Part shown: positions 1 to 64,000 of the stretch, one piece after another
How positions within the stretch are numbered: position 1 is the stretch's first letter
Layout: each line of letters begins with the position of its first letter
Origin: Acidobacteriota bacterium
Lineage (GTDB): Bacteria > Acidobacteriota > UBA6911 > RPQK01 > JAJDTT01
Reading direction: 5' to 3'
Assembly (NCBI GenBank): GCA_965209055.1
Contig: OZ242374.1
Coordinates: 4,384,001 to 4,448,000, forward strand
DNA: 64,000 nucleotides
Notes under the pieces: generated by a model
The model's input: only the letters and a program-made list of their open reading frames with translations
Databases searched by the model: none
Told to the model about the DNA's origin: nothing
Translations under genes and position numbers: made by a program

Positions 1-1925
1 CTGCCGATTACAGGCAGATCTCCCGGACCGTTCAGGAAGACTGGACTTTCGATACCGACTACGCCCGTCGCCTGCTCCTGGAACATTTTCGGGTATCCAC
101 CCTGGAGGGCTTCGGCATCAATGGACAGGGCGCGGCCGTTTCGGCCGGTGGTTCCCTGCTCCATTACGTCCGCCAGACCCAGAAGGCTCCCCTGGACCAC
201 ATCACCGAGATGCGCCTCCTGGAGACGCGAGACCACCTCAAGATCGACGAGACCAGCGTCCGAAACCTGGAACTGGTCCGCGAGCTGAACGGGGGCCGGC
301 GCTGGACCCTCCTCTCGACTCTCGATTTCACCCGAACCGCCATGGGCGCCCGCCTGTTGCGCCAACGGATCTTGCGGCCTTCCCTCGACTTGGAGCAGAT
401 CCGCCGACGACAGGACGCCGTCGCCGAATTACAGTCGTCTCTCCTCCAGATGGAGCGCTTGGGCAAGCTCCTGGATTCGATCCAGGATCTGGAGCGGCTG
501 CTGAGCCGCGTCACTCTGGGCACCGCCAACCCGAGAGATCTGGCCGCGCTCAAAACGTCCATCCAGATCCTGCCCCGGTTGGCTCCCTTGCTGGAGCAAT
601 ACGGCAGCCGGTTGCTGGAACCCCTCGAGGACACGCTGCCGGACATGGCTGAGGCGTTGGAGACTTCGCTGGCCCGCAATCCCCCCGTCAGCCTGACGGA
701 GGGAGGGATCATCGCTCCCGGCTTCCATTCCGAGTTGGACCAACTTCGCGAGATTGCCCACTCAGGCAAGTCGTTCCTGGCCAAGCTGGAATCCCAGGAA
801 CGGGAGCGGACGGGGATCCCGAGTCTCAAGGTCCGGTACAACAAGGTTTTCGGCTACTTCATCGAAGTCACCAAGACCCATGCCACTTCGGTTCCGGACC
901 ATTACGTCCGCCGCCAGACACTGGTGGGATCGGAGCGGTTCATCACTCCCGAACTCAAGGTCCACGAGGAAAAGGTCCTCCAAGCCGAAGAGCGGATCTT
1001 CGAGCTGGAACGGGACCTCTTCCTGCAGCTCCGCCGGGAGGTCGCCGCTGAAGCCGCACGGATTCAGCAGGCGGCCCGGCGCGTGGCGGAACTCGACGTG
1101 TTGCTCTCCTTGGGCCAGGCCTCCAGGAAGTACGGCTACTGCAGGCCGCAGGTCGACGACTCCTGCGAGCTGGACATCGACGAGGGACGGCATGCCGTGC
1201 TGGAGGTTCAGGACGCAGGGGAGCCATTCGTGCCCAACCCGTTGCTGGCGAACAACGAATCCGATCAGATGCTGATCCTGACCGGTCCCAACATGGGGGG
1301 CAAGTCCACCTATCTTCGCCAGAACGCCCTCATCGTCATCATGGCCCAGATGGGATCGTTCGTGCCGGCCCAGCAGGCGCGCGTCGGCCTGGTGGATCAG
1401 ATCTTCACTCGAGTCGGCGCCAGCGACGATCTGTCCCGCGGCCGCTCCACCTTCATGGTGGAGATGATCGAGACGGCCAACATCCTCAACAGCGCGACGC
1501 GAAGAAGCTTCATTCTGCTGGACGAAGTCGGACGCGGCACGGCAACGTTCGACGGGCTCTCCATTGCCTGGGCCGTCGCCGAATATCTCCTTACCGAACC
1601 GGGCCGACGGGCCCGAACCCTCTTCGCGACCCACTACCAGGAACTGACCCAGTTGGAAACGATCTACAGCGGCGTCAAGAACTACCGGGTTGCCGTGAAG
1701 GAGTCGGGGGACCGGATTCTACTGTTCCACCGAGTTCTACCGGGCGTCGCCAACAAGAGCTATGGAATCGAGGTCGCCCGCCTGGCAGGGCTGCCCAGAA
1801 GCGTAGTCGGGCGCGCGCGGGAGATCCTTTCCCGACTGGAACGCAAGGAACTCAACCTCTCGGGCAATTCCCGGCAGCCTCACGTTTCCGAGCCCTTCGA
1901 ACAGCATCAGGGGACTCTCTTCTGA
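1..1925 (+). CDS. mutS: DNA mismatch repair protein MutS (5'-truncated by window edge)
   Basis: Frame is open from position 3. Motifs: GPNMGGKSTY Walker A, STFMVEM, LDEVGRGT, FATHY, SYGIEVARLAG. C-terminal QGTLF resembles a beta-clamp motif. Confidence 0.97.
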   Translation, partial: ADYRQISRTVQEDWTFDTDYARRLLLEHFRVSTLEGFGINGQGAAVSAGGSLLHYVRQTQKAPLDHITEMRLLETRDHLKIDETSVRNLELVRELNGGRRWTLLSTLDFTRTAMGARLLRQRILRPSLDLEQIRRRQDAVAELQSSLLQMERLGKLLDSIQDLERLLSRVTLGTANPRDLAALKTSIQILPRLAPLLEQYGSRLLEPLEDTLPDMAEALETSLARNPPVSLTEGGIIAPGFHSELDQLREIAHSGKSFLAKLESQERERTGIPSLKVRYNKVFGYFIEVTKTHATSVPDHYVRRQTLVGSERFITPELKVHEEKVLQAEERIFELERDLFLQLRREVAAEAARIQQAARRVAELDVLLSLGQASRKYGYCRPQVDDSCELDIDEGRHAVLEVQDAGEPFVPNPLLANNESDQMLILTGPNMGGKSTYLRQNALIVIMAQMGSFVPAQQARVGLVDQIFTRVGASDDLSRGRSTFMVEMIETANILNSATRRSFILLDEVGRGTATFDGLSIAWAVAEYLLTEPGRRARTLFATHYQELTQLETIYSGVKNYRVAVKESGDRILLFHRVLPGVANKSYGIEVARLAGLPRSVVGRAREILSRLERKELNLSGNSRQPHVSEPFEQHQGTLF

Positions 1926-1992
1926 TTCCGGCCTCGAAACTTCAGGAGCGTCCCACCGAGGCGCCGCCGGCAGGTTCCGTGGGGACAGCAAA

Positions 1993-3594
1993 TTGAAGCG
2001 ATCCACGCTCTGCGGAATGGCATTGCTGGCGCTCCCGCTGTTCGTGTCTCTCGACACCTCCTCCGTCTGGGACTCCAACGAAGCCTTCTACGTCCAGACC
2101 CCTCGCGAAATGGTGGAACACGGGGACTGGATCGTTCCCCGCTTCAACGGCCAACCGCGGGTGAACAAGCCCCCGCTCAGCTATTGGCTGGTCGCCGCGC
2201 CCTATTCGGTATTTGGCGTCTCCATCTTTTGGGAACGGCTGATGCTGGCCCTCCTGGCCTACGCCTCGGTGTGGGCGGTTTTTCTCTCCGGTCGGATTCT
2301 GGTCTCGGAACGGGCGGCTTTGCTGGCCGCCGTCCTGTTCACCACCACCTTCCGCTTCCAGGTCCTGGCTCGACGGCTGCTCATCGACATCCTGCTCCTG
2401 TTCTGTATCCTGGCGGCGCTGACCGCCTTCCTCTACTGGTGGAAGCGGGGCCGTGGTTCAGGCCTGATCCTGGCGGCTCTTTTTCTGGGTCTGGGAGTGC
2501 TGGCCAAGGGACCGGTCATCTTCCTGCCGGCGCTCATCCTGGCCGCCTTCACCTTTTGGTCCGTGCCGTCCGACCGGTTGCGCCGGGCTCCCTGGGCGCG
2601 TTCGCTGCTGGTGTTTCTGCTGGTCGCGAGTTCCTGGTACCTGCTGCTGGGGATCACCCAAGGCTGGGACTCGGTGTCGGACTTCCTCTGGAAGGAGAAT
2701 CTGGGCCGTTTCACCCACGTGGACTTCGGACCGCAACGGGGCCTCCAATACTATCCCCTGGTCTTCCTGGCTGATTACTTTCCCTGGTCGATCCTCTTGC
2801 TCGGCGCTGTGGCCGGCAGGTGGTCCGCTCGCCGCTTCCCCGATCACAGCCTCTCCATCCTCGTCGCGCTCTGGATGGGATCGTTTCTCCTCTTCTTCTC
2901 CCTTTCTCTCAACAAGCAGGAGTACTACATCCTCCCCGTCTATCCGGTGGCCTCCCTGTGGCTGGCCGCCTGTCTGGACCGGGAGAAAATGCCCGTCTGG
3001 AGCCGGTGGCTGGTTTGCGGCGTCCTGTTCGCCGCGGCCGCATCCCTGGCCGTTGTCGCCTGTTCCCTGTTCCGGGACGTGACCGGGTGGTGGCTTCCCC
3101 TTCTCTGCCTCGCGGCGGTCGGACCGGCGGTGGCGGGATCACGGATCCGCCTGGCGGCCTGGACCTTGAGTCTCTTCTACGCTCTGGCTTACCTCGTCTA
3201 CCTGCAACCTCTGGAGGAGTACCGGCCGGTCCGTCACCTGTCGAAGATCATCCCTTCCGGGAGTCCGTCCGGAGCCCCTGTGACGGCCGGTTACTATCGA
3301 TTGTCGACTCCAAGCCTCGCCTACTACCTGAATTCAACCATTCTGGAGCTTGGCACGCCGGAACAGGCCCTGGAGGCGCTGCGAGCCCCCGGCCCCGTCT
3401 ACCTGATCATGGCCGCCGAGGACTACCCCCGGCTGAAGCGGGATCTGGGGCCGATCCTGAAAATTGAGGGAGTCCGGCCCAAGCTGTATACTACCGCCTC
3501 CACGCTCGTCGAAGGTTGGAAACGTGGCCGACTCGACATCCGTCCCGAGGCTTGGACCCGCCCCGTCTACCTGGTCAGCAACCAGGGTGGATGA
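1993..3594 (+). CDS. ArnT/PMT-like GT-C glycosyltransferase (4-amino-4-deoxy-L-arabinose transferase-like)
   Basis: EAFYVQTPREM..GDWIVP..NKPPL.YW and LAKGP motifs; many transmembrane segments. Confidence 0.85.
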   Translation: MKRSTLCGMALLALPLFVSLDTSSVWDSNEAFYVQTPREMVEHGDWIVPRFNGQPRVNKPPLSYWLVAAPYSVFGVSIFWERLMLALLAYASVWAVFLSGRILVSERAALLAAVLFTTTFRFQVLARRLLIDILLLFCILAALTAFLYWWKRGRGSGLILAALFLGLGVLAKGPVIFLPALILAAFTFWSVPSDRLRRAPWARSLLVFLLVASSWYLLLGITQGWDSVSDFLWKENLGRFTHVDFGPQRGLQYYPLVFLADYFPWSILLLGAVAGRWSARRFPDHSLSILVALWMGSFLLFFSLSLNKQEYYILPVYPVASLWLAACLDREKMPVWSRWLVCGVLFAAAASLAVVACSLFRDVTGWWLPLLCLAAVGPAVAGSRIRLAAWTLSLFYALAYLVYLQPLEEYRPVRHLSKIIPSGSPSGAPVTAGYYRLSTPSLAYYLNSTILELGTPEQALEALRAPGPVYLIMAAEDYPRLKRDLGPILKIEGVRPKLYTTASTLVEGWKRGRLDIRPEAWTRPVYLVSNQGG

Positions 3595-4585
3595 GCCCCA
3601 ACCGAGACTGTCCATCATCGTTCCCGTCTACAACGAGAAAGCCAACCTGGCGGACCTGTACCAGGGTCTGACCGAGGTGCTCCAGGGGCTCGGGGTCGAC
3701 TACGAGATCCTGTTCATCGATGACGGAAGCAACGACGGAGGGACGCGGATCCTGGCGGACCTCGCCGAACAGGACGACCATGTCCTGGTCTTGCAGTTCG
3801 CCAGGAACTTCGGCCAGACGGCGGCCCTCTCGGCCGGTTTCGACCATGCCCGGGGCGAGATCATCATTCCCATGGATGCCGATCTCCAGAACGATCCCGC
3901 CGACATTCCCCAGATCCTGGACAAGCTCGACGAGGGGTACGATGTGGTCAGTTGTTGGAGAAAGGACCGGCAGGACCCGTGGTTGACCCGCATCCTCCCC
4001 TCCCGGGCCGCCAATCGAATCATCAGTTGGATCAGCGGCGTCCGTCTCCGCGACTACGGATGCACCCTCAAGGGCTACCGGAGCGAATTTCTGCAACATA
4101 TCCGGCTCTATGGAGAAATGCACCGGTTCATTCCGGTCTACGCGAGCTGGACCGGCGCCAAAGTGACCGAGATCCCGGTCCGCCATCATCCCCGGCGGCA
4201 CGGACGATCCAAGTACGGCCTCCTGCGGACCATCAAGGTTCCTCTGGACCTGATGACCGTCAAGTTTCTGGTCACCTATTCCACCAAGCCCATGTATCTC
4301 TTCGGCGGACTGGGACTGGTCTCGATCCTCTTCGGGTGGCTGCTCAGCGCGCTCGCCCTCTACCAGAAATTTCTTCAGGATGTGAAGGTCCACCGCAACC
4401 CCCTCCTCCTGCTTTCGGTGTTCCTCTGCATCGTCGGAATCCAGTTCATTCTTTTCGGTCTGGTGGCGGAGCTCATCATTCGGACGTACCACGAATCGCA
4501 GGGCAAGCCCACCTACATTCTCAGCCGGACGATCCGAAAGGAACAGGAATCCCGTTCGCACTCGGCCGGTTCGGCCCCGGAGTAA
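3587..4585 (+). CDS. GT2 polyprenol-phosphate glycosyltransferase (ArnC/GtrB-like)
   Basis: SIIVPVYNE, DDGS, RNFGQ, MDADLQNDP motifs; two C-terminal TM helices; GTG start overlaps the upstream stop. Confidence 0.9.
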   Translation: MDEPQPRLSIIVPVYNEKANLADLYQGLTEVLQGLGVDYEILFIDDGSNDGGTRILADLAEQDDHVLVLQFARNFGQTAALSAGFDHARGEIIIPMDADLQNDPADIPQILDKLDEGYDVVSCWRKDRQDPWLTRILPSRAANRIISWISGVRLRDYGCTLKGYRSEFLQHIRLYGEMHRFIPVYASWTGAKVTEIPVRHHPRRHGRSKYGLLRTIKVPLDLMTVKFLVTYSTKPMYLFGGLGLVSILFGWLLSALALYQKFLQDVKVHRNPLLLLSVFLCIVGIQFILFGLVAELIIRTYHESQGKPTYILSRTIRKEQESRSHSAGSAPE

Positions 4586-4589
4586 TCTC

Positions 4590-6047
4590 ATGCAGGTTTT
4601 GGATTGGCTGCTGACGAACACGACGACGGTCTCGGGCTGGATCTGGGGCCTCCCCATGATCGTGCTCCTCTTCGGCACCGGGCTGCTCCTGACTGCAATG
4701 ACCCGCTTCGTTCAAATCCGTCATTTGGGCAGCTCGATTCGGCGGATTCTGAAGGGACCCCGGGCGAAGACCCGGGACCAGCAGCGCTCCCAGGGAGACA
4801 TCACACCGTTTCAGGCCCTGATGACCGCCCTGTCGGCCACTGTGGGCAACGGAAACATCGCCGGTGTTGCGACGGCCATTGCCGCCGGCGGACCGGGAGC
4901 CGCCTTCTGGATGTGGGTCACCGCCGTCTTCGGAATGGCCACCAAGTACTCGGAGGCCGTTCTGGCCATCCTCTTCCGCCGCCGCATGCGGGACGGAACC
5001 ATGGCCGGCGGGCCCATGTACTACTGCCGGGACGGCGTCCGGGGGCAGCTCGGTTTCGTCCTGGGGGGCGTCTTTGCCGTGTGCGGCGCGGCGACCGCGC
5101 TTCTGGGGACCGGAAACATGTTCCAGTCCCAGTCCATGGCCATGGCGGTCCGCGAGCAGTTCGGAACCCCTCAGTGGGCAACTGGCCTGGTCATGAGCCT
5201 GCTGGTGGGGCTGGTAATCATTGGCGGCATCCGCCGCATCGGGGCCGTCGCCGAGCGCCTGGTTCCGGTGATGATCATTTTCTATTTTTCCGGAGCGTTG
5301 CTGGTGATCATCAGCAATATCTCGCTGGTTCCGGATGCCTTCCGCCTGATCGTGGTGTCCGCCTTCAGTCCCGAGGCGGTCTTTGGGGGAGGCGTGGGGA
5401 TCGGAGTTCAGCAGGCCATGCGATTTGGAGTGGCCCGCGGCGTCCTCTCCAACGAGTCGGGCCTGGGAAGCGCGGCCATCGCCCATGGAGCCGCCCGGAC
5501 TCGATACCCCGTCGTCCAGGGCGGCATCGCCATGATGGGCACCTTCATCGACACCATCATCGTCTGCACATTGACGGCTCTGGCCATCACCGTCTCCGGA
5601 GCGTACCGCAGCGCCTCATTCCTGGTGGAGGACGGTCTCCGGGGAGCCGACCTCACGGTCCACGCGTTCGCCGTGGGCATGCCCGACTGGACCGGAGGGT
5701 GGGGCGGCCTGGTCGTCGCCTTCGCTTCCCTGATCTTCGGGTTCACCACGCTGATCGGATGGAGCTACTACGGTCAGATCTGCTGCGAGTACCTCTTCGG
5801 CCTGAAAGTCGTCAAACCGTACCGGGTCCTCTTCGTGGTGCTCCTGTTCGCGGGAGCGCTGCTCACGGGACGCTATTCCTCCATCATCACCAACGTGGGA
5901 GACATCTGTAACGCCGCAATGGCATTTCCCAATCTCATAGCGCTGATCTTACTGAGCCGCCGGGTCGCGGACGTCACGCAGGAGACCTACGTGGCGGGAG
6001 ATCCATACGCGGCCCGGGTGCCCAAGCTGCCGGATCCTATCGGTTAA
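4590..6047 (+). CDS. Alanine/glycine:cation symporter (AGCS family)
   Basis: ATVGNGNIAGVATAI..GGPGAAFWMW, GGPMYY and SNESGLGS motifs. Confidence 0.93.
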   Translation: MQVLDWLLTNTTTVSGWIWGLPMIVLLFGTGLLLTAMTRFVQIRHLGSSIRRILKGPRAKTRDQQRSQGDITPFQALMTALSATVGNGNIAGVATAIAAGGPGAAFWMWVTAVFGMATKYSEAVLAILFRRRMRDGTMAGGPMYYCRDGVRGQLGFVLGGVFAVCGAATALLGTGNMFQSQSMAMAVREQFGTPQWATGLVMSLLVGLVIIGGIRRIGAVAERLVPVMIIFYFSGALLVIISNISLVPDAFRLIVVSAFSPEAVFGGGVGIGVQQAMRFGVARGVLSNESGLGSAAIAHGAARTRYPVVQGGIAMMGTFIDTIIVCTLTALAITVSGAYRSASFLVEDGLRGADLTVHAFAVGMPDWTGGWGGLVVAFASLIFGFTTLIGWSYYGQICCEYLFGLKVVKPYRVLFVVLLFAGALLTGRYSSIITNVGDICNAAMAFPNLIALILLSRRVADVTQETYVAGDPYAARVPKLPDPIG

Positions 6048-6092
6048 ACGTCGAGAAGCGGATCTACGGGAAGTATCCGGACTCCAGCGGCA

Positions 6093-7040
6093 TCAGGAGG
6101 AGGGGGACCGGTCGGACGCTCTGGGCGGCAATCCAGCCGCCTCGACGATTTCAGCCACCAGCTCCTCCTGCCGGTACGCCATGATGTGGACTCCGCTGAT
6201 TCCGGGAATCTCCCGCGCCTCCCGGATGATCTCGACGCAGATCCGCATTCCTTCGCGGCGCTGACGATTGCCCGGAACTCCCTTCAGACGACGGATCACC
6301 TCGTCCGGGATCACCACTCCCGGAACATTCTTCCGGATCCATTGAGCCGCCTTGGCCGAGCGCAGGGGACCGACGCCCAGCAGGAAAAAGACCTTCTCGT
6401 GCAGGCCCAGGTCCCGAACCGAATTCATGAAGCGGCGAAGCCTGGGCATGTCGAAACAGTATTGGCTCTGGATGAAGTCCGTCCCCGCCTCGATCTTCTT
6501 CATCAGCCGGAACGGACGGTAGTCGTAGGGGGGAACGAAGGGATTGCTGGCGGCCCCCAGGAAAATCCGGGGATTGGATTCCAGCTTCCTGCCGCTCAGG
6601 AAGCGGCCCTCGTCCCGGAGCAGGCGGGCCGTTCTCAAAAGAGTCATGCAATCCAGATCGAAGACCGGCTTGGCATCCGGATGGTCTCCCACTCCCACTC
6701 CGTCGCCCGTCAGGCACAAGACGTTCCGGACTCCCAGGGCCGCGGCCCCCAGCAGGTCTCCCTGAATGGCGATGCGGTTCCGGTCCCGGCAGGCGACCTG
6801 AAGCACCGGCTCGTAGCCGGCCCTGACCAGCAAGGCACAGACGGCGACGCTGGACATATGGACGTGGGCCCCGGAAGCGTCGGTGGCGTTGATGGCGTCG
6901 CACACCGGCGCCAGGACCAGCGCCCTTTCGACGACCGTTTCGGGGTCTGCGGTGTCGGGGGAGTTGATCTCGGCGGTGACGGCGAAGCCACCCGAGCGAA
7001 GCACCCGCTCCAACCGTGAGCCCGATTTCAAGGGATTCAC
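6093..7040 (-). CDS. metF: Methylenetetrahydrofolate reductase, MetF subunit
   Basis: AINATD, CRDRNRIAIQ, LCLTGD, KIEAG.DFIQSQ and GVHIM motifs. GTG start at 7040 overlaps the MetV stop (GTGA). Confidence 0.88.
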   Translation of the reverse strand: MNPLKSGSRLERVLRSGGFAVTAEINSPDTADPETVVERALVLAPVCDAINATDASGAHVHMSSVAVCALLVRAGYEPVLQVACRDRNRIAIQGDLLGAAALGVRNVLCLTGDGVGVGDHPDAKPVFDLDCMTLLRTARLLRDEGRFLSGRKLESNPRIFLGAASNPFVPPYDYRPFRLMKKIEAGTDFIQSQYCFDMPRLRRFMNSVRDLGLHEKVFFLLGVGPLRSAKAAQWIRKNVPGVVIPDEVIRRLKGVPGNRQRREGMRICVEIIREAREIPGISGVHIMAYRQEELVAEIVEAAGLPPRASDRSPSS

Positions 7041-7489
7041 CGCTTCCAATGGGGACCTGCCTTTTCGCCTTCGGAGAAGTGATTGATCCAGGCGGACGAC
7101 CCTTGGCGGTCGTAACTCAGCGGTGGCAGTACGTGCAGAATCTCGGAACCGAAGCGGGGCATCTTTCCGGACCGTTCCCAAGCCTGTACCCAGACGCACG
7201 GCATTTCAGGAACGACCTCGCAATGCCCATTGGGCCGCACCCCGCCACAGGGTCCGTTGCGGAGATTCTTGGGACAGGTCATGGGACAGGTCATCCCGGT
7301 GCTGTGCAGGACGCATTGACCACACATGCGACAGTCGAAAACGGCGCCCTTGGTCAATCGCTCCGCCGGAATCAGGAACCGTTCGAACCGGCTTCCGGGT
7401 TTGAGCCGGGAACGGAACAGTCCCAGAATCTTCACACTTAGAAGATAGATCGACTCTAAAATTTGAGGGTGATTCTGAAGGAATCTCAC
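7037..7489 (-). CDS. metV: MTHFR C-terminal-domain Fe-S protein (MetV-like)
   Basis: DCRMCGQC..CPMTCPKNLRNGPCGG..HCEV..PCVW cysteine pattern; GTG start preceded by GGAG. Confidence 0.85.
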   Translation of the reverse strand: MRFLQNHPQILESIYLLSVKILGLFRSRLKPGSRFERFLIPAERLTKGAVFDCRMCGQCVLHSTGMTCPMTCPKNLRNGPCGGVRPNGHCEVVPEMPCVWVQAWERSGKMPRFGSEILHVLPPLSYDRQGSSAWINHFSEGEKAGPHWKR

Positions 7490-7508
7490 GGTTCTCCGCT
7501 GCCCTCGT

Positions 7509-9146
7509 TCAACTCTGTGGAACCGAATCCAATTGCGCCGGCATGGCCTGGAACAGACATCCTTCCACAAAAATATCGAAGAAGTCCTCGGTCGTCTCCA
7601 ACTCGATGTGTTCAACTCGCCTGACCATTTCCTCGAGGCGGCGCCTGAGCGTCCGGCTGGTCAACATGAGCGTGGCTCCCTCGAGCGCGCTGTTCCCCAC
7701 CTTGGCGATGCGGCCTTGGGGAAGGGGTGGGATAAACCCGATGGACATGGCGTTGTCCACGTTGACGTAATTGGCGAAGCCCCCCGCCAGGTAGAGCCGC
7801 TTGAGCTGAGCCGGCGAGATCCCGTACTTCCTCAAAACGATCCACTGACCCGAGTAATTGGCGGCCTTCGCCTGTGCCAGGGCGCTGATGTCGGCCCGGG
7901 ACAGGAAAATCCCGCGTTCGCCCGGAATGGTGAACCGGTCCAGTCCACCGGCAAGAACACCCAGGTAGTTCATGTCCTCGACCCGAAGCAACTCCGCCAG
8001 GAGATCGATCAATCCTGAACCGCAGATCCCCTCCGGAGCGGCTCCGCCGATGGTCCTCCAGATCACCTCTCCGTTCCGGAGTTCCACCGACTCGATGGCG
8101 CCTTCGTATCCGGGCATGCCGAAGGTGATCTCACCACCTTCAAATGCGGGTCCCGCCGGGCAGGAAGCGGCCATCATCCCATGGCGGTTGCCGACCACTA
8201 CTTCGGTGTTGGTCCCCACGTCGACCAGCATGACCACGTCTTCTTCCTGGTCCATCCCCACGGCCAGAAGGTCTGCGGCCACGTCGGCGCCGACATGGCA
8301 ACCGATCAACGGCCCCCCGTAGAGGTTGGCCGCGGGATGGACTCTCAGCCCCAGGTCCCGGGCCTGGAAATTCAGGACGGTGTCGGCTCTTTCGCCCCGT
8401 TCCATTTCCAGTTGGGTGGCCGATTGGTACGGTTTTTCGCCGATGGATTGGATGTCGAGGCCGAAAAACAGGTCACGCATGGCGGCGTTCCCCACGATGA
8501 CGACCTCGTAGATCTGGCGCCGCGGCACCCCCGTCAATCGGCTCAGCTCCCGGATCTCGTAGTTGAGCCCGGAAATCACCGAGCTATGAAGCTCCCCCCG
8601 GTAGGGTCCGCCATCATAGGAAATCCGGCGCATGATGTCGCTTCCGCCGAATCTCTGCGGGTTTTCGAACGAGGCGGTGTGAAGGACCACGCCGTTTTCA
8701 AGATCCACTAGATTGAGGGCGACGGTCGTCGTCCCCAAGTCGACCGCAAGGCCGTAGATCCCGCCCCGGTAGGTATCGATGGTACTGCCGTCAAAAACGA
8801 CATTCGCCCCTTGGAGCCGCGTCAGGGGCTCGACGGGGGCATGACGGCGGACCGTTTGGGTCAGGATCCGCGGACGTCGGCGCAGCAGGGCAAATTCGAT
8901 GGTGGCGTCGGCATCCAGGACCTGAGCCTGACAGGCCAGGCGATAGCCCTCACGGAGAAACTCCTCCGTCTGGGTGGCGGCGGTCAGCGCTTCCCCGCCC
9001 CGGACGATCTGCACGATGCACTCGTGACACTCTCCGCTCCGGCGGCAGGAGGTGGGGACCCGCACCTGAAGGTCATCGGCGTAGTCGAATACGGTCCTGC
9101 CGGGGACCAGATCCAGCTTGCGGTCACCGTAGTGGAGGGGGGACAT
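7509..9146 (-). CDS. ATP-dependent reductive activator of corrinoid protein (RACo/AcsV-like; 2Fe-2S plus ASKHA)
   Basis: N-terminal CRRSGECHEC..RLACQ; DLGTTT, NPQRFGG, DVGTNTE, AGPAFEG, GICGSG and LAGGF motifs. Confidence 0.9.
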   Translation of the reverse strand: MSPLHYGDRKLDLVPGRTVFDYADDLQVRVPTSCRRSGECHECIVQIVRGGEALTAATQTEEFLREGYRLACQAQVLDADATIEFALLRRRPRILTQTVRRHAPVEPLTRLQGANVVFDGSTIDTYRGGIYGLAVDLGTTTVALNLVDLENGVVLHTASFENPQRFGGSDIMRRISYDGGPYRGELHSSVISGLNYEIRELSRLTGVPRRQIYEVVIVGNAAMRDLFFGLDIQSIGEKPYQSATQLEMERGERADTVLNFQARDLGLRVHPAANLYGGPLIGCHVGADVAADLLAVGMDQEEDVVMLVDVGTNTEVVVGNRHGMMAASCPAGPAFEGGEITFGMPGYEGAIESVELRNGEVIWRTIGGAAPEGICGSGLIDLLAELLRVEDMNYLGVLAGGLDRFTIPGERGIFLSRADISALAQAKAANYSGQWIVLRKYGISPAQLKRLYLAGGFANYVNVDNAMSIGFIPPLPQGRIAKVGNSALEGATLMLTSRTLRRRLEEMVRRVEHIELETTEDFFDIFVEGCLFQAMPAQLDSVPQS

Positions 9147-9260
9147 GGCAGCGCAATTTCCCGCGCCAGCGCGACGCGGGCGCGATGGCAGGTTCCTTTA
9201 GAGAAAATGGTCGCGGAATCCGGTCAGCCAGCAGCGTGTGGTCCGAATCGCCACCGGCTG

Positions 9261-9512
9261 CTAGGTTTCCCAGGCATCCCGATAGTTCAGATCGTCGCTT
9301 CCGGTGCAGAGAGGCAACCCTTCGGAACCGGGACGCCGGAACTGGTTTCGGCAACCGAAACGGGCGGTGCAGCGATCTCGGGCATCCTTGTAGGGACACC
9401 GCCATTTGGATACGAGGTTGGCCGTTTCGCCGATCTGCCGGTAGATCTCCCAGAGGCGATCCATGCTGGCTTTGAGTTTCGCCTTGTCGACAGGTCGGAA
9501 GTTCCGGGGCAC
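9261..9512 (-). CDS. Small 4-Cys protein (83 aa), putative metal/Fe-S binding
   Basis: C-x8-C-x5-C-x14-C pattern. Fills the gap between the corrinoid protein and RACo on the same strand. GTG start is inferred. Confidence 0.65.
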   Translation of the reverse strand: MPRNFRPVDKAKLKASMDRLWEIYRQIGETANLVSKWRCPYKDARDRCTARFGCRNQFRRPGSEGLPLCTGSDDLNYRDAWET

Positions 9513-9558
9513 GTCTGTTCGCGACACTGGCCTGCATCCGTCGGGGAGGCGCCTCAAC

Positions 9559-10326
9559 TCAAGAATAGTCGGAGACGGCTTGCTGCGGCGTTTCCTGCCC
9601 GGTACCCACAAATTCCTTGGCCTTTTCCACACAGGCAATGGCGTCCTTGCCATAGCCGTCGGCCCCCATGTCGTCAGCGAACTCCTGGGTCACCGGAGCT
9701 CCACCCACCATGGTGCTGACGACATCTGTCAGACCCGCATCTTCCAAGGCCTGGATGGTCCGTCCCATGTTGGGCATGGTCGTCGTCAAAAGGGCGGACA
9801 TCCCGATGACCTGGGGTTCGAATTCGAACACCGCATCGACAAACTCGTCCGGCTTGGTATCGACGCCCAGGTCGTGCACGACGAAACCGGCTCCCCGGAG
9901 CATCATGATGCACAGATTCTTTCCGATATCGTGGAGGTCTCCCTTGACGGTTCCCATGACCACGGTGCCCACGGGTGGAATATCGGAAGCGGAAAGGATG
10001 GGCTCGATATGCGCCATACCGGCCTTCATGGCCCGGGCTGATATCAGCACCTCCGGAACGAAGATGATGTTGTCCCGGAATTTGATCCCCACCAGGGCCA
10101 TGCCGGCAATCAGCCCGTCATCCAAAACCGTATTGGCGGCGTACCCAGTGTCCAGAGCCTCTCTCGTCAGGCGGTCGACTTCGTGCTGGTTGCCGGTGAT
10201 CAGGGCGTAACTGATGTCCTGCATCAATGGATCGGCGTTCCGGAAGAGCGATTTGATGTGCTCTCGCTCGTTCCGGCGAGCCACGTGCCGGAGTTCCCTG
10301 GTCAGGCCCTCGTTGATCTGCGACAT
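9559..10326 (-). CDS. Corrinoid (B12-binding) methyltransferase cognate protein
   Basis: Cap domain GM..VG.KF...IFVPEVL; DxHxxG motif GDLHDIG; SALLTTT; MVGGAP. Confidence 0.92.
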   Translation of the reverse strand: MSQINEGLTRELRHVARRNEREHIKSLFRNADPLMQDISYALITGNQHEVDRLTREALDTGYAANTVLDDGLIAGMALVGIKFRDNIIFVPEVLISARAMKAGMAHIEPILSASDIPPVGTVVMGTVKGDLHDIGKNLCIMMLRGAGFVVHDLGVDTKPDEFVDAVFEFEPQVIGMSALLTTTMPNMGRTIQALEDAGLTDVVSTMVGGAPVTQEFADDMGADGYGKDAIACVEKAKEFVGTGQETPQQAVSDYS

Positions 10327-10384
10327 GCCGCTATTACCACCCAATCACTGAATTTGACAGACGCCAAGGCGCACTAAGGGGGAA

Positions 10385-10418
10385 ATTAAACCTTTTCGGG
10401 TCGAGGTTTGTCAAACCT
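10385..10418 (-). promoter_or_regulatory. Putative internal sigma70 promoter with a palindrome over its -35
   Basis: Minus strand reads TTGACA-18-TTTAAT. The palindrome AGGTTTG-N-CAAACCT lies at 10404-10418. Confidence 0.45.
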
Positions 10419-10441
10419 GCTACCGAACGGGACAGGGGTCG

Positions 10442-11488
10442 TCACGGCCCGGTCAACCGGCCATCCCGCCACGCCTGAATGTAGTTCATGCAGAAATCGT
10501 CCCGGCCCAGAAGCATGTCGCGGGCCAGGCCGACTCCCTCCGAATCCAGGTCCAGGGCGAACACGTCCTGGACGCGATTCTGGACCGGATCCATGATGGC
10601 GGCGTCGATTCCGGCCTCCAGACTCAGGTGAATGAAAGTGGCGTTGATCAGTTTCCGGTTGGGAAGACCGAAGGAGACGTTGCTCAACCCGCCCGTGACG
10701 TGCACGTCATTGCCGAAACTCGTTCGGACCTCCCGGACGGCATCCAGAAAATGACGTCCAAAGTCGCGCGAGACCGATATCGGGAAGACCAGGCAATCGA
10801 TGAATACGTCGTCCAGAGGGAATCCCCGTTTGACAGCCGCCTCCATGACCTGTTCCACGTTGGAGACACGATCGTCCGCGCTCTCCGGCATTCCGTCCTT
10901 TCCGGCGGCCGTCACGATCATGCGGGCATCGTTTTCCTGGACCAGATCCAGGGTCTCCAGCCGTTCCAGAGCGACGGAATTGACCAGTGGGCGGTCCGAT
11001 CTCCGGGTGTGCGCAGTCAATCCCGTGGCGATTATTTCCGCGTTGGAAGAATCGATGCTGAGAGGCAGGTCCGTCATTCCCTGCACTCTCTCCACGAGCC
11101 AGGTCATGGCTCGCTTCTGGACCTTGATGTCGTAGGAGACTTCGTCGACGTTCAGATCCAGAAAATGGGCGCCGGCGGTTTCCTGGCGGCGAACCTCGAA
11201 TTCGATGTAGGCGCTCCCCTCTTCCTCCTCCACGGGATCGCCACTGATCCCCTTCTGGACCGCGATCATGAAATGCTTGATCTGACCCTGCTCGTAGGGT
11301 TGAGTCTTCTTGGCGCTCTCCGGCACCCGGAGGTATCGGCGCTCACCGGGACTGGGGTCGAAAAAGACGGCTTCGGCTCCGTCGGGCGTCGTCGCAGTCC
11401 TTATGCCATTCCGCAAAACGATGCGAGTGGTATGGATATTTTCGCCGATGATGATCAGATCGCCGGAGTCAGTCACGAGCTTTGACAT
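10442..11488 (-). CDS. Methyltetrahydrofolate:corrinoid methyltransferase (AcsE/pterin-binding DHPS fold)
   Basis: IIGENIH, LDLNV, LSIDS, LVNS and GGLSNVSFG motifs; ATG at 11488. Confidence 0.85.
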   Translation of the reverse strand: MSKLVTDSGDLIIIGENIHTTRIVLRNGIRTATTPDGAEAVFFDPSPGERRYLRVPESAKKTQPYEQGQIKHFMIAVQKGISGDPVEEEEGSAYIEFEVRRQETAGAHFLDLNVDEVSYDIKVQKRAMTWLVERVQGMTDLPLSIDSSNAEIIATGLTAHTRRSDRPLVNSVALERLETLDLVQENDARMIVTAAGKDGMPESADDRVSNVEQVMEAAVKRGFPLDDVFIDCLVFPISVSRDFGRHFLDAVREVRTSFGNDVHVTGGLSNVSFGLPNRKLINATFIHLSLEAGIDAAIMDPVQNRVQDVFALDLDSEGVGLARDMLLGRDDFCMNYIQAWRDGRLTGP

Positions 11489-11508
11489 GGAATACCCGAT
11501 TGGGCGCG

Positions 11509-12546
11509 TCAGGCGTAGTGGTCCCGGCACCAGTCCTTGACCGCCCTCGGAATTTCGATGAGGTTTTCCAGTTTGGTCGCCAGGGGAATGGCACACTCGG
11601 GGGAGATCATGTCGACGCCCGCCGCCATGCATTCGTTGACGGCCGCTCGGACCTCCTCCGGACTCCGGCTGTAGAGGAGTTCCGGGTTGTTCAGATTCCC
11701 CACCAGGCGGATCCGCCCGGAAGCGATCTTCATGGCTTCGGCAGGGTTGTTTTTGGAATCGAAGTGGAAGCAGGCCAAACCGGACTGTGCGATGTATTCG
11801 AGGCGGTCCAGCGTCTGGCCGCAGATGTGGAGAATGAGCGGGCACGGGATTCGCTCACGCATCTCCTTGTGGATCTCCAACAGGAACCTGCGGTAATACT
11901 CACCGCTCACCAGGTCGCCCGTGGCATGATCCGGAAAGGTGAGCGCATCGGCGCCGGCTTCGATCTGGGCAACGGAGAACGCAACCGAGATTTCCTTGAG
12001 CCGATCCAGGCAGAGCATGGTCATTCCCGGATCGTCGATGCTCATGAGCAGAAACTTTTCCACGCCGAAGACGTGATAGGCCAGCGTCCATGGCCCCATG
12101 GCCTTGCCGATGATGGCCACCTCGTCTCCATACTCCTTTTTCAGGATTCGGAGCGCGTCCAGGACACACATGTTGTCCGGATGAGTCAGGAAGTCCTTCG
12201 GCATGTGGATGTCGTCCGGCCCCGACCAGATCGGTTGGTTCATCCGTACCGTGGGCCAGTTGTCCTTGACCTCCCATTGCATGTCGCATCCCAGGGCGGA
12301 AGACTCCTGGATAATGGTGAAAACGGGCATGATGCAGTCGTAGCCCAACTCAGTGTATCCCGTTGCCGCCAGGCGCGCGTTGAGCTCGGCGTCACGGCAC
12401 GCATCCGGAAACGGCGCGTCCACCAGATCCATGAGTTCCACGGTGGCGACGTTGGTCGGATTGCAGACCGGCGGACGATCCACCGGCTTGCCGGCCAGCG
12501 CGTTCATCACCCGCTCTCTACCGGTCATGGTCTCCACGAAAGGCAT
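11509..12546 (-). CDS. MtaA/CmuA-family methyltransferase (URO-D fold)
   Basis: MTGRERV..AL, GPWTLA, AGAD, Zn ligands LHIC and SPEC, LVGNL. Confidence 0.88.
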   Translation of the reverse strand: MPFVETMTGRERVMNALAGKPVDRPPVCNPTNVATVELMDLVDAPFPDACRDAELNARLAATGYTELGYDCIMPVFTIIQESSALGCDMQWEVKDNWPTVRMNQPIWSGPDDIHMPKDFLTHPDNMCVLDALRILKKEYGDEVAIIGKAMGPWTLAYHVFGVEKFLLMSIDDPGMTMLCLDRLKEISVAFSVAQIEAGADALTFPDHATGDLVSGEYYRRFLLEIHKEMRERIPCPLILHICGQTLDRLEYIAQSGLACFHFDSKNNPAEAMKIASGRIRLVGNLNNPELLYSRSPEEVRAAVNECMAAGVDMISPECAIPLATKLENLIEIPRAVKDWCRDHYA

Positions 12547-12564
12547 ACCGTTTACTCCTTGCGA

Positions 12565-13239
12565 TCAAAGAGGGCTGAAGCCCGCGGTTCCGGTGGTGAG
12601 CTGACCTCTTTGGGCCGAACTCTCCAACATGTTCTCCACGGCGCTGATGTTTCGGGAGTAGGGGAACAGGAGCCGAACCAACGGTTCATGACGGTATCCA
12701 CAACTGAAGGCGACACCGAAGTTTCCCACTTGCTCCATCTCGCCGTACTTTCGAAATCCCATCACGATGGCACGCAGGCGAAAAGGAGCGTTGCGCGCCT
12801 CCCCTTGAGCCGAGATCTGGTAGACCCAACGATTCTCGGAATAATGCGGCGTGAGCTTCAGGGTCAAGGGACTCCGAGTATCCTTAAGCACCATCTCACC
12901 CGTGGGATGAGCATAGTCGGGAGGCTTTTCAACGGCTTGCGGCATCAGAAACTTCATTGGCCGGAAATGGAGTAGTCCGCAGGGGAATCGAACCTGGTTC
13001 CTGGTGCCTTCGACAGCATCCAATCCACCCAGATTGCAAAGTTGGTCGCGGATTCTCTCGATCCGGTCCTCGACGCCCAGCTTCCTGCTGTAGGTCCAGA
13101 CGGTAAAGATACCGTCTTTCTCATAGAGTCCGACGGTGATGTTGTGGAAATGCGGATCCATGGGAACCAGCTCGACACAGCGCCCATAGCGCTCGATCGT
13201 CTCCTCGACGTGGGAAAGCTCGCCGTTCGTGCCCCTCAT
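12565..13239 (-). CDS. Hypothetical protein with a duplicated FxCGxxH motif
   Basis: 224-aa ORF with ATGA overlap to the upstream gene; contains VRFPCGLLH and VAFSCGYRH. Confidence 0.75.
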   Translation of the reverse strand: MRGTNGELSHVEETIERYGRCVELVPMDPHFHNITVGLYEKDGIFTVWTYSRKLGVEDRIERIRDQLCNLGGLDAVEGTRNQVRFPCGLLHFRPMKFLMPQAVEKPPDYAHPTGEMVLKDTRSPLTLKLTPHYSENRWVYQISAQGEARNAPFRLRAIVMGFRKYGEMEQVGNFGVAFSCGYRHEPLVRLLFPYSRNISAVENMLESSAQRGQLTTGTAGFSPL

Positions 13240-13658
13240 GACGAAATACTCCCGGAGGGTTCGGATGATGAATCCTCACTGATCCAACGCTCCAGCGCAC
13301 CGGGACGCTCATCCCGCTGACCTGCACGGTGAAGCCGGCAAATCCGGGCCGCCAGATCTTCAGGAAGTCCCCGATTGAATCTCCCGGCCATGTCTTGAGC
13401 CAGGCGCCGGGGATTTCCAGTGGCGCGCCCGTGATCCAGCCACTCCCAGCCCTCCAGATAGGCGTCGCTCCCCATGCTCCCCTCGAACATGGCGACGGCG
13501 TCCACCGCCTCCTGGAACCGGTGGTCCAGCATCTCGGAAACCCGATCGCCGCCGGCTTCGACTTGGACCTGAACCGGGATCTCTTTCCAATACAGCACTC
13601 GGATTCTGGCCACGGTTTCCGCTCCTGCGAGAGATGATCCGGAGTCGACTGTCGCCAC
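13236..13658 (-). CDS. Virulence_fact (CvfA-like) family small protein
   Basis: VLYWKEIPVQV..RFQEAVD..AM...SDAYLEGW signature. Confidence 0.75.
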   Translation of the reverse strand: MATVDSGSSLAGAETVARIRVLYWKEIPVQVQVEAGGDRVSEMLDHRFQEAVDAVAMFEGSMGSDAYLEGWEWLDHGRATGNPRRLAQDMAGRFNRGLPEDLAARICRLHRAGQRDERPGALERWISEDSSSEPSGSISS

Positions 13659-13818
13659 CCGCCGGGAATGTCAGGCTACACCAGTGCCAGACACCCTGTA
13701 AAGCCCGTCACAACTGGCAAATCCCGGTTCCAGGCCGTGGACGGAGGAGAGTCGCAAAGTCTCGGATACGCCCATCCCCTTCTTGACTTGGTCCGAGCCA
13801 CTTCCGCAAAATGTGGAC

Positions 13819-14676
13819 ATGGATGTCTACGAGGAGATCGTCCGTCTCCGGCGCGAGGGCAGCTCGGGCGCACTGGCGACCATCGTTCGCCGCTTGGGGA
13901 GCACTCCCCGCAAAGACCATGCCAAAATGCTGGTCCGCCAGGATGGCAGCTTTGTGGGCACGGTGGGCGGTGGCTGTGTCGAGGCCGAGGTCTGGCGGCA
14001 TGCCAACCAGGTCATGGAGAGTGGCCGGGCCACTCTGGTCAAATACGAATTGACCCAGGAAGACACGGAAAACGAAGGTCTGGTCTGCGGTGGCACCGTG
14101 GAGATCTTCATCGAGCCCGTGATCCCCGAGCCCACTTTGATCCTCATGGGCGCCGGCCATTTGGGACAGGCCATCGCCGAGGCCGCCGAACGGGTCGGCT
14201 TTCAGGTCGTTGTCCTGGATGACCGGGAGTCATTCGCCAATCGAGAGCGTTTCCCCCGGGCCCAGGAGGTGATCGTGGACTCCTTCCGGACGGGCCTCTC
14301 GCAAACATCCGTCACCGTCAACACCTTCATCCTGGTCATCACGCGCGGTCACAGCCATGATCATGCGGCCTTGGAACAGGCCATCCGGACCGACGCCCGA
14401 TACGTGGGACTGGTGGGGAGCCGCCGCAAGATCCAGTTGATCGTAGAGCACTTGCTTGAGCAAGGGTATGACCCCGACCGGTTCAAGAGGCTCTACGCCC
14501 CCATCGGCCTGGCCATCGGGTCCGAGACGCCGGAGGAGATCGCCATCAGCGTCGTGGCTGAATTGATCGCCATCCGAAAGGGCGTTCATGAACGAAATCA
14601 CAAGCAGCGTTTCGTTCAGAAAATCCTGGACCGGGCCAGAATGAAGTCCGCTCCGGTCCGGGTCGCCGCCGGGTAA
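13819..14676 (+). CDS. XdhC/CoxI-family molybdoenzyme maturation factor
   Basis: GSTPR..AKM, GTVGGGCVE, CGG.VEIF, GAGH, TRGHSHD, YVGLVGSRRK, PIGL.IG.ETPEEIA motifs. Confidence 0.92.
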   Translation: MDVYEEIVRLRREGSSGALATIVRRLGSTPRKDHAKMLVRQDGSFVGTVGGGCVEAEVWRHANQVMESGRATLVKYELTQEDTENEGLVCGGTVEIFIEPVIPEPTLILMGAGHLGQAIAEAAERVGFQVVVLDDRESFANRERFPRAQEVIVDSFRTGLSQTSVTVNTFILVITRGHSHDHAALEQAIRTDARYVGLVGSRRKIQLIVEHLLEQGYDPDRFKRLYAPIGLAIGSETPEEIAISVVAELIAIRKGVHERNHKQRFVQKILDRARMKSAPVRVAAG

Positions 14677-14694
14677 CCGGCTCCGCGTCCTCCC

Positions 14695-15363
14695 CTACCC
14701 GGAACCGGAATCCTCCGCCAGCAAGCGGAGTATCTTCTCGTCCATCGCGCCCTTCCTCACGATCCGGGGCGCCTCTTCGCACAGATCCAGGACCGACGAA
14801 GGCGCCGACTCCGGAAGTGTGCCCGCGTCCAGAAACAGATCGACGCTGGGCCCGAAGAGGGCTTCCAACCGGGATCCGGATTCCGGGGCCGGCTGTCCCG
14901 AGAGATTGGCACTGGTGGAAACGATGGGAACGGCGAGGCGTTCCAGCCACAGCCGGAGGAAAGGCAGGCTGGGACAACGGATCCCGACCTTGCCCTGGTT
15001 TCCGGTGACGGGCGCCGGGACCGTAGACGCAGCCGGCACCAGGAAGGTGACCGGTCCGGGCCAAAGTCGATCCGCCAGGCGTTGAAACTGTCGCGGCAAT
15101 CCGTCGGTGAGTCGTTCGGCCGCCTCCAGGTCTGGAATCAAGAGCAACAGACCCTTGTCGGCAGTCCGGCGTTTCAGTTGCAGGATCTTCTCGAGAGCTG
15201 GCTTGCACAATCCGTGGCAACCGATTCCGTAAACGGTATCGGTGGGATAGATGAGGACTTCCCCGCGATGGACCGCCCGGGATGCCACCTCGACGATGGC
15301 CGGATCGGGCCGGTGAAGATCGACCTCCAACCTTCTTCTCCAACCTTTACCAACGTCCTTCAT
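14695..15363 (-). CDS. tsaC: L-threonylcarbamoyladenylate synthase (Sua5/YrdC/TsaC)
   Basis: YPTDTVYGIG, LKRR, WPGP and STSANLSG motifs. Confidence 0.88.
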   Translation of the reverse strand: MKDVGKGWRRRLEVDLHRPDPAIVEVASRAVHRGEVLIYPTDTVYGIGCHGLCKPALEKILQLKRRTADKGLLLLIPDLEAAERLTDGLPRQFQRLADRLWPGPVTFLVPAASTVPAPVTGNQGKVGIRCPSLPFLRLWLERLAVPIVSTSANLSGQPAPESGSRLEALFGPSVDLFLDAGTLPESAPSSVLDLCEEAPRIVRKGAMDEKILRLLAEDSGSG

Positions 15364-15417
15364 CTGTCCGCACCCTACCCCGGCCGGTTGGACCACGGGA
15401 CGACCCTCGCCACAGGC

Positions 15418-15426
15418 TGCTAGAAT
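15418..15426 (+). promoter_or_regulatory. Extended -10 element (TGC-TAGAAT), probably leaderless
   Basis: Lies 8 nt upstream of the GTG at 15435; no Shine-Dalgarno sequence. Confidence 0.45.
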
Positions 15427-15434
15427 ACCACCCG

Positions 15435-16208
15435 GTGTCCACTTCTCCGGAGGTGATCCGAAGCCGGTCCAACCGGCGATTTCAACGGCTGCGCAAGTTG
15501 GCGGCCAGTTGCGCCTCCTCCGATTGTCCCTGGGCCATGGTGGAGGGATGGAAACAGGTTTCGGATCTTTCCAGAACTCTTGAAATCGAAGTCCTCCTCT
15601 ACTCTCAGGACAGCGATATCCGGCTGGCCAGGCTGAGGCGCCAGAGCCGAACCTTCTTTCATCTTTCCGAGCCATTGTTCCAAGCGCTCTCCCACGTGGA
15701 AAATCCCCAGGGAGTCGCCGCGTTCTTTCCAAAACGAAAATGGCATTGGTCCGATTTGGGGCCCTACGTCCTCTACGCTCACAAGATCCAGGATCCGGGC
15801 AACCTGGGAACGCTGCTGAGAACGGCCGAGTCAACGGGACTGTTCACGTTGGTGACCTCTCCCGGTAGCGTCGCTTGCTATGGCGCCAAGACGGTCCGGG
15901 CTTCGGTGGGAGCGGCCCTGCGCCTGCCGTTGCTGGAGGCGATACCGTGGAAATCGTTCAGATCGAAAGGTTTCCAGCTCTGGGCCACCACCCATCTGGG
16001 CGGCACCTCGTTGTTTCAGGCTCGCTTCCGTCCCCCACTTGCAGTTCTTGTCGGGAACGAAGGCAACGGGCTTCCAGGCCGAATCATGGACGAAGCGGAC
16101 CATCACCTGCACATCCCGATGGGGTCCGGTGCGGGGAGCCTGAACGCCGCCGTCGCCGGCTCTCTCGCCCTCTACGAAGTCTTTCGGCGGGAGCGTGGAC
16201 ATGAATGA
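15435..16208 (+). CDS. TrmH/SpoU-family RNA 2'-O-methyltransferase
   Basis: IQDPGNLGTLLRTA, VGNEGNG and IPM..SLNAAVAG motifs. Confidence 0.9.
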   Translation: MSTSPEVIRSRSNRRFQRLRKLAASCASSDCPWAMVEGWKQVSDLSRTLEIEVLLYSQDSDIRLARLRRQSRTFFHLSEPLFQALSHVENPQGVAAFFPKRKWHWSDLGPYVLYAHKIQDPGNLGTLLRTAESTGLFTLVTSPGSVACYGAKTVRASVGAALRLPLLEAIPWKSFRSKGFQLWATTHLGGTSLFQARFRPPLAVLVGNEGNGLPGRIMDEADHHLHIPMGSGAGSLNAAVAGSLALYEVFRRERGHE

Positions 16209-17547
16209 GCATTTGTTCCCCGGCATGGCTCCAGTTGAGGAAGAGGGAGGACCGAAGGCGCCCCTCGCGGATCGAATGCGCCCCCTTACCCTGGAACAGG
16301 TCGTCGGGCAGGAGCACCTTCTGGGTCCTGGGAAAATCCTGCGGGAAATCGCGGACTCGGGCGAGATCCCGTCCCTGCTGCTCTGGGGCCCCCCGGGCGT
16401 GGGCAAGACGACCTTGGCGCACCTGATGGCTGACCAGGGAAACTGCCACTTCATCTCCATCAGCGCGGTCCTGGCGGGTGTCAAGGAGGTCAAGCGGATC
16501 GTGCAGGAAGCGCGCACCGAGTGGCGCCTCCGGCAACACCGTACCGTGTTGTTCGTGGACGAGATTCATCGCTTCAACAAGGCTCAGCAAGATGCATTCC
16601 TTCCCCACGTCGAAAACGGGACCCTGATTCTGGTGGGCGCGACCACCGAGAATCCTTCCTTCGAGGTCATCCCTCCCCTGCTCTCCCGCAGCCGGGTTCT
16701 GGTTCTCGAGGCTCTGGAAGAATCGCACTTGCTCACGTTGCTCCGGCGAGCGCTCAAGGAGGACCGTGGATTGGGCCCCTGGAAGATCGAGGTGGAGCCG
16801 GGTTGCCTGCGGGCGATCGCCCGCTTTGCCGATGGGGATGCTCGCGTGGCCCTCAACTCGCTGGAATTGGCGGCGCAACTGGTTCGGCGGTCCAGATCGG
16901 GAGATCCGAGTATCACACGGGAAATCGTAGGAGAGGCGTTGCAGAAACGGACTCTCCGTTACGACAAGTCAGGCGAGGAGCACTTCAATCTGATTTCGGC
17001 TCTTCACAAGTCCCTGCGCAACAGCGATCCTGACGCATCCCTGTACTGGATGGGAAGGATGTTGGAAGCGGGGGAAGACCCTCTCTATATCGCCCGGCGG
17101 ATGGTCCGTTTTGCCTCCGAGGACATCGGTCTGGCCGATCCGGACGCGCTCGGACGCGCCATCGACGCCATGCAGGCCGTTCATTTCATCGGCCTTCCCG
17201 AAGGCAAGCTCGCCTTGGCGCAGTTGGCCGTCTATCTGGCCCAGGCGCCCAAGTCGAACCGGATCTACGAGGCCTACTCGCGGGTCGAGAAGGACGTCTC
17301 CAGAACTCGCAACCAGCCCGTTCCCCTGCACCTGAGGAACGCCCCCACCAACCTGATGAAGGAGCTCGGCTACGGCCGGAACTATCGCTACGCCCACAAC
17401 GAACCGGACCGAGTGGCCGATATGGCCTGTCTGCCTCCCAACCTGGCGAGTCGGCGCTACTACGAACCGGGCGGCGAAGGTTTCGAGCGCGACGTACGGA
17501 CACGGCTGGAAATCGTCGAATCGCTGAAAAAACGCCGCCACAAGTAG
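16201..17547 (+). CDS. rarA: Replication-associated recombination protein A (RarA/MgsA)
   Basis: PLADRMRP, GPPGVGKTT, DEIHRFNKAQQDAFLP, GATTENPSF, ISALHKS and ASEDIGLA motifs. Confidence 0.96.
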   Translation: MNEHLFPGMAPVEEEGGPKAPLADRMRPLTLEQVVGQEHLLGPGKILREIADSGEIPSLLLWGPPGVGKTTLAHLMADQGNCHFISISAVLAGVKEVKRIVQEARTEWRLRQHRTVLFVDEIHRFNKAQQDAFLPHVENGTLILVGATTENPSFEVIPPLLSRSRVLVLEALEESHLLTLLRRALKEDRGLGPWKIEVEPGCLRAIARFADGDARVALNSLELAAQLVRRSRSGDPSITREIVGEALQKRTLRYDKSGEEHFNLISALHKSLRNSDPDASLYWMGRMLEAGEDPLYIARRMVRFASEDIGLADPDALGRAIDAMQAVHFIGLPEGKLALAQLAVYLAQAPKSNRIYEAYSRVEKDVSRTRNQPVPLHLRNAPTNLMKELGYGRNYRYAHNEPDRVADMACLPPNLASRRYYEPGGEGFERDVRTRLEIVESLKKRRHK

Positions 17548-17619
17548 CGAAGATACCGCGGGGTTGCCGATCTCCCGTGTTCCGGCTCCCATCGGACGCC
17601 GGAGCACCTCCGGATCGAA

Positions 17620-19173
17620 TCACTGCGGCGGAGAAGGCGGTTTCCCGGTCCTGGGGGCGTCGACCAACACCTGGAGAAATTCCTCCTGGAGAGCTTGCAG
17701 GCCGGACTCGTCTCCCTTGAGGGCATTGACCAGCATGGCAAAGGCCAGGGTTTCCCCATGCACGGTCTCGACGAATCCGGACAGTGCCCGGACTCCCTCC
17801 ATGGATCCGGTCTTGGCCTGGACCCGGCCCTTCAAACCGGGTGCCGTCAACCGCCGGCGAAGAGTGCCGTCGGTTCCCGCCGCCGGCAACCATTGCCGAA
17901 AGGCGGTCCCGTAGGATTGACGGTGCGCGTACTCCAGGAGCCGGATCACGGCGCCCGCCGAGATCAGATTGTGCCGGGAGAGGCCGGAACCGTCCGCCAG
18001 ACGGAAACTGTCCGGCTCAAGGCCGGCTCGATGAACGAGTATCGACTCCATCCTCATGAGACCCGCCTCGCCGCGCTTCCCACTCGGGGCCGGGTCCAGC
18101 ATTCTCATGAGTGTCTCTCCGTAGAGGTTCTGGCTGATTTTCAGGAAGACCCGAAGCACCTGGGAGAGGGGAGGAGAGTCGTGGGAGAAGAGATCCGTCC
18201 TGGATGCACCGGGGTGTCCATGGCCGTTCTCGCCCTCCCGGCGCCCCATCAGTTCCAGGTGACCGGATCTCAGGACCTCGGCAAAAGTGCTGGTGAAATA
18301 GCGGACCGGATTCCGGACCGCGACGCGGAGCCAGATCGGAATCTGAGAGGGTTCCACGGCACCGGCCAATTCGACCTCATCTTCCCGGCGTCGCCACTTC
18401 AGTTCCAAATCTTCGCGCGGTCCGGTCCGGATCCGGTTTCGCCAACGGATCAGCGGCGTCGGCGGGCGCCAAAGCAGGTGGGCCGGAGATCCGGCGCCGG
18501 TCGGGGAGACGCGGACCAGGGCCACACCCTCGTTGAACTGCAGACCGCTGGGAACGGCGCCGTAGCCGTAAACCAGATCGTCCCATGACCACCCCCGCCC
18601 GGGGGCTTCCGCCTCCAGCAGGCTGTCGTCCGGCAGCAGCCGTCCCCGAATTCGCTGAATCCCCAATTCCCGCAGATTCTCTCCCCACTTCCGGAACACG
18701 GCGAGAGGATCCCCCTCCTCCATCTTCTCCGGATCGGGACTGAAGAAGCGCGCACCAAGGGTCGGGTCTGCCCCTCCCTGGATGATGAGGTTGCCCTCCA
18801 GGGTCCCGTCCTCGATTCGGCCATCGGTCCAGATCCGCGTCGTGAACCGGAAGTCCGGCCCCAGGTCTTCGACGGCGGCGACGGCGGTCAGCAGCTTCAG
18901 ATTCGAAGCGGGTATCAAACGCTTCTGGGGATTCTCGGAGAACAGGATCTTCCCGGTGTCCATGGACCGGACCTGGACTCCCCAGGAGGACCGAACCAGA
19001 ACCGGAGCCGACAGAACCTGTCCAAGCCGAACCGCCAGGCTGGGCTCTTCCGATCCGCCGGTTGCCGTCGTACCGGTCTGCGAGCTCGAAATTGCGCCAT
19101 GGGTGTGCGGACAGATGAGGAAAAGCAATCCGAAGAGCGCGCGCGCCATGGCCGGAATGTGATTCGTGGGCAC
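17620..19173 (-). CDS. dacB: D-alanyl-D-alanine carboxypeptidase/endopeptidase (PBP4, peptidase S13)
   Basis: SxxK (ASNLK), SxN (SQN), KTG (AKTGS) and DGSGLSR motifs; signal peptide; alternative start at 19149. Confidence 0.92.
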   Translation of the reverse strand: MPTNHIPAMARALFGLLFLICPHTHGAISSSQTGTTATGGSEEPSLAVRLGQVLSAPVLVRSSWGVQVRSMDTGKILFSENPQKRLIPASNLKLLTAVAAVEDLGPDFRFTTRIWTDGRIEDGTLEGNLIIQGGADPTLGARFFSPDPEKMEEGDPLAVFRKWGENLRELGIQRIRGRLLPDDSLLEAEAPGRGWSWDDLVYGYGAVPSGLQFNEGVALVRVSPTGAGSPAHLLWRPPTPLIRWRNRIRTGPREDLELKWRRREDEVELAGAVEPSQIPIWLRVAVRNPVRYFTSTFAEVLRSGHLELMGRREGENGHGHPGASRTDLFSHDSPPLSQVLRVFLKISQNLYGETLMRMLDPAPSGKRGEAGLMRMESILVHRAGLEPDSFRLADGSGLSRHNLISAGAVIRLLEYAHRQSYGTAFRQWLPAAGTDGTLRRRLTAPGLKGRVQAKTGSMEGVRALSGFVETVHGETLAFAMLVNALKGDESGLQALQEEFLQVLVDAPRTGKPPSPPQ

Positions 19174-19284
19174 GGGGCAGAGAGTACGTCCGCCATAGTC
19201 TTTATGGCAACCCGGGCAGTCTGGCCGCCAATGGTCCCTGTGCCGCTTTTATTTTTTGTTGCCGGCCCATCGCGAAAAAACCTT

Positions 19285-19306
19285 CGGAATTGTACGCTTT
19301 TGGACT
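19285..19306 (+). repeat. Terminal inverted repeat of the IS (downstream end)
   Basis: Exact reverse complement of 21713-21734. Confidence 0.95.
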
Positions 19307-19316
19307 AAAGGGGCTC

Positions 19317-20786
19317 CTACCACCGGAACGCGCCCTGTCCCTTCCTGACCTTCGACGTGATCCGCGTTGGCGTCTCGAACGTCTTGCCCTTGACCATCTC
19401 CCGCGTGGTGAGAATCTGGACGTGCGGGTATTGGTGCTCTCCGACTTGGACCATCCCGGCCATTGCCGCCTCGCGCAGCATGGCCTTGGACGGCTCCCGG
19501 TTGCAGATGTATCCCGCCATCAGTGCCTCGTCCCGCTCCACGACGCCGCGCAGCTCCCGAATGTCCATGGGCTTGATATGACCGCCCTTCACGGACAGCA
19601 CCATGGACTCCAAGCCGTCCGGCGCGTCGAAGTAGATGCGGCCGTCGATGCCCTTGTCCGCCACCTGCTTCTGATTCGGGAACCCTCCCACTCGCTCCAC
19701 GGCCCAGTGCTCGAACTGGAACGGGTCGCGCTTGAACAAGTCCACGGCCTGGTCATAGCTGGCCGGAATTCCGGTGACCTGGTAGTGGCGATCATCCCGC
19801 AACCCATAGCGAGCGTCCAAAGTGTCGGCCACCAGACGGACCGCCAGAATGGCAATGTCGCAGCCGATCCAGGACCGGCCCAGCTCGTGGGCCGAATAGA
19901 TGGTCGTTCCGCATCCGCAAAAGGGGTCGAATACCACGTCCTCCGAATTGGAACTCGCCTTGATGATCCGCTTGAGAAGTCGGCTAGGCTTCTGGGTCGG
20001 ATAGCCCAGGCGCTCTTTCGCGGCTGAATTCAGGATCGGAATATCCCAGACTGAATCGAGGGGCTTGCCCTTGGCAATCACGTCATCGACCATCCGCTTG
20101 TAGCGGACTCCTTTTGCTCCACCATCCGTCCAAATGAACTCTCTCCCGTCCTCGTCCGTTTTGACATCGTGGCGACGTGCCAGAAATTCCTCCTTCTTCC
20201 ACGTCTGAGTTATCGGATTGAGAACGGTTTTCGGGCTTTTCGAGTAGAACAGGATCACGTCATGCTTCCGACTGAATCGGCGCCTAGAAATGGCCGTCCG
20301 TTGCCCGTAGTGCCAGATGATCTCGTTTCGGAAATTCCGGTGGCCGAATACGCCGTCCATCATCACTTTGATGTAGTGGCTCACCGTGGGATCGCAATGC
20401 AGAAAAATCGAACCGGTGGATTTGAGAAGCACCTTCATTTGAAGCAGCCGCTCCACCATGTAAATCAGGTAGGCCAGCAGGTGGGGCTGCGTGTACCGAA
20501 GAGCTTGCATCCAGAGCCGCCAGAACTCGACGTAGTAGTCATCTACGCCGTGTTCCCGCATCAGGACGGGCATCTGGCGGGCCGCTTGCTCCTTCTCCGG
20601 GTCCATCTCCCAGGTGTCGCAGAACGCCTCGACGGACTCCGGGACGGGCTTTCCCGTCATGGTCCGATACATGAGGTTGTAGTTCCGCTTCGAGTTGAAG
20701 GGCGGATCCAAATAGATGAGATCGACAGACCGGAGCGGCATCTCACGCATGATCGTGAGATTGTCGCCGTAGTAGAGGCGGTTCAT
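19317..20786 (-). CDS. Beta-class N6A/N4C DNA methyltransferase with a C-terminal Mrr-like PD-(D/E)xK domain (IS passenger)
   Basis: LYYGDNL; motif IV YLDPPF precedes motif I DPFCGCGTT; GYPTQKP; C-terminal FQFE..DKGIDG..LSVK. The ATG overlaps the transposase stop (ATGA). Confidence 0.9.
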   Translation of the reverse strand: MNRLYYGDNLTIMREMPLRSVDLIYLDPPFNSKRNYNLMYRTMTGKPVPESVEAFCDTWEMDPEKEQAARQMPVLMREHGVDDYYVEFWRLWMQALRYTQPHLLAYLIYMVERLLQMKVLLKSTGSIFLHCDPTVSHYIKVMMDGVFGHRNFRNEIIWHYGQRTAISRRRFSRKHDVILFYSKSPKTVLNPITQTWKKEEFLARRHDVKTDEDGREFIWTDGGAKGVRYKRMVDDVIAKGKPLDSVWDIPILNSAAKERLGYPTQKPSRLLKRIIKASSNSEDVVFDPFCGCGTTIYSAHELGRSWIGCDIAILAVRLVADTLDARYGLRDDRHYQVTGIPASYDQAVDLFKRDPFQFEHWAVERVGGFPNQKQVADKGIDGRIYFDAPDGLESMVLSVKGGHIKPMDIRELRGVVERDEALMAGYICNREPSKAMLREAAMAGMVQVGEHQYPHVQILTTREMVKGKTFETPTRITSKVRKGQGAFRW

Positions 20787-21667
20787 GCGCCCACGAGCAC
20801 CTTGCAGGCGTAGCCGAAGGCGTGATCCATCTTGCGGACGTTGTACTTGAAGCAGGACTCCGCCAGATAGAGCGGCATGTACTTGTTCGAGTAGTGGTGA
20901 TGTGTCCCGTACCACGCTCTCTTGACCAGGGACCAGAACCCTTCAATCGTGTTCGTATGCGTGAGCCCGTCCACGAACTGGCGAGAGTGATTGATGACGG
21001 CGGACCGGACCGTTTCCCGGACCGCCTTGTATCCCTTGAACTCGTCCGTGATGAGCAGCGAGGCGTCATGGTCCAAGTAGGCCCCGACGAACTTGGAGAT
21101 CGCGTTGGACGTGAGGCGGTCCGTGGGCTTGGCAATGACCTTGCCGCCGCGCTCCACCATCCCGATCACGGCGGTTTTCTGTGTACCGCGGCCACGCTTG
21201 GCCTTGCGGATCGGCTTCCGGTTGTTGCCGGGCCGGGGCTTTCCTCCGACATAGGTTTCGTCGGCTTCGACGATCCCATAGAGCAGCGAGCGTTCCAGTT
21301 CGCTGTCCATGGCAACGCGAATTCGGTGCATCATGCTCCAGACCGTGGGTCGGCGGATGCCCAGGTCGCGGGAAATCTGGCACGCGCTGGCGGACTTCTT
21401 CGCGTTGAGCATCAGGCCCAGGACGAGGAACCAGTCTCGGAGCGGCTTGTGAGTGCCGTGGAAGATTGTTCCCACGGTGACGGAGAAGGTGCTTTTGCAA
21501 TCGCGGCACTGCCAGCGGCGCATGGCGCGGTCAGAACTGGCGTGTGTCCCGCAGGCCACGCTGTCGCAGTAGGGGCAGGTCGGCTGGCCGTTCCACCGGA
21601 CTTTCTCCAGGTATTCGACCGCTTGTTCCTGCGTCTTGAAGGAGTAGAATAGCGTGATGATGTTCAT
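20783..21667 (-). CDS. IS1595-family DDE transposase
   Basis: Zn ribbon CPYC..CRDC, HTH, VEADETYVGG, ITDE, HTNTIEGFW..KR motifs; SD GGAGGT before the ATG at 21667. Confidence 0.95.
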   Translation of the reverse strand: MNIITLFYSFKTQEQAVEYLEKVRWNGQPTCPYCDSVACGTHASSDRAMRRWQCRDCKSTFSVTVGTIFHGTHKPLRDWFLVLGLMLNAKKSASACQISRDLGIRRPTVWSMMHRIRVAMDSELERSLLYGIVEADETYVGGKPRPGNNRKPIRKAKRGRGTQKTAVIGMVERGGKVIAKPTDRLTSNAISKFVGAYLDHDASLLITDEFKGYKAVRETVRSAVINHSRQFVDGLTHTNTIEGFWSLVKRAWYGTHHHYSNKYMPLYLAESCFKYNVRKMDHAFGYACKVLVGA

Positions 21668-21684
21668 TGACAACCTCCATGCAC

Positions 21685-21713
21685 ATACTACCTGAGTGCC
21701 TGGAAGGTGTCAA
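21685..21713 (-). promoter_or_regulatory. Transposase promoter TTGACA-17-TAGTAT
   Basis: Near-consensus sigma70 boxes; the -35 abuts the inner edge of the TIR. Confidence 0.7.
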
Positions 21714-21734
21714 GTCCAAAAGCGTACAATTCCG
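21713..21734 (-). repeat. Terminal inverted repeat of the IS (upstream end)
   Basis: AGTCCAAAAGCGTACAATTCCG followed by the TSD AAAACCTT. Confidence 0.95.
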
Positions 21735-21805
21735 AAAACCTTATCCTCGGAAGCTTCCGGGTCTATTATCGATATCTCCGGGCCCAGACCTGACGGAATG
21801 AATCG

Positions 21806-23263
21806 ATGCGATATTTGCTGGTGGACGAGACCTCCGAAACGCGATTGGAATTCATCCCGTCCCCGGAGGCCGCGCCGCAATCCTTTTCCGGACGCCGGAT
21901 TGCCCGGTGGGCCGCGCGTTACGCCGCCCTCCTCCACCGGCGGGGGATTCGGGCCGGCGACCGGGTCGCCCTGCATCTGCCGAACTCACCCGAACTGGTC
22001 GTGGCGCTCCTGGGCAACCACCTGTTGGGCGTGGTGACGGTTCCCGTCATCTCCGCTGCGACGATGACGGAATTGGAGTACGTGGCCGGCCGGGCCGAGA
22101 TTTCGGGCCTCGTCGGTTCCGATCCGTTTCCGGGACGAGTGGGAATGCAACTCTTGAAGGAAGAGTTCTGGGAGGCGGTGCAGGAACAACAGGGCGGCTT
22201 TCCGGAATCGGACGACCCGGAGGCGCCGGCCCTCCTCTGCTTCACTTCCGGGACCACCGCGCAGCCCAAGGGGGTCCTCCTGACTCACCGGAACATCAGG
22301 AGCAACCTCCGGGACCTGATCCAGGTCTGGCAATGGACTCGGGAGGACCGGCTCCTGTTGACGCTCCCCCTGTTCCATGTGCACGGACTGGTCGTGGCGC
22401 TTCACGGATGGGCCATGACGGGGTGCCGGGCGATCCTTACCCGGAAGTTCGATCCCACTCATGTCCTGGACCTTTTGACCCACGGGGGCTGCACGCTGTT
22501 CATGGGCGTGCCCACCATGTACCACCGGATGGTCTCCGCCTTCGACCGGCGGGTCCACAGCTTTGACACGCTGCGCCTGGCCATCAGCGGGTCTGCCCCC
22601 ATGTCGGTGGAACTCCACCGCAAGTGCCACGAAATGACGGGTCAAACGATCCTGGAACGGTACGGGATGACGGAGACCATCATGAACACGTCCAATCCCT
22701 TCCATGGCCGCCTCCCCGGATCGGTCGGCCTTCCCCTGCCCTCGGTCCAGCTCCGCCTCATCGACGACCGGATGAGGGATATCCGGGAAGAAAGGCAGAT
22801 CGGGGAGGTCTGCGTGCGCGGCCCCAACGTCTTCGGCGGTTACTGGAAGGATCCGGAGGCGACGTCCAAGGCCTTCCTGGGGGATTGGCTGCGCACGGGC
22901 GACGCGGGGTACCGGGACGAGAACGGCTACTACCACCTGGCGGGCCGCCTGAGCGTGGACCTGATCAAATCGGGCGGCTACCGCATCGGCTCCCGGGAGG
23001 TGGAGGACGTCCTGGAGCGTCACCCGGGAGTCCGGGAAGTGGCGGTGGTCGGACTTCCCGACCCGGACCTGGGAGAGAAGGTGGCGGCGTTCGTGGTGAC
23101 GGACGGGACAGCCGGCGAGGAGGACCTGGCGGCTCATTGCCGGTCCGCGCTGGCTCTCTTCAAGTGTCCCCGGGTGTTTCTCGTCGTCGATTCCCTGCCT
23201 CGAAACGCCATGGGCAAGGTCACCAAGTCGGTCCTCAAAACCACCCGCCTGGATGGCTCCTGA
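21806..23263 (+). CDS. Acyl-CoA synthetase (malonyl-CoA synthetase MatB-like)
   Basis: FTSGTTAQPKG, LPLFHVHG, ERYGMTET, RTGD and PRNAMGKV motifs. Confidence 0.88.
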   Translation: MRYLLVDETSETRLEFIPSPEAAPQSFSGRRIARWAARYAALLHRRGIRAGDRVALHLPNSPELVVALLGNHLLGVVTVPVISAATMTELEYVAGRAEISGLVGSDPFPGRVGMQLLKEEFWEAVQEQQGGFPESDDPEAPALLCFTSGTTAQPKGVLLTHRNIRSNLRDLIQVWQWTREDRLLLTLPLFHVHGLVVALHGWAMTGCRAILTRKFDPTHVLDLLTHGGCTLFMGVPTMYHRMVSAFDRRVHSFDTLRLAISGSAPMSVELHRKCHEMTGQTILERYGMTETIMNTSNPFHGRLPGSVGLPLPSVQLRLIDDRMRDIREERQIGEVCVRGPNVFGGYWKDPEATSKAFLGDWLRTGDAGYRDENGYYHLAGRLSVDLIKSGGYRIGSREVEDVLERHPGVREVAVVGLPDPDLGEKVAAFVVTDGTAGEEDLAAHCRSALALFKCPRVFLVVDSLPRNAMGKVTKSVLKTTRLDGS

Positions 23264-23361
23264 GACCGAGTTCCCCCATCGATCCCCTTCCCTCTCCTCT
23301 CTTCACCCGCATCGTAGTAGACTGACCAACGCCGTCCATGACACCCATGAAGGAATTCACC

Positions 23362-24003
23362 ATGTTCAAACGTATCTCCATCTTCGCCCCTCTCCTTTTG
23401 TGCGCCTGGCCGGCCGCCAGCGCCTTGCAATTGGGAAGCAAGCCGGCCAAGAAATGGATCGAGTCGATGGAACGGCCCGAACGCCTCGCCAAGCTCAAGA
23501 CCGACGAGGTCATGGCCCGGCTGGATCTGAAACCGGGTGACCTGGTGGCGGACGTCGGCGCCGGCAGCGGCGTCTTCAGTTGGCCTCTGGCGCAGGCCGT
23601 GGCCCCCGGAGGCACCGTGTATGCCGTCGAGGTGGACCAGGGTTTCCTCGATTTCATCCGGGAGGGAGCGCAGCAGAGAGGCGCGGATAATGTCGTCCCG
23701 GTGTTAGGAGCGTTCACCGATCCCAAGCTGCCGGTCCGGAACCTGGACATGGCGTTCTTTCACAACGTCCTGCACCACATCGAGGGACGCCCGGCCTACC
23801 TTGACACGCTCTCGGGGTACCTGAAGCCCAATGCCCGAATCGTCATCATCGACCTGGTCGTGGGACACAAGGAGCCCGAAATGCAGATGAGCCTGGATCA
23901 GGTCAAGGAATGGATGGCCGGCATCGGGTTCGAGATGACCGCGGAATACTCACTCTTCGAAGACCGGTTCTTCGCCGTCTTTTCCCGGGTGGCGGCTCCG
24001 TGA
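23362..24003 (+). CDS. Class I SAM-dependent methyltransferase with a predicted signal peptide
   Basis: VADVGAGSG, YAVEVD and VLHH motifs; N-terminal MFKR..LLLCAWPAASA. Confidence 0.82.
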   Translation: MFKRISIFAPLLLCAWPAASALQLGSKPAKKWIESMERPERLAKLKTDEVMARLDLKPGDLVADVGAGSGVFSWPLAQAVAPGGTVYAVEVDQGFLDFIREGAQQRGADNVVPVLGAFTDPKLPVRNLDMAFFHNVLHHIEGRPAYLDTLSGYLKPNARIVIIDLVVGHKEPEMQMSLDQVKEWMAGIGFEMTAEYSLFEDRFFAVFSRVAAP

Positions 24004-24032
24004 CGGGACGTCCGGGCGGGATCCGGGCTTCG

Positions 24033-24581
24033 ATGAGGTCGATCCTGATCGGCCTGTTTTTCGTTGTCTTCGCCGGGTTCAGCGTCAGTGTCAAACTCGA
24101 TCTGCGGCGCCCAACCGAGACCACCAAGGTCAGAACCGGAGATGCGGCGCCCGATTTTTCCCTGGGCACCCTCCAGGGAAACCCCATCGAGCTGCACCGC
24201 ACCGCGAAGGAAAACAAGTTGGTCCTGGTCAACTTCTGGGCCACATGGTGCGGTCCCTGCCGCCTGGAAATGCCCGTCTTTGAAAAGATTTACCTCGAAA
24301 AAAGGAAGGAAGGATTCGAAATACTCGCCATCAGCGTCAAAGAGGAATCGAAGGTCGTAAAGGAATATCTCGACAAGAAGCCCGTGTCTTTTCCCGTCCT
24401 TCTCGATCCCGAGGGGACGGTGGCCGAGCAGTATGGCATTCGCGCCTTTCCCACGACCTTCCAGGTGAGTTCCGACGGCAAGGTCGAGCGAGTCATCGAG
24501 GGCCTGGACAGGTTCCTGAAGTACCAGATCGAGGCTCGTCTTGAGACGGCATCCTCTCCGGAGGAAGCTGCAGAACCGTGA
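24033..24581 (+). CDS. TlpA/ResA-family thiol-disulfide oxidoreductase
   Basis: NFWATWCGPCR.E.P, cis-Pro FPTT, N-terminal TM anchor. Confidence 0.9.
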   Translation: MRSILIGLFFVVFAGFSVSVKLDLRRPTETTKVRTGDAAPDFSLGTLQGNPIELHRTAKENKLVLVNFWATWCGPCRLEMPVFEKIYLEKRKEGFEILAISVKEESKVVKEYLDKKPVSFPVLLDPEGTVAEQYGIRAFPTTFQVSSDGKVERVIEGLDRFLKYQIEARLETASSPEEAAEP

Positions 24582-25510
24582 ACGACCCGGTCGTCGAGAT
24601 CCGCGGAGTGTCGAAAACCTTCCGTTCCGGGCTGCGGCGGCTGCCGGTCCATGCCCTCAGGGGCGTGGACGTGACCGTGGCGCGGGGCACGGTCACCGCC
24701 TTCGTCGGTCCCAACGGAGCCGGCAAGACCACCACCATCAATACCGTCCTGGGGTTCCTCAAACCGGACCAGGGCAGCGTCTCGGTCTTCGGCCTCGAGG
24801 CCGGGTCCAGGGAGGCTCGGCGGAGAATCGGATTCCAGTCGGAGATCTTTCACCCCTATCCGTTCCACACCGCCAGGGGCGCCATGGAGTTTTACGGCCG
24901 ACTCTCGGGTCAGCCTGGCGAGAACCTTGCCGAAGCTGTCGTATACCAACTCGAACGATTGGGCCTGGGCGACTCCATGGACCGGAAAGTCGGGAGCTTC
25001 TCCAAGGGGATGATCCAGCGGCTGGGACTGGCGCAGGCCTTGCTCCACCGGCCCGAACTGCTCCTGTTGGACGAGCCGACCACGGGACTGGATCCGCAGG
25101 GACGCAAGCTGGTGGCCGACATCATCCAGGAGGAACAGGCGAACGGCACAACCGTCTTTCTCAGCAGCCACATACTTTCGGATATCGAGCGGACCTGTGA
25201 CCGGTTGATCATGATTCGAAATGGCGAGGTCGTGCTCAAGCAGGAGATCGGAGCCCGCTTGCACCAGGACGGGTGGGAAATCGAGGTACTGGGTTGGGGC
25301 GCCGGAGCGGATGCCGATCTGGCAAGGGCGGGTTTCCGTCCCGTCCGAGTGGAAGGCGGGGCAGCCTTTTTCGAATGCTCAAGGGGCGAGAAGAATGACC
25401 TGCTCCGTCGAGTCTTGGACCTGTCTCTCGACGTGGGTGTCATCCGGCGCGCCGCCCCTTCGCTGGAGGAAATCTATATGGAACACGTCAAGGGACGGCG
25501 CGGTGCCTGA
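24578..25510 (+). CDS. ABC-2 type transporter ATP-binding protein
   Basis: GPNGAGKTT, FSKGM, LLLDEP and SSH motifs. Confidence 0.92.
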   Translation: MNDPVVEIRGVSKTFRSGLRRLPVHALRGVDVTVARGTVTAFVGPNGAGKTTTINTVLGFLKPDQGSVSVFGLEAGSREARRRIGFQSEIFHPYPFHTARGAMEFYGRLSGQPGENLAEAVVYQLERLGLGDSMDRKVGSFSKGMIQRLGLAQALLHRPELLLLDEPTTGLDPQGRKLVADIIQEEQANGTTVFLSSHILSDIERTCDRLIMIRNGEVVLKQEIGARLHQDGWEIEVLGWGAGADADLARAGFRPVRVEGGAAFFECSRGEKNDLLRRVLDLSLDVGVIRRAAPSLEEIYMEHVKGRRGA

Positions 25511-26303
25511 GATCCGGATCATCGCCGCTAACACCTTTCGAGAGATTCTTCGGCGCAAGGTGATCTACGTCCTGCTGTTGCTCGGAGTTCTCATGATCGT
25601 CATCTGGCTGGGCCAGACGTCTCTCATGAACATGGCCTCCGAAGCCGGCGAGCCTGAGATCCTGCTGGAGATGAAGACATCGCAGACGCGGTTCTTCTTT
25701 GGCATGTGGAGTTTCTGCACCGCCGTCCTGGGACTGTTCCTGGGAGCAGTCGCCCTCGCCACGGAAATCAGGACTCAGACCATCGTTCCGGTGCTTGTCA
25801 GACCGATTCCACGATGGGCGTACCTGGTGGGCAAGTGGCTGGGCACCCAGTCGTTCGTCTGCCTCGTGCTCGGATTGGGCATGGGAATCGGCCTTGCCAT
25901 CATCTGGGCGTTCGAGCTCGAGATGAGTCCCCTGTTCTGGTTCGGCATGTTGGAGATGTTCGCCTATGCCACTCTGTACACGGGGGTGAGCCTCGGCTTG
26001 AGCGTGGTGATGAATCCGATTCTGGCCGGAGGCGTGACGTTGCTGCTGGCCAGCGTCCCGAACATGATCGAGTTTCTGTTCCGCCATCCCCACTGGGCGC
26101 TCAAGGGCCTGGCGGCTGTGGTCTACTACTTGAGTCCCGCGCAAATGCCGACCGATCTGCTGGCCGACAGCTTCGAGCGGGAACCTCTGGAACCGGACTA
26201 CTCCCTCTACGCTCGTGTCATGGTCGAGAATGTCCTTTACTCGATGACCGTCCTCCTGGCAGGCTGCATCCTGTTCTCCCGGCGGGAGATCAAGCTGAAA
26301 TGA
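25503..26303 (+). CDS. ABC-2 type transporter permease
   Basis: IAANTFRE..R and EI...T...LVRPI.R..YL.GK motifs; about six TM helices. Confidence 0.85.
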   Translation: MPEIRIIAANTFREILRRKVIYVLLLLGVLMIVIWLGQTSLMNMASEAGEPEILLEMKTSQTRFFFGMWSFCTAVLGLFLGAVALATEIRTQTIVPVLVRPIPRWAYLVGKWLGTQSFVCLVLGLGMGIGLAIIWAFELEMSPLFWFGMLEMFAYATLYTGVSLGLSVVMNPILAGGVTLLLASVPNMIEFLFRHPHWALKGLAAVVYYLSPAQMPTDLLADSFEREPLEPDYSLYARVMVENVLYSMTVLLAGCILFSRREIKLK

Positions 26304-26355
26304 CTGGGCGGGTCCGGGACCGGGCCCGGTTCGGATCGAGCGAGAGGCGGGAGAA

Positions 26356-27444
26356 TCAAGCAAACGCCGACTTGTTGAACACGTAGGGCATCTTCGACGG
26401 ATCTCCTCCGTAATTCCCTTCCAGCACGTCGATGACGCCCTGGGCGGTTCGACCCGCCATGCCCAGTTCCGGGTCTCCCGAGAGCCGCGTCCGCCTTCCG
26501 GCGCTGGCGAAATGGTGGAAAATCCGCAACCGGTCCGCCAATTCCGGGTCCTGCAAGGGGGAGTCGATGGGAAGCGGTTCCTGTTCGAAGACATCCAGAG
26601 CGGCGCCGGCGATCTGGCCCGCGCGGAGAGCTCTGACCAACGCGTCCGGGTCCACCACCGGACCTCTCGAGGTGTTGATGAGAAAGGCCGTCGGTTTCAT
26701 GATCTCCAGGGCCCTGTCGTTGATGAGATGGTGCGTGTCGGGGGTGAGAGGGACGTGCAGGCTGATGTAGTCCGCCTGGCGAAACGCCTCCTCGAACGAT
26801 GTCCATCGAATGGTGGCGCGCCGATTCGACAAGCCCTGTTCGAATTTGAAGTCGAAGAGCGCCTGCACCGACTCCACGAAGGACCGATCCTCCGGCAACA
26901 GGTCGCAGCAGATGATGTCGGTGTCCAGTCCCGTGCACTTGAGCAGAAAGGCCCGCCCGATGCGTCCGGTTCCGATGACGGCGACCGTCTTGCCCGTAAC
27001 CTCGTCTCCCAGGAAAGGGAGATAGGGATGCCAGGTCTCCCACCGGCCTTCCCGCACCAACCGCTCGCTCGGGTACAGCTTTCGCGAAACGCAACCCATG
27101 ATGAAAAAAGCGAATTCGGCCGTAGCATCGGTCAGCACCACGGCCGTATGGGTATAGGGGACCCGGAACTTGCGGGCTGATTCCTCGTCAATATTGTCGA
27201 CTCCCACGGCAATCTGGGATACGACTTTCAAGGTTTCCCGGCCCGCCTGGAACACCTCCTCATCGATGGGATCCCGCAACGTGGTGATGAGCGCGTCGAT
27301 TCCCGACGCGACCTTCTCAACGATCAGCGCCTTCGGTGGAGGTTCCACTTCGGGATAGACTTCTACCTCGTATCCCCAATCCGTCAGGCGCTTGAGTCCC
27401 TCTTCTCCAATGTCACAGGTGGCGTAGACGCGATAACTCTTCAT
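26356..27444 (-). CDS. D-2-hydroxyacid dehydrogenase (glyoxylate/hydroxypyruvate reductase, D-glycerate dehydrogenase)
   Basis: AVGVDNID, GTGRIG, HVPL, NTSRG and LDVFEQEP motifs. Confidence 0.9.
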   Translation of the reverse strand: MKSYRVYATCDIGEEGLKRLTDWGYEVEVYPEVEPPPKALIVEKVASGIDALITTLRDPIDEEVFQAGRETLKVVSQIAVGVDNIDEESARKFRVPYTHTAVVLTDATAEFAFFIMGCVSRKLYPSERLVREGRWETWHPYLPFLGDEVTGKTVAVIGTGRIGRAFLLKCTGLDTDIICCDLLPEDRSFVESVQALFDFKFEQGLSNRRATIRWTSFEEAFRQADYISLHVPLTPDTHHLINDRALEIMKPTAFLINTSRGPVVDPDALVRALRAGQIAGAALDVFEQEPLPIDSPLQDPELADRLRIFHHFASAGRRTRLSGDPELGMAGRTAQGVIDVLEGNYGGDPSKMPYVFNKSAFA

Positions 27445-27493
27445 CAGGCTTTCGACTCCCGTTTCTCGCTTCGCACCGGACCGGGCTCTGGTG

Positions 27494-28678
27494 TCAAACC
27501 ACAGCCGGCCACTTCGCCAGAGCGGCCTTCATCCTCCGAACTCCCTTTTCCAGCATTTCCAGGGAGGTGGCATAGGAAAGCCGCAGGTAGCCCTGTCCCA
27601 TGTTTCCAAAGGAGGTGCCGGAAAGGAGCGCGATGCCCCCTTCCTGCAACAGGTAATCGGCCAGCTTCGGGGAATCTTCCGACAGTGCCCGCGTGTTGGG
27701 AAAGACGTAGAAGGCGCCCTTTGGCTGCCGGCACGAGACGCCCTCGACACTGTTCAGAAGATCGACGATCCGGTCTCTCCGGGTCTGGAAGATCTTCACC
27801 ATCTCGTGAACCGGTTTGGGGTCCTGTCGGAGGGCCTGGATGCCGGCCATCTGAGTGAAGGCGGCCGTACAGGAATTGGAATTGACCATGAGTTTGGTCA
27901 CATGCCCGGCCAGTTCCTTGGGCATGACACCGTAACCCATCCGCCAGCCGGTCATGGCGTAGGTCTTGGAAAACCCGTCGAGCAATATGGTCCGCTCCTT
28001 CATGCCGGGAAAAGACGCAATGCTCACGTGGGGTTCGTCGTAAATGATGCGGTTGTAGACTTCGTCGGAGAGAAAGCAAACATCGGAATCCGCGAACGCG
28101 TCGACGATGGCGCTGATGTCTCCCCGGTTCAACACCGAACCGGTGGGGTTGTTGGGAGAGTTGAGAATGATGAGACGGGTGCGGGGGGTGGACAAGTCGA
28201 CCAGCTCCTGGATATCCATCCGAAAATCCAATTCCTCCCGCAAGGGAACGGGCACCGGGCGCGCCCCCACATAGCGGATCATCGACTCGTAGATGGGGAA
28301 CCCCGGATCGGGATAGATCACCTCGTCCCCCTTCTGAGCCAGAGCCAGAATGGAAAAGAAGATGATCGGCTTGGCGCCGGGTGTCACCACGACCTCGTCC
28401 GGATCGACTGCGATCTGCCTGGTCTCAGAGATCTCCCGGGCGATGGCTTGACGCAAGGGAAGGATACCCGCAGACGGAGTGTAGTGGTGGTGGCCGTCTC
28501 TCAACGCCCCGACTGCCGCCTCGACGATGTCTTCATGGGTATTGAAGTCGGGCTCTCCGATCTCCAGGTGGACGATGTCCCGTCCTTGAGCTTCAAGACC
28601 CTTGGCTCGGGCCAGAACCTCGAAGGCCGTCTCGGTCCCCAAATTGGACATTCGCTCCGCCAGCCGCATGCCGGTCAT
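27494..28678 (-). CDS. PLP-dependent class I aminotransferase (aspartate aminotransferase-like)
   Basis: IGEPDF, NSPNNPTG, SDEVY and GFSKTYAMTGWRMG motifs. Confidence 0.93.
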   Translation of the reverse strand: MTGMRLAERMSNLGTETAFEVLARAKGLEAQGRDIVHLEIGEPDFNTHEDIVEAAVGALRDGHHHYTPSAGILPLRQAIAREISETRQIAVDPDEVVVTPGAKPIIFFSILALAQKGDEVIYPDPGFPIYESMIRYVGARPVPVPLREELDFRMDIQELVDLSTPRTRLIILNSPNNPTGSVLNRGDISAIVDAFADSDVCFLSDEVYNRIIYDEPHVSIASFPGMKERTILLDGFSKTYAMTGWRMGYGVMPKELAGHVTKLMVNSNSCTAAFTQMAGIQALRQDPKPVHEMVKIFQTRRDRIVDLLNSVEGVSCRQPKGAFYVFPNTRALSEDSPKLADYLLQEGGIALLSGTSFGNMGQGYLRLSYATSLEMLEKGVRRMKAALAKWPAVV

Positions 28679-28773
28679 TCTCGGGGTGCAACCCTCTTTT
28701 CGTCAAGTATTCGACAGCCCGCGGCAAAAGTCGTCGCGGCATTCGACCACCAGGAGGGTCTTGGGGGCGGAAC

Positions 28774-28782
28774 TGCTATAAT
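28774..28782 (+). promoter_or_regulatory. Extended -10 element TGC-TATAAT
   Basis: Perfect consensus about 30 nt upstream of the GNAT ATG, which has a GGAG SD. Confidence 0.6.
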
Positions 28783-28811
28783 CCGGCAGCGGACCCGGAT
28801 GGGAGCCGAAC

Positions 28812-29711
28812 ATGGCTGATCTCCTACCTGAACGGACGGTCCAGACGGGCACTCAAGCCATTCGTCTCAGAGCCCTCACAACCATCGGAGAAATGGATGA
28901 GGTCGTCGACCTGGAGGAACAGATCTGGGGGTATGGCGCACCCGGATCCGATTCCCCCTACCCCGCCCGGGCCCTGTTCGCCGTGGCCGAGAGCGGCGGG
29001 CTGGTGGCCGGCGCCTTCGCCGGCGGAGATCTGGTCGGCTTCGCCCTCTCCTGGCTGGGATCGGAAAACGGGACGCGAGTTCCCTACCTTCACAGCCAAC
29101 TCATGGGCGTCCTCCCCGCGTACCGTTCCCACGGGATCGGCTACCAATTGAAGTTGTTCCAACGGGACTACGCTCTGGACTCGGGCCTTGAACTGATCAA
29201 GTGGACCTTCGATCCCCTTATTGCGGCGAATGCGCACTTGAACCTGAAGAAACTGGGATCCGTGATTCGGTCGTACCTCCCCAACTACTACGGGAACCTG
29301 CAAAGCCGCTTCACCAGGGGAATCGCTTCCGACCGGGTGTGGGTGTCCTGGTTCGTCAAGTCGCAACGCGTCCGGGGAAGGGTTGACCGCTCGTCCTCGT
29401 CCACGTCAATGGTTGCCGGACTGCCCCGGGCGACCCGGGTGAAACCGGATCCGATCAGCGGTCTTGCACGCCTGTGCGGGTTCCGGCTCGACCTGGATTC
29501 GAAACGGCTGCTGGTGGAGGTGCCCGGCGCCTTCGGCACGCTTCGAAGAACGGAGCCGAAGCTGGCTCGGGAGTGGCAGCGAAAGATCCGTGAAATATTC
29601 GTCCACTACCTGAAAAGGGGCTACTGCGCCTCGGATTTCTTTTTCATGGACGGCCGGAGCGCCTACCTGCTGGATCGCTCACCCCTGTCCCGGATCCTGA
29701 ATTCAGAATAG
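28812..29711 (+). CDS. GNAT-family N-acyltransferase
   Basis: YLHSQLMGV, R..GIG, WTFDPL..NA.LN..KLG and SDR motifs. Confidence 0.85.
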   Translation: MADLLPERTVQTGTQAIRLRALTTIGEMDEVVDLEEQIWGYGAPGSDSPYPARALFAVAESGGLVAGAFAGGDLVGFALSWLGSENGTRVPYLHSQLMGVLPAYRSHGIGYQLKLFQRDYALDSGLELIKWTFDPLIAANAHLNLKKLGSVIRSYLPNYYGNLQSRFTRGIASDRVWVSWFVKSQRVRGRVDRSSSSTSMVAGLPRATRVKPDPISGLARLCGFRLDLDSKRLLVEVPGAFGTLRRTEPKLAREWQRKIREIFVHYLKRGYCASDFFFMDGRSAYLLDRSPLSRILNSE

Positions 29712-29754
29712 CTTCGATTGACCGGTGTCCGGGAACGTAGGACCATAACAGCCC

Positions 29755-31197
29755 GTGGGTTTCTCGCTCCTGGACTACGCCATCCTGGTCCTCTATCTCC
29801 TGGCCACGGCCATCCTGGGCATCCTGCTGGGCCGGGGCCGAAAGGACCTGGGTCAATATTTCCTGGCCGGCCGGAATCTCTCCTGGTGGGTCGTCTGTCT
29901 CTCCATCGTCGCTACCGAGACCAGCACCCTCACCTTCATCGGGGTCCCGGCCCTCTCCTACACCGGAAATTTCACCTTCCTCCAGTTGGTCTTCGGGTAC
30001 GTCGTGGGACGTGTACTGGTCAGTTTTCTCCTGGTGCCAGCCTACTTCAGGCAGCGGCTCCAGACCGCTTACCAACTCCTGGCCTACCGTCTGGGGAAAG
30101 GGGTGAGAAAATTCTCCGCCTTCCTGTTTCTGGGAACCCGTTCCCTGGCGGACGGAGTCCGTCTCTTTTCCACCGGGCTGGTGCTTTCGGTGGTCACCGG
30201 AATTTCCGACTTTTGGGCCGTGCTGCTGATCGGCGCCGTCACCGTCGCCTATACGTTTTACGGAGGAATGCTGTCGGTCATCTTCAATGACGTCGTTCAG
30301 CTGGTCGTCTACCTGTCGGGAGCCGTCATCGCCCTCTACGTCCTGCTGGAAAAGATTCCCGGAGGATGGTCCCAGGCCATCAGTGAGGCGCAACTACACG
30401 CCAAGCTGCAGGTCTTCGACTTCGATCTGGCTCTCGCCACCCCCTACACCTTCTGGGCAGGCCTCGTGGGCGGCGCCTTTCTCACTCTGGCGACCCATGG
30501 CACGGACCAGATGATGGTCCAGCGCTATCTCTCCAGCGGCACCCCCCGGCGCAGCCAGATCGCCCTGATCGCCAGCGGCGTTGTGATCCTGGCGCAGTTC
30601 GCACTCTTCCTTCTCCTGGGAGCTTTGCTGTTCGTCTTCTACAGGCACTTCCCTCTGGATCAGGCACTGGTCCAGACCGACCGGATTTTCCCCATCTTCA
30701 TCGTCCGGGAGTTGCCCTCGGGAATCTCGGGGCTGATCATCGCGGCCATTTTCGCCGCGGCCATGTCGACCCTGAGCAGCTCCCTGAACTCCCTGTCCGC
30801 CTCCTCCATCCACGACTTCTACCGCGGCTGGCGGCGTGGAACCGAAGCCCACTACCTGCGGGTGTCCCGGCTGCTGACCCTGGGCTGGTGCGGGATTCTG
30901 GTGGTCATCGCCCTGCTGGCCAGGAACTGGGGGTCCGTGCTGGAAGCGGGCCTGACCATACCGAGCCTGACCATGGGAAGCGTGCTGGGTGTGTTTCTGC
31001 TGGCTCTGCGCCGTCGCAGCATCACCCAGAGGGGAGCGCTGACAGGCATGGCGGCGGGACTTGCCACCATGCTCGTGATCCACTGGACGGGAGAAGTGGC
31101 GTGGCCCTGGTATGTTCTGGTGGGAACCGGCGTGACCTTTGCGACGGGATGGATCGCCTCCCGATTGGGTGGCGGCAACCCGGCCCCGGGTCACTGA
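29755..31197 (+). CDS. Sodium:solute symporter (SSS)
   Basis: YFLAGR, SIVATETS, GTDQ..VQRY and AAAMSTLSS motifs. Confidence 0.92.
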   Translation: MGFSLLDYAILVLYLLATAILGILLGRGRKDLGQYFLAGRNLSWWVVCLSIVATETSTLTFIGVPALSYTGNFTFLQLVFGYVVGRVLVSFLLVPAYFRQRLQTAYQLLAYRLGKGVRKFSAFLFLGTRSLADGVRLFSTGLVLSVVTGISDFWAVLLIGAVTVAYTFYGGMLSVIFNDVVQLVVYLSGAVIALYVLLEKIPGGWSQAISEAQLHAKLQVFDFDLALATPYTFWAGLVGGAFLTLATHGTDQMMVQRYLSSGTPRRSQIALIASGVVILAQFALFLLLGALLFVFYRHFPLDQALVQTDRIFPIFIVRELPSGISGLIIAAIFAAAMSTLSSSLNSLSASSIHDFYRGWRRGTEAHYLRVSRLLTLGWCGILVVIALLARNWGSVLEAGLTIPSLTMGSVLGVFLLALRRRSITQRGALTGMAAGLATMLVIHWTGEVAWPWYVLVGTGVTFATGWIASRLGGGNPAPGH

Positions 31198-31211
31198 ACA
31201 TCCGGCAAAGG

Positions 31212-31865
31212 CTATTCGATCTCACCGTGGCCGAGCATCACCATGCCCAGCGTCAGAGATCCTGATCGGGCGACCAGCGTCCACTGGTCCATGTCGTTCT
31301 TGACGAGCGTGGGGCCGCTGACCTCATCGTAGATGGGGAAGAGGCTGAGAGTGGCGGGATGCCGTCCGACGGCGGCTTCGGCGCTGGCCTGCACCAACTC
31401 GTCCGCGCGGTATTCCGTATCCGGGTCTTCATCCATCTTGGCAGGGATCATAAGAAGAAAATCCCGGTAAATGGAAACCCCCATGTGAGCGCCGTCCTGC
31501 GGCTGGACGGCATAGCGGAGGGTATAGACGCCAGGTAAGATCGGCAGTTCCTTGTAGTCGGACCATTTGGCCGGAAAGCGGACGGCGCCAACCAGGGTTC
31601 CGACCTTCAATTGCCCGAAACTGACTCCCAACTCCGTGGACGGCGACGATGCCTCCGGCACATCCGCTCTCAACCAGAAATCCGCAAATGGTTGTCCGCC
31701 CTGCAAGACGCGCAGAGCTTCCGGCTGGAGAGAGTCCCGAACCTTCTGGGAAAGCTCCGGCGGCGGGTCGACCTCGGCCGTCTCCACGGCCAAGGGTCCT
31801 TCCGCACCGAAGGCCGGCGCAACAACGATACCGACCAGGATGATCGCCAGCAGCCTACGGGACAA
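31212..31865 (-). CDS. Hypothetical secreted protein
   Basis: Signal peptide (..VAPAFG); GVYTLRY..QP.DG.H.G motif; same strand as the DUF1326 gene; start uncertain. Confidence 0.65.
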   Translation of the reverse strand: MSRRLLAIILVGIVVAPAFGAEGPLAVETAEVDPPPELSQKVRDSLQPEALRVLQGGQPFADFWLRADVPEASSPSTELGVSFGQLKVGTLVGAVRFPAKWSDYKELPILPGVYTLRYAVQPQDGAHMGVSIYRDFLLMIPAKMDEDPDTEYRADELVQASAEAAVGRHPATLSLFPIYDEVSGPTLVKNDMDQWTLVARSGSLTLGMVMLGHGEIE

Positions 31866-31912
31866 GATACAAGTTCTTTCGTGAACTCGCCGTCCGATTC
31901 GCAACGGGTTCC

Positions 31913-32575
31913 TCAGCGCGTGAAGCTCCCGACGAACGCCCCGCGGGTTCCGTAGGTTCCCCAACTGCTCCCCAGGCCGTCTCCCTGGAACCTATGGGAG
32001 AGAGTAAAAGCCGGACGGGCATCGGCCACCTCGGTCAACGGCGGATAGTAGACCGTCTCGTTGCCGCAGATATGGTCGTGGTGATTCAGTGCCCGGGTCC
32101 GGAGGGAGGCGATGTCTCCCGCCTGCAGGCGCGCAAACGTTTTGGAAGCGCCGAATTCAAGAGCGATGGGAGCGCGTTGAACCTGAACCACATTCTCCAT
32201 CAGTTGCGGAGCTTCGGTCCGGACGAACGCCAGCAGGGCCTCCTCCTGATCTCCGTCCGCCCGCTCGTCCACCACGATCAGAGACCGGGAGGAACGGTCC
32301 ACGGCATGAGGATCACCCAGGGTGGACGCGGACTTCACGATGGCAAGCACGCTGAGTCCCCGAAGCGAAACGCCGTTCCAACTCCCATGGCGCACCCGCC
32401 ACGCGAGCATGGCTTCTTTCCCCGTCAGATTGACTTCCGCGTTGGCGAAACAGGGCCCGGTGTAAACGTCCGTCGTCCGCACCTCCAGGTAATCTCCCGA
32501 GATGGTGGCGTCGGCGGCCACCAGAGGCGTCATGACCACGGCCAAGGTCAAGCAAGCAACGATTCCTGATCTCAT
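31913..32575 (-). CDS. DUF1326-family secreted protein
   Basis: GDYLEVRTTDVYTGPCFAN, W.V..G...GV.L.GL, VDERA...Q and HICGNE motifs; signal peptide. Confidence 0.75.
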   Translation of the reverse strand: MRSGIVACLTLAVVMTPLVAADATISGDYLEVRTTDVYTGPCFANAEVNLTGKEAMLAWRVRHGSWNGVSLRGLSVLAIVKSASTLGDPHAVDRSSRSLIVVDERADGDQEEALLAFVRTEAPQLMENVVQVQRAPIALEFGASKTFARLQAGDIASLRTRALNHHDHICGNETVYYPPLTEVADARPAFTLSHRFQGDGLGSSWGTYGTRGAFVGSFTR

Positions 32576-32722
32576 ATCTGACCCCCTCTGTTATTGAGTC
32601 CTTATCCTAACAGATGCACCCGTCGGACAATCCTGACCGTCCAACCCGAACCGGGAGCGACAGATTGTGCGCAACCCACCGATTGCAAATCGAACCTGGT
32701 CGGCACTCTTATCGAGCCACGA

Positions 32723-32932
32723 CTACAAGGGATCGTGGCAACCCCTGTCCGATTGGCACTTCTCCTCGTTCGCCAGGTCCCCGTCGGGTCCCAGGCAGGT
32801 CATGGTGTCGTTGCACCAGAAGAAAGCGTCATTGCTTGGAGGCACCGTGAGGTCCGGCGCCGCCTCGACGTACATTCCCTTCCACCGCAAACGTCTGCAA
32901 AGTTGAAACTTGATCTGCTCCACGTCCAACAT
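32723..32932 (-). CDS. Small 5-Cys protein (69 aa)
   Basis: SD GGAGGAG; starts 2 nt after the FAD-subunit stop; C..LRWKGM, FWC..T..CLGPD, C..RGC motifs. Confidence 0.7.
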   Translation of the reverse strand: MLDVEQIKFQLCRRLRWKGMYVEAAPDLTVPPSNDAFFWCNDTMTCLGPDGDLANEEKCQSDRGCHDPL

Positions 32933-32934
32933 GA

Positions 32935-33924
32935 TCAACTCTCCTCCATCCCGGCTGCCCGGAGCACGGCCCGTTTGACGGCCACTCGAGCCAGTTGGAT
33001 CTTGTACTTGTTCCGGCTCAGCGCCCGCGCGCCTTCCACGGCGGCGTCACCGGCACTTTCCGCCGATTCCCGGCTGACGGCTTTGCCTTGAAGAGCCATG
33101 CCGGCCTTCTCGGAGACCCACGGCACCGGAGCGACATGTCCCAATACGACGCGGGCTTGACCGACGCCGCCGCCGTTTTCGGTCAGCGAAACGGACGCCG
33201 CGGCCAGCGGCCAGTCCAGCGCCTCCTTCTCCCGAACTTCGTAGGTGGCGTTCCGCGTTCCCGAGGCCGCCGGAACCACGATCCGGGTCAGGATCTCGTT
33301 GGGGGACAGGACGTTCTCCCGCTCACTCTGGGACCCGGGAGTCTGGAAAAAATCCTCGAGGGCGATTTCCCGGGCGCCGGAGACTCCCTGGATCGTCACC
33401 TTGGCTCCGAGTGCGATCAGAGCGGGAGCCAGGCTCGAAGCATTGACGAATTGCGCCGGACCGTCGTTGCCCAAAATGGCGTGGTAGCGATTGTCTCCGT
33501 CCGCGACCATGGACTTGCCGTTCATTTGCGCCAGCAGTCCGAAACCCCGGCGAAAATACCAGCAGCGGGGCCGTTGACAGAGGTCGCCGCCGACCGTGCC
33601 GGCAGCCTGGATCTGCGCACTGCGAATACCGTCCAGAGCCTGAATCAGCGCCGGATAGTGGGTCTGCACCGAATCCTGGGCGGCCAGTTCGTCCAGGGTC
33701 GCGACGGCGCCGATACTGAGTCCGGCGTCCGAGTCGTAACTCACCCCTTGGAGATCTTCAATGGATTTGATGTTCACGAGACGCCCGGGGGTCACGACGT
33801 AGTCCTTCATCAGACTCAGGAGATCGGTTCCGCCGGCCAGCACGGCCGACTCTCCTTCGTTGCTCCCCAAGAGGCGAACGGCGTCCTGGATCGAGGTTGG
33901 GTTGGCATATTCGAAGGCTCGCAT
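32935..33924 (-). CDS. Xanthine dehydrogenase-family FAD-binding subunit (YagS/PaoB-like)
   Basis: AGGTDL, QI...TVGG, QRPRCWYFR, LG.VAPVPW and NKYK motifs. Confidence 0.9.
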   Translation of the reverse strand: MRAFEYANPTSIQDAVRLLGSNEGESAVLAGGTDLLSLMKDYVVTPGRLVNIKSIEDLQGVSYDSDAGLSIGAVATLDELAAQDSVQTHYPALIQALDGIRSAQIQAAGTVGGDLCQRPRCWYFRRGFGLLAQMNGKSMVADGDNRYHAILGNDGPAQFVNASSLAPALIALGAKVTIQGVSGAREIALEDFFQTPGSQSERENVLSPNEILTRIVVPAASGTRNATYEVREKEALDWPLAAASVSLTENGGGVGQARVVLGHVAPVPWVSEKAGMALQGKAVSRESAESAGDAAVEGARALSRNKYKIQLARVAVKRAVLRAAGMEES

Positions 33925-36056
33925 CAGGCAGCTCCTCCTTTCTCAAGGGCTTCCAATACGCGATTGGGGGTCACGGGCATGTACGGCACGCGCACGCCGA
34001 TGGCGTTGGCCACGGCATTCGCTATCGCCGCGCCGGTGGAGATCACCGGAGGCTCACCCAATCCGATCACGCCCCGCTTGTCGTACTCGGGTCCCGTCAT
34101 CATGTGCACGACCAACTCGCCGATGTCCCCGATCCCGGGCAGTTTGTAGAACTCCATGTCCGGGTTCAACATCTTGCCGCTCACCGGATCCAGGACCTTC
34201 TCCTCGCACAAGGCGTAGGCGATTCCCATGATCAAGGAACCATAGACCTGGCTCTCGGAGAGCTTCATGTCGATGATCAGGCCGCAGTCCTGAACCGCCA
34301 CCACCTTGTTGATCTTGACGATCCCCGTCTCCACGTCCACGGAGACGTCCGCCATCTGAATCCCGCCCACGCCGCTGTCGCTCAGCTTGCCGGGACCGGG
34401 ATTCTTTCCGGTCGCGCTCATGGGGCTGGGACCGATGCGGGCCGCCGCCTGCCTCCAGGAGAGGCTGCGGGCCGGATTGCCCTTGACCTGCACCCGCCCG
34501 TCGACGGCCTCCAGTTGATCGGCCGAAGCGTCCAGGGACGGAGCCACCCGTTCCAGCAACTGTTCCAACGCGTTGACCGCCGCCCGGCGGGTCGAAGAGG
34601 TCACGCCTCCGACGGTGGTGCTTCCTCCCGATCCTCCCGAGGCGGGAAAACGGCTATCGCCGATCTTCACGCTCACGGCATCGAGGGGGAGGTCCAGGGT
34701 CTCGGCCAGGATCATTGCGACGACCGTGATGGTGCCCGTGCCCAGGTCCTGACTCCCCAATCGTGCTTCCACGTTTCCGTCGGGAAAGATCACGACTTCG
34801 CAGTTGCTCTGATGAGCCCTTCCACCCCAGGTGTGGAGGCCCAGCCCGAGACCCCGCTTGACGGGGCCGCGTCCACTGTCTCCCCGGGGGTGCCAGTTGC
34901 GCCGCCAATCCATGAGGGCGGCCCCCACTCTCAACTCCTCGGCATAGGTGTCGGCTCGAGGTCCCGTAATGGAGACGTTCTTGAGAAACAGATCCAGGGG
35001 ATCCATCTTCAATTCGGCCGCCAGATCCTCCAGGGCGCCCATGGTCAGGAAGCAGGCCTGGGGATGGTTGGGCGCTCGCCAAGCTCGCGCCGTGGCCTTG
35101 TTGATGACGATGGAATGGTGCGTCTGCTTCCGGTTGGGAACCTGAAAAACGTAAGGGACCGGCGGACTGCCGCGCGAACCGGAGATCCCGCCGGAACCCC
35201 ACGTTTCCGAGTTCCAAGCCGTGATCGTACCGTCGGATTTGGCGCCGACCTCGATTTTGGCGTAAGCCGAGGGGCGGTCTCCCGCAACGGCCAACTCCGC
35301 GTCCCGCTCCAGGAAGAGCTTGACGGCGGCGTTCTCCTGGCGGGCCAGCTCGGCGCACTCGATACCCCAGCGATCGGCGCTGAACTTGCTCCCGAATCCT
35401 CCGCCCATGTAGGGAGTGATCACCCGCACGTTGGCGGTCGGCAGGCCCAGCTTGTCGGCAAACTGGCCGGGCAGGCCCGAAACCGCCTGGGTGGAGCACC
35501 AGGCATTGAGCTTGTCTTCGCCTTCCCACTCGCAGACCTGGCCGTGAGACTCCATGCAGCAATGGGTGATGGCGGCAATGCCGTAGTACCCCTTGCTCCG
35601 GACGTCCGCCGAAGCCATGGCGCCGGCCGGATCTCCTTCGGTCTCCTCCCTGGCGACCTCCTGGTCCGGAGCGCTGGCCCGGTCCTCTTCCGTGACGAAA
35701 TGGGAAAGAACTTCGTAGTCGACCTTGATGGCCCGAACTCCGTCCTCAGCCGCCTCTTCGGTCTCGGCGGCGACGGTCGCGATTTCGTCCAACTCCCACT
35801 TGATCTCGGTGCCGACCCCCTGAATCACCCGGACGGCCTTGACACCCGGTACGGCTTCGGCGGCCGAAGTGTCCAGGCCGGTGATTCGAGCGTGGGCATG
35901 AGGACAGCGGAGGATTCTCGCGAACAGCATCCCGGAGCGGTTGACGTCGTAGGAGTACTTGGCCACTCCCGTCACCTTGAGAGGCCCATCCAGACGGGAG
36001 ACACTTTTGCCGATGTACCTCCTCTTGGAAGCTTCCGGCCATGAGTAATCAGCCAT
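33924..36056 (-). CDS. Xanthine dehydrogenase-family molybdopterin-binding subunit (YagR/PaoC-like)
   Basis: KVTG.AKY, GGGFGSK, WRAP, QDLGTG, SGGSTT and GLGEPP motifs. Confidence 0.93.
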   Translation of the reverse strand: MADYSWPEASKRRYIGKSVSRLDGPLKVTGVAKYSYDVNRSGMLFARILRCPHAHARITGLDTSAAEAVPGVKAVRVIQGVGTEIKWELDEIATVAAETEEAAEDGVRAIKVDYEVLSHFVTEEDRASAPDQEVAREETEGDPAGAMASADVRSKGYYGIAAITHCCMESHGQVCEWEGEDKLNAWCSTQAVSGLPGQFADKLGLPTANVRVITPYMGGGFGSKFSADRWGIECAELARQENAAVKLFLERDAELAVAGDRPSAYAKIEVGAKSDGTITAWNSETWGSGGISGSRGSPPVPYVFQVPNRKQTHHSIVINKATARAWRAPNHPQACFLTMGALEDLAAELKMDPLDLFLKNVSITGPRADTYAEELRVGAALMDWRRNWHPRGDSGRGPVKRGLGLGLHTWGGRAHQSNCEVVIFPDGNVEARLGSQDLGTGTITVVAMILAETLDLPLDAVSVKIGDSRFPASGGSGGSTTVGGVTSSTRRAAVNALEQLLERVAPSLDASADQLEAVDGRVQVKGNPARSLSWRQAAARIGPSPMSATGKNPGPGKLSDSGVGGIQMADVSVDVETGIVKINKVVAVQDCGLIIDMKLSESQVYGSLIMGIAYALCEEKVLDPVSGKMLNPDMEFYKLPGIGDIGELVVHMMTGPEYDKRGVIGLGEPPVISTGAAIANAVANAIGVRVPYMPVTPNRVLEALEKGGAA

Positions 36057-36684
36057 TGGTCCCTCCTTTCAGGGCCCCTGCCGCCTGCATCACGGCCGGG
36101 CGAATTCCGGCGTAGGTTCCGCAGCGGCAGAGGTTGCCCCCCAGACCGGTGTTGATCTGGTCCAGAGTGGGATTGGGGTTCCGGTCCAGGAACGCCTTGC
36201 ACGCGATGACGAATCCTGGCGTGCAGAATCCGCACTGTTGGGCATCGTGATCCACGAAAGCCTCCTGAACAGGATGCATTCGGTCCGGGGTCCCCAGCCC
36301 CTCGACGGTGGTGATGTCCTTTCCCTGAGCCTCGATGGCCAGCGTGGAACAAGAATAGACCGGTTGATCGTCCACCAGGACCGTACAGGAACCGCAGGTC
36401 CCGCGATCGCAGACTTTTTTCGCCCCGGTCAGGTCCAAATGGTTGCGAAGCGCATCCAGCAGGGTCGTCCTGGGTTCCAATTCCACCCGGTGTTTCCGTC
36501 CGTTCACCTTGAGCTTCATGCTCATGGCTCCCGGACCCTCGACCCCATGGCCCGACATCGCCGAAGGAGCGCCGCTGATCCGCTGCAGCAACCCCGTGGT
36601 TACGGCGCCGGCGGCGCCTCCTCTCAAGAAGGCACGCCGCGAAACGTTCGCGGTCACGTGTTCTTCTTTTCCATTTTTGCTCAT
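36049..36684 (-). CDS. (2Fe-2S)-binding subunit with Tat signal (YagT/PaoA-like)
   Basis: SRRAFL twin-arginine motif; CDRGTCGSC, QCGFC and CRCG. Confidence 0.92.
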   Translation of the reverse strand: MSKNGKEEHVTANVSRRAFLRGGAAGAVTTGLLQRISGAPSAMSGHGVEGPGAMSMKLKVNGRKHRVELEPRTTLLDALRNHLDLTGAKKVCDRGTCGSCTVLVDDQPVYSCSTLAIEAQGKDITTVEGLGTPDRMHPVQEAFVDHDAQQCGFCTPGFVIACKAFLDRNPNPTLDQINTGLGGNLCRCGTYAGIRPAVMQAAGALKGGTNG

Positions 36685-36885
36685 GTGGCCTCCTTCACAA
36701 CATTGTCGCTGTTGGCAGGTGTTTCCCACCCACTATAGAGCCTGTTTCGATTACCTTGCAAGCCTTCGGCGGCGGCAAAATCTGCCCGCCGCACGAACCG
36801 GGACGCACTGCCTCCCGGAGGCGCAATGGAAACGCAAAAAGTCTGGACGATCCCGAAAGGAAAAGGCGGATGCAGCTGACCAGCC

Positions 36886-36978
36886 TTACTTGGAGTGGGA
36901 GTTCTTACGGATCTGGTGACGGCGCTTCCGGCGAAGCTTTCCGCGCCGCTTTTTCTTTTTCTTAAGTACGCTACCCAT
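36886..36978 (-). CDS. 30-aa basic microprotein, bS22/COX24/AURKAIP1 (DUF1713)-like
   Basis: MGSVLKKKKKRRGKLRRKRRHQIRKNSHSK; upstream extended -10 TGG-TATCAT. Confidence 0.65.
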   Translation of the reverse strand: MGSVLKKKKKRRGKLRRKRRHQIRKNSHSK

Positions 36979-37242
36979 GATGTCTTGGAACCGCGTGATG
37001 ATACCAGAAGAGCAACCGGCTCCACAAGATCGGACCGGTCGCACGGGTTTCCCGGCCCTGGTCAATTTGGGAAGAACGGGAACAACCAAGGTTCGCTGCA
37101 GCCGGAACCGGACTTGAGAGGTCTGCTAAGATGAACCTCCGGCCGCCGCCTTGGACTGCTGCGTCGAGCCGCATGGCGGCGGCGCCTCGATTCAAACTCC
37201 GCGGGGAAGGCGCACGAGCGGCCGAGCGCGGGAAACGAACCC

Positions 37243-37740
37243 ATGACCAGACGGAGTGGAGCATCGCAGGCCGATTCCGGCGATGCCGAGGTGGTCCTCT
37301 ACACCGACGGCGCCTGCAGCGGAAATCCCGGTCCCGGAGGTTGGGCGTTCGTCCTGGAGCACCGCGCCTCGGGCAAGACACTGGAAGACAGCGGCTCGGA
37401 ACGGCAGACGACCAACAATCGAATGGAGCTTCAGGCAGTGATTCAGGGTCTCTCCAAGTTGACCCGGCGCGCTCGCGTCCACGTGGTGACCGACAGTTCC
37501 TACGTCGAGCAGGGAGCCACGGATTGGATCCACAAATGGAAGGCCCGCGGTTGGAAGAAGAGAACCTCCGGAAAGGGGCCGGTCAAGAACCAGGATCTCT
37601 GGGAGCAACTGGACCGGGTTCGGAACAGGCACGACGTGAGCTTCGAGCGCGTTCGTGGACATGCAGGACACCCCATGAACGAGCGTTGCGACGAGCTGGC
37701 AGTGGCGGCGTACCAGCACCTCAAGGAGAGCCGGTGGTAA
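37243..37740 (+). CDS. rnhA: Ribonuclease HI
   Basis: YTDGACSGNPGPGG, TTNNRMEL, TDS.Y and GHAG..NERCD motifs. Confidence 0.96.
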   Translation: MTRRSGASQADSGDAEVVLYTDGACSGNPGPGGWAFVLEHRASGKTLEDSGSERQTTNNRMELQAVIQGLSKLTRRARVHVVTDSSYVEQGATDWIHKWKARGWKKRTSGKGPVKNQDLWEQLDRVRNRHDVSFERVRGHAGHPMNERCDELAVAAYQHLKESRW

Positions 37741-37832
37741 ATGGGAGCGCTGCGGTCCGCACCTCGACAGGTTCGTAGTGCGGCTGTTCCGGTCTGAAGG
37801 CAATCAGGCCCTCGGCCCAAACCACTTCCCCC

Positions 37833-39038
37833 TCAAAGAGATCTGAGGAAGGCCAGCAGCGCGCCGCGTTCCTCCGCGGTCAGGGCTTCGAAAAGGGTTC
37901 GGCTGGACTCGGCCTCGACGCGATGCCTCAGAATCGCCGCTTCAATGGTGGCCGCGGACCCGTCGTGCAGATACGGAGCGCGATGCGAGACGCCCCAAAG
38001 AGCTGGCGTCCGGATCTCCGCTGGACCGGCATCTCCATCCTGAATCCCATCTCCGGTCCCGACGTCGTGGAGCAGAAAGTCCCCAAATGGTCTGAAAGTC
38101 TTGTTGCTGAGGGCTTCGAACGGGCTGGAGCCGGTCTGCAGAGTCGGAACGTGACAGGCGGAACAACGAACTTCCTCGAACAGTTCCTCCCCCCGCCGTG
38201 TCGTGTCGTTTTCCGTACCTCCGGGCGGCGGTCCCAGCAGGCGCATGAAATTCGCGAAGTTGTCGATTCCTCGCAGCCCCGTGGACAGTTCCGGCCCATC
38301 TTCAGGGTCGGCGACGGGGTCGATGAGTTCCAACGGCTCGCAGTCTCCGGCAGGACACATCTCGTCGGGGAACAGGTCGCTGGTGATCCCCATTTCGTTG
38401 CGGTAGGCCTCTGCTCCGAAGGTGAACAGGGAGGACTGCTGCGCCTTCCAACCGAAACGCCCGGCGCGCGTCTCTCCGGAGTCCCGGTCCACCACCCAGT
38501 GGACCCGCCCGCTGATTCCGTCGCCATCCTCGTCTTCCGGATCTTCCAGGGCCGCCAGAACCTCGTCCGGAACCGCTTCCACAAGACCGCCTCCGAACAA
38601 GGGGATCGGCTGCCGCCTGGCCACCACGTTGGCGCCTTCCGGGATCGCGGCCTGAATCGAATGGTCGGGAATGGAGAAGAGATGGATCAACGATCCGCCC
38701 GGCGGATCCTGAAAGGTTCCGTCGGCGTCCAGAGTTCCGGCCCGGACCTCGGTGATGGTGCTGATCCCCCCAATGGCGGGAGTAACGTGGCATTCGGCGC
38801 ATGAGCGGCCGTTGTACAGAGGCCCCAGTCCTTCATCGGCGTCCTCCACTTCCAGAAAGTCTTCGAGTCCCAGGCGGAAAAGTTCGAATTCCGCCCCATC
38901 GATTCCCTGGATGGGTTCGCCGAACTCGGTGCCCCGCACAACGGTTCCTTGCCCGGCCCCCGGACCGGACATCGCAGCAAGGGCCAGCGCCGTCGCCAGT
39001 ATGCCCCCCCCCTTCACCATCCGGCACCCTTTCCACAT
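37833..39038 (-). CDS. Di-haem oxidoreductase (DHOR) family c-type cytochrome
   Basis: GLGP, CAECH, D.DGDGISGR, GRFGWKA, CSACH, DFLLHD, RTP.LWG and YLHDG motifs; signal peptide. Confidence 0.88.
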   Translation of the reverse strand: MWKGCRMVKGGGILATALALAAMSGPGAGQGTVVRGTEFGEPIQGIDGAEFELFRLGLEDFLEVEDADEGLGPLYNGRSCAECHVTPAIGGISTITEVRAGTLDADGTFQDPPGGSLIHLFSIPDHSIQAAIPEGANVVARRQPIPLFGGGLVEAVPDEVLAALEDPEDEDGDGISGRVHWVVDRDSGETRAGRFGWKAQQSSLFTFGAEAYRNEMGITSDLFPDEMCPAGDCEPLELIDPVADPEDGPELSTGLRGIDNFANFMRLLGPPPGGTENDTTRRGEELFEEVRCSACHVPTLQTGSSPFEALSNKTFRPFGDFLLHDVGTGDGIQDGDAGPAEIRTPALWGVSHRAPYLHDGSAATIEAAILRHRVEAESSRTLFEALTAEERGALLAFLRSL

Positions 39039-39057
39039 GGCGTTCCTTCCGCGGCCC

Positions 39058-39441
39058 TTATTCCACAATGATGGTTCCCCGCATCATGGTGTGGCCGGCG
39101 CCACAAGGCCGCGAGCATTCGAACGGATATTTCCCCGCCTTCCGGGATCGGAAACGGATCTTGATCTTTCCCTGACCCCGCCCCGGAATGGTGACGTCGA
39201 TGCCGGCCTTGGGGATGCGAAAGCCATGAAACGTGTCCTGACTGCTCAACTCGATCTCCAGCAGCGTTCCCCGCTTGACCCGAATCCTGGAGGGAATGAA
39301 GTGAAACCTCTCCGCCGAGACCCGAACCTTCCGGACCTTCGCGTCATCTTTCCGCTCCGCGGTTGAAACGGGGGACGCGGGACCGGCTCCCGGACCGAGC
39401 AGGAGCAGGACGAATGTCAGCAGGATCAGCGGGATCTTCAC
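39058..39441 (-). CDS. Secreted cupredoxin with a CuA-type site
   Basis: HGF..CSRPCGAGHTMM (H, CxxxCxxxHxxM); signal peptide; SD AGGAGG. Confidence 0.85.
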   Translation of the reverse strand: MKIPLILLTFVLLLLGPGAGPASPVSTAERKDDAKVRKVRVSAERFHFIPSRIRVKRGTLLEIELSSQDTFHGFRIPKAGIDVTIPGRGQGKIKIRFRSRKAGKYPFECSRPCGAGHTMMRGTIIVE

Positions 39442-39452
39442 GGCCGTTCCTC

Positions 39453-40895
39453 CTAAAACCACCAGCCGATACCCAGGTTCCACCGGTTTCGGGGCCGCAC
39501 GACCCGGCTGGCGTTCCTCATGAAGTTGTAATCGGCTTTCAGGACCACATCCGGATGAGGAAAGTAGGACAGGCCCAGTATATGTGCCGACCGGTCGAAC
39601 TGGCTCAGGGGAAAGAACCCTTGAGGCATCCGGTACTGAGTGTCGAAGTTCTCGTAACGGTAAAACCCGACCAGATCATGGCTGGAACCGGACGGCACCA
39701 GACTGCTGGATCCCTCCAGGTAGAATCCCCGCATTCCCCGGGCAATGTTCGGGTTGATTCCGGCGCTGCGGCGAATCGCCGCATTGACTTCGGAAGCCTG
39801 TCCCAAATGGGTCACGGCAAATTGCCCTCGAGCTTCAAAGCGATCGAACCGGACCCTGCCGTCGAATTCGAAGATCCGCAATCGGGCGTCCAGATCCCGG
39901 AGGTGGAATCCCGTCTCTCCGGTCCAGAAGCTGGCGCCCAGATTCATTCCCGGAAGGGGTCCATAGTCGACTCGCCCGACCCAGGCCAGATTGCGCGCGT
40001 TCTCCAAGAACGATTTCTGCCTCCCCTCCCGGAATCCCTCTTCCGCCGAGAAGAGGGAGCCGTCCAGGGAACTCATGACATAGGTCTTGTAGGAAAGGCC
40101 GCCACCCAAGTCTCCCACCAGGCCTCCGCCGGCGGCGAACCAGGTGGTGGGGAGGATGACCTCATCCACGAAGGGACGCTCCACCCCGTGAAACGCCGTG
40201 GGTTCGTGTCTTTCGTTGATGATTCCCACCGGGGTCAACAGAACTCCGGCCCGAAAGTTGAATCGCGGGTCGATGAGAAAGTCCAGGAAGGCCTGTTCCA
40301 GTTCCAACTCGCCGGTGGGAGCGCCGCCCTCGATCAGACCGTGCTCGAGTTCCAACTCCGACCAGAACCGGATCCGATCTCCGAACATGTGGCCCAGGTT
40401 CAGAACGAAGCGGTGAAAATCGAGGGTCGTCGGGTTCAGGCCGTCGTGGTTGACATGCATCTCCATGTACCCGGACATGGGCATGCTGCCGTCGAAGAAT
40501 CCCGCTGAAGCGTCGATCGCCTCAGGCGCCGCCACCACCTCGGCCACCACCATCGCCTCCTCCACAGGCGATGGTTCCTCTGCCGCCACGGCCGGTTCCG
40601 GACCCGGCTCTTCGACCCGGGCCGCGTCTCCGCGTATGGTCTTGAGCTCGGCGGCCAAGGTCCGAAGCTGAGTTTTCACGTCCTCGTCCAGCGTGCCCTC
40701 CAGGGCGGCGGCCAGGAGTGCGATCAGCCGCTCCAGATTGGATTCCATCCGGTCGAGACGGTCTTCCAGGGACTCCCGCGAGGGATCGCCTTCCGCCGCG
40801 CGGATCTCGCCCCCGACAGAAACGGCGACCAGCAGGAGGACGGGGACGGATCGAATGGCAATTGCCGCCGCCGTAGCGAGGCGAGAGTATTTCAT
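39453..40895 (-). CDS. Outer-membrane porin-like beta-barrel with an N-terminal coiled coil
   Basis: Signal peptide; GY.E, DFHRFV, ELELEH and HEP..F motifs; C-terminal LGIGWWF beta-signal. Confidence 0.8.
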   Translation of the reverse strand: MKYSRLATAAAIAIRSVPVLLLVAVSVGGEIRAAEGDPSRESLEDRLDRMESNLERLIALLAAALEGTLDEDVKTQLRTLAAELKTIRGDAARVEEPGPEPAVAAEEPSPVEEAMVVAEVVAAPEAIDASAGFFDGSMPMSGYMEMHVNHDGLNPTTLDFHRFVLNLGHMFGDRIRFWSELELEHGLIEGGAPTGELELEQAFLDFLIDPRFNFRAGVLLTPVGIINERHEPTAFHGVERPFVDEVILPTTWFAAGGGLVGDLGGGLSYKTYVMSSLDGSLFSAEEGFREGRQKSFLENARNLAWVGRVDYGPLPGMNLGASFWTGETGFHLRDLDARLRIFEFDGRVRFDRFEARGQFAVTHLGQASEVNAAIRRSAGINPNIARGMRGFYLEGSSSLVPSGSSHDLVGFYRYENFDTQYRMPQGFFPLSQFDRSAHILGLSYFPHPDVVLKADYNFMRNASRVVRPRNRWNLGIGWWF

Positions 40896-40899
40896 GGTG

Positions 40900-40937
40900 C
40901 TAAACTTAAGTTTAGTCTTGTCTAAACTTCAGGTCAA
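40900..40937 (-). promoter_or_regulatory. Promoter TTGACC-17-TAAACT overlapped by a triple CTAAACTT operator
   Basis: CTAAACTT at 40900-07, AAGTTTAG at 40908-15, CTAAACTT at 40922-29. An AT-rich patch in GC-rich DNA. Confidence 0.7.
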
Positions 40938-41007
40938 CACGTGGGGTGCCGAGTTGCAGTCAAGGAGCGGATCGAGGCCCGGCTGCCGGCGATCGCTGCG
41001 GTGCGGG

Positions 41008-43434
41008 TCAGCTTCCGGGCTCGGTTTCGGAAGCGATCCGATCGTAGATCCGGCGGGCGTGGTCATAGGCCTTGCGTGCCGCGCCCTTCTCCGAATCGCG
41101 GATCTTGCCCTGCTTCATCTTCCAGCATTGATCCACGGCCTGACGGCACCATTCGGCGCTCTTGCGGGAAGCCCGCACCGGCTTGTCTCCCACCAGGACG
41201 AAGATGGGATTGGTATGGGAGCTGGCAAGAACCCGCAGAGCGACCCAACTGGACCGGGTGAGCTCATGATCGAACTCGATCTCGTTCCAGTCGCCATCAG
41301 CCGTCACGACCCGGGTTGCCACGGGCTGACCGTTCACCACCAGTTCCAGGGGCACCTCACGGCTGGTTCCCCTGCGGGCCCGTTCCAGATGCCAATAGGG
41401 AGGCTGAGTCAAGCCCCGGGAGGCAATCAACGCGCCCACGTCATCCTGCCTTTCCGGAAGGTAGGCGGCGACCCGGGCCCGGACCTTCACCCGGCCGGGT
41501 GCGGCCAGCCTGAGTTCACTTCCCTCCGTACCCAGTTCCCGGTCCTGCACCCGAAACCCGATGATGTGCGATCTGCCGTCCGAGACGTAGCTCCGCCCGG
41601 CGCGGATCTGATCCATGTAGCGGTCGAAATCCAACTCCCCTTCCAGCTTCGCGTAGCTGCGAGACATCCCGATTCGGTCATCGTAAATGCAGGGAAAGTC
41701 GGTCTCTCCACTGATGCGGGTCCGAAACCCGGAGTTCAGGGTGTGGTACCAGATGTTGAACTCCCAGGGCAGCGGCGTGTCTCCGGCGGAAATGAAGTCC
41801 ACCGCGTCGTGGGTGACCGACACGATGTACTCATTGGCGCCGATTCCGTCGAACTTGGCCATCACGTAGTTGGGCAGCTCGGTGGTGAATTCCATCGGCT
41901 CCAGGCCCCATCCCGAATGGGAGTAGCCGACGACGGCCCCCTGACCCTGTCCCCACTGCAGGACAGGAAGGGTCCAGCTCGGCCATTGCTGGACCCGGGT
42001 CGTCCCGGGGTAGTCGTCTTCCCGCAGGCGCAGAAGACAGAGATGGCCCGCGTGCGAGGAGGGAAAACCGGAAACCTCCACGTCGTAACGCATCAGGTTG
42101 TTCCGGTTGGAGAGGGAATGCACCCGGCCCTCGAAGAACTCCTTCTGGTGATACCAACACGGTCCCCAGGTCAAGACGCAGGCGATGTTCAAATCTTCGC
42201 CCAGGGCCTGGCGCCACATGTGAAGCGGCTGGACCCCTTCGTCGGGGCTCTCGTAGTGGCTGCACCCGGCGGCATGGACATGGTGGTCGGCGCTGTACCA
42301 GCCCAGGGCCGCCAAATGCGTCCAGCGCTGCAGCCGGAAATCGATCTCCTGCTCTTCGACCCCGGAACGAACGCGGACTCTCCGGTTCTGAACCAGGTAT
42401 TCCGGACCGCGGGTGACGCGAATCTCGTATTCGCCCGCCGGCAGGAAGACATGCTCCCCGTCGGCACGGTAGACCTGAGGGTGGAAGAAAAAATCGGGAT
42501 ATTCTCCGCGGGAGAGCCGCCGCGACGGCAATGGGTAGACCCCCACCAGGCGGCCGACGGGGCCGGGAGTATTGCCGATGCCCCGGGTCCGGTCCCAGGG
42601 ACGCCTCAACGCCAGAGCCAACCGGTAGTCCGAGGGCAGCCGGTTCAGTTCCGGATCCTCGATCACCCGTTCGATGCCGTCGGTGATGACGAACGACGCC
42701 ATGGTGGGAGAACCGTCGTGATCCTTGACCCGGAGCCGGACCTTAACCGCAGGGCGGCAATCGAAGAGGATGTCCACGCTGTTGCGAAAGCCCAGGTCCT
42801 GGGTCCCCTGCCCCACGTGGAATCCGATCTTGGCTTCGCGCAGCCCCTGTTCCCGAGCGTAGATCTGGACGATGGCGTACTCCAGCTTCAGACCCGATAG
42901 GCGGCTGTGCAAGGGACGGCGGCCATAGATGGCCAACTCCAGGAAACGATTGGCCACGTCTCCGTCCGAGAGCACGTTCTCCGGCTTGACCCGCTTGGCT
43001 CCGGTCGACTTGTGAAACAGCGGCAGCGCATTGGGGCTCTCGGCGTGGAGCTGGGCGTTGACGGCCGCGTCGTTTTCTATCTTGACCAGAAAGCTGGACC
43101 ATCCTCCCTGGACCAGGAGGGGAGCCGCCGGTCCGCGAATCACCTTGACCCGGGCCTCGGGGTTGATGGACACCATGGCGAGGCAATACGGATCCAGAAC
43201 GGTCTGGATTTCACGGACCACGGCATCGGAAGGCGCCTGATCCCTCAGGGCCTGGATCCGCTCCCAGTCCCGGCTCTCCAAGCGGCTGCCCAGGAACGAA
43301 AGGGCTTCCCCAAGGCGGACGACCTGAGCCATCAGCGGCTGAGGCTCGACTTCGTCTACCAATGGCAACGCCTGTCCGGGGAGTAGCGAAAGGAAAGAGG
43401 CGGAGAGGACGATCAGCGCCATGGCCTGTTTCAC
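41008..43434 (-). CDS. CehA/McbA-family PHP-like metallohydrolase, secreted
   Basis: RGPEY, GWYSADHHVH, WY..LN.G and GETDFPC motifs; signal peptide; SD GGAGG. Confidence 0.8.
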   Translation of the reverse strand: MKQAMALIVLSASFLSLLPGQALPLVDEVEPQPLMAQVVRLGEALSFLGSRLESRDWERIQALRDQAPSDAVVREIQTVLDPYCLAMVSINPEARVKVIRGPAAPLLVQGGWSSFLVKIENDAAVNAQLHAESPNALPLFHKSTGAKRVKPENVLSDGDVANRFLELAIYGRRPLHSRLSGLKLEYAIVQIYAREQGLREAKIGFHVGQGTQDLGFRNSVDILFDCRPAVKVRLRVKDHDGSPTMASFVITDGIERVIEDPELNRLPSDYRLALALRRPWDRTRGIGNTPGPVGRLVGVYPLPSRRLSRGEYPDFFFHPQVYRADGEHVFLPAGEYEIRVTRGPEYLVQNRRVRVRSGVEEQEIDFRLQRWTHLAALGWYSADHHVHAAGCSHYESPDEGVQPLHMWRQALGEDLNIACVLTWGPCWYHQKEFFEGRVHSLSNRNNLMRYDVEVSGFPSSHAGHLCLLRLREDDYPGTTRVQQWPSWTLPVLQWGQGQGAVVGYSHSGWGLEPMEFTTELPNYVMAKFDGIGANEYIVSVTHDAVDFISAGDTPLPWEFNIWYHTLNSGFRTRISGETDFPCIYDDRIGMSRSYAKLEGELDFDRYMDQIRAGRSYVSDGRSHIIGFRVQDRELGTEGSELRLAAPGRVKVRARVAAYLPERQDDVGALIASRGLTQPPYWHLERARRGTSREVPLELVVNGQPVATRVVTADGDWNEIEFDHELTRSSWVALRVLASSHTNPIFVLVGDKPVRASRKSAEWCRQAVDQCWKMKQGKIRDSEKGAARKAYDHARRIYDRIASETEPGS

Positions 43435-43627
43435 GGTGGGCCTCCTTTGGTTGAGGATTGCGGTGTCAGGCTACCACAGGCGGCAGGAATGACTCCCGGC
43501 CGTTTCTTGAAATGCCCCTCGGCGGCCGATATTCTTCTGGCGGAACGGCCGGCGGCACCATGCCGCGGGACACGGCGGCAACCGCCGTCCAAGATCCGTC
43601 CAACGCCAGCGAAAGGAGCAACGAGTC

Positions 43628-44521
43628 ATGCCCGATGCAGACCGGCCAGGCGAAGCCAAAAAATTCTACAGGGATATTCCCGCAACCAATAAGCCCTTCT
43701 TTCTGAAGGGATCCAATTCTCTGGACTGGGGAATGCAGAACCGCCTTTCCCGGATCTTCAACCCGGCTTCGGGGCGCACCGTCATGCTGGCCATCGACCA
43801 TGGCTACTTCATGGGTCCCACCACCGGCCTGGAACGGATCGACGTTCGCATCGTCCCCATCCTGGACTACTGCGACGCCCTGATGCTGACCCGGGGAATC
43901 CTTCGCACCACCATCCCCTCCAGCTTCGGCCGTGGGACCGTGCTCCGGGCCAGCGGCGGCCCCAGCATCCTCAAGGAGCTTTCCGACGAGCAACTCGCCC
44001 TGGACATCGAGGACGGTCTCCGGGCCAACGCCGCGGCCCTTGCGGTCCAGGTCTTCATCGGAGGGGAGTACGAGAGCCAATCGGTCCTGAACATGACCCG
44101 GCTCGTCGATCTGGGGAACCGCTATGGAATGCCGGTTCTGGCGGTGACGGCAGTGGGCCACGAGATGGAGCGGAATGCCAAGTATTTCCGGCTCGCCTGC
44201 AGGATGTGCGCGGAGCTGGGGGCTCATATCGTCAAGAGCTACTACATTCCCGACGGTTTCGAGACTGTGACCTCCTCCTGCCCCGTTCCCATGGTCATGG
44301 CCGGCGGCAAGAAGCTGCCGGAGCTGGATGCCCTCACCATGGCCTACAACGCGGTGCAGCAGGGAGCGTCAGGCGTGGATATGGGCCGCAACATCTTCCA
44401 GAGCGACACTCCCATCGCCATGATCCAGGCGATCCGCCAAGTGGTCCACAACCAGTTGAAGCCGAGCCACGCCTACGAGCTGTACCAGGACATGAGAGCC
44501 GAGAGCCTGGCCTCGACCTGA
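43628..44521 (+). CDS. lsrF: LsrF-type thiolase/class I aldolase
   Basis: [40 protein letters not shown] and [10 protein letters not shown] motifs. Confidence 0.9.
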
Positions 44522-44635
44522 TTATCGGCCGCCGCCGGGACACGCCCGTTCTCCGCCAGGTTCGGCTTCGACGATCCGATTCCGGCCTGCGGCCGGTGCG
44601 GGCGGGACGGCCCAAAAAACCACGGAACACCGCAA

Positions 44636-46744
44636 ATGAACAGCCGTTGGTCCGACCGGGAGGCCGAGCGGTTCGTCGACCGTTACGCCCGCCGGTGGGG
44701 CCGTGACCTGGCGCTGAGAACCTATACGTCACGCCTCCTGGGAGGGGAGCCCTCTCTCGTCCTTCACGGAGGCGGCAACACCTCGGTCAAGACCGAAATC
44801 ACGAACCTGCTGCAAGACCGGGTCTCCGCCCTCATGGTGAAGGCCTCCGGACACGACCTCGCCCGGATCGAGCCCGAGGGACACACGGGACTGGACCTGA
44901 GCCACCTGATCCGCCTCCGGAATCTGGAGCGGCTCGACGACCGGCAGATGGTGGACGAGTTCATGACCCACCGGCTGGACCCCAGGTCCCGGGTCCCTTC
45001 CATCGAGACCCTGGTGCACGCCTTCCTTCCTTCCAGGTTCGTCGATCACTGTCACGCCGACGCCATTCTGGCGTTGACCAATCAACCCGACGGAGAAGCG
45101 CTGGTCCAGGAAGCTCTCGGCGGCCATGTCCTGATCCTGGACTACTTCGAACCGGGGTTCTCTCTGGCCAAGGCATCGGCCGCCGCGTTTCACCATCATC
45201 CGAACCGGACGGGCATGGTCTGGATGCGGCACGGGCTGCTCACCTGGGGGGAAACGGCCCGGGAGTCTTACGAGGCCACGATCGACCTGGTGAGCCGAGC
45301 CGAAGCCTTCCTGTCACGGAAGGCTTCCCGGTCCCTCACTTTGCGGGTCCACACCTCCCCGGAGACGGCGCAGTCCGCGTGGAACCGCGCGGCGCCGATC
45401 CTGAGAGGTCTTCTGGCGCGGCCGTCGGGGAACCCCGACCAGCCTTGGCAGCGTGTTGTCCTGCTTCCTCTCCTGTCGCGGGAGACGCTGGACCTGGTGG
45501 ACTCCCATGAAGGAAGGTCTCTTGCCGTCACCCCTCCCCTGACGGCCGACCACCTGATCCGAATCAGGAATCTTCCGCTCTGGATCGACCCGCCGGAAAG
45601 CGACGATTCCCAGGTCTGGAGGAAACATGTTCGGAAGGCCCTGAGCGACTACTCCCAGGGCTACCGGGACTTCGTGCAACGCAACCGGATTCCGGGTGCG
45701 GAGACCGGGGCCCCCGGCGACCTGTCGCCTCGCCTCATCCTGATGCCCGGAATCGGAGCCGCCTGTGCCGGCCCCGACGCCGAGGCGGCGGCAATCGCAC
45801 GGGACATTGCCCGGCAGACCTTCATGGTCAAGGCCCGGATTGCCCGCATGGGAGGAACCTACCGGGGACTTGAAGAGTCTCACCTCTACCAGATGGAGCA
45901 CCGCGGGATCCAACAGGCCAAGCTGGCCGGCATTGAGAAACCTTTGCGCAGCCACGTGGCCGTGGTGACGGGCGCGGCGGGAGCCATCGGCTCGGGCATC
46001 AGCCGCGGCCTCCTGAAGGAGGGCTGCCACGTGGCCGTGACCGATCTCCCCGGCGACCGGCTGGAGGGTCTGGCCGCGGAGTTGAACGGCAGGTTCCCCA
46101 ACCGCGTGACGGCCGTCCCGATGGACGTCACCAGTCCTCGGTCCGTCGGCGAAGCCTTCGACTCCATTGTTTTGGAGTGGGGAGGCGTCGACCTCGTCGT
46201 GATCAATGCCGGCGTCGCTCTCGCCGGGTCCCTCGCCGAGATGGACAGCGGGGAGTTTCGCAAATCGGAGAGAGTCAACGTCGAGGGGACGCTCCACCTT
46301 CTCTCCAGAGCCGCCCGGCACTTTCGCCTCCAGGGCACCGGCGGAGACGTGGTCCTGGTCTCCACCAAGAACGTCTTCGCTCCCGGCGCGGGATTCGGCG
46401 CCTACAGCGCCACCAAGGCCGCCTCCCACCAATTGGCTCGCATCGCCAGCCTGGAGCTGGCCGAGATGGGGGTTCGGGTCAACATGGTCGCTCCCGACGC
46501 CGTTTTCTCCGATGGAGCCCGGAGATCGGGCCTGTGGGAACAGGTCGGACCCGACCGGATGCGGGCCCGGGGACTCGACCGGGAAGGACTGGAGGAATAC
46601 TACCGGGAGCGGAACCTCCTGAAGGCCCGGATCACGGCGGAACACGTGGCCCGCGCGGTCCTCTTCTTTGCTTCCCGCCAGACCCCCACCACTGGAGCGA
46701 CCCTGCCGGTGGACGGAGGATTGCCCGACGCCACTCCCAGGTGA
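44636..46744 (+). CDS. Bifunctional class II aldolase / short-chain dehydrogenase (RhaD-like)
   Basis: HGGGNTSVK, PSIETLVH, DHCH and HG motifs; SDR TGAAGAIG, NAG, YSATK. Confidence 0.9.
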   Translation: MNSRWSDREAERFVDRYARRWGRDLALRTYTSRLLGGEPSLVLHGGGNTSVKTEITNLLQDRVSALMVKASGHDLARIEPEGHTGLDLSHLIRLRNLERLDDRQMVDEFMTHRLDPRSRVPSIETLVHAFLPSRFVDHCHADAILALTNQPDGEALVQEALGGHVLILDYFEPGFSLAKASAAAFHHHPNRTGMVWMRHGLLTWGETARESYEATIDLVSRAEAFLSRKASRSLTLRVHTSPETAQSAWNRAAPILRGLLARPSGNPDQPWQRVVLLPLLSRETLDLVDSHEGRSLAVTPPLTADHLIRIRNLPLWIDPPESDDSQVWRKHVRKALSDYSQGYRDFVQRNRIPGAETGAPGDLSPRLILMPGIGAACAGPDAEAAAIARDIARQTFMVKARIARMGGTYRGLEESHLYQMEHRGIQQAKLAGIEKPLRSHVAVVTGAAGAIGSGISRGLLKEGCHVAVTDLPGDRLEGLAAELNGRFPNRVTAVPMDVTSPRSVGEAFDSIVLEWGGVDLVVINAGVALAGSLAEMDSGEFRKSERVNVEGTLHLLSRAARHFRLQGTGGDVVLVSTKNVFAPGAGFGAYSATKAASHQLARIASLELAEMGVRVNMVAPDAVFSDGARRSGLWEQVGPDRMRARGLDREGLEEYYRERNLLKARITAEHVARAVLFFASRQTPTTGATLPVDGGLPDATPR

Positions 46745-46752
46745 TCCCCGGC

Positions 46753-48588
46753 TCACGCATCGAGTCCGGAGAAATCCGGAACCTGAGACACCTCCTCGGC
46801 CTGTGGCTCCAGAGGCAGCGGGCCGCGGGAACGGCTCAAACGGGCCCGAAGCTCGCTGCTGGCTTCCAGATCCGGACCCTCTCCGGCGGACCGGAGCACC
46901 ACGCCATACTCGGCACGCGCCTTTTCGAGGCTCACCTTCCCTTGCCGGACGTCTTCCAGCACGGCCTCGGGGTCCCGGCGCAGGGGATCGCCGTAGCCTC
47001 CGCCTCCGGCCTGGACCAGATGGTAGACATCCCCCTCCTTCATGCGAAGCAGGAACTTGGAAGGCAACGCTCTGGCTTCGCCGGCCGGATTGAGCGTGTT
47101 GCGGGTGGGTGTCCCCGGCCGTCCCCCCTGGTTGCCCCAGGGAAGGAAGCGGGTCCGGTCCGACCGGACCTGCAGCGTCGCTTCCGCAGCCAGCAGCTGA
47201 TACTCGCGGACCATCCCCAGTCCGCCCCGATACCGGCCCGCCCCCCCGGAGTCGGTCACGAATCCATAACGCCGGATCAGGATCGGCTGATCGGCCTCGA
47301 TGGTTTCGACCGGAGTGTTGGCCATGTTGGTGATGGGGGCGGTGACCCCGTCGGCGCCGTCGGCTGAGGGACCGCCGCCTCGAGGCCCGTCATTGTTGAA
47401 TTCGAGATAGACGAACGGCTTCCCGTCCGGGTAGTAACCCCCGATGCTGACGCCCACGTCGCCCCCGCCCCAGGCCGCCGGCACGCGATGGGGCAGCGCC
47501 TTCGCGAAAGCGCCGAAAACGGCGTGGCCGACGCGGAATCCTCCGAGGCCGCGCGCCGCCACCGCCCCGGGGTGGCGCGGATTCACGAAACATCCTTCCG
47601 GCGCCACCACGTGAATCGGTCTGAAAAATCCGGCGTTCGCGTTGATGCCGGGGTCCGTCAAGCACTTGAAGACCGCGTAGACGGTGGACCGGGTGAAGGC
47701 GAAGTTGGGATTGATGGAGCCTCGGGCCTGAGGTGAGGTGCCGGTGAAATCCACCACCATCTCATCGCCTTCCACGGTGATTCGAACCCGTATGGCGATC
47801 GGCTCGGGATCCAGCCCGTCGGTATCGATGTAGTCCTGAAATTCCCAGGAACCGTCGGGCAGCTCCCGGATCTCGGCTCGAGTCAGGCGCTCGGTGTGAT
47901 CGACAATGCCGGCCATGTGCCCCAGAAGCGGATCGAAGCCATACTCCCGGGCCAAGCGGAGCAATTCCTTCTCCCCCTGCGCCAAGGCGGAAATCTGAGA
48001 CCGGAGATCTCCCAGCACCTTGTCCGGCACCCGGACGTTCCGCGCCACGATGCGCCAGACGGAGCGGTTGAGAGAACCGCCCTCGAACAGCTTCAACGGA
48101 GGCAGCCTCAGGCCTTCCTGGTAGATCTCCGTGTTGTCACAGGCGTTCCCTCCGGCCACCCGCCCCCCGATGTCGGTGTGGTGAGCGATCACGCAAACCC
48201 ACGCCAGGAGCCGGTTCTCCAGAAAGACCGGCTTGAAGAGGAAGATGTCGGGGAGATGGCTGGCCCCGTCGTAGGGATCGTTGTTGGCGAAGATGTCTCC
48301 GGGTTGAACGTCGTTTCCGAATTGGCGGCGCACCGCATCCAGGGCCGGTTGCATGGCGCCCATATGGAATGGGAGCGTCAAGCCCTGGGCGACTTGTTGC
48401 CCTTGGGGGTCGAAGATGGCGGTGGAGAAATCCATACCGTCCTTGACCACGGACGACGACGCCGTTCGCACCACCGTCACGGCCATGGTATCGGCGGCGC
48501 TGTAGAGATAATTTTTGACGATCTCCCGGGTCCACGGGTCCGGGGACGTTCCTCGTGCCGATTTCGCACCTGTGCCACTCACCACCAA
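46753..48588 (-). CDS. Hydantoinase B/5-oxoprolinase family protein
   Basis: DFSTAIFD, NDPY..SHLPD, HH.DIGG, EG..LPP and DSGGAG..RGGLG motifs. Confidence 0.92.
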   Translation of the reverse strand: MVVSGTGAKSARGTSPDPWTREIVKNYLYSAADTMAVTVVRTASSSVVKDGMDFSTAIFDPQGQQVAQGLTLPFHMGAMQPALDAVRRQFGNDVQPGDIFANNDPYDGASHLPDIFLFKPVFLENRLLAWVCVIAHHTDIGGRVAGGNACDNTEIYQEGLRLPPLKLFEGGSLNRSVWRIVARNVRVPDKVLGDLRSQISALAQGEKELLRLAREYGFDPLLGHMAGIVDHTERLTRAEIRELPDGSWEFQDYIDTDGLDPEPIAIRVRITVEGDEMVVDFTGTSPQARGSINPNFAFTRSTVYAVFKCLTDPGINANAGFFRPIHVVAPEGCFVNPRHPGAVAARGLGGFRVGHAVFGAFAKALPHRVPAAWGGGDVGVSIGGYYPDGKPFVYLEFNNDGPRGGGPSADGADGVTAPITNMANTPVETIEADQPILIRRYGFVTDSGGAGRYRGGLGMVREYQLLAAEATLQVRSDRTRFLPWGNQGGRPGTPTRNTLNPAGEARALPSKFLLRMKEGDVYHLVQAGGGGYGDPLRRDPEAVLEDVRQGKVSLEKARAEYGVVLRSAGEGPDLEASSELRARLSRSRGPLPLEPQAEEVSQVPDFSGLDA

Positions 48589-48591
48589 CTG

Positions 48592-50712
48592 TCAAGCCTC
48601 CTTTTCCAGGACGATGTTCAGCCGCTGGTCGAGGCGGGCGCTCCAGCCGCCGGGGACCAGAGTCGTGGAGTCGTATTCCTCGATCAGCGCAGGCCCGCGG
48701 AGGTCCTTCCCTTCCAACTCCGATCTGCCCAGAACCGGAGCTTCGACCCATTCCGATTGCGACGGCCCCTGATAGATCCGCCGGGACCGCACCTTTGGAC
48801 GAAAACCGTCATTGGACAGTGAAAGGGTCTCGGGGACTCGAGTCCCCTCGTCCAGACCGCGGGCCCGGACCCGGAGATTGACGAGTTCCAGTTCGGAGTC
48901 GAGACGATATCCGTAGTTGGCCTCATGCTCCCGGTGAAAGGCGGCCTCCAACGCTTCCAGACCGTCCCGATCCAGGTTCGCACTCTCGAACCCCACTCTC
49001 AAATGCGAGGTCTGCCCCTTGTACTTCAGGTCCGCCTCGGCGGCCAATTGCTGCCGCCCGGCGGCGAACCCTTCCTGCGCCAGGAGGCCGCGGGCCTGTT
49101 CCCTCAGGCGGTCCAGAGTCCGGTTCATGGACGCGAGCCCCAATTCGGAGAGGGACTTCACCTGAGCCTGCACCAAGTGGTGCTCCACGTCCGAGAAGAG
49201 GAGGCCGAAGCAACTGAACACCCCGGGAGACGGAGGGACGATGATCCGGGTCATCTGCAACAACCGCGCCAGACCCGCGGCGTGAAGGGGACCGCCCCCT
49301 CCGAACGCCATGAGCGTAAACCGGCGAGGGTCGCGGCCCCGTTCGCTGGAGACGGCGGCGACGGCCCGGGCCATGTTGGAATTGGCCACCTGATGGACGC
49401 CCCAGGCCGCTTCGACGGCGGAGACTCCGAGCGGAGCCGCCAGCCGGCGCTCCACAACCGCCCGGGCTTGGTCCGCGAAGACCGGAAAATCCCCTCCCAG
49501 CAGGTAGCGGCCGTTAAGAAATCCCAAGACCAGGTTGGCGTCGGTGACCGTGGGCAGATCGCCGCCCTGGCCATAGCAAGCCGGACCGGGAACCGCGCCC
49601 GCGCTGTCGGGCCCGCAGCAGAGCGCCCCGCCTTTGTCCAACCGGGCCACACTGCCGCCGCCGGCGCTCACTTCCGCCAGGTCGATGGAAGGAACCCTCA
49701 GGATATAGCCGGAGCCCTTCAGCAATCGATGCCCGGAACTCATTCCCCCGCCCACTTCGTACTCTCGGGACAGCAGGAGGTTTCCCTCCTCGATGATGGA
49801 GGACTTGGCGGTCGTGCCCCCCATATCCAGGGTCAGGACGTTGGGAAGATCCAGCCTCGCCGCCAGATGATGGGCGCCCACCACGCCGGCCGCGGGTCCC
49901 GACTCGACGCAATGGACGGGCGCCTCGGCAGCCATCCGGACGGACGCCCTGCCGCCGTTGGATTGCATCACCGTCAGGGGGACGCCCACACCCAGGTCTC
50001 GCAGCCCCTCATCCAGGCGCCCCAGGTAGCGGGCCACGATGGGGCGGATGTAGGAGTTGATCACCGTGGTGCTGGTTCGCTCGTACTCGCCGGTTTCGGC
50101 CAGAAGCCGGCTGGAGAGAGACAGGCTGAGTCCGGGAATCCGCTCCTCCAGAATCTCACCGATCCGGATTTCGTGGCGTGGATTGGCGTAGGAGTGAAGG
50201 AGGCAGACCGCCACCGAGCGAATCCCCTCATCCAGCAGCACTTGGGCGGCTTTCTCCACGTCCGATTCCACCAGAGGAATCAGAACCTCGCCCCGGTAGT
50301 CCACCCGCTCCCGGACCTCCAGCCGCAGACGCCGTTCCACCAGCGGGGGAGGCTTGCGGTAGTAGAGATCGTACAGGCGCGGCATCCTGAGACGGGAGAT
50401 CTCCAGAACGTCCCGGAATCCGTCGGTCGTGATCAACGCCGTCTTCACCCCCCGGCCCTCCAGGATGGCGTTTGTGGCCAGGGTGAAGGCGTGGCTCACT
50501 TCGGAGAGACGGCCGGCCGTCAGCTCCAGATCCCGCAGACCCGTGCCGACCGCGTCCAGCACGGCCCGGCTGTAATCGTCGGGCGTGCTCACGATCTTCT
50601 TGACGTGGACGCCTCCCTGCTCCGAGAGGAATACGACATCGGTGAAGGTCCCCCCGATGTCCACTCCCACCCGAAACCAGGGCCTGTCGGATCCGGTGTT
50701 GTGGTCTGGCAT
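48592..50712 (-). CDS. Hydantoinase A/5-oxoprolinase family protein
   Basis: DIGGTFTD, SGPAAG, DMGGTT, AGGGS, PGPACY and FGGGG motifs. Confidence 0.93.
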   Translation of the reverse strand: MPDHNTGSDRPWFRVGVDIGGTFTDVVFLSEQGGVHVKKIVSTPDDYSRAVLDAVGTGLRDLELTAGRLSEVSHAFTLATNAILEGRGVKTALITTDGFRDVLEISRLRMPRLYDLYYRKPPPLVERRLRLEVRERVDYRGEVLIPLVESDVEKAAQVLLDEGIRSVAVCLLHSYANPRHEIRIGEILEERIPGLSLSLSSRLLAETGEYERTSTTVINSYIRPIVARYLGRLDEGLRDLGVGVPLTVMQSNGGRASVRMAAEAPVHCVESGPAAGVVGAHHLAARLDLPNVLTLDMGGTTAKSSIIEEGNLLLSREYEVGGGMSSGHRLLKGSGYILRVPSIDLAEVSAGGGSVARLDKGGALCCGPDSAGAVPGPACYGQGGDLPTVTDANLVLGFLNGRYLLGGDFPVFADQARAVVERRLAAPLGVSAVEAAWGVHQVANSNMARAVAAVSSERGRDPRRFTLMAFGGGGPLHAAGLARLLQMTRIIVPPSPGVFSCFGLLFSDVEHHLVQAQVKSLSELGLASMNRTLDRLREQARGLLAQEGFAAGRQQLAAEADLKYKGQTSHLRVGFESANLDRDGLEALEAAFHREHEANYGYRLDSELELVNLRVRARGLDEGTRVPETLSLSNDGFRPKVRSRRIYQGPSQSEWVEAPVLGRSELEGKDLRGPALIEEYDSTTLVPGGWSARLDQRLNIVLEKEA

Positions 50713-50734
50713 TTTTCGCTGCGGGCCGGACTAG

Positions 50735-50894
50735 GGAGCCTGCGCGGCAGAAATCAATCTACTGCGAAAGCGTAGAATCGGTCCATATTTCCCCGATTTC
50801 TCGGCGAATAGAACGACTATGCACCTCCAAATCGTGAAAATCTGGTCTCGATTCTCCACTTTCTCGCTACGATCATTTCTGCCGCGCAGACTCC
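50735..50894. mobile_element. MITE, 160 bp, non-autonomous
   Basis: 20-bp TIRs GGAG(C/T)CTGCGCGGCAGAAAT with one mismatch, at 50735-50754 and 50875-50894. Flanked by TAG at 50732-34 and 50895-97. Interior is AT-richer. Confidence 0.8.
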
Positions 50895-52420
50895 TAGCGC
50901 GTCCAGGCGAACCAGCGGGACAGGACCCGCCGCGCGCGGGGCGTGAGCCGGGTCCGGTTGAAGGCGTCTCCCACCTGTTTGATGGCCTCGGCCTGCGTCG
51001 GATACGGATGGATCACCTGGGAGATGGTCTTGAGGCCCAGGCCGCCGACCATGGCCAGCGTGATCTCGTTGATCATCTCACCGGCATGACGGGCGACCAC
51101 GGTGGCGCCGAGAATCTTGTCGGTTCCCTTCTCCACCAGGACGCTCACCATGCCACCTTCCTCCCCGTCGGTGATCGCCCGGTCCACGTCGGCAAAATCA
51201 CGCACGAAATGATCATAGGGAATCCCCTGCCGGGATGCCTCCCTGCAGTTCAGGCCCACGTGAGCCACCTCCGGATCCGTGTAGGTACACCAGGGGATGG
51301 TGAGGGCGCTGGCCTTTTTCCGTCCCATGAAGAGTGCATTCTGGATGACGATCCGAGCCAGGGCGTCGGCGGCATGAGTGAACTTGTATTGGGAGCAGAC
51401 GTCTCCGGCCGCGTAGATCCGTTTGTTGCTGGTCTGGAGTTGATCGTTCACCACGACGCCGCGGCGCCGGTCGAAATCGACGCCGGCCGCCTCCAGGCCC
51501 AGCCCCTCCACGTTGGGCGCCCGCCCGGCGGCCACCAGCACTTCGTCCACGGCGACCTGCCGTGTCTGACCGTTGCACTCGAGATGAACCCGTTTCTCGC
51601 CCGCCCGGCTCTCCACTCGAAACACTTTCGAATCGAGGAAGAGTCGGATCCCGTCGCGGCGAAATGCGTCCTGGACCCTTCGGCCGGCATCCTCGTCTTC
51701 CCGGTCCAGGATCTGAGGATGGCACTGGAAAACGGAGACCTGGGATCCGAAGCGGCCGAACGCCTGCGCCATCTCGCATCCGATGGGGCCCCCGCCGATG
51801 ACGCCCAACCGCGGGGGCAGCTCCGTCAATGAAAACAGCGTCTCGTTGGTGAGATAGCCGGATTCCGCCAAGCCCTCGATGGGTGGCGCCGCCGCCCGTC
51901 CTCCGGTAGCCACGACGGCTCGCGCGAAGCGCAATGTGTGCCCGCCCACCTGAACCGCGTCCCGGCTCACGAAACGGGCCTCTCCCAGAAAGACGTCCAC
52001 GCCCAGCTTCCGGAAGCGCTGGGCCGAGTCGTGGGCGGAGATCCCGGTGCGCAGCCGGCGCATGCGCTCCATGACCGAGGCGAAATCCACTTTCTCCCCG
52101 ACTGAAACGTCGACCCCGAACGCGCCGGCTTCACGGGCATCGGCTACGGCCCGCGAGGACCGGATGAGAGCCTTGGAGGGAACGCATCCCACGTTGAGAC
52201 AGTCGCCTCCCAAGAGGTGCTTCTCGATCAGGGCGCAACGTGCGCCGAGGCCGGTGGCTCCGGCCGCCGAAACCAGCCCCGCGGTTCCGCCTCCGATGGC
52301 CACCAGGTTGTAGCGGCCCGCCGGCTCGGGGTTGGTCCAATCCCCCGGATGGACCCGGGAGACCAGGAGCCGGTTGTGGGAATCCATGGGCAATAATTCA
52401 ACGGATCTCGATTCAGGCAT
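50894..52420 (-). CDS. Pyridine nucleotide-disulfide oxidoreductase (MerA/LpdA-like, lacking MerA-specific Cys pairs)
   Basis: IGGGTAG, GGDCLNVGCVPSK, GGGPIG, YAAGD and HPYPTQAE motifs; no HMA domain and no C-terminal CC. Confidence 0.88.
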   Translation of the reverse strand: MPESRSVELLPMDSHNRLLVSRVHPGDWTNPEPAGRYNLVAIGGGTAGLVSAAGATGLGARCALIEKHLLGGDCLNVGCVPSKALIRSSRAVADAREAGAFGVDVSVGEKVDFASVMERMRRLRTGISAHDSAQRFRKLGVDVFLGEARFVSRDAVQVGGHTLRFARAVVATGGRAAAPPIEGLAESGYLTNETLFSLTELPPRLGVIGGGPIGCEMAQAFGRFGSQVSVFQCHPQILDREDEDAGRRVQDAFRRDGIRLFLDSKVFRVESRAGEKRVHLECNGQTRQVAVDEVLVAAGRAPNVEGLGLEAAGVDFDRRRGVVVNDQLQTSNKRIYAAGDVCSQYKFTHAADALARIVIQNALFMGRKKASALTIPWCTYTDPEVAHVGLNCREASRQGIPYDHFVRDFADVDRAITDGEEGGMVSVLVEKGTDKILGATVVARHAGEMINEITLAMVGGLGLKTISQVIHPYPTQAEAIKQVGDAFNRTRLTPRARRVLSRWFAWTR

Positions 52421-52483
52421 GGAGCATTTCCAATGTTTCGGAACGTAATGGTTTCACTTCGTCCCCCCGGTTAGCGCGAGCAG

Positions 52484-53194
52484 CTACGACACCCTCTTGT
52501 CCAAGGCCCGGCGAGCCAGCCGGGTCACTTGAACGGTTACGGCCACCGCCGCCAGAAAGCCGACAACATAGAACACCGTTTCCGCCGGCGTCCGGGTTCG
52601 TCCTTCCTGGCCCAACATCGCGAGATCGCCCGCCAGGGAACCGATATAGACATAGAGTATGGTCCCGGGAAGCATGCCCAGCCAGGATGCCAGGACGTAG
52701 TGACGAACCTTGACCTGAGTGATCCCGAACGCGTAGTTGAGCAGATTGAAGGGAAACACGGGCGAGAGCCGCGTCAATCCGACGATCTTCCATCCCTCGC
52801 CGGCGACCGCTTCGTCGACGGCGGCGAAACGGGGATAGCCTCGCATCTTTTCGGCCACCCAATCGCGGGCCAGGTGGCGGCCGATCAGGAAGGACGCCGT
52901 CGCGCCCAGGGTCGAAGAAGCGGAGACCAGAACTGTCCCCCAGCCGAGCCCGAAGACGAAACCGGCCCCCAGAGTGAGTATGAACCCCGGCAGAAAAAGG
53001 ACCGTCGCCGCCACGTAGGCCAGGAGAAAGGCCACCGGGCCCCAGGGACCCAGCTCGGATACGGTCTGTAGAACCTGCCTGAGAAACGGCCCGATATCGT
53101 TCCGGATCATCAGAAGTACGACAACGACCAGCGCAGCCAGAAGCAATTTCCACAACCGGTTTCGTTTCCCCGGCGCTGAACTCTGTTGAGCCAC
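52484..53194 (-). CDS. TVP38/TMEM64 (DedA/VTT) membrane protein
   Basis: LPG..LT..AG..FG, RLSPVFPFNLLNY and GMLPG motifs. Confidence 0.9.
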   Translation of the reverse strand: MAQQSSAPGKRNRLWKLLLAALVVVVLLMIRNDIGPFLRQVLQTVSELGPWGPVAFLLAYVAATVLFLPGFILTLGAGFVFGLGWGTVLVSASSTLGATASFLIGRHLARDWVAEKMRGYPRFAAVDEAVAGEGWKIVGLTRLSPVFPFNLLNYAFGITQVKVRHYVLASWLGMLPGTILYVYIGSLAGDLAMLGQEGRTRTPAETVFYVVGFLAAVAVTVQVTRLARRALDKRVS

Positions 53195-53196
53195 CT

Positions 53197-54123
53197 TTAC
53201 CCCTCCGCAACGACCGGAGCGGATTTCCAAGCGATCCGCCCGGCATGTGCATAGACGTTGAATCGGCCTGGACGCACGAAGCCCACCAACGTCATCCCGA
53301 AGTCGCGGGCGAGCGCCACCGCCAGGCTCGAGGGCGCACTCACCGCCACCACCATGGCGATTCCGGCCATGACCGCTTTCTGAAGGATCTCGAAGCTGGT
53401 TCGTCCGCTGACCATCATCAGACGGTCTTCCAGCGGCAGCCTTCCTCTGAGAACCTCCCGGCCGATCAGCTTGTCGACGGCATTGTGCCGGCCCACGTCC
53501 TCCCGCAACGAGAGAAGGTCGCCGCCGCCATCGAACAATCCGGCCGCGTGCAGGCCTCCCGTCTGCCGGAACACCTTCTGCCCGGCCCTCAACGCCGGAC
53601 CCAGCCCCTCGATCACCCGGCTGTCCACTCTGGGCCGGTCCGCCAGGATCTTCCGGGACGGGTGGACCCGCAGCGTCTGGAGCGATGCCTTTCCGCAGAC
53701 GCCGCAACTGGAGGTGGTGTAGAAGTGCCTGTCAAGCCGCGTGTCGTCGAAATCGACCCCCGGCCGCAGGTCGACCCGGACCCCGTTGTGGAGATCGCCC
53801 TCCGAATTCCTGGAAGGAAAGACCCCCTCGATGTCCTGAGACCGGAGGACGATTCCCTCCGTGTAGAGGAATCCGGCCGCCAACTCGCGGTCGTGCCCCG
53901 GCGTGCGCATGGTGATGGAAAGGGTCTTCTCCACGCGTTTCTCCCGGGAGGTGTATCCCAGGAGAATCTCCAGGGGCTCCTCGACCGCCAACAGGTCCGA
54001 CTCGATCCGCGCCGTGCCCTTCTCGACCTTCCGGACCTGGACGAACCGGACTCGGGCAGGCTGGGTTTCAGGGCTGTCCGCAAGCTGTAAGTCGGGAGTT
54101 CGGTTCGGGTCATCCGTCTGCAT
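53197..54123 (-). CDS. fdhD: Formate dehydrogenase accessory sulfurtransferase FdhD
   Basis: VEEPL, MRTPG, SSCGVCG, TGGLHAA, EDVGRHNAVDK and SAPSSLA motifs. Confidence 0.95.
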   Translation of the reverse strand: MQTDDPNRTPDLQLADSPETQPARVRFVQVRKVEKGTARIESDLLAVEEPLEILLGYTSREKRVEKTLSITMRTPGHDRELAAGFLYTEGIVLRSQDIEGVFPSRNSEGDLHNGVRVDLRPGVDFDDTRLDRHFYTTSSCGVCGKASLQTLRVHPSRKILADRPRVDSRVIEGLGPALRAGQKVFRQTGGLHAAGLFDGGGDLLSLREDVGRHNAVDKLIGREVLRGRLPLEDRLMMVSGRTSFEILQKAVMAGIAMVVAVSAPSSLAVALARDFGMTLVGFVRPGRFNVYAHAGRIAWKSAPVVAEG

Positions 54124-54271
54124 GTTTCGCCCAGCGTCGCACACTCGGCCGGTCACACGGTCGCCTTTATCATAACAACCCCCGGCTTTGGAGAGCAGAC
54201 GCATGACGAAACCGGCCCGCATCGGAGACGAACGGGCCATGAGTGCCCACCCGGACTGTTAGACTCGGCGG

Positions 54272-54649
54272 ATGGCGGTGCGCCTGGACAAGTGGCTGCA
54301 GGTGGCCCGGGTCTTCAAGACCCGGAGCCAAGCCACTCGGGCCTGCGTTGCGGGAAGGGTCCGAGTGGGAGGCGCCGTGGCCAAGGCCCACCGGAAGGTG
54401 TCGGTGGAGGATCGCATCGAGGTGCGCCTGAAGGGCCGGACCCGCGTCCTGCGGGTCAAGGAAATCCAGGGCAGACCGGTTCCCAAGGCCCAGGCCCGCA
54501 CCCTGTACGAAGATCTGAGCGTGGAGCCGCTCCGGAGCCCCGCCGACCCTTTCGGAGGGATGCCGCCCGCGCCACGAAGCGTCAAGGGCCGTCCGACCAA
54601 GCGGGATCGAAGGCGGATCGACCGCTGGCGGCGTGACACTCCTGCTTGA
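54272..54649 (+). CDS. hslR: S4-domain RNA-binding heat shock protein Hsp15
   Basis: RLDKWL..R.FKTRS.A and GRPTKRDRR motifs. Confidence 0.88.
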   Translation: MAVRLDKWLQVARVFKTRSQATRACVAGRVRVGGAVAKAHRKVSVEDRIEVRLKGRTRVLRVKEIQGRPVPKAQARTLYEDLSVEPLRSPADPFGGMPPAPRSVKGRPTKRDRRRIDRWRRDTPA

Positions 54650-54651
54650 GT

Positions 54652-55281
54652 TCAGCCAGCCTGGTAGACAAGAAGGTCTTCCCGTTCGAGTTCGTCCGAC
54701 TGCGAAACCCTGAGCCGCGCGGCGTCCAGGTCCATGCTGGCGATGAAGGGAAGATTGCGGTATCGATCCTGGTAGTCCAGACCGTACCCGATCAGGAATG
54801 CGCCACTGGCCTGAAATCCCACGTAACGGATGGGGACCTCCACCAGTCGAAGATCCGGCCGGTCCAGGAGAGTGCAGATCTCAATGGACGCCGGGTTCCT
54901 CCGAGTCAGAAGTCCGAGAAGGGAGTGGGCGGTCAGACCCGTATCGATGATGTCCTCCACCAGCAACACATGCCGTCCGGTGATCTCCTCCTGCAGGTCC
55001 TTGAGGAGCCGGACCCGGCCCTGGTCCCGCCGGGGATGGTAGCGGCTGACGGAGATGAAATCGAGACTGACCGGTGTGGCCATGCTCCGGATCAGATCGC
55101 AGGTGAAGACCAAAGCCCCCTTCAGGATTCCCACGACCATGAGGTCCCGGCCCCGGTAGTCCCGTTCGATCCGAAACGCCAGTTCCACGACCCGTTTCAG
55201 AATCGTGGCCTCGTCGTACACGATCTCATCGACGACGGAATGGAAGGGCTTCTTCACCGTTGGGGAGAGAATCTCGCTCAT
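54652..55281 (-). CDS. hpt: Hypoxanthine phosphoribosyltransferase
   Basis: GILKG, LLVEDIIDTGLT and GYGLDY..YRNLP motifs. Confidence 0.93.
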   Translation of the reverse strand: MSEILSPTVKKPFHSVVDEIVYDEATILKRVVELAFRIERDYRGRDLMVVGILKGALVFTCDLIRSMATPVSLDFISVSRYHPRRDQGRVRLLKDLQEEITGRHVLLVEDIIDTGLTAHSLLGLLTRRNPASIEICTLLDRPDLRLVEVPIRYVGFQASGAFLIGYGLDYQDRYRNLPFIASMDLDAARLRVSQSDELEREDLLVYQAG

Positions 55282-55622
55282 GCCAGAGTTCCGAACTTGA
55301 AGAGAAGCTTCCGATAGTCCCGCCCGTAGAGAACCTTCAGCTTCAGGTCGGGATAGAGCTGGCGCATCCGCCGTATTTTCCGATTCTTCGGAGTCACCAG
55401 GCTCTGTTTCATGGTGGTCAATTCCACAAAGAGCTCAAACTGCGGCAGGTAGAAATCGGGCGTGAAACTCCGGATCACCCGGCCCTCGGCATCGTGGTCC
55501 AAGGGAAAACAGACCGGCTCGTAACGCCACTCGACCCGGTAGAAGTCCAGAAACCGGGCGAAGTTGGCCTCACTCTCGTGAGCGAAGTGCGACTGTGCTG
55601 GAGGACGGCCTGCCTTGACCAT
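55278..55622 (-). CDS. Small PD-(D/E)xK nuclease-fold protein
   Basis: SE..FA..L, W.YEP, FTPDFYLP and FVELT motifs; ATGA overlap with hpt. Confidence 0.72.
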   Translation of the reverse strand: MVKAGRPPAQSHFAHESEANFARFLDFYRVEWRYEPVCFPLDHDAEGRVIRSFTPDFYLPQFELFVELTTMKQSLVTPKNRKIRRMRQLYPDLKLKVLYGRDYRKLLFKFGTLA

Positions 55623-55668
55623 GCTGGCCGCTTGTTTCTATCAGAACGCTCTGACGGATCGTGGTGTC

Positions 55669-58600
55669 TCAGTGTCCGGAGGAGGGCGGAACCGAGGAAA
55701 GAAAGGTGCGGCCGTTGCCGAACAGCTCCTGGGCGACCACTCGGCCCGGGCTCGATTCCAGGACCACGAATCCGCCCAGGAGGCCCCGGGTCGGGGGAAC
55801 CAGGTTCTGGATCAGGTCGGAGAATCTGGCCTTGGGCTGCATGGCGATCCCGCCGGCCTCACCCTGCAGGACTCCCTGCGAGTCGTACACCTGGAGGCTC
55901 ACATCCGTGGCGACATCGCCCGGATTGAAGACCGCGATCCCGGTGAAGATCGGCGGCAACGTATCTCCGGTCCTGCGCTCGCCATTGGCCACCTGGCTGA
56001 AGACCGCCCGTCTCAGGGGTTCGGTCTGCAGTGTCAGGGCGGCCGCGTATTCCCCGCCGACGGGGTCTCCGAAAATGACGTCGCCGATCAATCCCGGATG
56101 TGTGCTGTCCACCGCTACGGAACCGACCAGGATCGATTGCGGCGGCGCCTCCAGGCCGAAGACCTCCGACGCGTTCCCCTGGAAGCTCTCCCGGGGTGCA
56201 AGTCGGAGCCGGTAGGGCCGGCCCAACTGCATCCCGTCCGATTGAAAAGCCACCAGCCGGACGTCCGTTTCCTCTTCCCCGGAGTTGATCAGCTTGATGC
56301 TGGTGAAGTACCCGCCGGCGTCTCCGGTCCCTTCCCCGCTCGCCAACTGGGCCGAGTAGAGACTTCGCGCCGTTCCGGTTTCGGTGGCGTTGAGCCCCAG
56401 GACCGTGTCCCCCAACTCGATCAATTCGAATCCCACCACCCCGGGACCTTGCGTGACCTCGACCCGGACGTGACCATGGGAGACGCCCCCCAGCGGGCCG
56501 AAGAGCTCCGTAATCGATCCTGCCAGCCGGCTCTGGCCGGCGAGATTGAAGATTTCCGGACCCGCCAGTGAAACTCCGTCCGATCCGAACAGGGTCAGGC
56601 GCACGGTGGACCGCTGATCTGCGGGATTCGCCAGGGCCAGCGTTGTCCGCGCCGCCTGATCGCTGTCTTCGGAAGGAAATGCGCCCGGACCTTCGAAGAT
56701 CCGGGTGAAATACAGCAGGCGCGAACCGGAGGAGAACGCCACCGCTCCATCCATCTTGGTGGATGGCCCCGTGAGGCCGTTGCCGTAGAGGAAGAAACCG
56801 GCCAACTCGGGCGTCGATGATCGTATCCGCATCCAGCCCTCGCGCCGGGCGCTCAATTGGGCCTCGAAAAACTCCCGGCCCAGTTGCGCCAACTGCTGAC
56901 CGGCCCCCACCCGGCGGACGCTGGGATTCAAGGGGAAGAGTGGATCACCCTGATCCGAAAACACCTCCACCGCCATGACGGCGTCGGTCCTGGAGTCGTT
57001 GGTGACGGCGAAACCGCTGAAATCGTTGGTGTCCCCCCGATAGAAGGGAAAGAGCAGTTCCCGGCCCGGAGCGGTGAAGAGGACCTGCCGGCCGGACAGA
57101 TCGAAGTCGTTCTGCGGGAAAACCTGGTACAGGCCCGAAGGCCCGAACTGGTAGGCCACCGGTTCCTCGCTGAAGTCGACAGATCGCGCGGCGGCGCGGG
57201 AACCGGGAGTGATGCCCACAATGGCCTGAATATCATCCGGGTCCGGGAGGACGTCCACCTGCCCGTAGTCCAGCAGGATGTCTCCGTTGGAAAACAGGGT
57301 CACCGAAAAATCGTTCTCGGGCCGTCTAACCCCCAGGGAGAACTCGGGAACCCCGTCCCAAATGAAGCTCAATGCCCCCTCTCCGAGCTCGGCCCGGATC
57401 TCACCGCCGGCCTCGGGGTCCAGATCGCTGAAGAAGAGGGCGATGCGGGGAGGACCGTCAAGGAAGCGCCTTTCGCTTCGGGGGACTCCGGGCTGCCCGT
57501 CGCCGATTCCGAACGTCAGGTTCCCATCGCTGTTGACCACCACCTCGGTGTAGGTGGTGCCATAGAACGGAAACGAGAATCCTTCCGGAAATTCGAAAAT
57601 CATCTCACCGTCGTCTTCGAGGAGCGAGAGTTGATTCACTTCTTCGTTGGTCTGCAGATCGATTCCGGAGACGACCTCACCCGCGGCGACCTCCACGACC
57701 ACCTTCTCCGCCGGATCATCCTCCGACGTCCCCGATTCGCCGGCGCCGTTGTAGAAATCCTTGGGGAATCCGGTGAAACGGACATCGTAAGGGCCCACCG
57801 AGCTGCCCTCGGTAAAACTGGGATCCAGGGGTTCGACGAAGACCACATAGGTCCCGGGCGGCAGGCCGGGCAACTGATAGGAGCCGTCATCGGTAACCAG
57901 GAAATCGGAGACCACCCCCACCTGCCCACCCTTGACTTCCGTCAGCTTGCCTGCCGCATCGAGTTCCACCGCCGCCGCCACCACGTTGGCGCCGAGAACG
58001 GGGGCTCCGGTCCGCCTCAGCACCCGTCCCCGGATGGTGCCGGTATTGGCAGCAAAAGACTCCTCCGGATACAGCCAGGAGATCCAGATCGCATCGTCCA
58101 GCAGCGGCTCGTTCGGTCCGAAGAACGATCCTATGGGGTACATCACCGGAACGAAGGCCACATCCCCGAGATCGTCGCTCTGGAACCATTCATAGCCCGC
58201 CTGGGTATGGTCCAATCCCAGGAGGTGGCCGATCTCGTGCATCGTTACACGGTAGAAATCGTCCGGCTGGGATGCCGGGTTTCTGCCGATTACGGTGTAC
58301 CCGAACTCGTACTCAAGGGCGTCTTCGTCGACAAATCGGATCGCGGCGAATCCCAGAATGTTCTCGCCGGCCCCCTCTCCGAAAACCAGGTTGCCGATCT
58401 CGCCGTCCTGGTCGAAGATGATGAGGTTCTCGGGGCGGCGGCTTCCCGCATATTCGGTGAAGTTGGAACCATCGACGTTCTCCTCCAGAAACCGGGGCTC
58501 GGGATTCCGGACCTGGAGCGTCGAGGTCTCCACGTCCTCCCACACCTGAAAAGCCTCGTGGACCCGCCTCCCCAGATGAGCCCATCGAGTTTCGGAGAAC

Positions 58601-58779
58601 TCCTGATCGATCAGGTACAGGACCGGCTTGCCGGCATTCCACTTGAGGACTCGTCCGCCCCGGAGAACGTCGCGGGGTCCGCCGGCGAAGAGGGATGATC
58701 CCAGCGCGAGGATCAGCCCCGTGACGAGGAAGGCGCCGGCACCCGGAGCCGGGCGCGGGCCGGGTTCGCGGGTCGTCAT
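55669..58779 (-). CDS. Large secreted metzincin (matrixin-like) metalloprotease with C-terminal beta-rich domains
   Basis: HEIGHLLGLDH, Met-turn VMYP; carboxypeptidase-regulatory-like GTIRGRV; nidogen-like FSFPFYG..VNSDG..F. Confidence 0.85.
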   Translation of the reverse strand: MTTREPGPRPAPGAGAFLVTGLILALGSSLFAGGPRDVLRGGRVLKWNAGKPVLYLIDQEFSETRWAHLGRRVHEAFQVWEDVETSTLQVRNPEPRFLEENVDGSNFTEYAGSRRPENLIIFDQDGEIGNLVFGEGAGENILGFAAIRFVDEDALEYEFGYTVIGRNPASQPDDFYRVTMHEIGHLLGLDHTQAGYEWFQSDDLGDVAFVPVMYPIGSFFGPNEPLLDDAIWISWLYPEESFAANTGTIRGRVLRRTGAPVLGANVVAAAVELDAAGKLTEVKGGQVGVVSDFLVTDDGSYQLPGLPPGTYVVFVEPLDPSFTEGSSVGPYDVRFTGFPKDFYNGAGESGTSEDDPAEKVVVEVAAGEVVSGIDLQTNEEVNQLSLLEDDGEMIFEFPEGFSFPFYGTTYTEVVVNSDGNLTFGIGDGQPGVPRSERRFLDGPPRIALFFSDLDPEAGGEIRAELGEGALSFIWDGVPEFSLGVRRPENDFSVTLFSNGDILLDYGQVDVLPDPDDIQAIVGITPGSRAAARSVDFSEEPVAYQFGPSGLYQVFPQNDFDLSGRQVLFTAPGRELLFPFYRGDTNDFSGFAVTNDSRTDAVMAVEVFSDQGDPLFPLNPSVRRVGAGQQLAQLGREFFEAQLSARREGWMRIRSSTPELAGFFLYGNGLTGPSTKMDGAVAFSSGSRLLYFTRIFEGPGAFPSEDSDQAARTTLALANPADQRSTVRLTLFGSDGVSLAGPEIFNLAGQSRLAGSITELFGPLGGVSHGHVRVEVTQGPGVVGFELIELGDTVLGLNATETGTARSLYSAQLASGEGTGDAGGYFTSIKLINSGEEETDVRLVAFQSDGMQLGRPYRLRLAPRESFQGNASEVFGLEAPPQSILVGSVAVDSTHPGLIGDVIFGDPVGGEYAAALTLQTEPLRRAVFSQVANGERRTGDTLPPIFTGIAVFNPGDVATDVSLQVYDSQGVLQGEAGGIAMQPKARFSDLIQNLVPPTRGLLGGFVVLESSPGRVVAQELFGNGRTFLSSVPPSSGH

Positions 58780-59468
58780 CTTGAGGTGGGCTCCAGCGCC
58801 ACCCAATAGCGATCGATTCTCCGAACCACCGACTCGAACCGATCCAGAGAGATCGGAGCTCCAGGCCGCAACGCCGCCTGTTCCCCGGCGCTGAGAGTCG
58901 AACCGCGAATCTGGCCGGAACTCGCCCGATGCAGGAGATTAGCGTTGCCCACCCGGTTCAATACGGCCTGTCCCCCGCGGCCGTCCTTGCCCACCCGGAA
59001 CATGCCCTGGGCCAGGCCCACGGGACTGGTGAGTCCCAATCGGCTGTCGGGATAGAGGAACAGGAGGATTTCCTGGCCGGAGGAGAACTCGGGCAGGCCG
59101 CGGATACCTCCGGCCGGGCCGCCGCTCAACTGCCGAAACCGGATGGACTCGTTGGCTTGGGCTCCCTTGATCCCCCGCAGGACCTCGAAGGTATAGGTCT
59201 TCATGGGAAGACCGGTGGACGGCTCCCGGCCCGGTTCCGCCTGAAGGCATCGTCCCCAGAAGATGCGGTCCGCGGCTCGGACCATTTCGAAGAGATTGAT
59301 GGGCTCCACGCTCGCGGCCCCGAGCCGCGAAAACCAAAGCAGGAGAATGGCGGCGATCCAACAGACCGAAAGAGCCAGCGATCGGACCCGCCTGGCGCGA
59401 ACCGACTCCGCAATCGGACCTGCCGCCACGATCTTGTCTCCGACTTCTCCGTTCCCTATGCTGGCCAT
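58776..59468 (-). CDS. Hypothetical exported protein (possible TIMP/NTR-like OB fold)
   Basis: Hydrophobic N-terminus; ADRIFWG, FEV...KG and G.P.F..G..ILLFL motifs; ATGA overlap with the protease. Confidence 0.65.
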   Translation of the reverse strand: MASIGNGEVGDKIVAAGPIAESVRARRVRSLALSVCWIAAILLLWFSRLGAASVEPINLFEMVRAADRIFWGRCLQAEPGREPSTGLPMKTYTFEVLRGIKGAQANESIRFRQLSGGPAGGIRGLPEFSSGQEILLFLYPDSRLGLTSPVGLAQGMFRVGKDGRGGQAVLNRVGNANLLHRASSGQIRGSTLSAGEQAALRPGAPISLDRFESVVRRIDRYWVALEPTSR

Positions 59469-59561
59469 GTCGCTTGTCCCGATTCCATATTGCTTCGGCT
59501 TTCCCAAAGCCCTGCACCTCTTCATACTGATGCATTCCGGGTAACGGAGTTTCAATCTCCC

Positions 59562-60818
59562 ATGACCGAATCCAGCCTTGAGGAGACGGCAGAGAAGATC
59601 TTCGGGTCCCAGGACCCGGCCGCAGTCGCCCATTGGGTCGATTACTGGAATCGGGGGCAGGAGCGGAATCTCGACCTGCTCCGCTCATTCGAGGAGGTGT
59701 TCCTTCTGGACCTGGGCAAACAGCGGGTCCTGGATGCCGGCTGCGGCGTCGGGAGCATGGGGGAAGTCCTCCGGGAGCGTTGCGGCCACTACGTCGGCGT
59801 GGACGTGAATCGTCACGTCCTCCGGTTTTCGACCCCCGCCGCCCGGAGGTCGTACGTTCAGGCCAGCGGCCTCGCGCTCCCTTTCGCGGAGCGGTCCTTC
59901 GATTGCATCTTCGCGTTCGACGTTCTGGAGCATCTGCCGGGGGGACTCCCGAACCAGATTCGTTTTCTGACGGAGCTGCGCCGGGTGCTCAAACCCATGG
60001 GCACGATTCTCTTCACGACTCCCAACTCCTGGTATCCCTACGACGCCCATTCCCGCAGCTACTTCGCGCACTATCTTCCGGTGCGGCTGGCCGACTGGAT
60101 TCATCGGCGCCGCCGTCCGTCGTTCCTGAAGGAGCACGGTTCGACCGCCAACATTCCCCTGCTCACCCCTCGCCGTCTCCGGGAGTGCATCGAGGACAGC
60201 GGCCTCGCTCTTCTGCACGAATTGCCCTGCTGCCTGGATCGAAGCCAAGTGTTTCGGCTGTCTCCGTTGAAATCCACCTTTGCCAATCTGGGGTTGGATT
60301 GGTATCCGCACGCCGAGTTCTGGGGAATTCTGTGCCGTCCCGTGTCCCGCTCCAGCCTCCGCTTGAAGCTCAGGACCCGCCTGGACAAGGTGGATGGGAA
60401 CTCATCGCAAGTTGTTTGGGAGGACTTCGCCTCCGGAATCGACTTTGAGCGGAAACCCTTTTCCCACCAACTGGACCGCGGGTGGTACGCCCGGGAGCAA
60501 GGGCCCCCGGCGTTCCGGTGGATCGCCCGGGAAGCCCTCTGCTACCTGCAGGTCAGGAGCCCCGTGTCGCGCCTGCGGATACGAGGTTTCAGCCTCCGGC
60601 AGAGTCGGCTTCAGATCTGGGTCAACGGAATTCGAGTCGGCGAACACCCGATGCCTCCAGTAATGGATTTCGATCTCGATTTTTTCCTGCCTTTTTCGCC
60701 ATCTGAGGACAGTATGGTAAAGGTTCTTCTCAAGTGCGAGCGGACCTATCGGGCGGAGCATCCGGACGACCGAAGAAACCTGGGAGCCGTGGTTCGGGCT
60801 CTGGAACTGCTGCCATGA
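59562..60818 (+). CDS. Class I SAM-dependent methyltransferase with a C-terminal beta domain
   Basis: VLDAGCGVG, LPF...SFD, DVLEHL, RVLKP and TTPN motifs. Confidence 0.85.
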   Translation: MTESSLEETAEKIFGSQDPAAVAHWVDYWNRGQERNLDLLRSFEEVFLLDLGKQRVLDAGCGVGSMGEVLRERCGHYVGVDVNRHVLRFSTPAARRSYVQASGLALPFAERSFDCIFAFDVLEHLPGGLPNQIRFLTELRRVLKPMGTILFTTPNSWYPYDAHSRSYFAHYLPVRLADWIHRRRRPSFLKEHGSTANIPLLTPRRLRECIEDSGLALLHELPCCLDRSQVFRLSPLKSTFANLGLDWYPHAEFWGILCRPVSRSSLRLKLRTRLDKVDGNSSQVVWEDFASGIDFERKPFSHQLDRGWYAREQGPPAFRWIAREALCYLQVRSPVSRLRIRGFSLRQSRLQIWVNGIRVGEHPMPPVMDFDLDFFLPFSPSEDSMVKVLLKCERTYRAEHPDDRRNLGAVVRALELLP

Positions 60819-63121
60819 TCGTCCGCTTCCTTCGGTGGCTCGTCCTGTTGCCCGCCCAGTTGGTTTTGGGCCTGCTTTTGGTCTTCACGGATCTGGCGCG
60901 CCTTCTGAGGTTGGGGACCACCAGGCATTCCGATCCGACGGACGCTCCCGCGAACTCCGCGCTTTGCTCCATCGTGGTGCTCAACCACGACGGAAGCGCG
61001 TTGTTGCAGGAGAGCCTTCCGGCCCTGCAACGGGCCGTGAGCTACACGGGACAACCCCACGAGGTCATCCTGGTGGACAACGGAAGCTCGGATGACAGTG
61101 TCTCCTGGGTCCGGAGTCGTCTGCCCGGAATCCGCATCCTGGAGTTGGACTCGAATCTGGGATTCGGCGAAGGCAACAATCGCGGAGTTGGACTGGCGCA
61201 GCACGGGATCGTGGTTCTCCTGAACAACGACATGATCGTCGGGGAGGATTTTCTGCCGCCCCTGCTGGAACCGTTCTCGGACGAGCAGGTCTTCGCCGTC
61301 TCCAGCCAGATCTGCTTTCCTCCGGAAAAGAGGCGGGAGGAAACGGGCAACACCCAGGCCCGGATGCGCCGAGGATTCCTCCACTTGGCCCACGAGCCGC
61401 TGAGGAAATCCCACGAAACCCGGAAAGCCCTACCGGTCTTTTGGGCAGGAGGCGGTTCTTCGGCTTTTCGTCGTTCTCGATTCCTTGAACTGGGGGGATT
61501 CTCCGGCATCTTCTCTCCCGCCTACCTGGAAGACACCGATCTGAGCTACCGGGCCTGGCGGCGGGGCTGGACCTCTCTCCTGGCTGCCGGGAGCCGTGTC
61601 CTCCATCGCCACCGGAGCACCAGCTCCCGGCTTTTCACGCCGGATTTCCTGAAGCGACTCGTGGGTGAGCGGAAACTGTGGTACCAGTGGAAGAACTTCC
61701 AACTCAGGACCCTCCTGCCTCACCTCCTGCTCTATCCCTGGCACCTGGGAAAGGAGCTGACGCCCGGAGAATATCTCCGGACCTTCAGTCGGCTTCCCGA
61801 GGTCCTGAAGCTTCGCTGGCGCGAACCGCGCCGGCGGCAATCGGACCGCGCTCTCATCGACCTTTGCCGCAGGCCGCTGACCTACGTGCATGGCAGGCCC
61901 GGGCGCGCCACGCCTTCCGAGACGTCCCCTGACCGGCTCAAGATACTCGTCGTCAGCGCCTATCTTCCCGTTCTGGGACGCCACGGTGGAGCCGGGCGCG
62001 TCTTCCAATTCCTCAGCCGCGCCTCACGGCGGCACCAGATTCATCTCCTGTCGTTTGTGGAGAGTGATGACGAGACCGAGAGTGTCCATCAGCTCCGCCG
62101 TCATTGCGCCAGCTTGGAGTTGGTCCCGCGGCGCGACTTCGAGTCCGTGTCTCTCTATCCTTACGAACCCTTCGAGGAGTTCAACTGCCCTGATTTCCGC
62201 CGGCGATTCGAAGCGATTCTGGAAGAGAGGGAGTTCGATCTGATTCACTACGAATGGCCCCAAATGGTCCAGTACGACGATCTGGTTCCGCTCTGGGTTC
62301 CCAGGCTCCTTACCGAGATGGAAGTCAACTATGCCGCCCACTACAGCCGTTACCGCCTGACTTCCAGTCCATTTTCCAGGATCAAGCTCCACTACGACAC
62401 GCTTCAGACGCTCTACCGGGAGGTCGAGATGTGCCGGCGCATGGATCGGGTCATCTGCGTTACTACCGTCGATCGGAGCTACCTGGAAGGATACCTGCCC
62501 CGGCCGAGACTGAGGGTGTTGCCGACGGGCGTCGACACCTCCTACTTCGTTCCCGGAAACGGCAAGGTCGAGGCCAACAGCATTCTCTACGTCGGCGCCT
62601 TTCGCCACGACCCGAACGTGGACGCCATGCAGTTTTTCGTAAACCAGGTTCTGCCGCTGCTGTTGGAGGAGCGCCGGGAGACGCACCTCTATATCGTGGG
62701 GTCATCACCAACGCCGGAGATCCGGGCCATGGACGATCACCCGGCCGTTACCGTCACCGGTTTCGTCCCGGACCTGAGGGAATACTATGCCCGTACCCAA
62801 GTCGTGGTGGTACCGGTTCGGACCGGCGTCGGGATTCGCGGCAAAGTATTGGAGGCATGGGCATGCGGCAAGGCAGTCGTGGGAACCTCCCTTGCCTTCC
62901 AGGGAATTGACGCCGTTCACGGACAGAACGCGCTGGTTGCCGAGACTCCCGAGGAATTCGCCATGTGGATCGCGGCCCTCATGAGGAACCCCGAGTTCAC
63001 GGCCCGGCTGGCGGAGTCAGGCCGCCGCACCGTGACGAAACACTACGATTGGGAAATATTGGCTGGAAATCTGGTGAATCTCTATGAGGAGACGGCGCGA
63101 TTCGACAAGAGTGTGAATTGA
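60815..63121 (+). CDS. Fused GT2-GT4 glycosyltransferase
   Basis: GT2: VDNGSSD, LLNND, YLEDTD. GT4: PTGVD, GIRGKVLEAWA.G, YDW. Confidence 0.9.
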   Translation: MIVRFLRWLVLLPAQLVLGLLLVFTDLARLLRLGTTRHSDPTDAPANSALCSIVVLNHDGSALLQESLPALQRAVSYTGQPHEVILVDNGSSDDSVSWVRSRLPGIRILELDSNLGFGEGNNRGVGLAQHGIVVLLNNDMIVGEDFLPPLLEPFSDEQVFAVSSQICFPPEKRREETGNTQARMRRGFLHLAHEPLRKSHETRKALPVFWAGGGSSAFRRSRFLELGGFSGIFSPAYLEDTDLSYRAWRRGWTSLLAAGSRVLHRHRSTSSRLFTPDFLKRLVGERKLWYQWKNFQLRTLLPHLLLYPWHLGKELTPGEYLRTFSRLPEVLKLRWREPRRRQSDRALIDLCRRPLTYVHGRPGRATPSETSPDRLKILVVSAYLPVLGRHGGAGRVFQFLSRASRRHQIHLLSFVESDDETESVHQLRRHCASLELVPRRDFESVSLYPYEPFEEFNCPDFRRRFEAILEEREFDLIHYEWPQMVQYDDLVPLWVPRLLTEMEVNYAAHYSRYRLTSSPFSRIKLHYDTLQTLYREVEMCRRMDRVICVTTVDRSYLEGYLPRPRLRVLPTGVDTSYFVPGNGKVEANSILYVGAFRHDPNVDAMQFFVNQVLPLLLEERRETHLYIVGSSPTPEIRAMDDHPAVTVTGFVPDLREYYARTQVVVVPVRTGVGIRGKVLEAWACGKAVVGTSLAFQGIDAVHGQNALVAETPEEFAMWIAALMRNPEFTARLAESGRRTVTKHYDWEILAGNLVNLYEETARFDKSVN

Positions 63122-63147
63122 GAGCGAAGAGTGGTCGCCGAAGCAGG

Positions 63148-63168
63148 CGGCGGCGATATTCGCCGCCG
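63148..63168. terminator. GC-rich hairpin between convergent genes
   Basis: CGGCGGCGA-TAT-TCGCCGCCG; no U-tract. Confidence 0.4.
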
Positions 63169-63172
63169 GCGG

Positions 63173-63565
63173 TCAATTGAAGGGGTCGGGGGAGGAATGG
63201 AAATGAGTGAGTTTCCATTCTCCGTTCTCGCGCTGATAGATCTCGGTCCAACGGCCCGTCTCCCGCTGGAGCCGTCCCTGGGCGTGATACGCCATCAGAT
63301 ACTGGGAAGTGATCCACCCGACGTCGCCGCTGAATTCGATCTGGATATTGTCGGTTAGCAACGTTATGTCGTGGACCTGACTGAAGTATTGATGAAGCGT
63401 GTTCTCAAATGTCTTGAAATCGGAGAAGCGGGGAGGCGGAACCTTCTCAAATACCACCGCCTGCTCGGCATAGACGCCTCTCAACGTCAACATGTCCTTC
63501 TGTTGCCAGCCGCTGACATGTTGCCGGTGCATATTCAACAGTAATTCTCTCGGATTATTGCGCAT
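63173..63565 (-). CDS. NTF2/SnoaL-like (DUF4440) protein
   Basis: GRWTEIY..ENGEWKLTHFHSS; upstream TGG-TATGAT. Confidence 0.8.
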   Translation of the reverse strand: MRNNPRELLLNMHRQHVSGWQQKDMLTLRGVYAEQAVVFEKVPPPRFSDFKTFENTLHQYFSQVHDITLLTDNIQIEFSGDVGWITSQYLMAYHAQGRLQRETGRWTEIYQRENGEWKLTHFHSSPDPFN

Positions 63566-63654
63566 AGACTAGCGGTAATCATACCATAAATGTCGATTTG
63601 TGCCTAGCGTGCCGCGGCCGGCGCGGCCACGGGTCCCAGGCCGATCTTGACTTC

Positions 63655-64000
63655 TCAGCCCATCGAGTCCGGGTCCGCCGCCAGTGCTTCCAGTACTTTT
63701 TCGGCCATGGCCCGGGTCCCGATGGACTCTTCTCCGGTTCGCGCCAGGTCGGCGGTCCGGTGTCCCTGGTGCAGGCACGTCTCCACCGCCGAATCGATCC
63801 GGCGGGCGATGTCATCCCGTCCCAGGGAATAACGGAACAGGAGCGCCGCACTGGAGATGGCGGCCAAGGGGTTCGCCCGGCCTCTTCCGGCAATGTCCGG
63901 CGCCGTGCCATGGACCGGCTCGTAAAGCCCCTTCCGGACCCCCTCCGCCGGAGCCCCCAGACTGGCGGAAGGCAGCAGGCCGATGGACCCGGCCAGCACC
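63655..64000 (-). CDS. leuB: 3-isopropylmalate dehydrogenase, C-terminal part (truncated by window edge)
   Basis: [31 protein letters not shown] and RTADL motifs. Confidence 0.93.

Follow-up and report, generated by a model that had tools for sequence, protein, structure and literature searches.

The conserved core of the methyl-transfer module described here consists of a 224-residue protein (U224), a zinc methyltransferase related to MtaA and CmuA, a corrinoid protein and a small four-cysteine protein (Cys4), and the second methyltransferase accompanying it changes with the phylum across the 80 loci examined, being an enzyme of the MeTr type in Acidobacteriota and a homocysteine enzyme in Chloroflexota. 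In the acidobacterial window, that is, the whole 64-kb stretch of DNA analysed, the core lies within nine genes that would make up a split cobalamin methyl-transfer hub. Our preferred reading, held tentatively, is that the MtaA-like enzyme together with U224 charges the corrinoid with a methyl group from an activated donor, and that this group is passed on to THF and MetVF here and to homocysteine in Dehalococcoidia. The direction of methyl flow in this reading is what we infer, as are the substrate and any role of Cys4 and of a 'Virulence_fact' protein (Vir). The module of this signature enzyme holds three undescribed small proteins, Vir, U224 and Cys4.

Gene layout and parts of the module

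The nine genes run from 6093 to 13613, all on the minus strand, in the order Vir, U224, MtaA-like enzyme, MeTr, corrinoid protein, Cys4, RACo, MetV and MetF. Neighbouring genes overlap by 4 bp at two junctions, Vir/U224 and MetV/MetF, and the remaining intergenic gaps measure 18-115 bp. The original prediction of nine co-oriented genes with named domains and overlapping stop/start pairs agrees with our gene calls and with the Pfam and NCBIfam profile matches by which domains were assigned; no transporter or regulator lies within the cluster. Vir (13236..13613, 125 aa) matches PF13769 with 53.9 bits. Its GTG start was placed by alignment with 11 relatives, the open frame reaching 13658, and searches returned neither a PDB sequence match nor longer fused forms.

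The claim that the corrinoid methyl-transfer module is complete was upheld by Pfam and NCBIfam, in that carrier, THF-side methyltransferase, ATP-dependent activator and MetVF are all present. Namely, the corrinoid protein (9559..10326, 255 aa), with the B12-binding and B12-binding_2 domains PF02310 and PF02607 and a best NCBIfam match to MtgC_2 (198 bits, below the cut-off of 370), would hold the methyl group on cobalt. MeTr (10442..11488, 348 aa), a pterin-binding methyl-THF:corrinoid methyltransferase resembling MeTr/AcsE (PF00809, 76.5 bits; NCBIfam PRK07535, 211.5 bits, below the cut-off of 259), would link this carrier to THF. Following accidental oxidation, Co(I) would be regenerated with ATP by RACo (7509..9146, 545 aa), a RACo/RamA-type ATP-dependent reductive activator of corrinoid proteins with Fer2, Raco_middle and RACo_C_ter domains, which scores 311.9 bits with the NCBIfam AcsV model, below its cut-off of 800. 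Finally, MetV (7037..7489, start codon approximate; PF12225 or DUF5981, 93.8 bits), the small Cys-rich subunit of a MetVF-type methylene-THF reductase, and MetF, the methylene-THF reductase (6093..7040; PF02219 or MTHFR, 109.3 bits; best NCBIfam match the MTHFR half of PRK08645, 207.9 bits), would link CH3-THF to CH2-THF. An ORF scan covering the window alone found no folD, fhs, purU, formate dehydrogenase (fdh) or acs gene. Cys4 (9261..9527, 88 aa) always sits between the corrinoid protein and RACo, and its four cysteines are invariant in alignments. It matches nothing in Pfam or NCBIfam and no PDB sequence, its Atlas matches are only unnamed clusters from Chloroflexota and Acidobacteriota, and its AF2 model is confident for helix 15-40 only; together with Vir, it may be an additional conserved accessory part.

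For the third arm of the module, the MtaA-like enzyme (11509..12546, 345 aa), a zinc methyltransferase of UroD fold, is the sole candidate. It scores 226 bits with URO-D and 263.5 bits with the MtaA/CmuA model TIGR01463, above the cut-off of 235.4; the cut-offs of the NCBIfam MtaA and MtbA equivalog models are not reached, and it forms its own tight clade apart from both equivalogs. In alignment with MtaA (4ay7), its zinc ligands H240, C242 and C318 fall on the ligands of that enzyme, and the His-Cys-Cys site is invariant in alignments of its relatives and conserved in 77-79 of 80 family representatives. As originally predicted, a canonical MT-I is absent, with no match to the MttB, MtaB or MtmB families among the 60 window ORFs scanned (12 + 48).

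Conservation across two phyla

In GTDB species genomes, relatives of U224 were located at 307 places, and hundreds of species of Acidobacteriota and Dehalococcoidia share the core; our locus counts rest on 80 loci kept of the 307 confirmed (25 Acidobacteriota and 55 Chloroflexota). A synteny search across GTDB, which the original prediction had suggested, found the core arrangement in all 80 loci fetched. U224 is present in 80/80, the MtaA-like enzyme in 79/80 (at 68-96% identity, the Chloroflexota versions being 68-77% identical), the corrinoid protein in 75/80 and Cys4 in 74/80, while Vir and RACo appear in 58 and 50 of the 80, respectively. That the nine genes are chance neighbours, not functionally joined, is scarcely credible, given that the identical order on one strand recurs in two phyla and that the genes show two 4-bp overlaps and short gaps.

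The remaining genes divide by phylum. MeTr is found in 24/25 Acidobacteriota and 3/55 Chloroflexota loci, and MetVF in 22/25 and 0/55. Conversely, a MetH-type homocysteine S-methyltransferase (PF02574), whose top-scoring models are BHMT/MtgE-type and MetH, lies in the same gene string as the core in 53/55 Chloroflexota loci and in 0/25 Acidobacteriota loci, and the domain is missing from both the present operon and the 64-kb window. The nearest loci are from Acidobacteriota MAGs, with which the flanking XdhC and Sua5/YrdC genes are shared. In Chloroflexota, threonine synthase lies upstream in eight loci, and about 17 loci have a PGDH-like dehydrogenase at least 45% identical to the L014 query; this neighbourhood looks biosynthetic rather than catabolic.

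Direction of methyl flow

Exactly one other methyltransferase stands beside the constant MtaA-like enzyme in 77 of the 80 loci. Such a pairing is what one would expect to see with the constant partner charging the carrier and the variable partner discharging it. In the mechanism we prefer, the zinc-dependent MtaA-like enzyme would act as a heteromer with U224 and, as the substrate-side enzyme, would take methyl from an activated donor and transfer it to Co(I). In the acidobacterium, the methyl group would then pass to THF and, via MetVF, to the C1 pool, and in Dehalococcoidia the loaded carrier would methylate homocysteine to methionine. By analogy with CmuA, a halomethane is our first guess for the substrate, with a sulfonium or other activated donor as the alternative. 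Donor-side precedents of the MtaA/CmuA family or UroD fold include CmuA, MecE and CdmB (PMC13222342; 10.1101/2021.08.30.458270), as well as MtpA (10.1101/548461). A single corrinoid hub that takes part in demethylation as well as in methionine synthesis is also described, and there a metF paralogue adjoins the pterin enzyme; the components of such systems can be scattered in a genome, as locus tags in the same account show, so the lack of MeTr from Chloroflexota clusters is no proof of its absence from the genomes (PMC12478193). The methylated sulfur donor to THF originally proposed fares worse, at least as plain methyl sulfide, since methyl transfer from methyl-THF to a thiol is strongly downhill and the reverse therefore thermodynamically unlikely. 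Transfer from a thioether to Co(I) is described as unfavourable (10.1101/548461). As for the original assignment of the MtaA-like enzyme to the substrate side, its standing as the sole third-arm candidate, with one other methyltransferase in each lineage form, fits, while its thiol-type zinc site favours the opposite direction. The preferred reading also has against it the biosynthetic look of the Chloroflexota neighbourhood, the lack of a transporter or regulator in the cluster and of the C1 genes looked for in the window, and the very strong conservation of the enzyme, whose mean column identity is 83% over two phyla.

The main rival, which we consider somewhat unlikely, is that methyl-THF supplies thiol methylation. 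In the form of a general hub, which is unlikely, the methyl group would travel from CH2-THF through CH3-THF (MetVF) to the corrinoid (MeTr) and on to a thiol or sulfide at the MtaA-like:U224 zinc site; in Chloroflexota, a MeTr encoded outside the cluster would charge the carrier, and both the homocysteine enzyme and MtaA-like:U224 would draw methyl from it. The acceptor could be sulfide, methanethiol, a low-molecular-weight thiol or a seleno compound. The invariant His-Cys-Cys ligands, of thiol-activating type, and the ease of transfer from methyl-cobalt to thiol favour this direction, in which the characterised soluble CoM methyltransferases are said to run, the reverse being unfavourable (10.1101/548461), and a type 1 MGC Mlp is described as methylating selenide and sulfide in vitro (PMC10418091). 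In addition, MetVF, MeTr, the corrinoid protein and RACo amount to a full methyl-supply chain, the Chloroflexota neighbours are biosynthetic, and one distant family member, P0233, is a natural fusion of an MtrH-like and an MtaA-like protein. However, 52/55 Chloroflexota clusters would then have two acceptor enzymes and zero donor enzymes, no candidate thiol biosynthesis gene lies nearby, and a need for U224, Cys4 and Vir is without precedent.

A sub-case of thiol methylation, a novel split methionine synthase in which MtaA-like:U224 methylates homocysteine and the acidobacterial operon leads from CH2-THF to methionine, strikes us as quite improbable. The operon does have all that a MetH-type system needs except the PF02574 domain, and analogies are at hand in the published descriptions: core methionine synthases take methyl from corrinoid proteins, with MetE-related zinc enzymes accepting the corrinoid-borne group and MesD requiring a partner protein (PMC7857596), and split MetH is served by RamA-like activators (PMC5764234). 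Yet such an enzyme would be redundant with the bona fide MetH-type enzyme that 53/55 Chloroflexota carry beside a 68-77% identical MtaA-like enzyme, and Pfam assigns the latter to URO-D, not to the MetE C-terminal family. A split methionine synthase had been named from the start as what would overturn the original prediction; this link to methionine synthesis is realised in part, in that the core shares its gene string with the homocysteine methyltransferase in 53/55 Chloroflexota loci.

U224 (12565..13239) matches no family in Pfam or NCBIfam, and its 276 relatives are all unnamed or 'hypothetical'. Its two CGxxH motifs (C87/H91 and C180/H184) are invariant in the alignment, as is C21, and the C-terminal tail is conserved. 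The AF2 model is confident (pLDDT 85, pTM 0.82), and a PDB fold search with it gave nothing at E<=0.001. Three runs of the MtaA-like:U224 complex scored 0.89, 0.89 and 0.90, the best of three controls reaching 0.02; the runs share at least 73% of contacts with partner pLDDT of at least 87, and when the tool was calibrated, 116 of 157 solved complexes came up to its mark, as did 2 of 215 mismatched pairs, counts that are only rough with custom alignments. The predicted interface joins C242 and C318 of the enzyme to C21 and residues 209-221 of U224, so that U224 is predicted to sit on the zinc site, its invariant Cys21 and conserved tail being placed there; the partnership suggested originally for the uncharacterised proteins thus gains a predicted form. 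This placement might block corrinoid docking, which counts against the preferred reading, and it bears on an accessory, repair or regulatory role, for which we see little chance. Here MtaA-like:U224 would service the carrier, for instance by clearing misplaced alkyl groups onto a sacrificial thiol; alternatively, U224 would be a lid or a substrate protein methylated on Cys21 at the zinc site. The predicted contact with the zinc ligands is consistent with such a role, split MetH systems are described as requiring accessory proteins of unclear role such as DUF1638 (PMC5764234), and corrinoid proteins are documented to become wrongly alkylated (PMC13222342); against it, such an enzyme has no precedent, the interface list gives residues rather than a metal-touching residue of U224, and the complex score is model confidence, not a measurement.

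Relation to known corrinoid systems

The following comparisons are with these systems as the cited accounts describe them. The original likening to an acetogen-style module proved not to be specific, the closest analogue being the split methionine-synthase/glycine-betaine hub of Ruegeria (PMC12478193). This hub of Ruegeria pomeroyi and Phaeobacter inhibens (MtgB, MtgC, MtgD, MtgE, a RamA-like protein, DUF1638 and MetF2; PMC12478193; PMC5764234) likewise has a separate corrinoid protein, a pterin-binding methyltransferase, a RamA/RACo activator, a metF paralogue next to the pterin enzyme, a carrier shared by several methyltransferases and accessory proteins of unclear role; its homocysteine module has a counterpart in our Chloroflexota relatives only. 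There, however, the substrate enzyme is of the MttB family, rather than an MtaA/CmuA-family zinc enzyme with (as predicted) U224, a DUF1638 protein is present that was not seen here, where Vir, U224 and Cys4 are found instead, and the genes are, by their locus tags, dispersed and not clustered (PMC12478193).

The chloromethane systems Cmu (CmuA, CmuB) and Cdm (CdmBCA) share an MT-I of UroD fold or MtaA/CmuA family, a corrinoid carrier, a THF methyltransferase giving CH3-THF and the lack of MttB, MtaB and MtmB. Unlike here, CmuA is a methyltransferase-corrinoid fusion, CdmB is a zinc-free member of the O-demethylase branch, and U224, Cys4 and Vir are absent from both as described (PMC13222342). 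CmuA is compared by family and description, not by an identity figure, a plasmid search having found no CmuA sequence. Methanosarcina MtsA and MtpA are MtaA-fold zinc enzymes that swap methyl between thioether or thiol and corrinoid and work donor-side in vivo, but they are archaeal and CoM-coupled, with unfavourable thioether loading, no THF coupling and no U224-like partner mentioned in the account at hand (10.1101/548461).

Type 1 mlp clusters, whose hosts are strict anaerobes, mostly Firmicutes, resemble the present one in that MtaA-like enzymes occur in non-methanogens together with a corrinoid protein and a RACE activator, the substrate being a sulfur or selenium compound yet to be named; they differ in having at least two different Mlps (Mlp2, Mlp3) and no THF methyltransferase, as against a single MtaA-like enzyme plus MeTr (PMC10418091). 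The core methionine synthases MesA-MesD are zinc enzymes of related fold that take corrinoid-bound methyl, and the MesD partner has an unfamiliar fold; they belong, however, to the MetE C-terminal family, not to URO-D/MtaA, and are described without a dedicated corrinoid protein or RACo operon (PMC7857596). The mec cassette for anaerobic dichloromethane catabolism, for its part, has an MtrH-family THF/H4MPT-side enzyme in place of Pterin_bind, as well as a sensor kinase/regulator, the extra methyltransferases MecC and MecI and an antiporter that are absent here; it shares an MtaA/CmuA-family enzyme (MecE), a corrinoid protein (MecB) and a RACo-type activator (MecH), and, likened by description, it too includes a small protein of obscure function, MecG (10.1101/2021.08.30.458270).

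Gene content of the cluster

The nine genes of the cluster lie on the minus strand between 6093 and 13658, with gene starts in this region adjusted by aligning relatives, and follow one another in this order: the 125-residue PF13769 'Virulence_fact' protein Vir (13236-13613, its start refined in the same alignments), the 224-residue FxCGxxH protein U224 (12565-13239), a Zn methyltransferase of the MtaA/CmuA family, referred to as MtaA-like (11509-12546), the pterin-binding, THF-side methyltransferase MeTr (10442-11488), the corrinoid protein (9559-10326), the 88-residue four-cysteine protein Cys4 (9261-9527), the ATP-dependent corrinoid activator RACo (7509-9146) and the methylene-THF reductase subunits MetV (7037-7489) and MetF (6093-7040). 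The Vir/U224 and MetV/MetF junctions overlap by 4 bp, and the remaining gaps measure 18-115 bp. The domain names given to these genes in the original prediction were all borne out by Pfam and NCBIfam, with U224 and Cys4 matching no family in either collection. In particular, Pfam recovers three of the parts expected in an acetogen-type corrinoid demethylase, namely the corrinoid protein (PF02310/PF02607), a THF-side methyltransferase or MT-II (PF00809) and a RACo-type activator (PF14574/PF17651/PF00111), and the adjoining, overlapping reductase genes carry the MTHFR (PF02219, 109.3 bits) and DUF5981 (PF12225, 93.8 bits) domains of a MetVF-type enzyme. Among the 60 window ORFs scanned (12 plus 48), none belongs to the MttB, MtaB, MtmB, PF02574, FolD, formyl-THF synthetase or acetyl-CoA synthase families; MtaA-like paired with U224 is the only candidate for an MT-I, the substrate-side enzyme that loads Co(I).

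Several smaller features of the region can be added here. The Pterin_bind match of MeTr spans only residues 98-299 of its 348, starting from profile position 26, and the N-terminal 95 or so residues seem to be an insertion after the first strand. The long antisense ORFs at 10628-11485 and 11482-12975 have no domain match, and a riboswitch search of the window and 11 related loci returned two tRNAs only, with nothing upstream of the clusters. An XdhC-type maturation factor (13783-14676) adjoins the cluster.

Constant and variable parts of related loci

Scanning one genome per GTDB species with a U224 profile gave 342 matching stretches, 307 of which encode a relative, and the best 80 of these 307 loci were kept, 25 from Acidobacteriota and 55 from Chloroflexota, the latter mostly Dehalococcoidia and including a SAR202 bin. 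Synteny was counted by tblastn with the window proteins and a Dehalococcoidia homocysteine methyltransferase over 10 kb around each relative; components missing at individual loci are partly due to contig ends, as at L005. In these best 80 loci, the constant parts are the corrinoid carrier (75 of 80), U224 and MtaA-like (80 and 79 of 80, respectively) and Cys4 (74 of 80), with Vir (58 of 80) and RACo (50 of 80) present in most. Cys4 always sits between the corrinoid protein and RACo, its alignment has 24 invariant columns with the four cysteines among them, and it is a real gene, for which structure modelling gave a poor result (mean pLDDT 63, pTM 0.39, only the N-terminal helix confident). 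A search of 1460 candidates for longer, fused forms of Vir yielded none, which counts as weak evidence.

The part that varies is the second methyltransferase. Namely, it is folate-side and accompanied by MetVF in Acidobacteriota, where MeTr occurs in 24 of 25 loci and both MetV and MetF in 22 of 25, whereas Chloroflexota have MeTr in only three of 55 (L042, L075 and L079) and MetV and MetF in none. Conversely, a PF02574 homocysteine methyltransferase lies within 10 kb in 53 of the 55 Chloroflexota loci and in none of the 25 acidobacterial ones; it is found directly upstream of U224, and its best models are the BHMT/MtgE-type PRK07534 (about 249 bits against a cut-off of 338), PRK08645 and MetH. 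In total, 77 of these best 80 loci have exactly one methyltransferase besides the constant MtaA-like. Because of this, the simplest reading is that MtaA-like and U224 load the carrier, i.e. that they form the donor side of a corrinoid hub, a reading that we favour tentatively and to which we would give somewhat less than an even chance. In such a hub, the pair would move a methyl group from an activated donor onto the corrinoid carrier, and the loaded carrier would then deliver it to the folate side with MetVF in Acidobacteriota or to homocysteine in Chloroflexota.

One can also argue for the opposite direction, in which methyl-THF would feed the methylation of a thiol at the conserved Zn site. 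Transfer of a methyl group from methyl-THF to a thiol is strongly downhill; thermodynamics speaks for this alternative, as do the biosynthetic neighbours in Chloroflexota and the fact that the parts of such systems can be dispersed in a genome. What speaks against it is that most Chloroflexota clusters would then consist of two acceptor enzymes with no donor enzyme. All in all, we consider thiol methylation the main rival and somewhat less likely than the donor-side hub, even when it is taken to cover a new homocysteine module, a variant that by itself has only a slim chance of being right. The same energetics constrain the donor-side hub. Namely, methyl transfer from a thioether to Co(I) is unfavourable, according to one study (10.1101/548461). 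Taken together with the downhill transfer to thiols, this means that an activated donor would be needed and that a plain methyl thioether is a thermodynamically unlikely donor in the acidobacterial form. The donor-side hub, suggested by the single other methyltransferase in 77 of 80 loci, agrees in outline with the original prediction of a demethylation module with MtaA-like on the substrate side, acting on a methyl halide or a methylated sulfur compound, and departs from it for plain methyl thioethers. Halomethane precedents exist in the family, namely CmuA and MecE, as described in two reports (10.1101/2021.08.30.458270; PMC13222342).

The neighbourhoods of these loci contain further genes. 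A threonine synthase equivalog lies upstream in eight Chloroflexota loci. In 26 loci there is a linked 2-hydroxyacid dehydrogenase (30-100% identity) whose type is uncertain; it falls below every NCBIfam cut-off, is ambiguous between PGDH and glyoxylate reductase, and was dropped as a clue. At L014 (31-5593), sarcosine-oxidase-like alpha and beta subunits (soxA- and soxB-like), a GcvT-like protein and a type III glutamine synthetase stand directly upstream of MetVF; a methylamine or sarcosine context was rejected as a general clue, this being the only such locus of the 80. In many Chloroflexota loci, U224 and MtaA-like are separated by 1-4 kb of unrelated genes, an insertion hot spot (L022, 10682-13277; L030, 10693-14669) that holds a toxin-antitoxin-like DUF433/DUF5615 pair, a DUF4268 protein, a DNA methylase and an aspartyl-protease-like ORF. 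Finally, an extra pair of genes, one for a divergent UroD-like protein (URO-D, 68.7 bits) and one for a further corrinoid protein, is found 1-3 kb downstream of RACo in three of the 80 loci (L017, 16525-18470; L026; L065) and may represent another substrate arm sharing the same activator.

The MtaA-like enzyme and its predicted partner

MtaA-like scores above the curated cut-off of TIGR01463, the model for the MtaA/CmuA family (263.5 against 235.4 bits), and stays below those of the NCBIfam methanogen equivalogs (MtaA_Meth, 224 against 400 bits; MtbA, 195.2 against 600 bits). Its best solved relative is Methanosarcina mazei MtaA (4ay7, E 4.9e-48), whose His-x-Cys and distal Cys Zn ligands align with H240, C242 and C318. 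These three residues are invariant in all 17 orthologues, and among 80 non-orthologous representatives the first position is H in 79, the second C in 77 and the third C in 79. The strong conservation of MtaA-like also counts in favour of thiol methylation. Among 1.84 billion cluster representatives, searched exhaustively, there are 2613 matches at E<=0.001, and the closest full-length non-orthologues among the matches listed are 41-49% identical. From the best 150 of these 2613, 80 full-length sequences were kept and 70 fragments or partial matches dropped; NCBIfam labels were assigned to 81 representatives, of which P0154 was then excluded from the tree. In the resulting midpoint-rooted phylogeny (FastTree, LG+gamma, 80 representatives and 17 orthologues), the orthologues group into a tight clade with a long stem, with Acidobacteriota and Chloroflexota as separate subclades inside it. 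P0140, in which the enzyme is naturally fused to a corrinoid domain, belongs to their sister group, and the whole group falls in a different superclade from the labelled MtaA equivalogs P0239, P0243 and P0267 and the MtbA equivalog P0208. The placement is coarse, since the tree carries no support values and takes its references from the NCBIfam labels, with no characterised CmuA, MecE, MtsA or MtpA sequence included. A plasmid collection searched for a CmuA reference gave 15 records, all UroD/HemE-like and 26-29% identical. Position 50 is an invariant Cys throughout the orthologue clade, as opposed to a His in 67 of 80 other family representatives, and Cys50 is a possible specificity determinant.

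Of 377 candidates, 276 are relatives of U224 at E<=0.001, and the best 120 of the 276 are 211-296 residues long, 55-100% identical, devoid of Pfam domains and either unnamed or called 'hypothetical'. The invariant residues of U224 include C21, C87, H91, C180 and H184, the last four belonging to two CGxxH motifs, and the C-terminal tail around residues 211-221 is conserved as well. The AlphaFold2 model is confident (pLDDT 85, pTM 0.82) and shows two alpha/beta repeats; compared with PDB folds, it has no match at E<=0.001 (best E 0.066, TM 0.15), the U224 profile has none among PDB sequences (best E 0.12), and the ESM Atlas contains no usable one. An apparent fusion with PF02574 (P0271, 520 residues) includes only U224 residues 107-213 after a garbled stretch, and a frameshift artefact is the preferred explanation.

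When MtaA-like and U224 were modelled together with alignments as input, the complex scored 0.89, 0.89 and 0.90 in three runs, against a maximum of 0.02 for three controls, and the runs share at least 73% of contacts with a partner pLDDT of at least 87. In the calibration of this score, 116 of 157 solved complexes attain the mark, as do 2 of 215 mismatched pairs; for our own alignments, as used here, these figures are only approximate. As a measure of model confidence, the score supports binding of U224 to MtaA-like. The predicted interface brings the enzyme Zn ligands C242 and C318 together with U224 residues 19-21 and 209-221, and the CGxxH motifs are absent from it. A repair, regulatory or relay role for the pair seems improbable to us. 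More improbable still is that U224 is a protein methyl relay instead of a passive subunit, with invariant Cys21 reversibly S-methylated. In that case, Cys21 and the conserved C-terminal tail would be held at the Zn site, the corrinoid hub would exchange methyl groups with a protein thiol and not a free metabolite, and Cys4 and Vir could serve as additional stations or as loading machinery.

Known corrinoid systems and other genes of the window

In its mode of working, the cluster resembles the Mtg hub as well as Cmu, Cdm and mec, and it is a member of none of these systems. In the Ruegeria hub, as two papers describe it (PMC12478193; PMC5764234), one corrinoid protein is loaded by a substrate-specific enzyme or by methyl-THF and unloaded to THF or homocysteine, and methyl-THF is oxidised by a metF paralogue encoded beside the pterin enzyme. 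This is the same logic as that of the constant carrier and variable second methyltransferase seen here. The split cobalamin-dependent methionine synthase (Price 2018; Mausz 2025) likewise has separate pterin-binding, B12-binding and RamA-like proteins; however, its PF02574 homocysteine module is absent from the 64-kb window and from all 25 Acidobacteriota loci (within 10 kb), and no ORF scanned in the window or in eleven loci gives a Pfam match to its accessory protein DUF1638. The mec cassette contains the MtrH-family MecF, MecA/MecD regulators and MecC/MecI, whereas the THF-side enzyme of our cluster is a Pterin_bind protein that scores only 20.6 bits with the MtrH-family model, and no histidine kinase or extra methyltransferase accompanies it. 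A type 1 mlp gene cluster needs at least Mlp2 and Mlp3, as against one URO-D-family gene here, and in the Cmu chloromethane pathway CmuA fuses the methyltransferase and corrinoid parts that are separate genes here (11509-12546 and 9559-10326). None of the papers listed in our literature searches describes the U224 family, the Cys4 family or this module.

Each new substrate arm of the corrinoid methyltransferase systems has revealed a part of C1, sulfur or halogen cycling. The arm described here combines an MtaA-like enzyme, having a predicted partner of unknown fold, with two more undescribed small proteins; its conservation extends to 307 places in the GTDB species genomes, the best 80 of which are all from Acidobacteriota or Chloroflexota (Dehalococcoidia, SAR202 included), and it connects either with the folate C1 pool or straight with methionine synthesis. 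The identity of its substrate would tell how abundant, mostly uncultured groups gain or get rid of methyl groups. Should the donor be a halomethane or a sulfonium compound, an enzyme would thereby be named for a sink that known genes explain poorly. The predicted heteromer of MtaA-like and U224 provides a directly testable starting point.

Elsewhere in the window, a minus-strand DNA methylase (19317-21673; N6_N4_Mtase with an inactive restriction endonuclease-like domain) adjoins an IS1595-family transposase, the two probably being a small mobile insertion. A hydantoinase/oxoprolinase A and B pair occupies 46753-50712, and the Dehalococcoidia locus L016 has a Hydantoinase_B gene close to its cluster (4331-6118), probably by coincidence. 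At 33897-36729, a plus-strand ORF of 715 residues with no Pfam match abuts a minus-strand Fer2_2 2Fe-2S subunit of the xanthine/aldehyde oxidoreductase type, and the long ORF may have been called on the wrong strand of the actual large-subunit gene.
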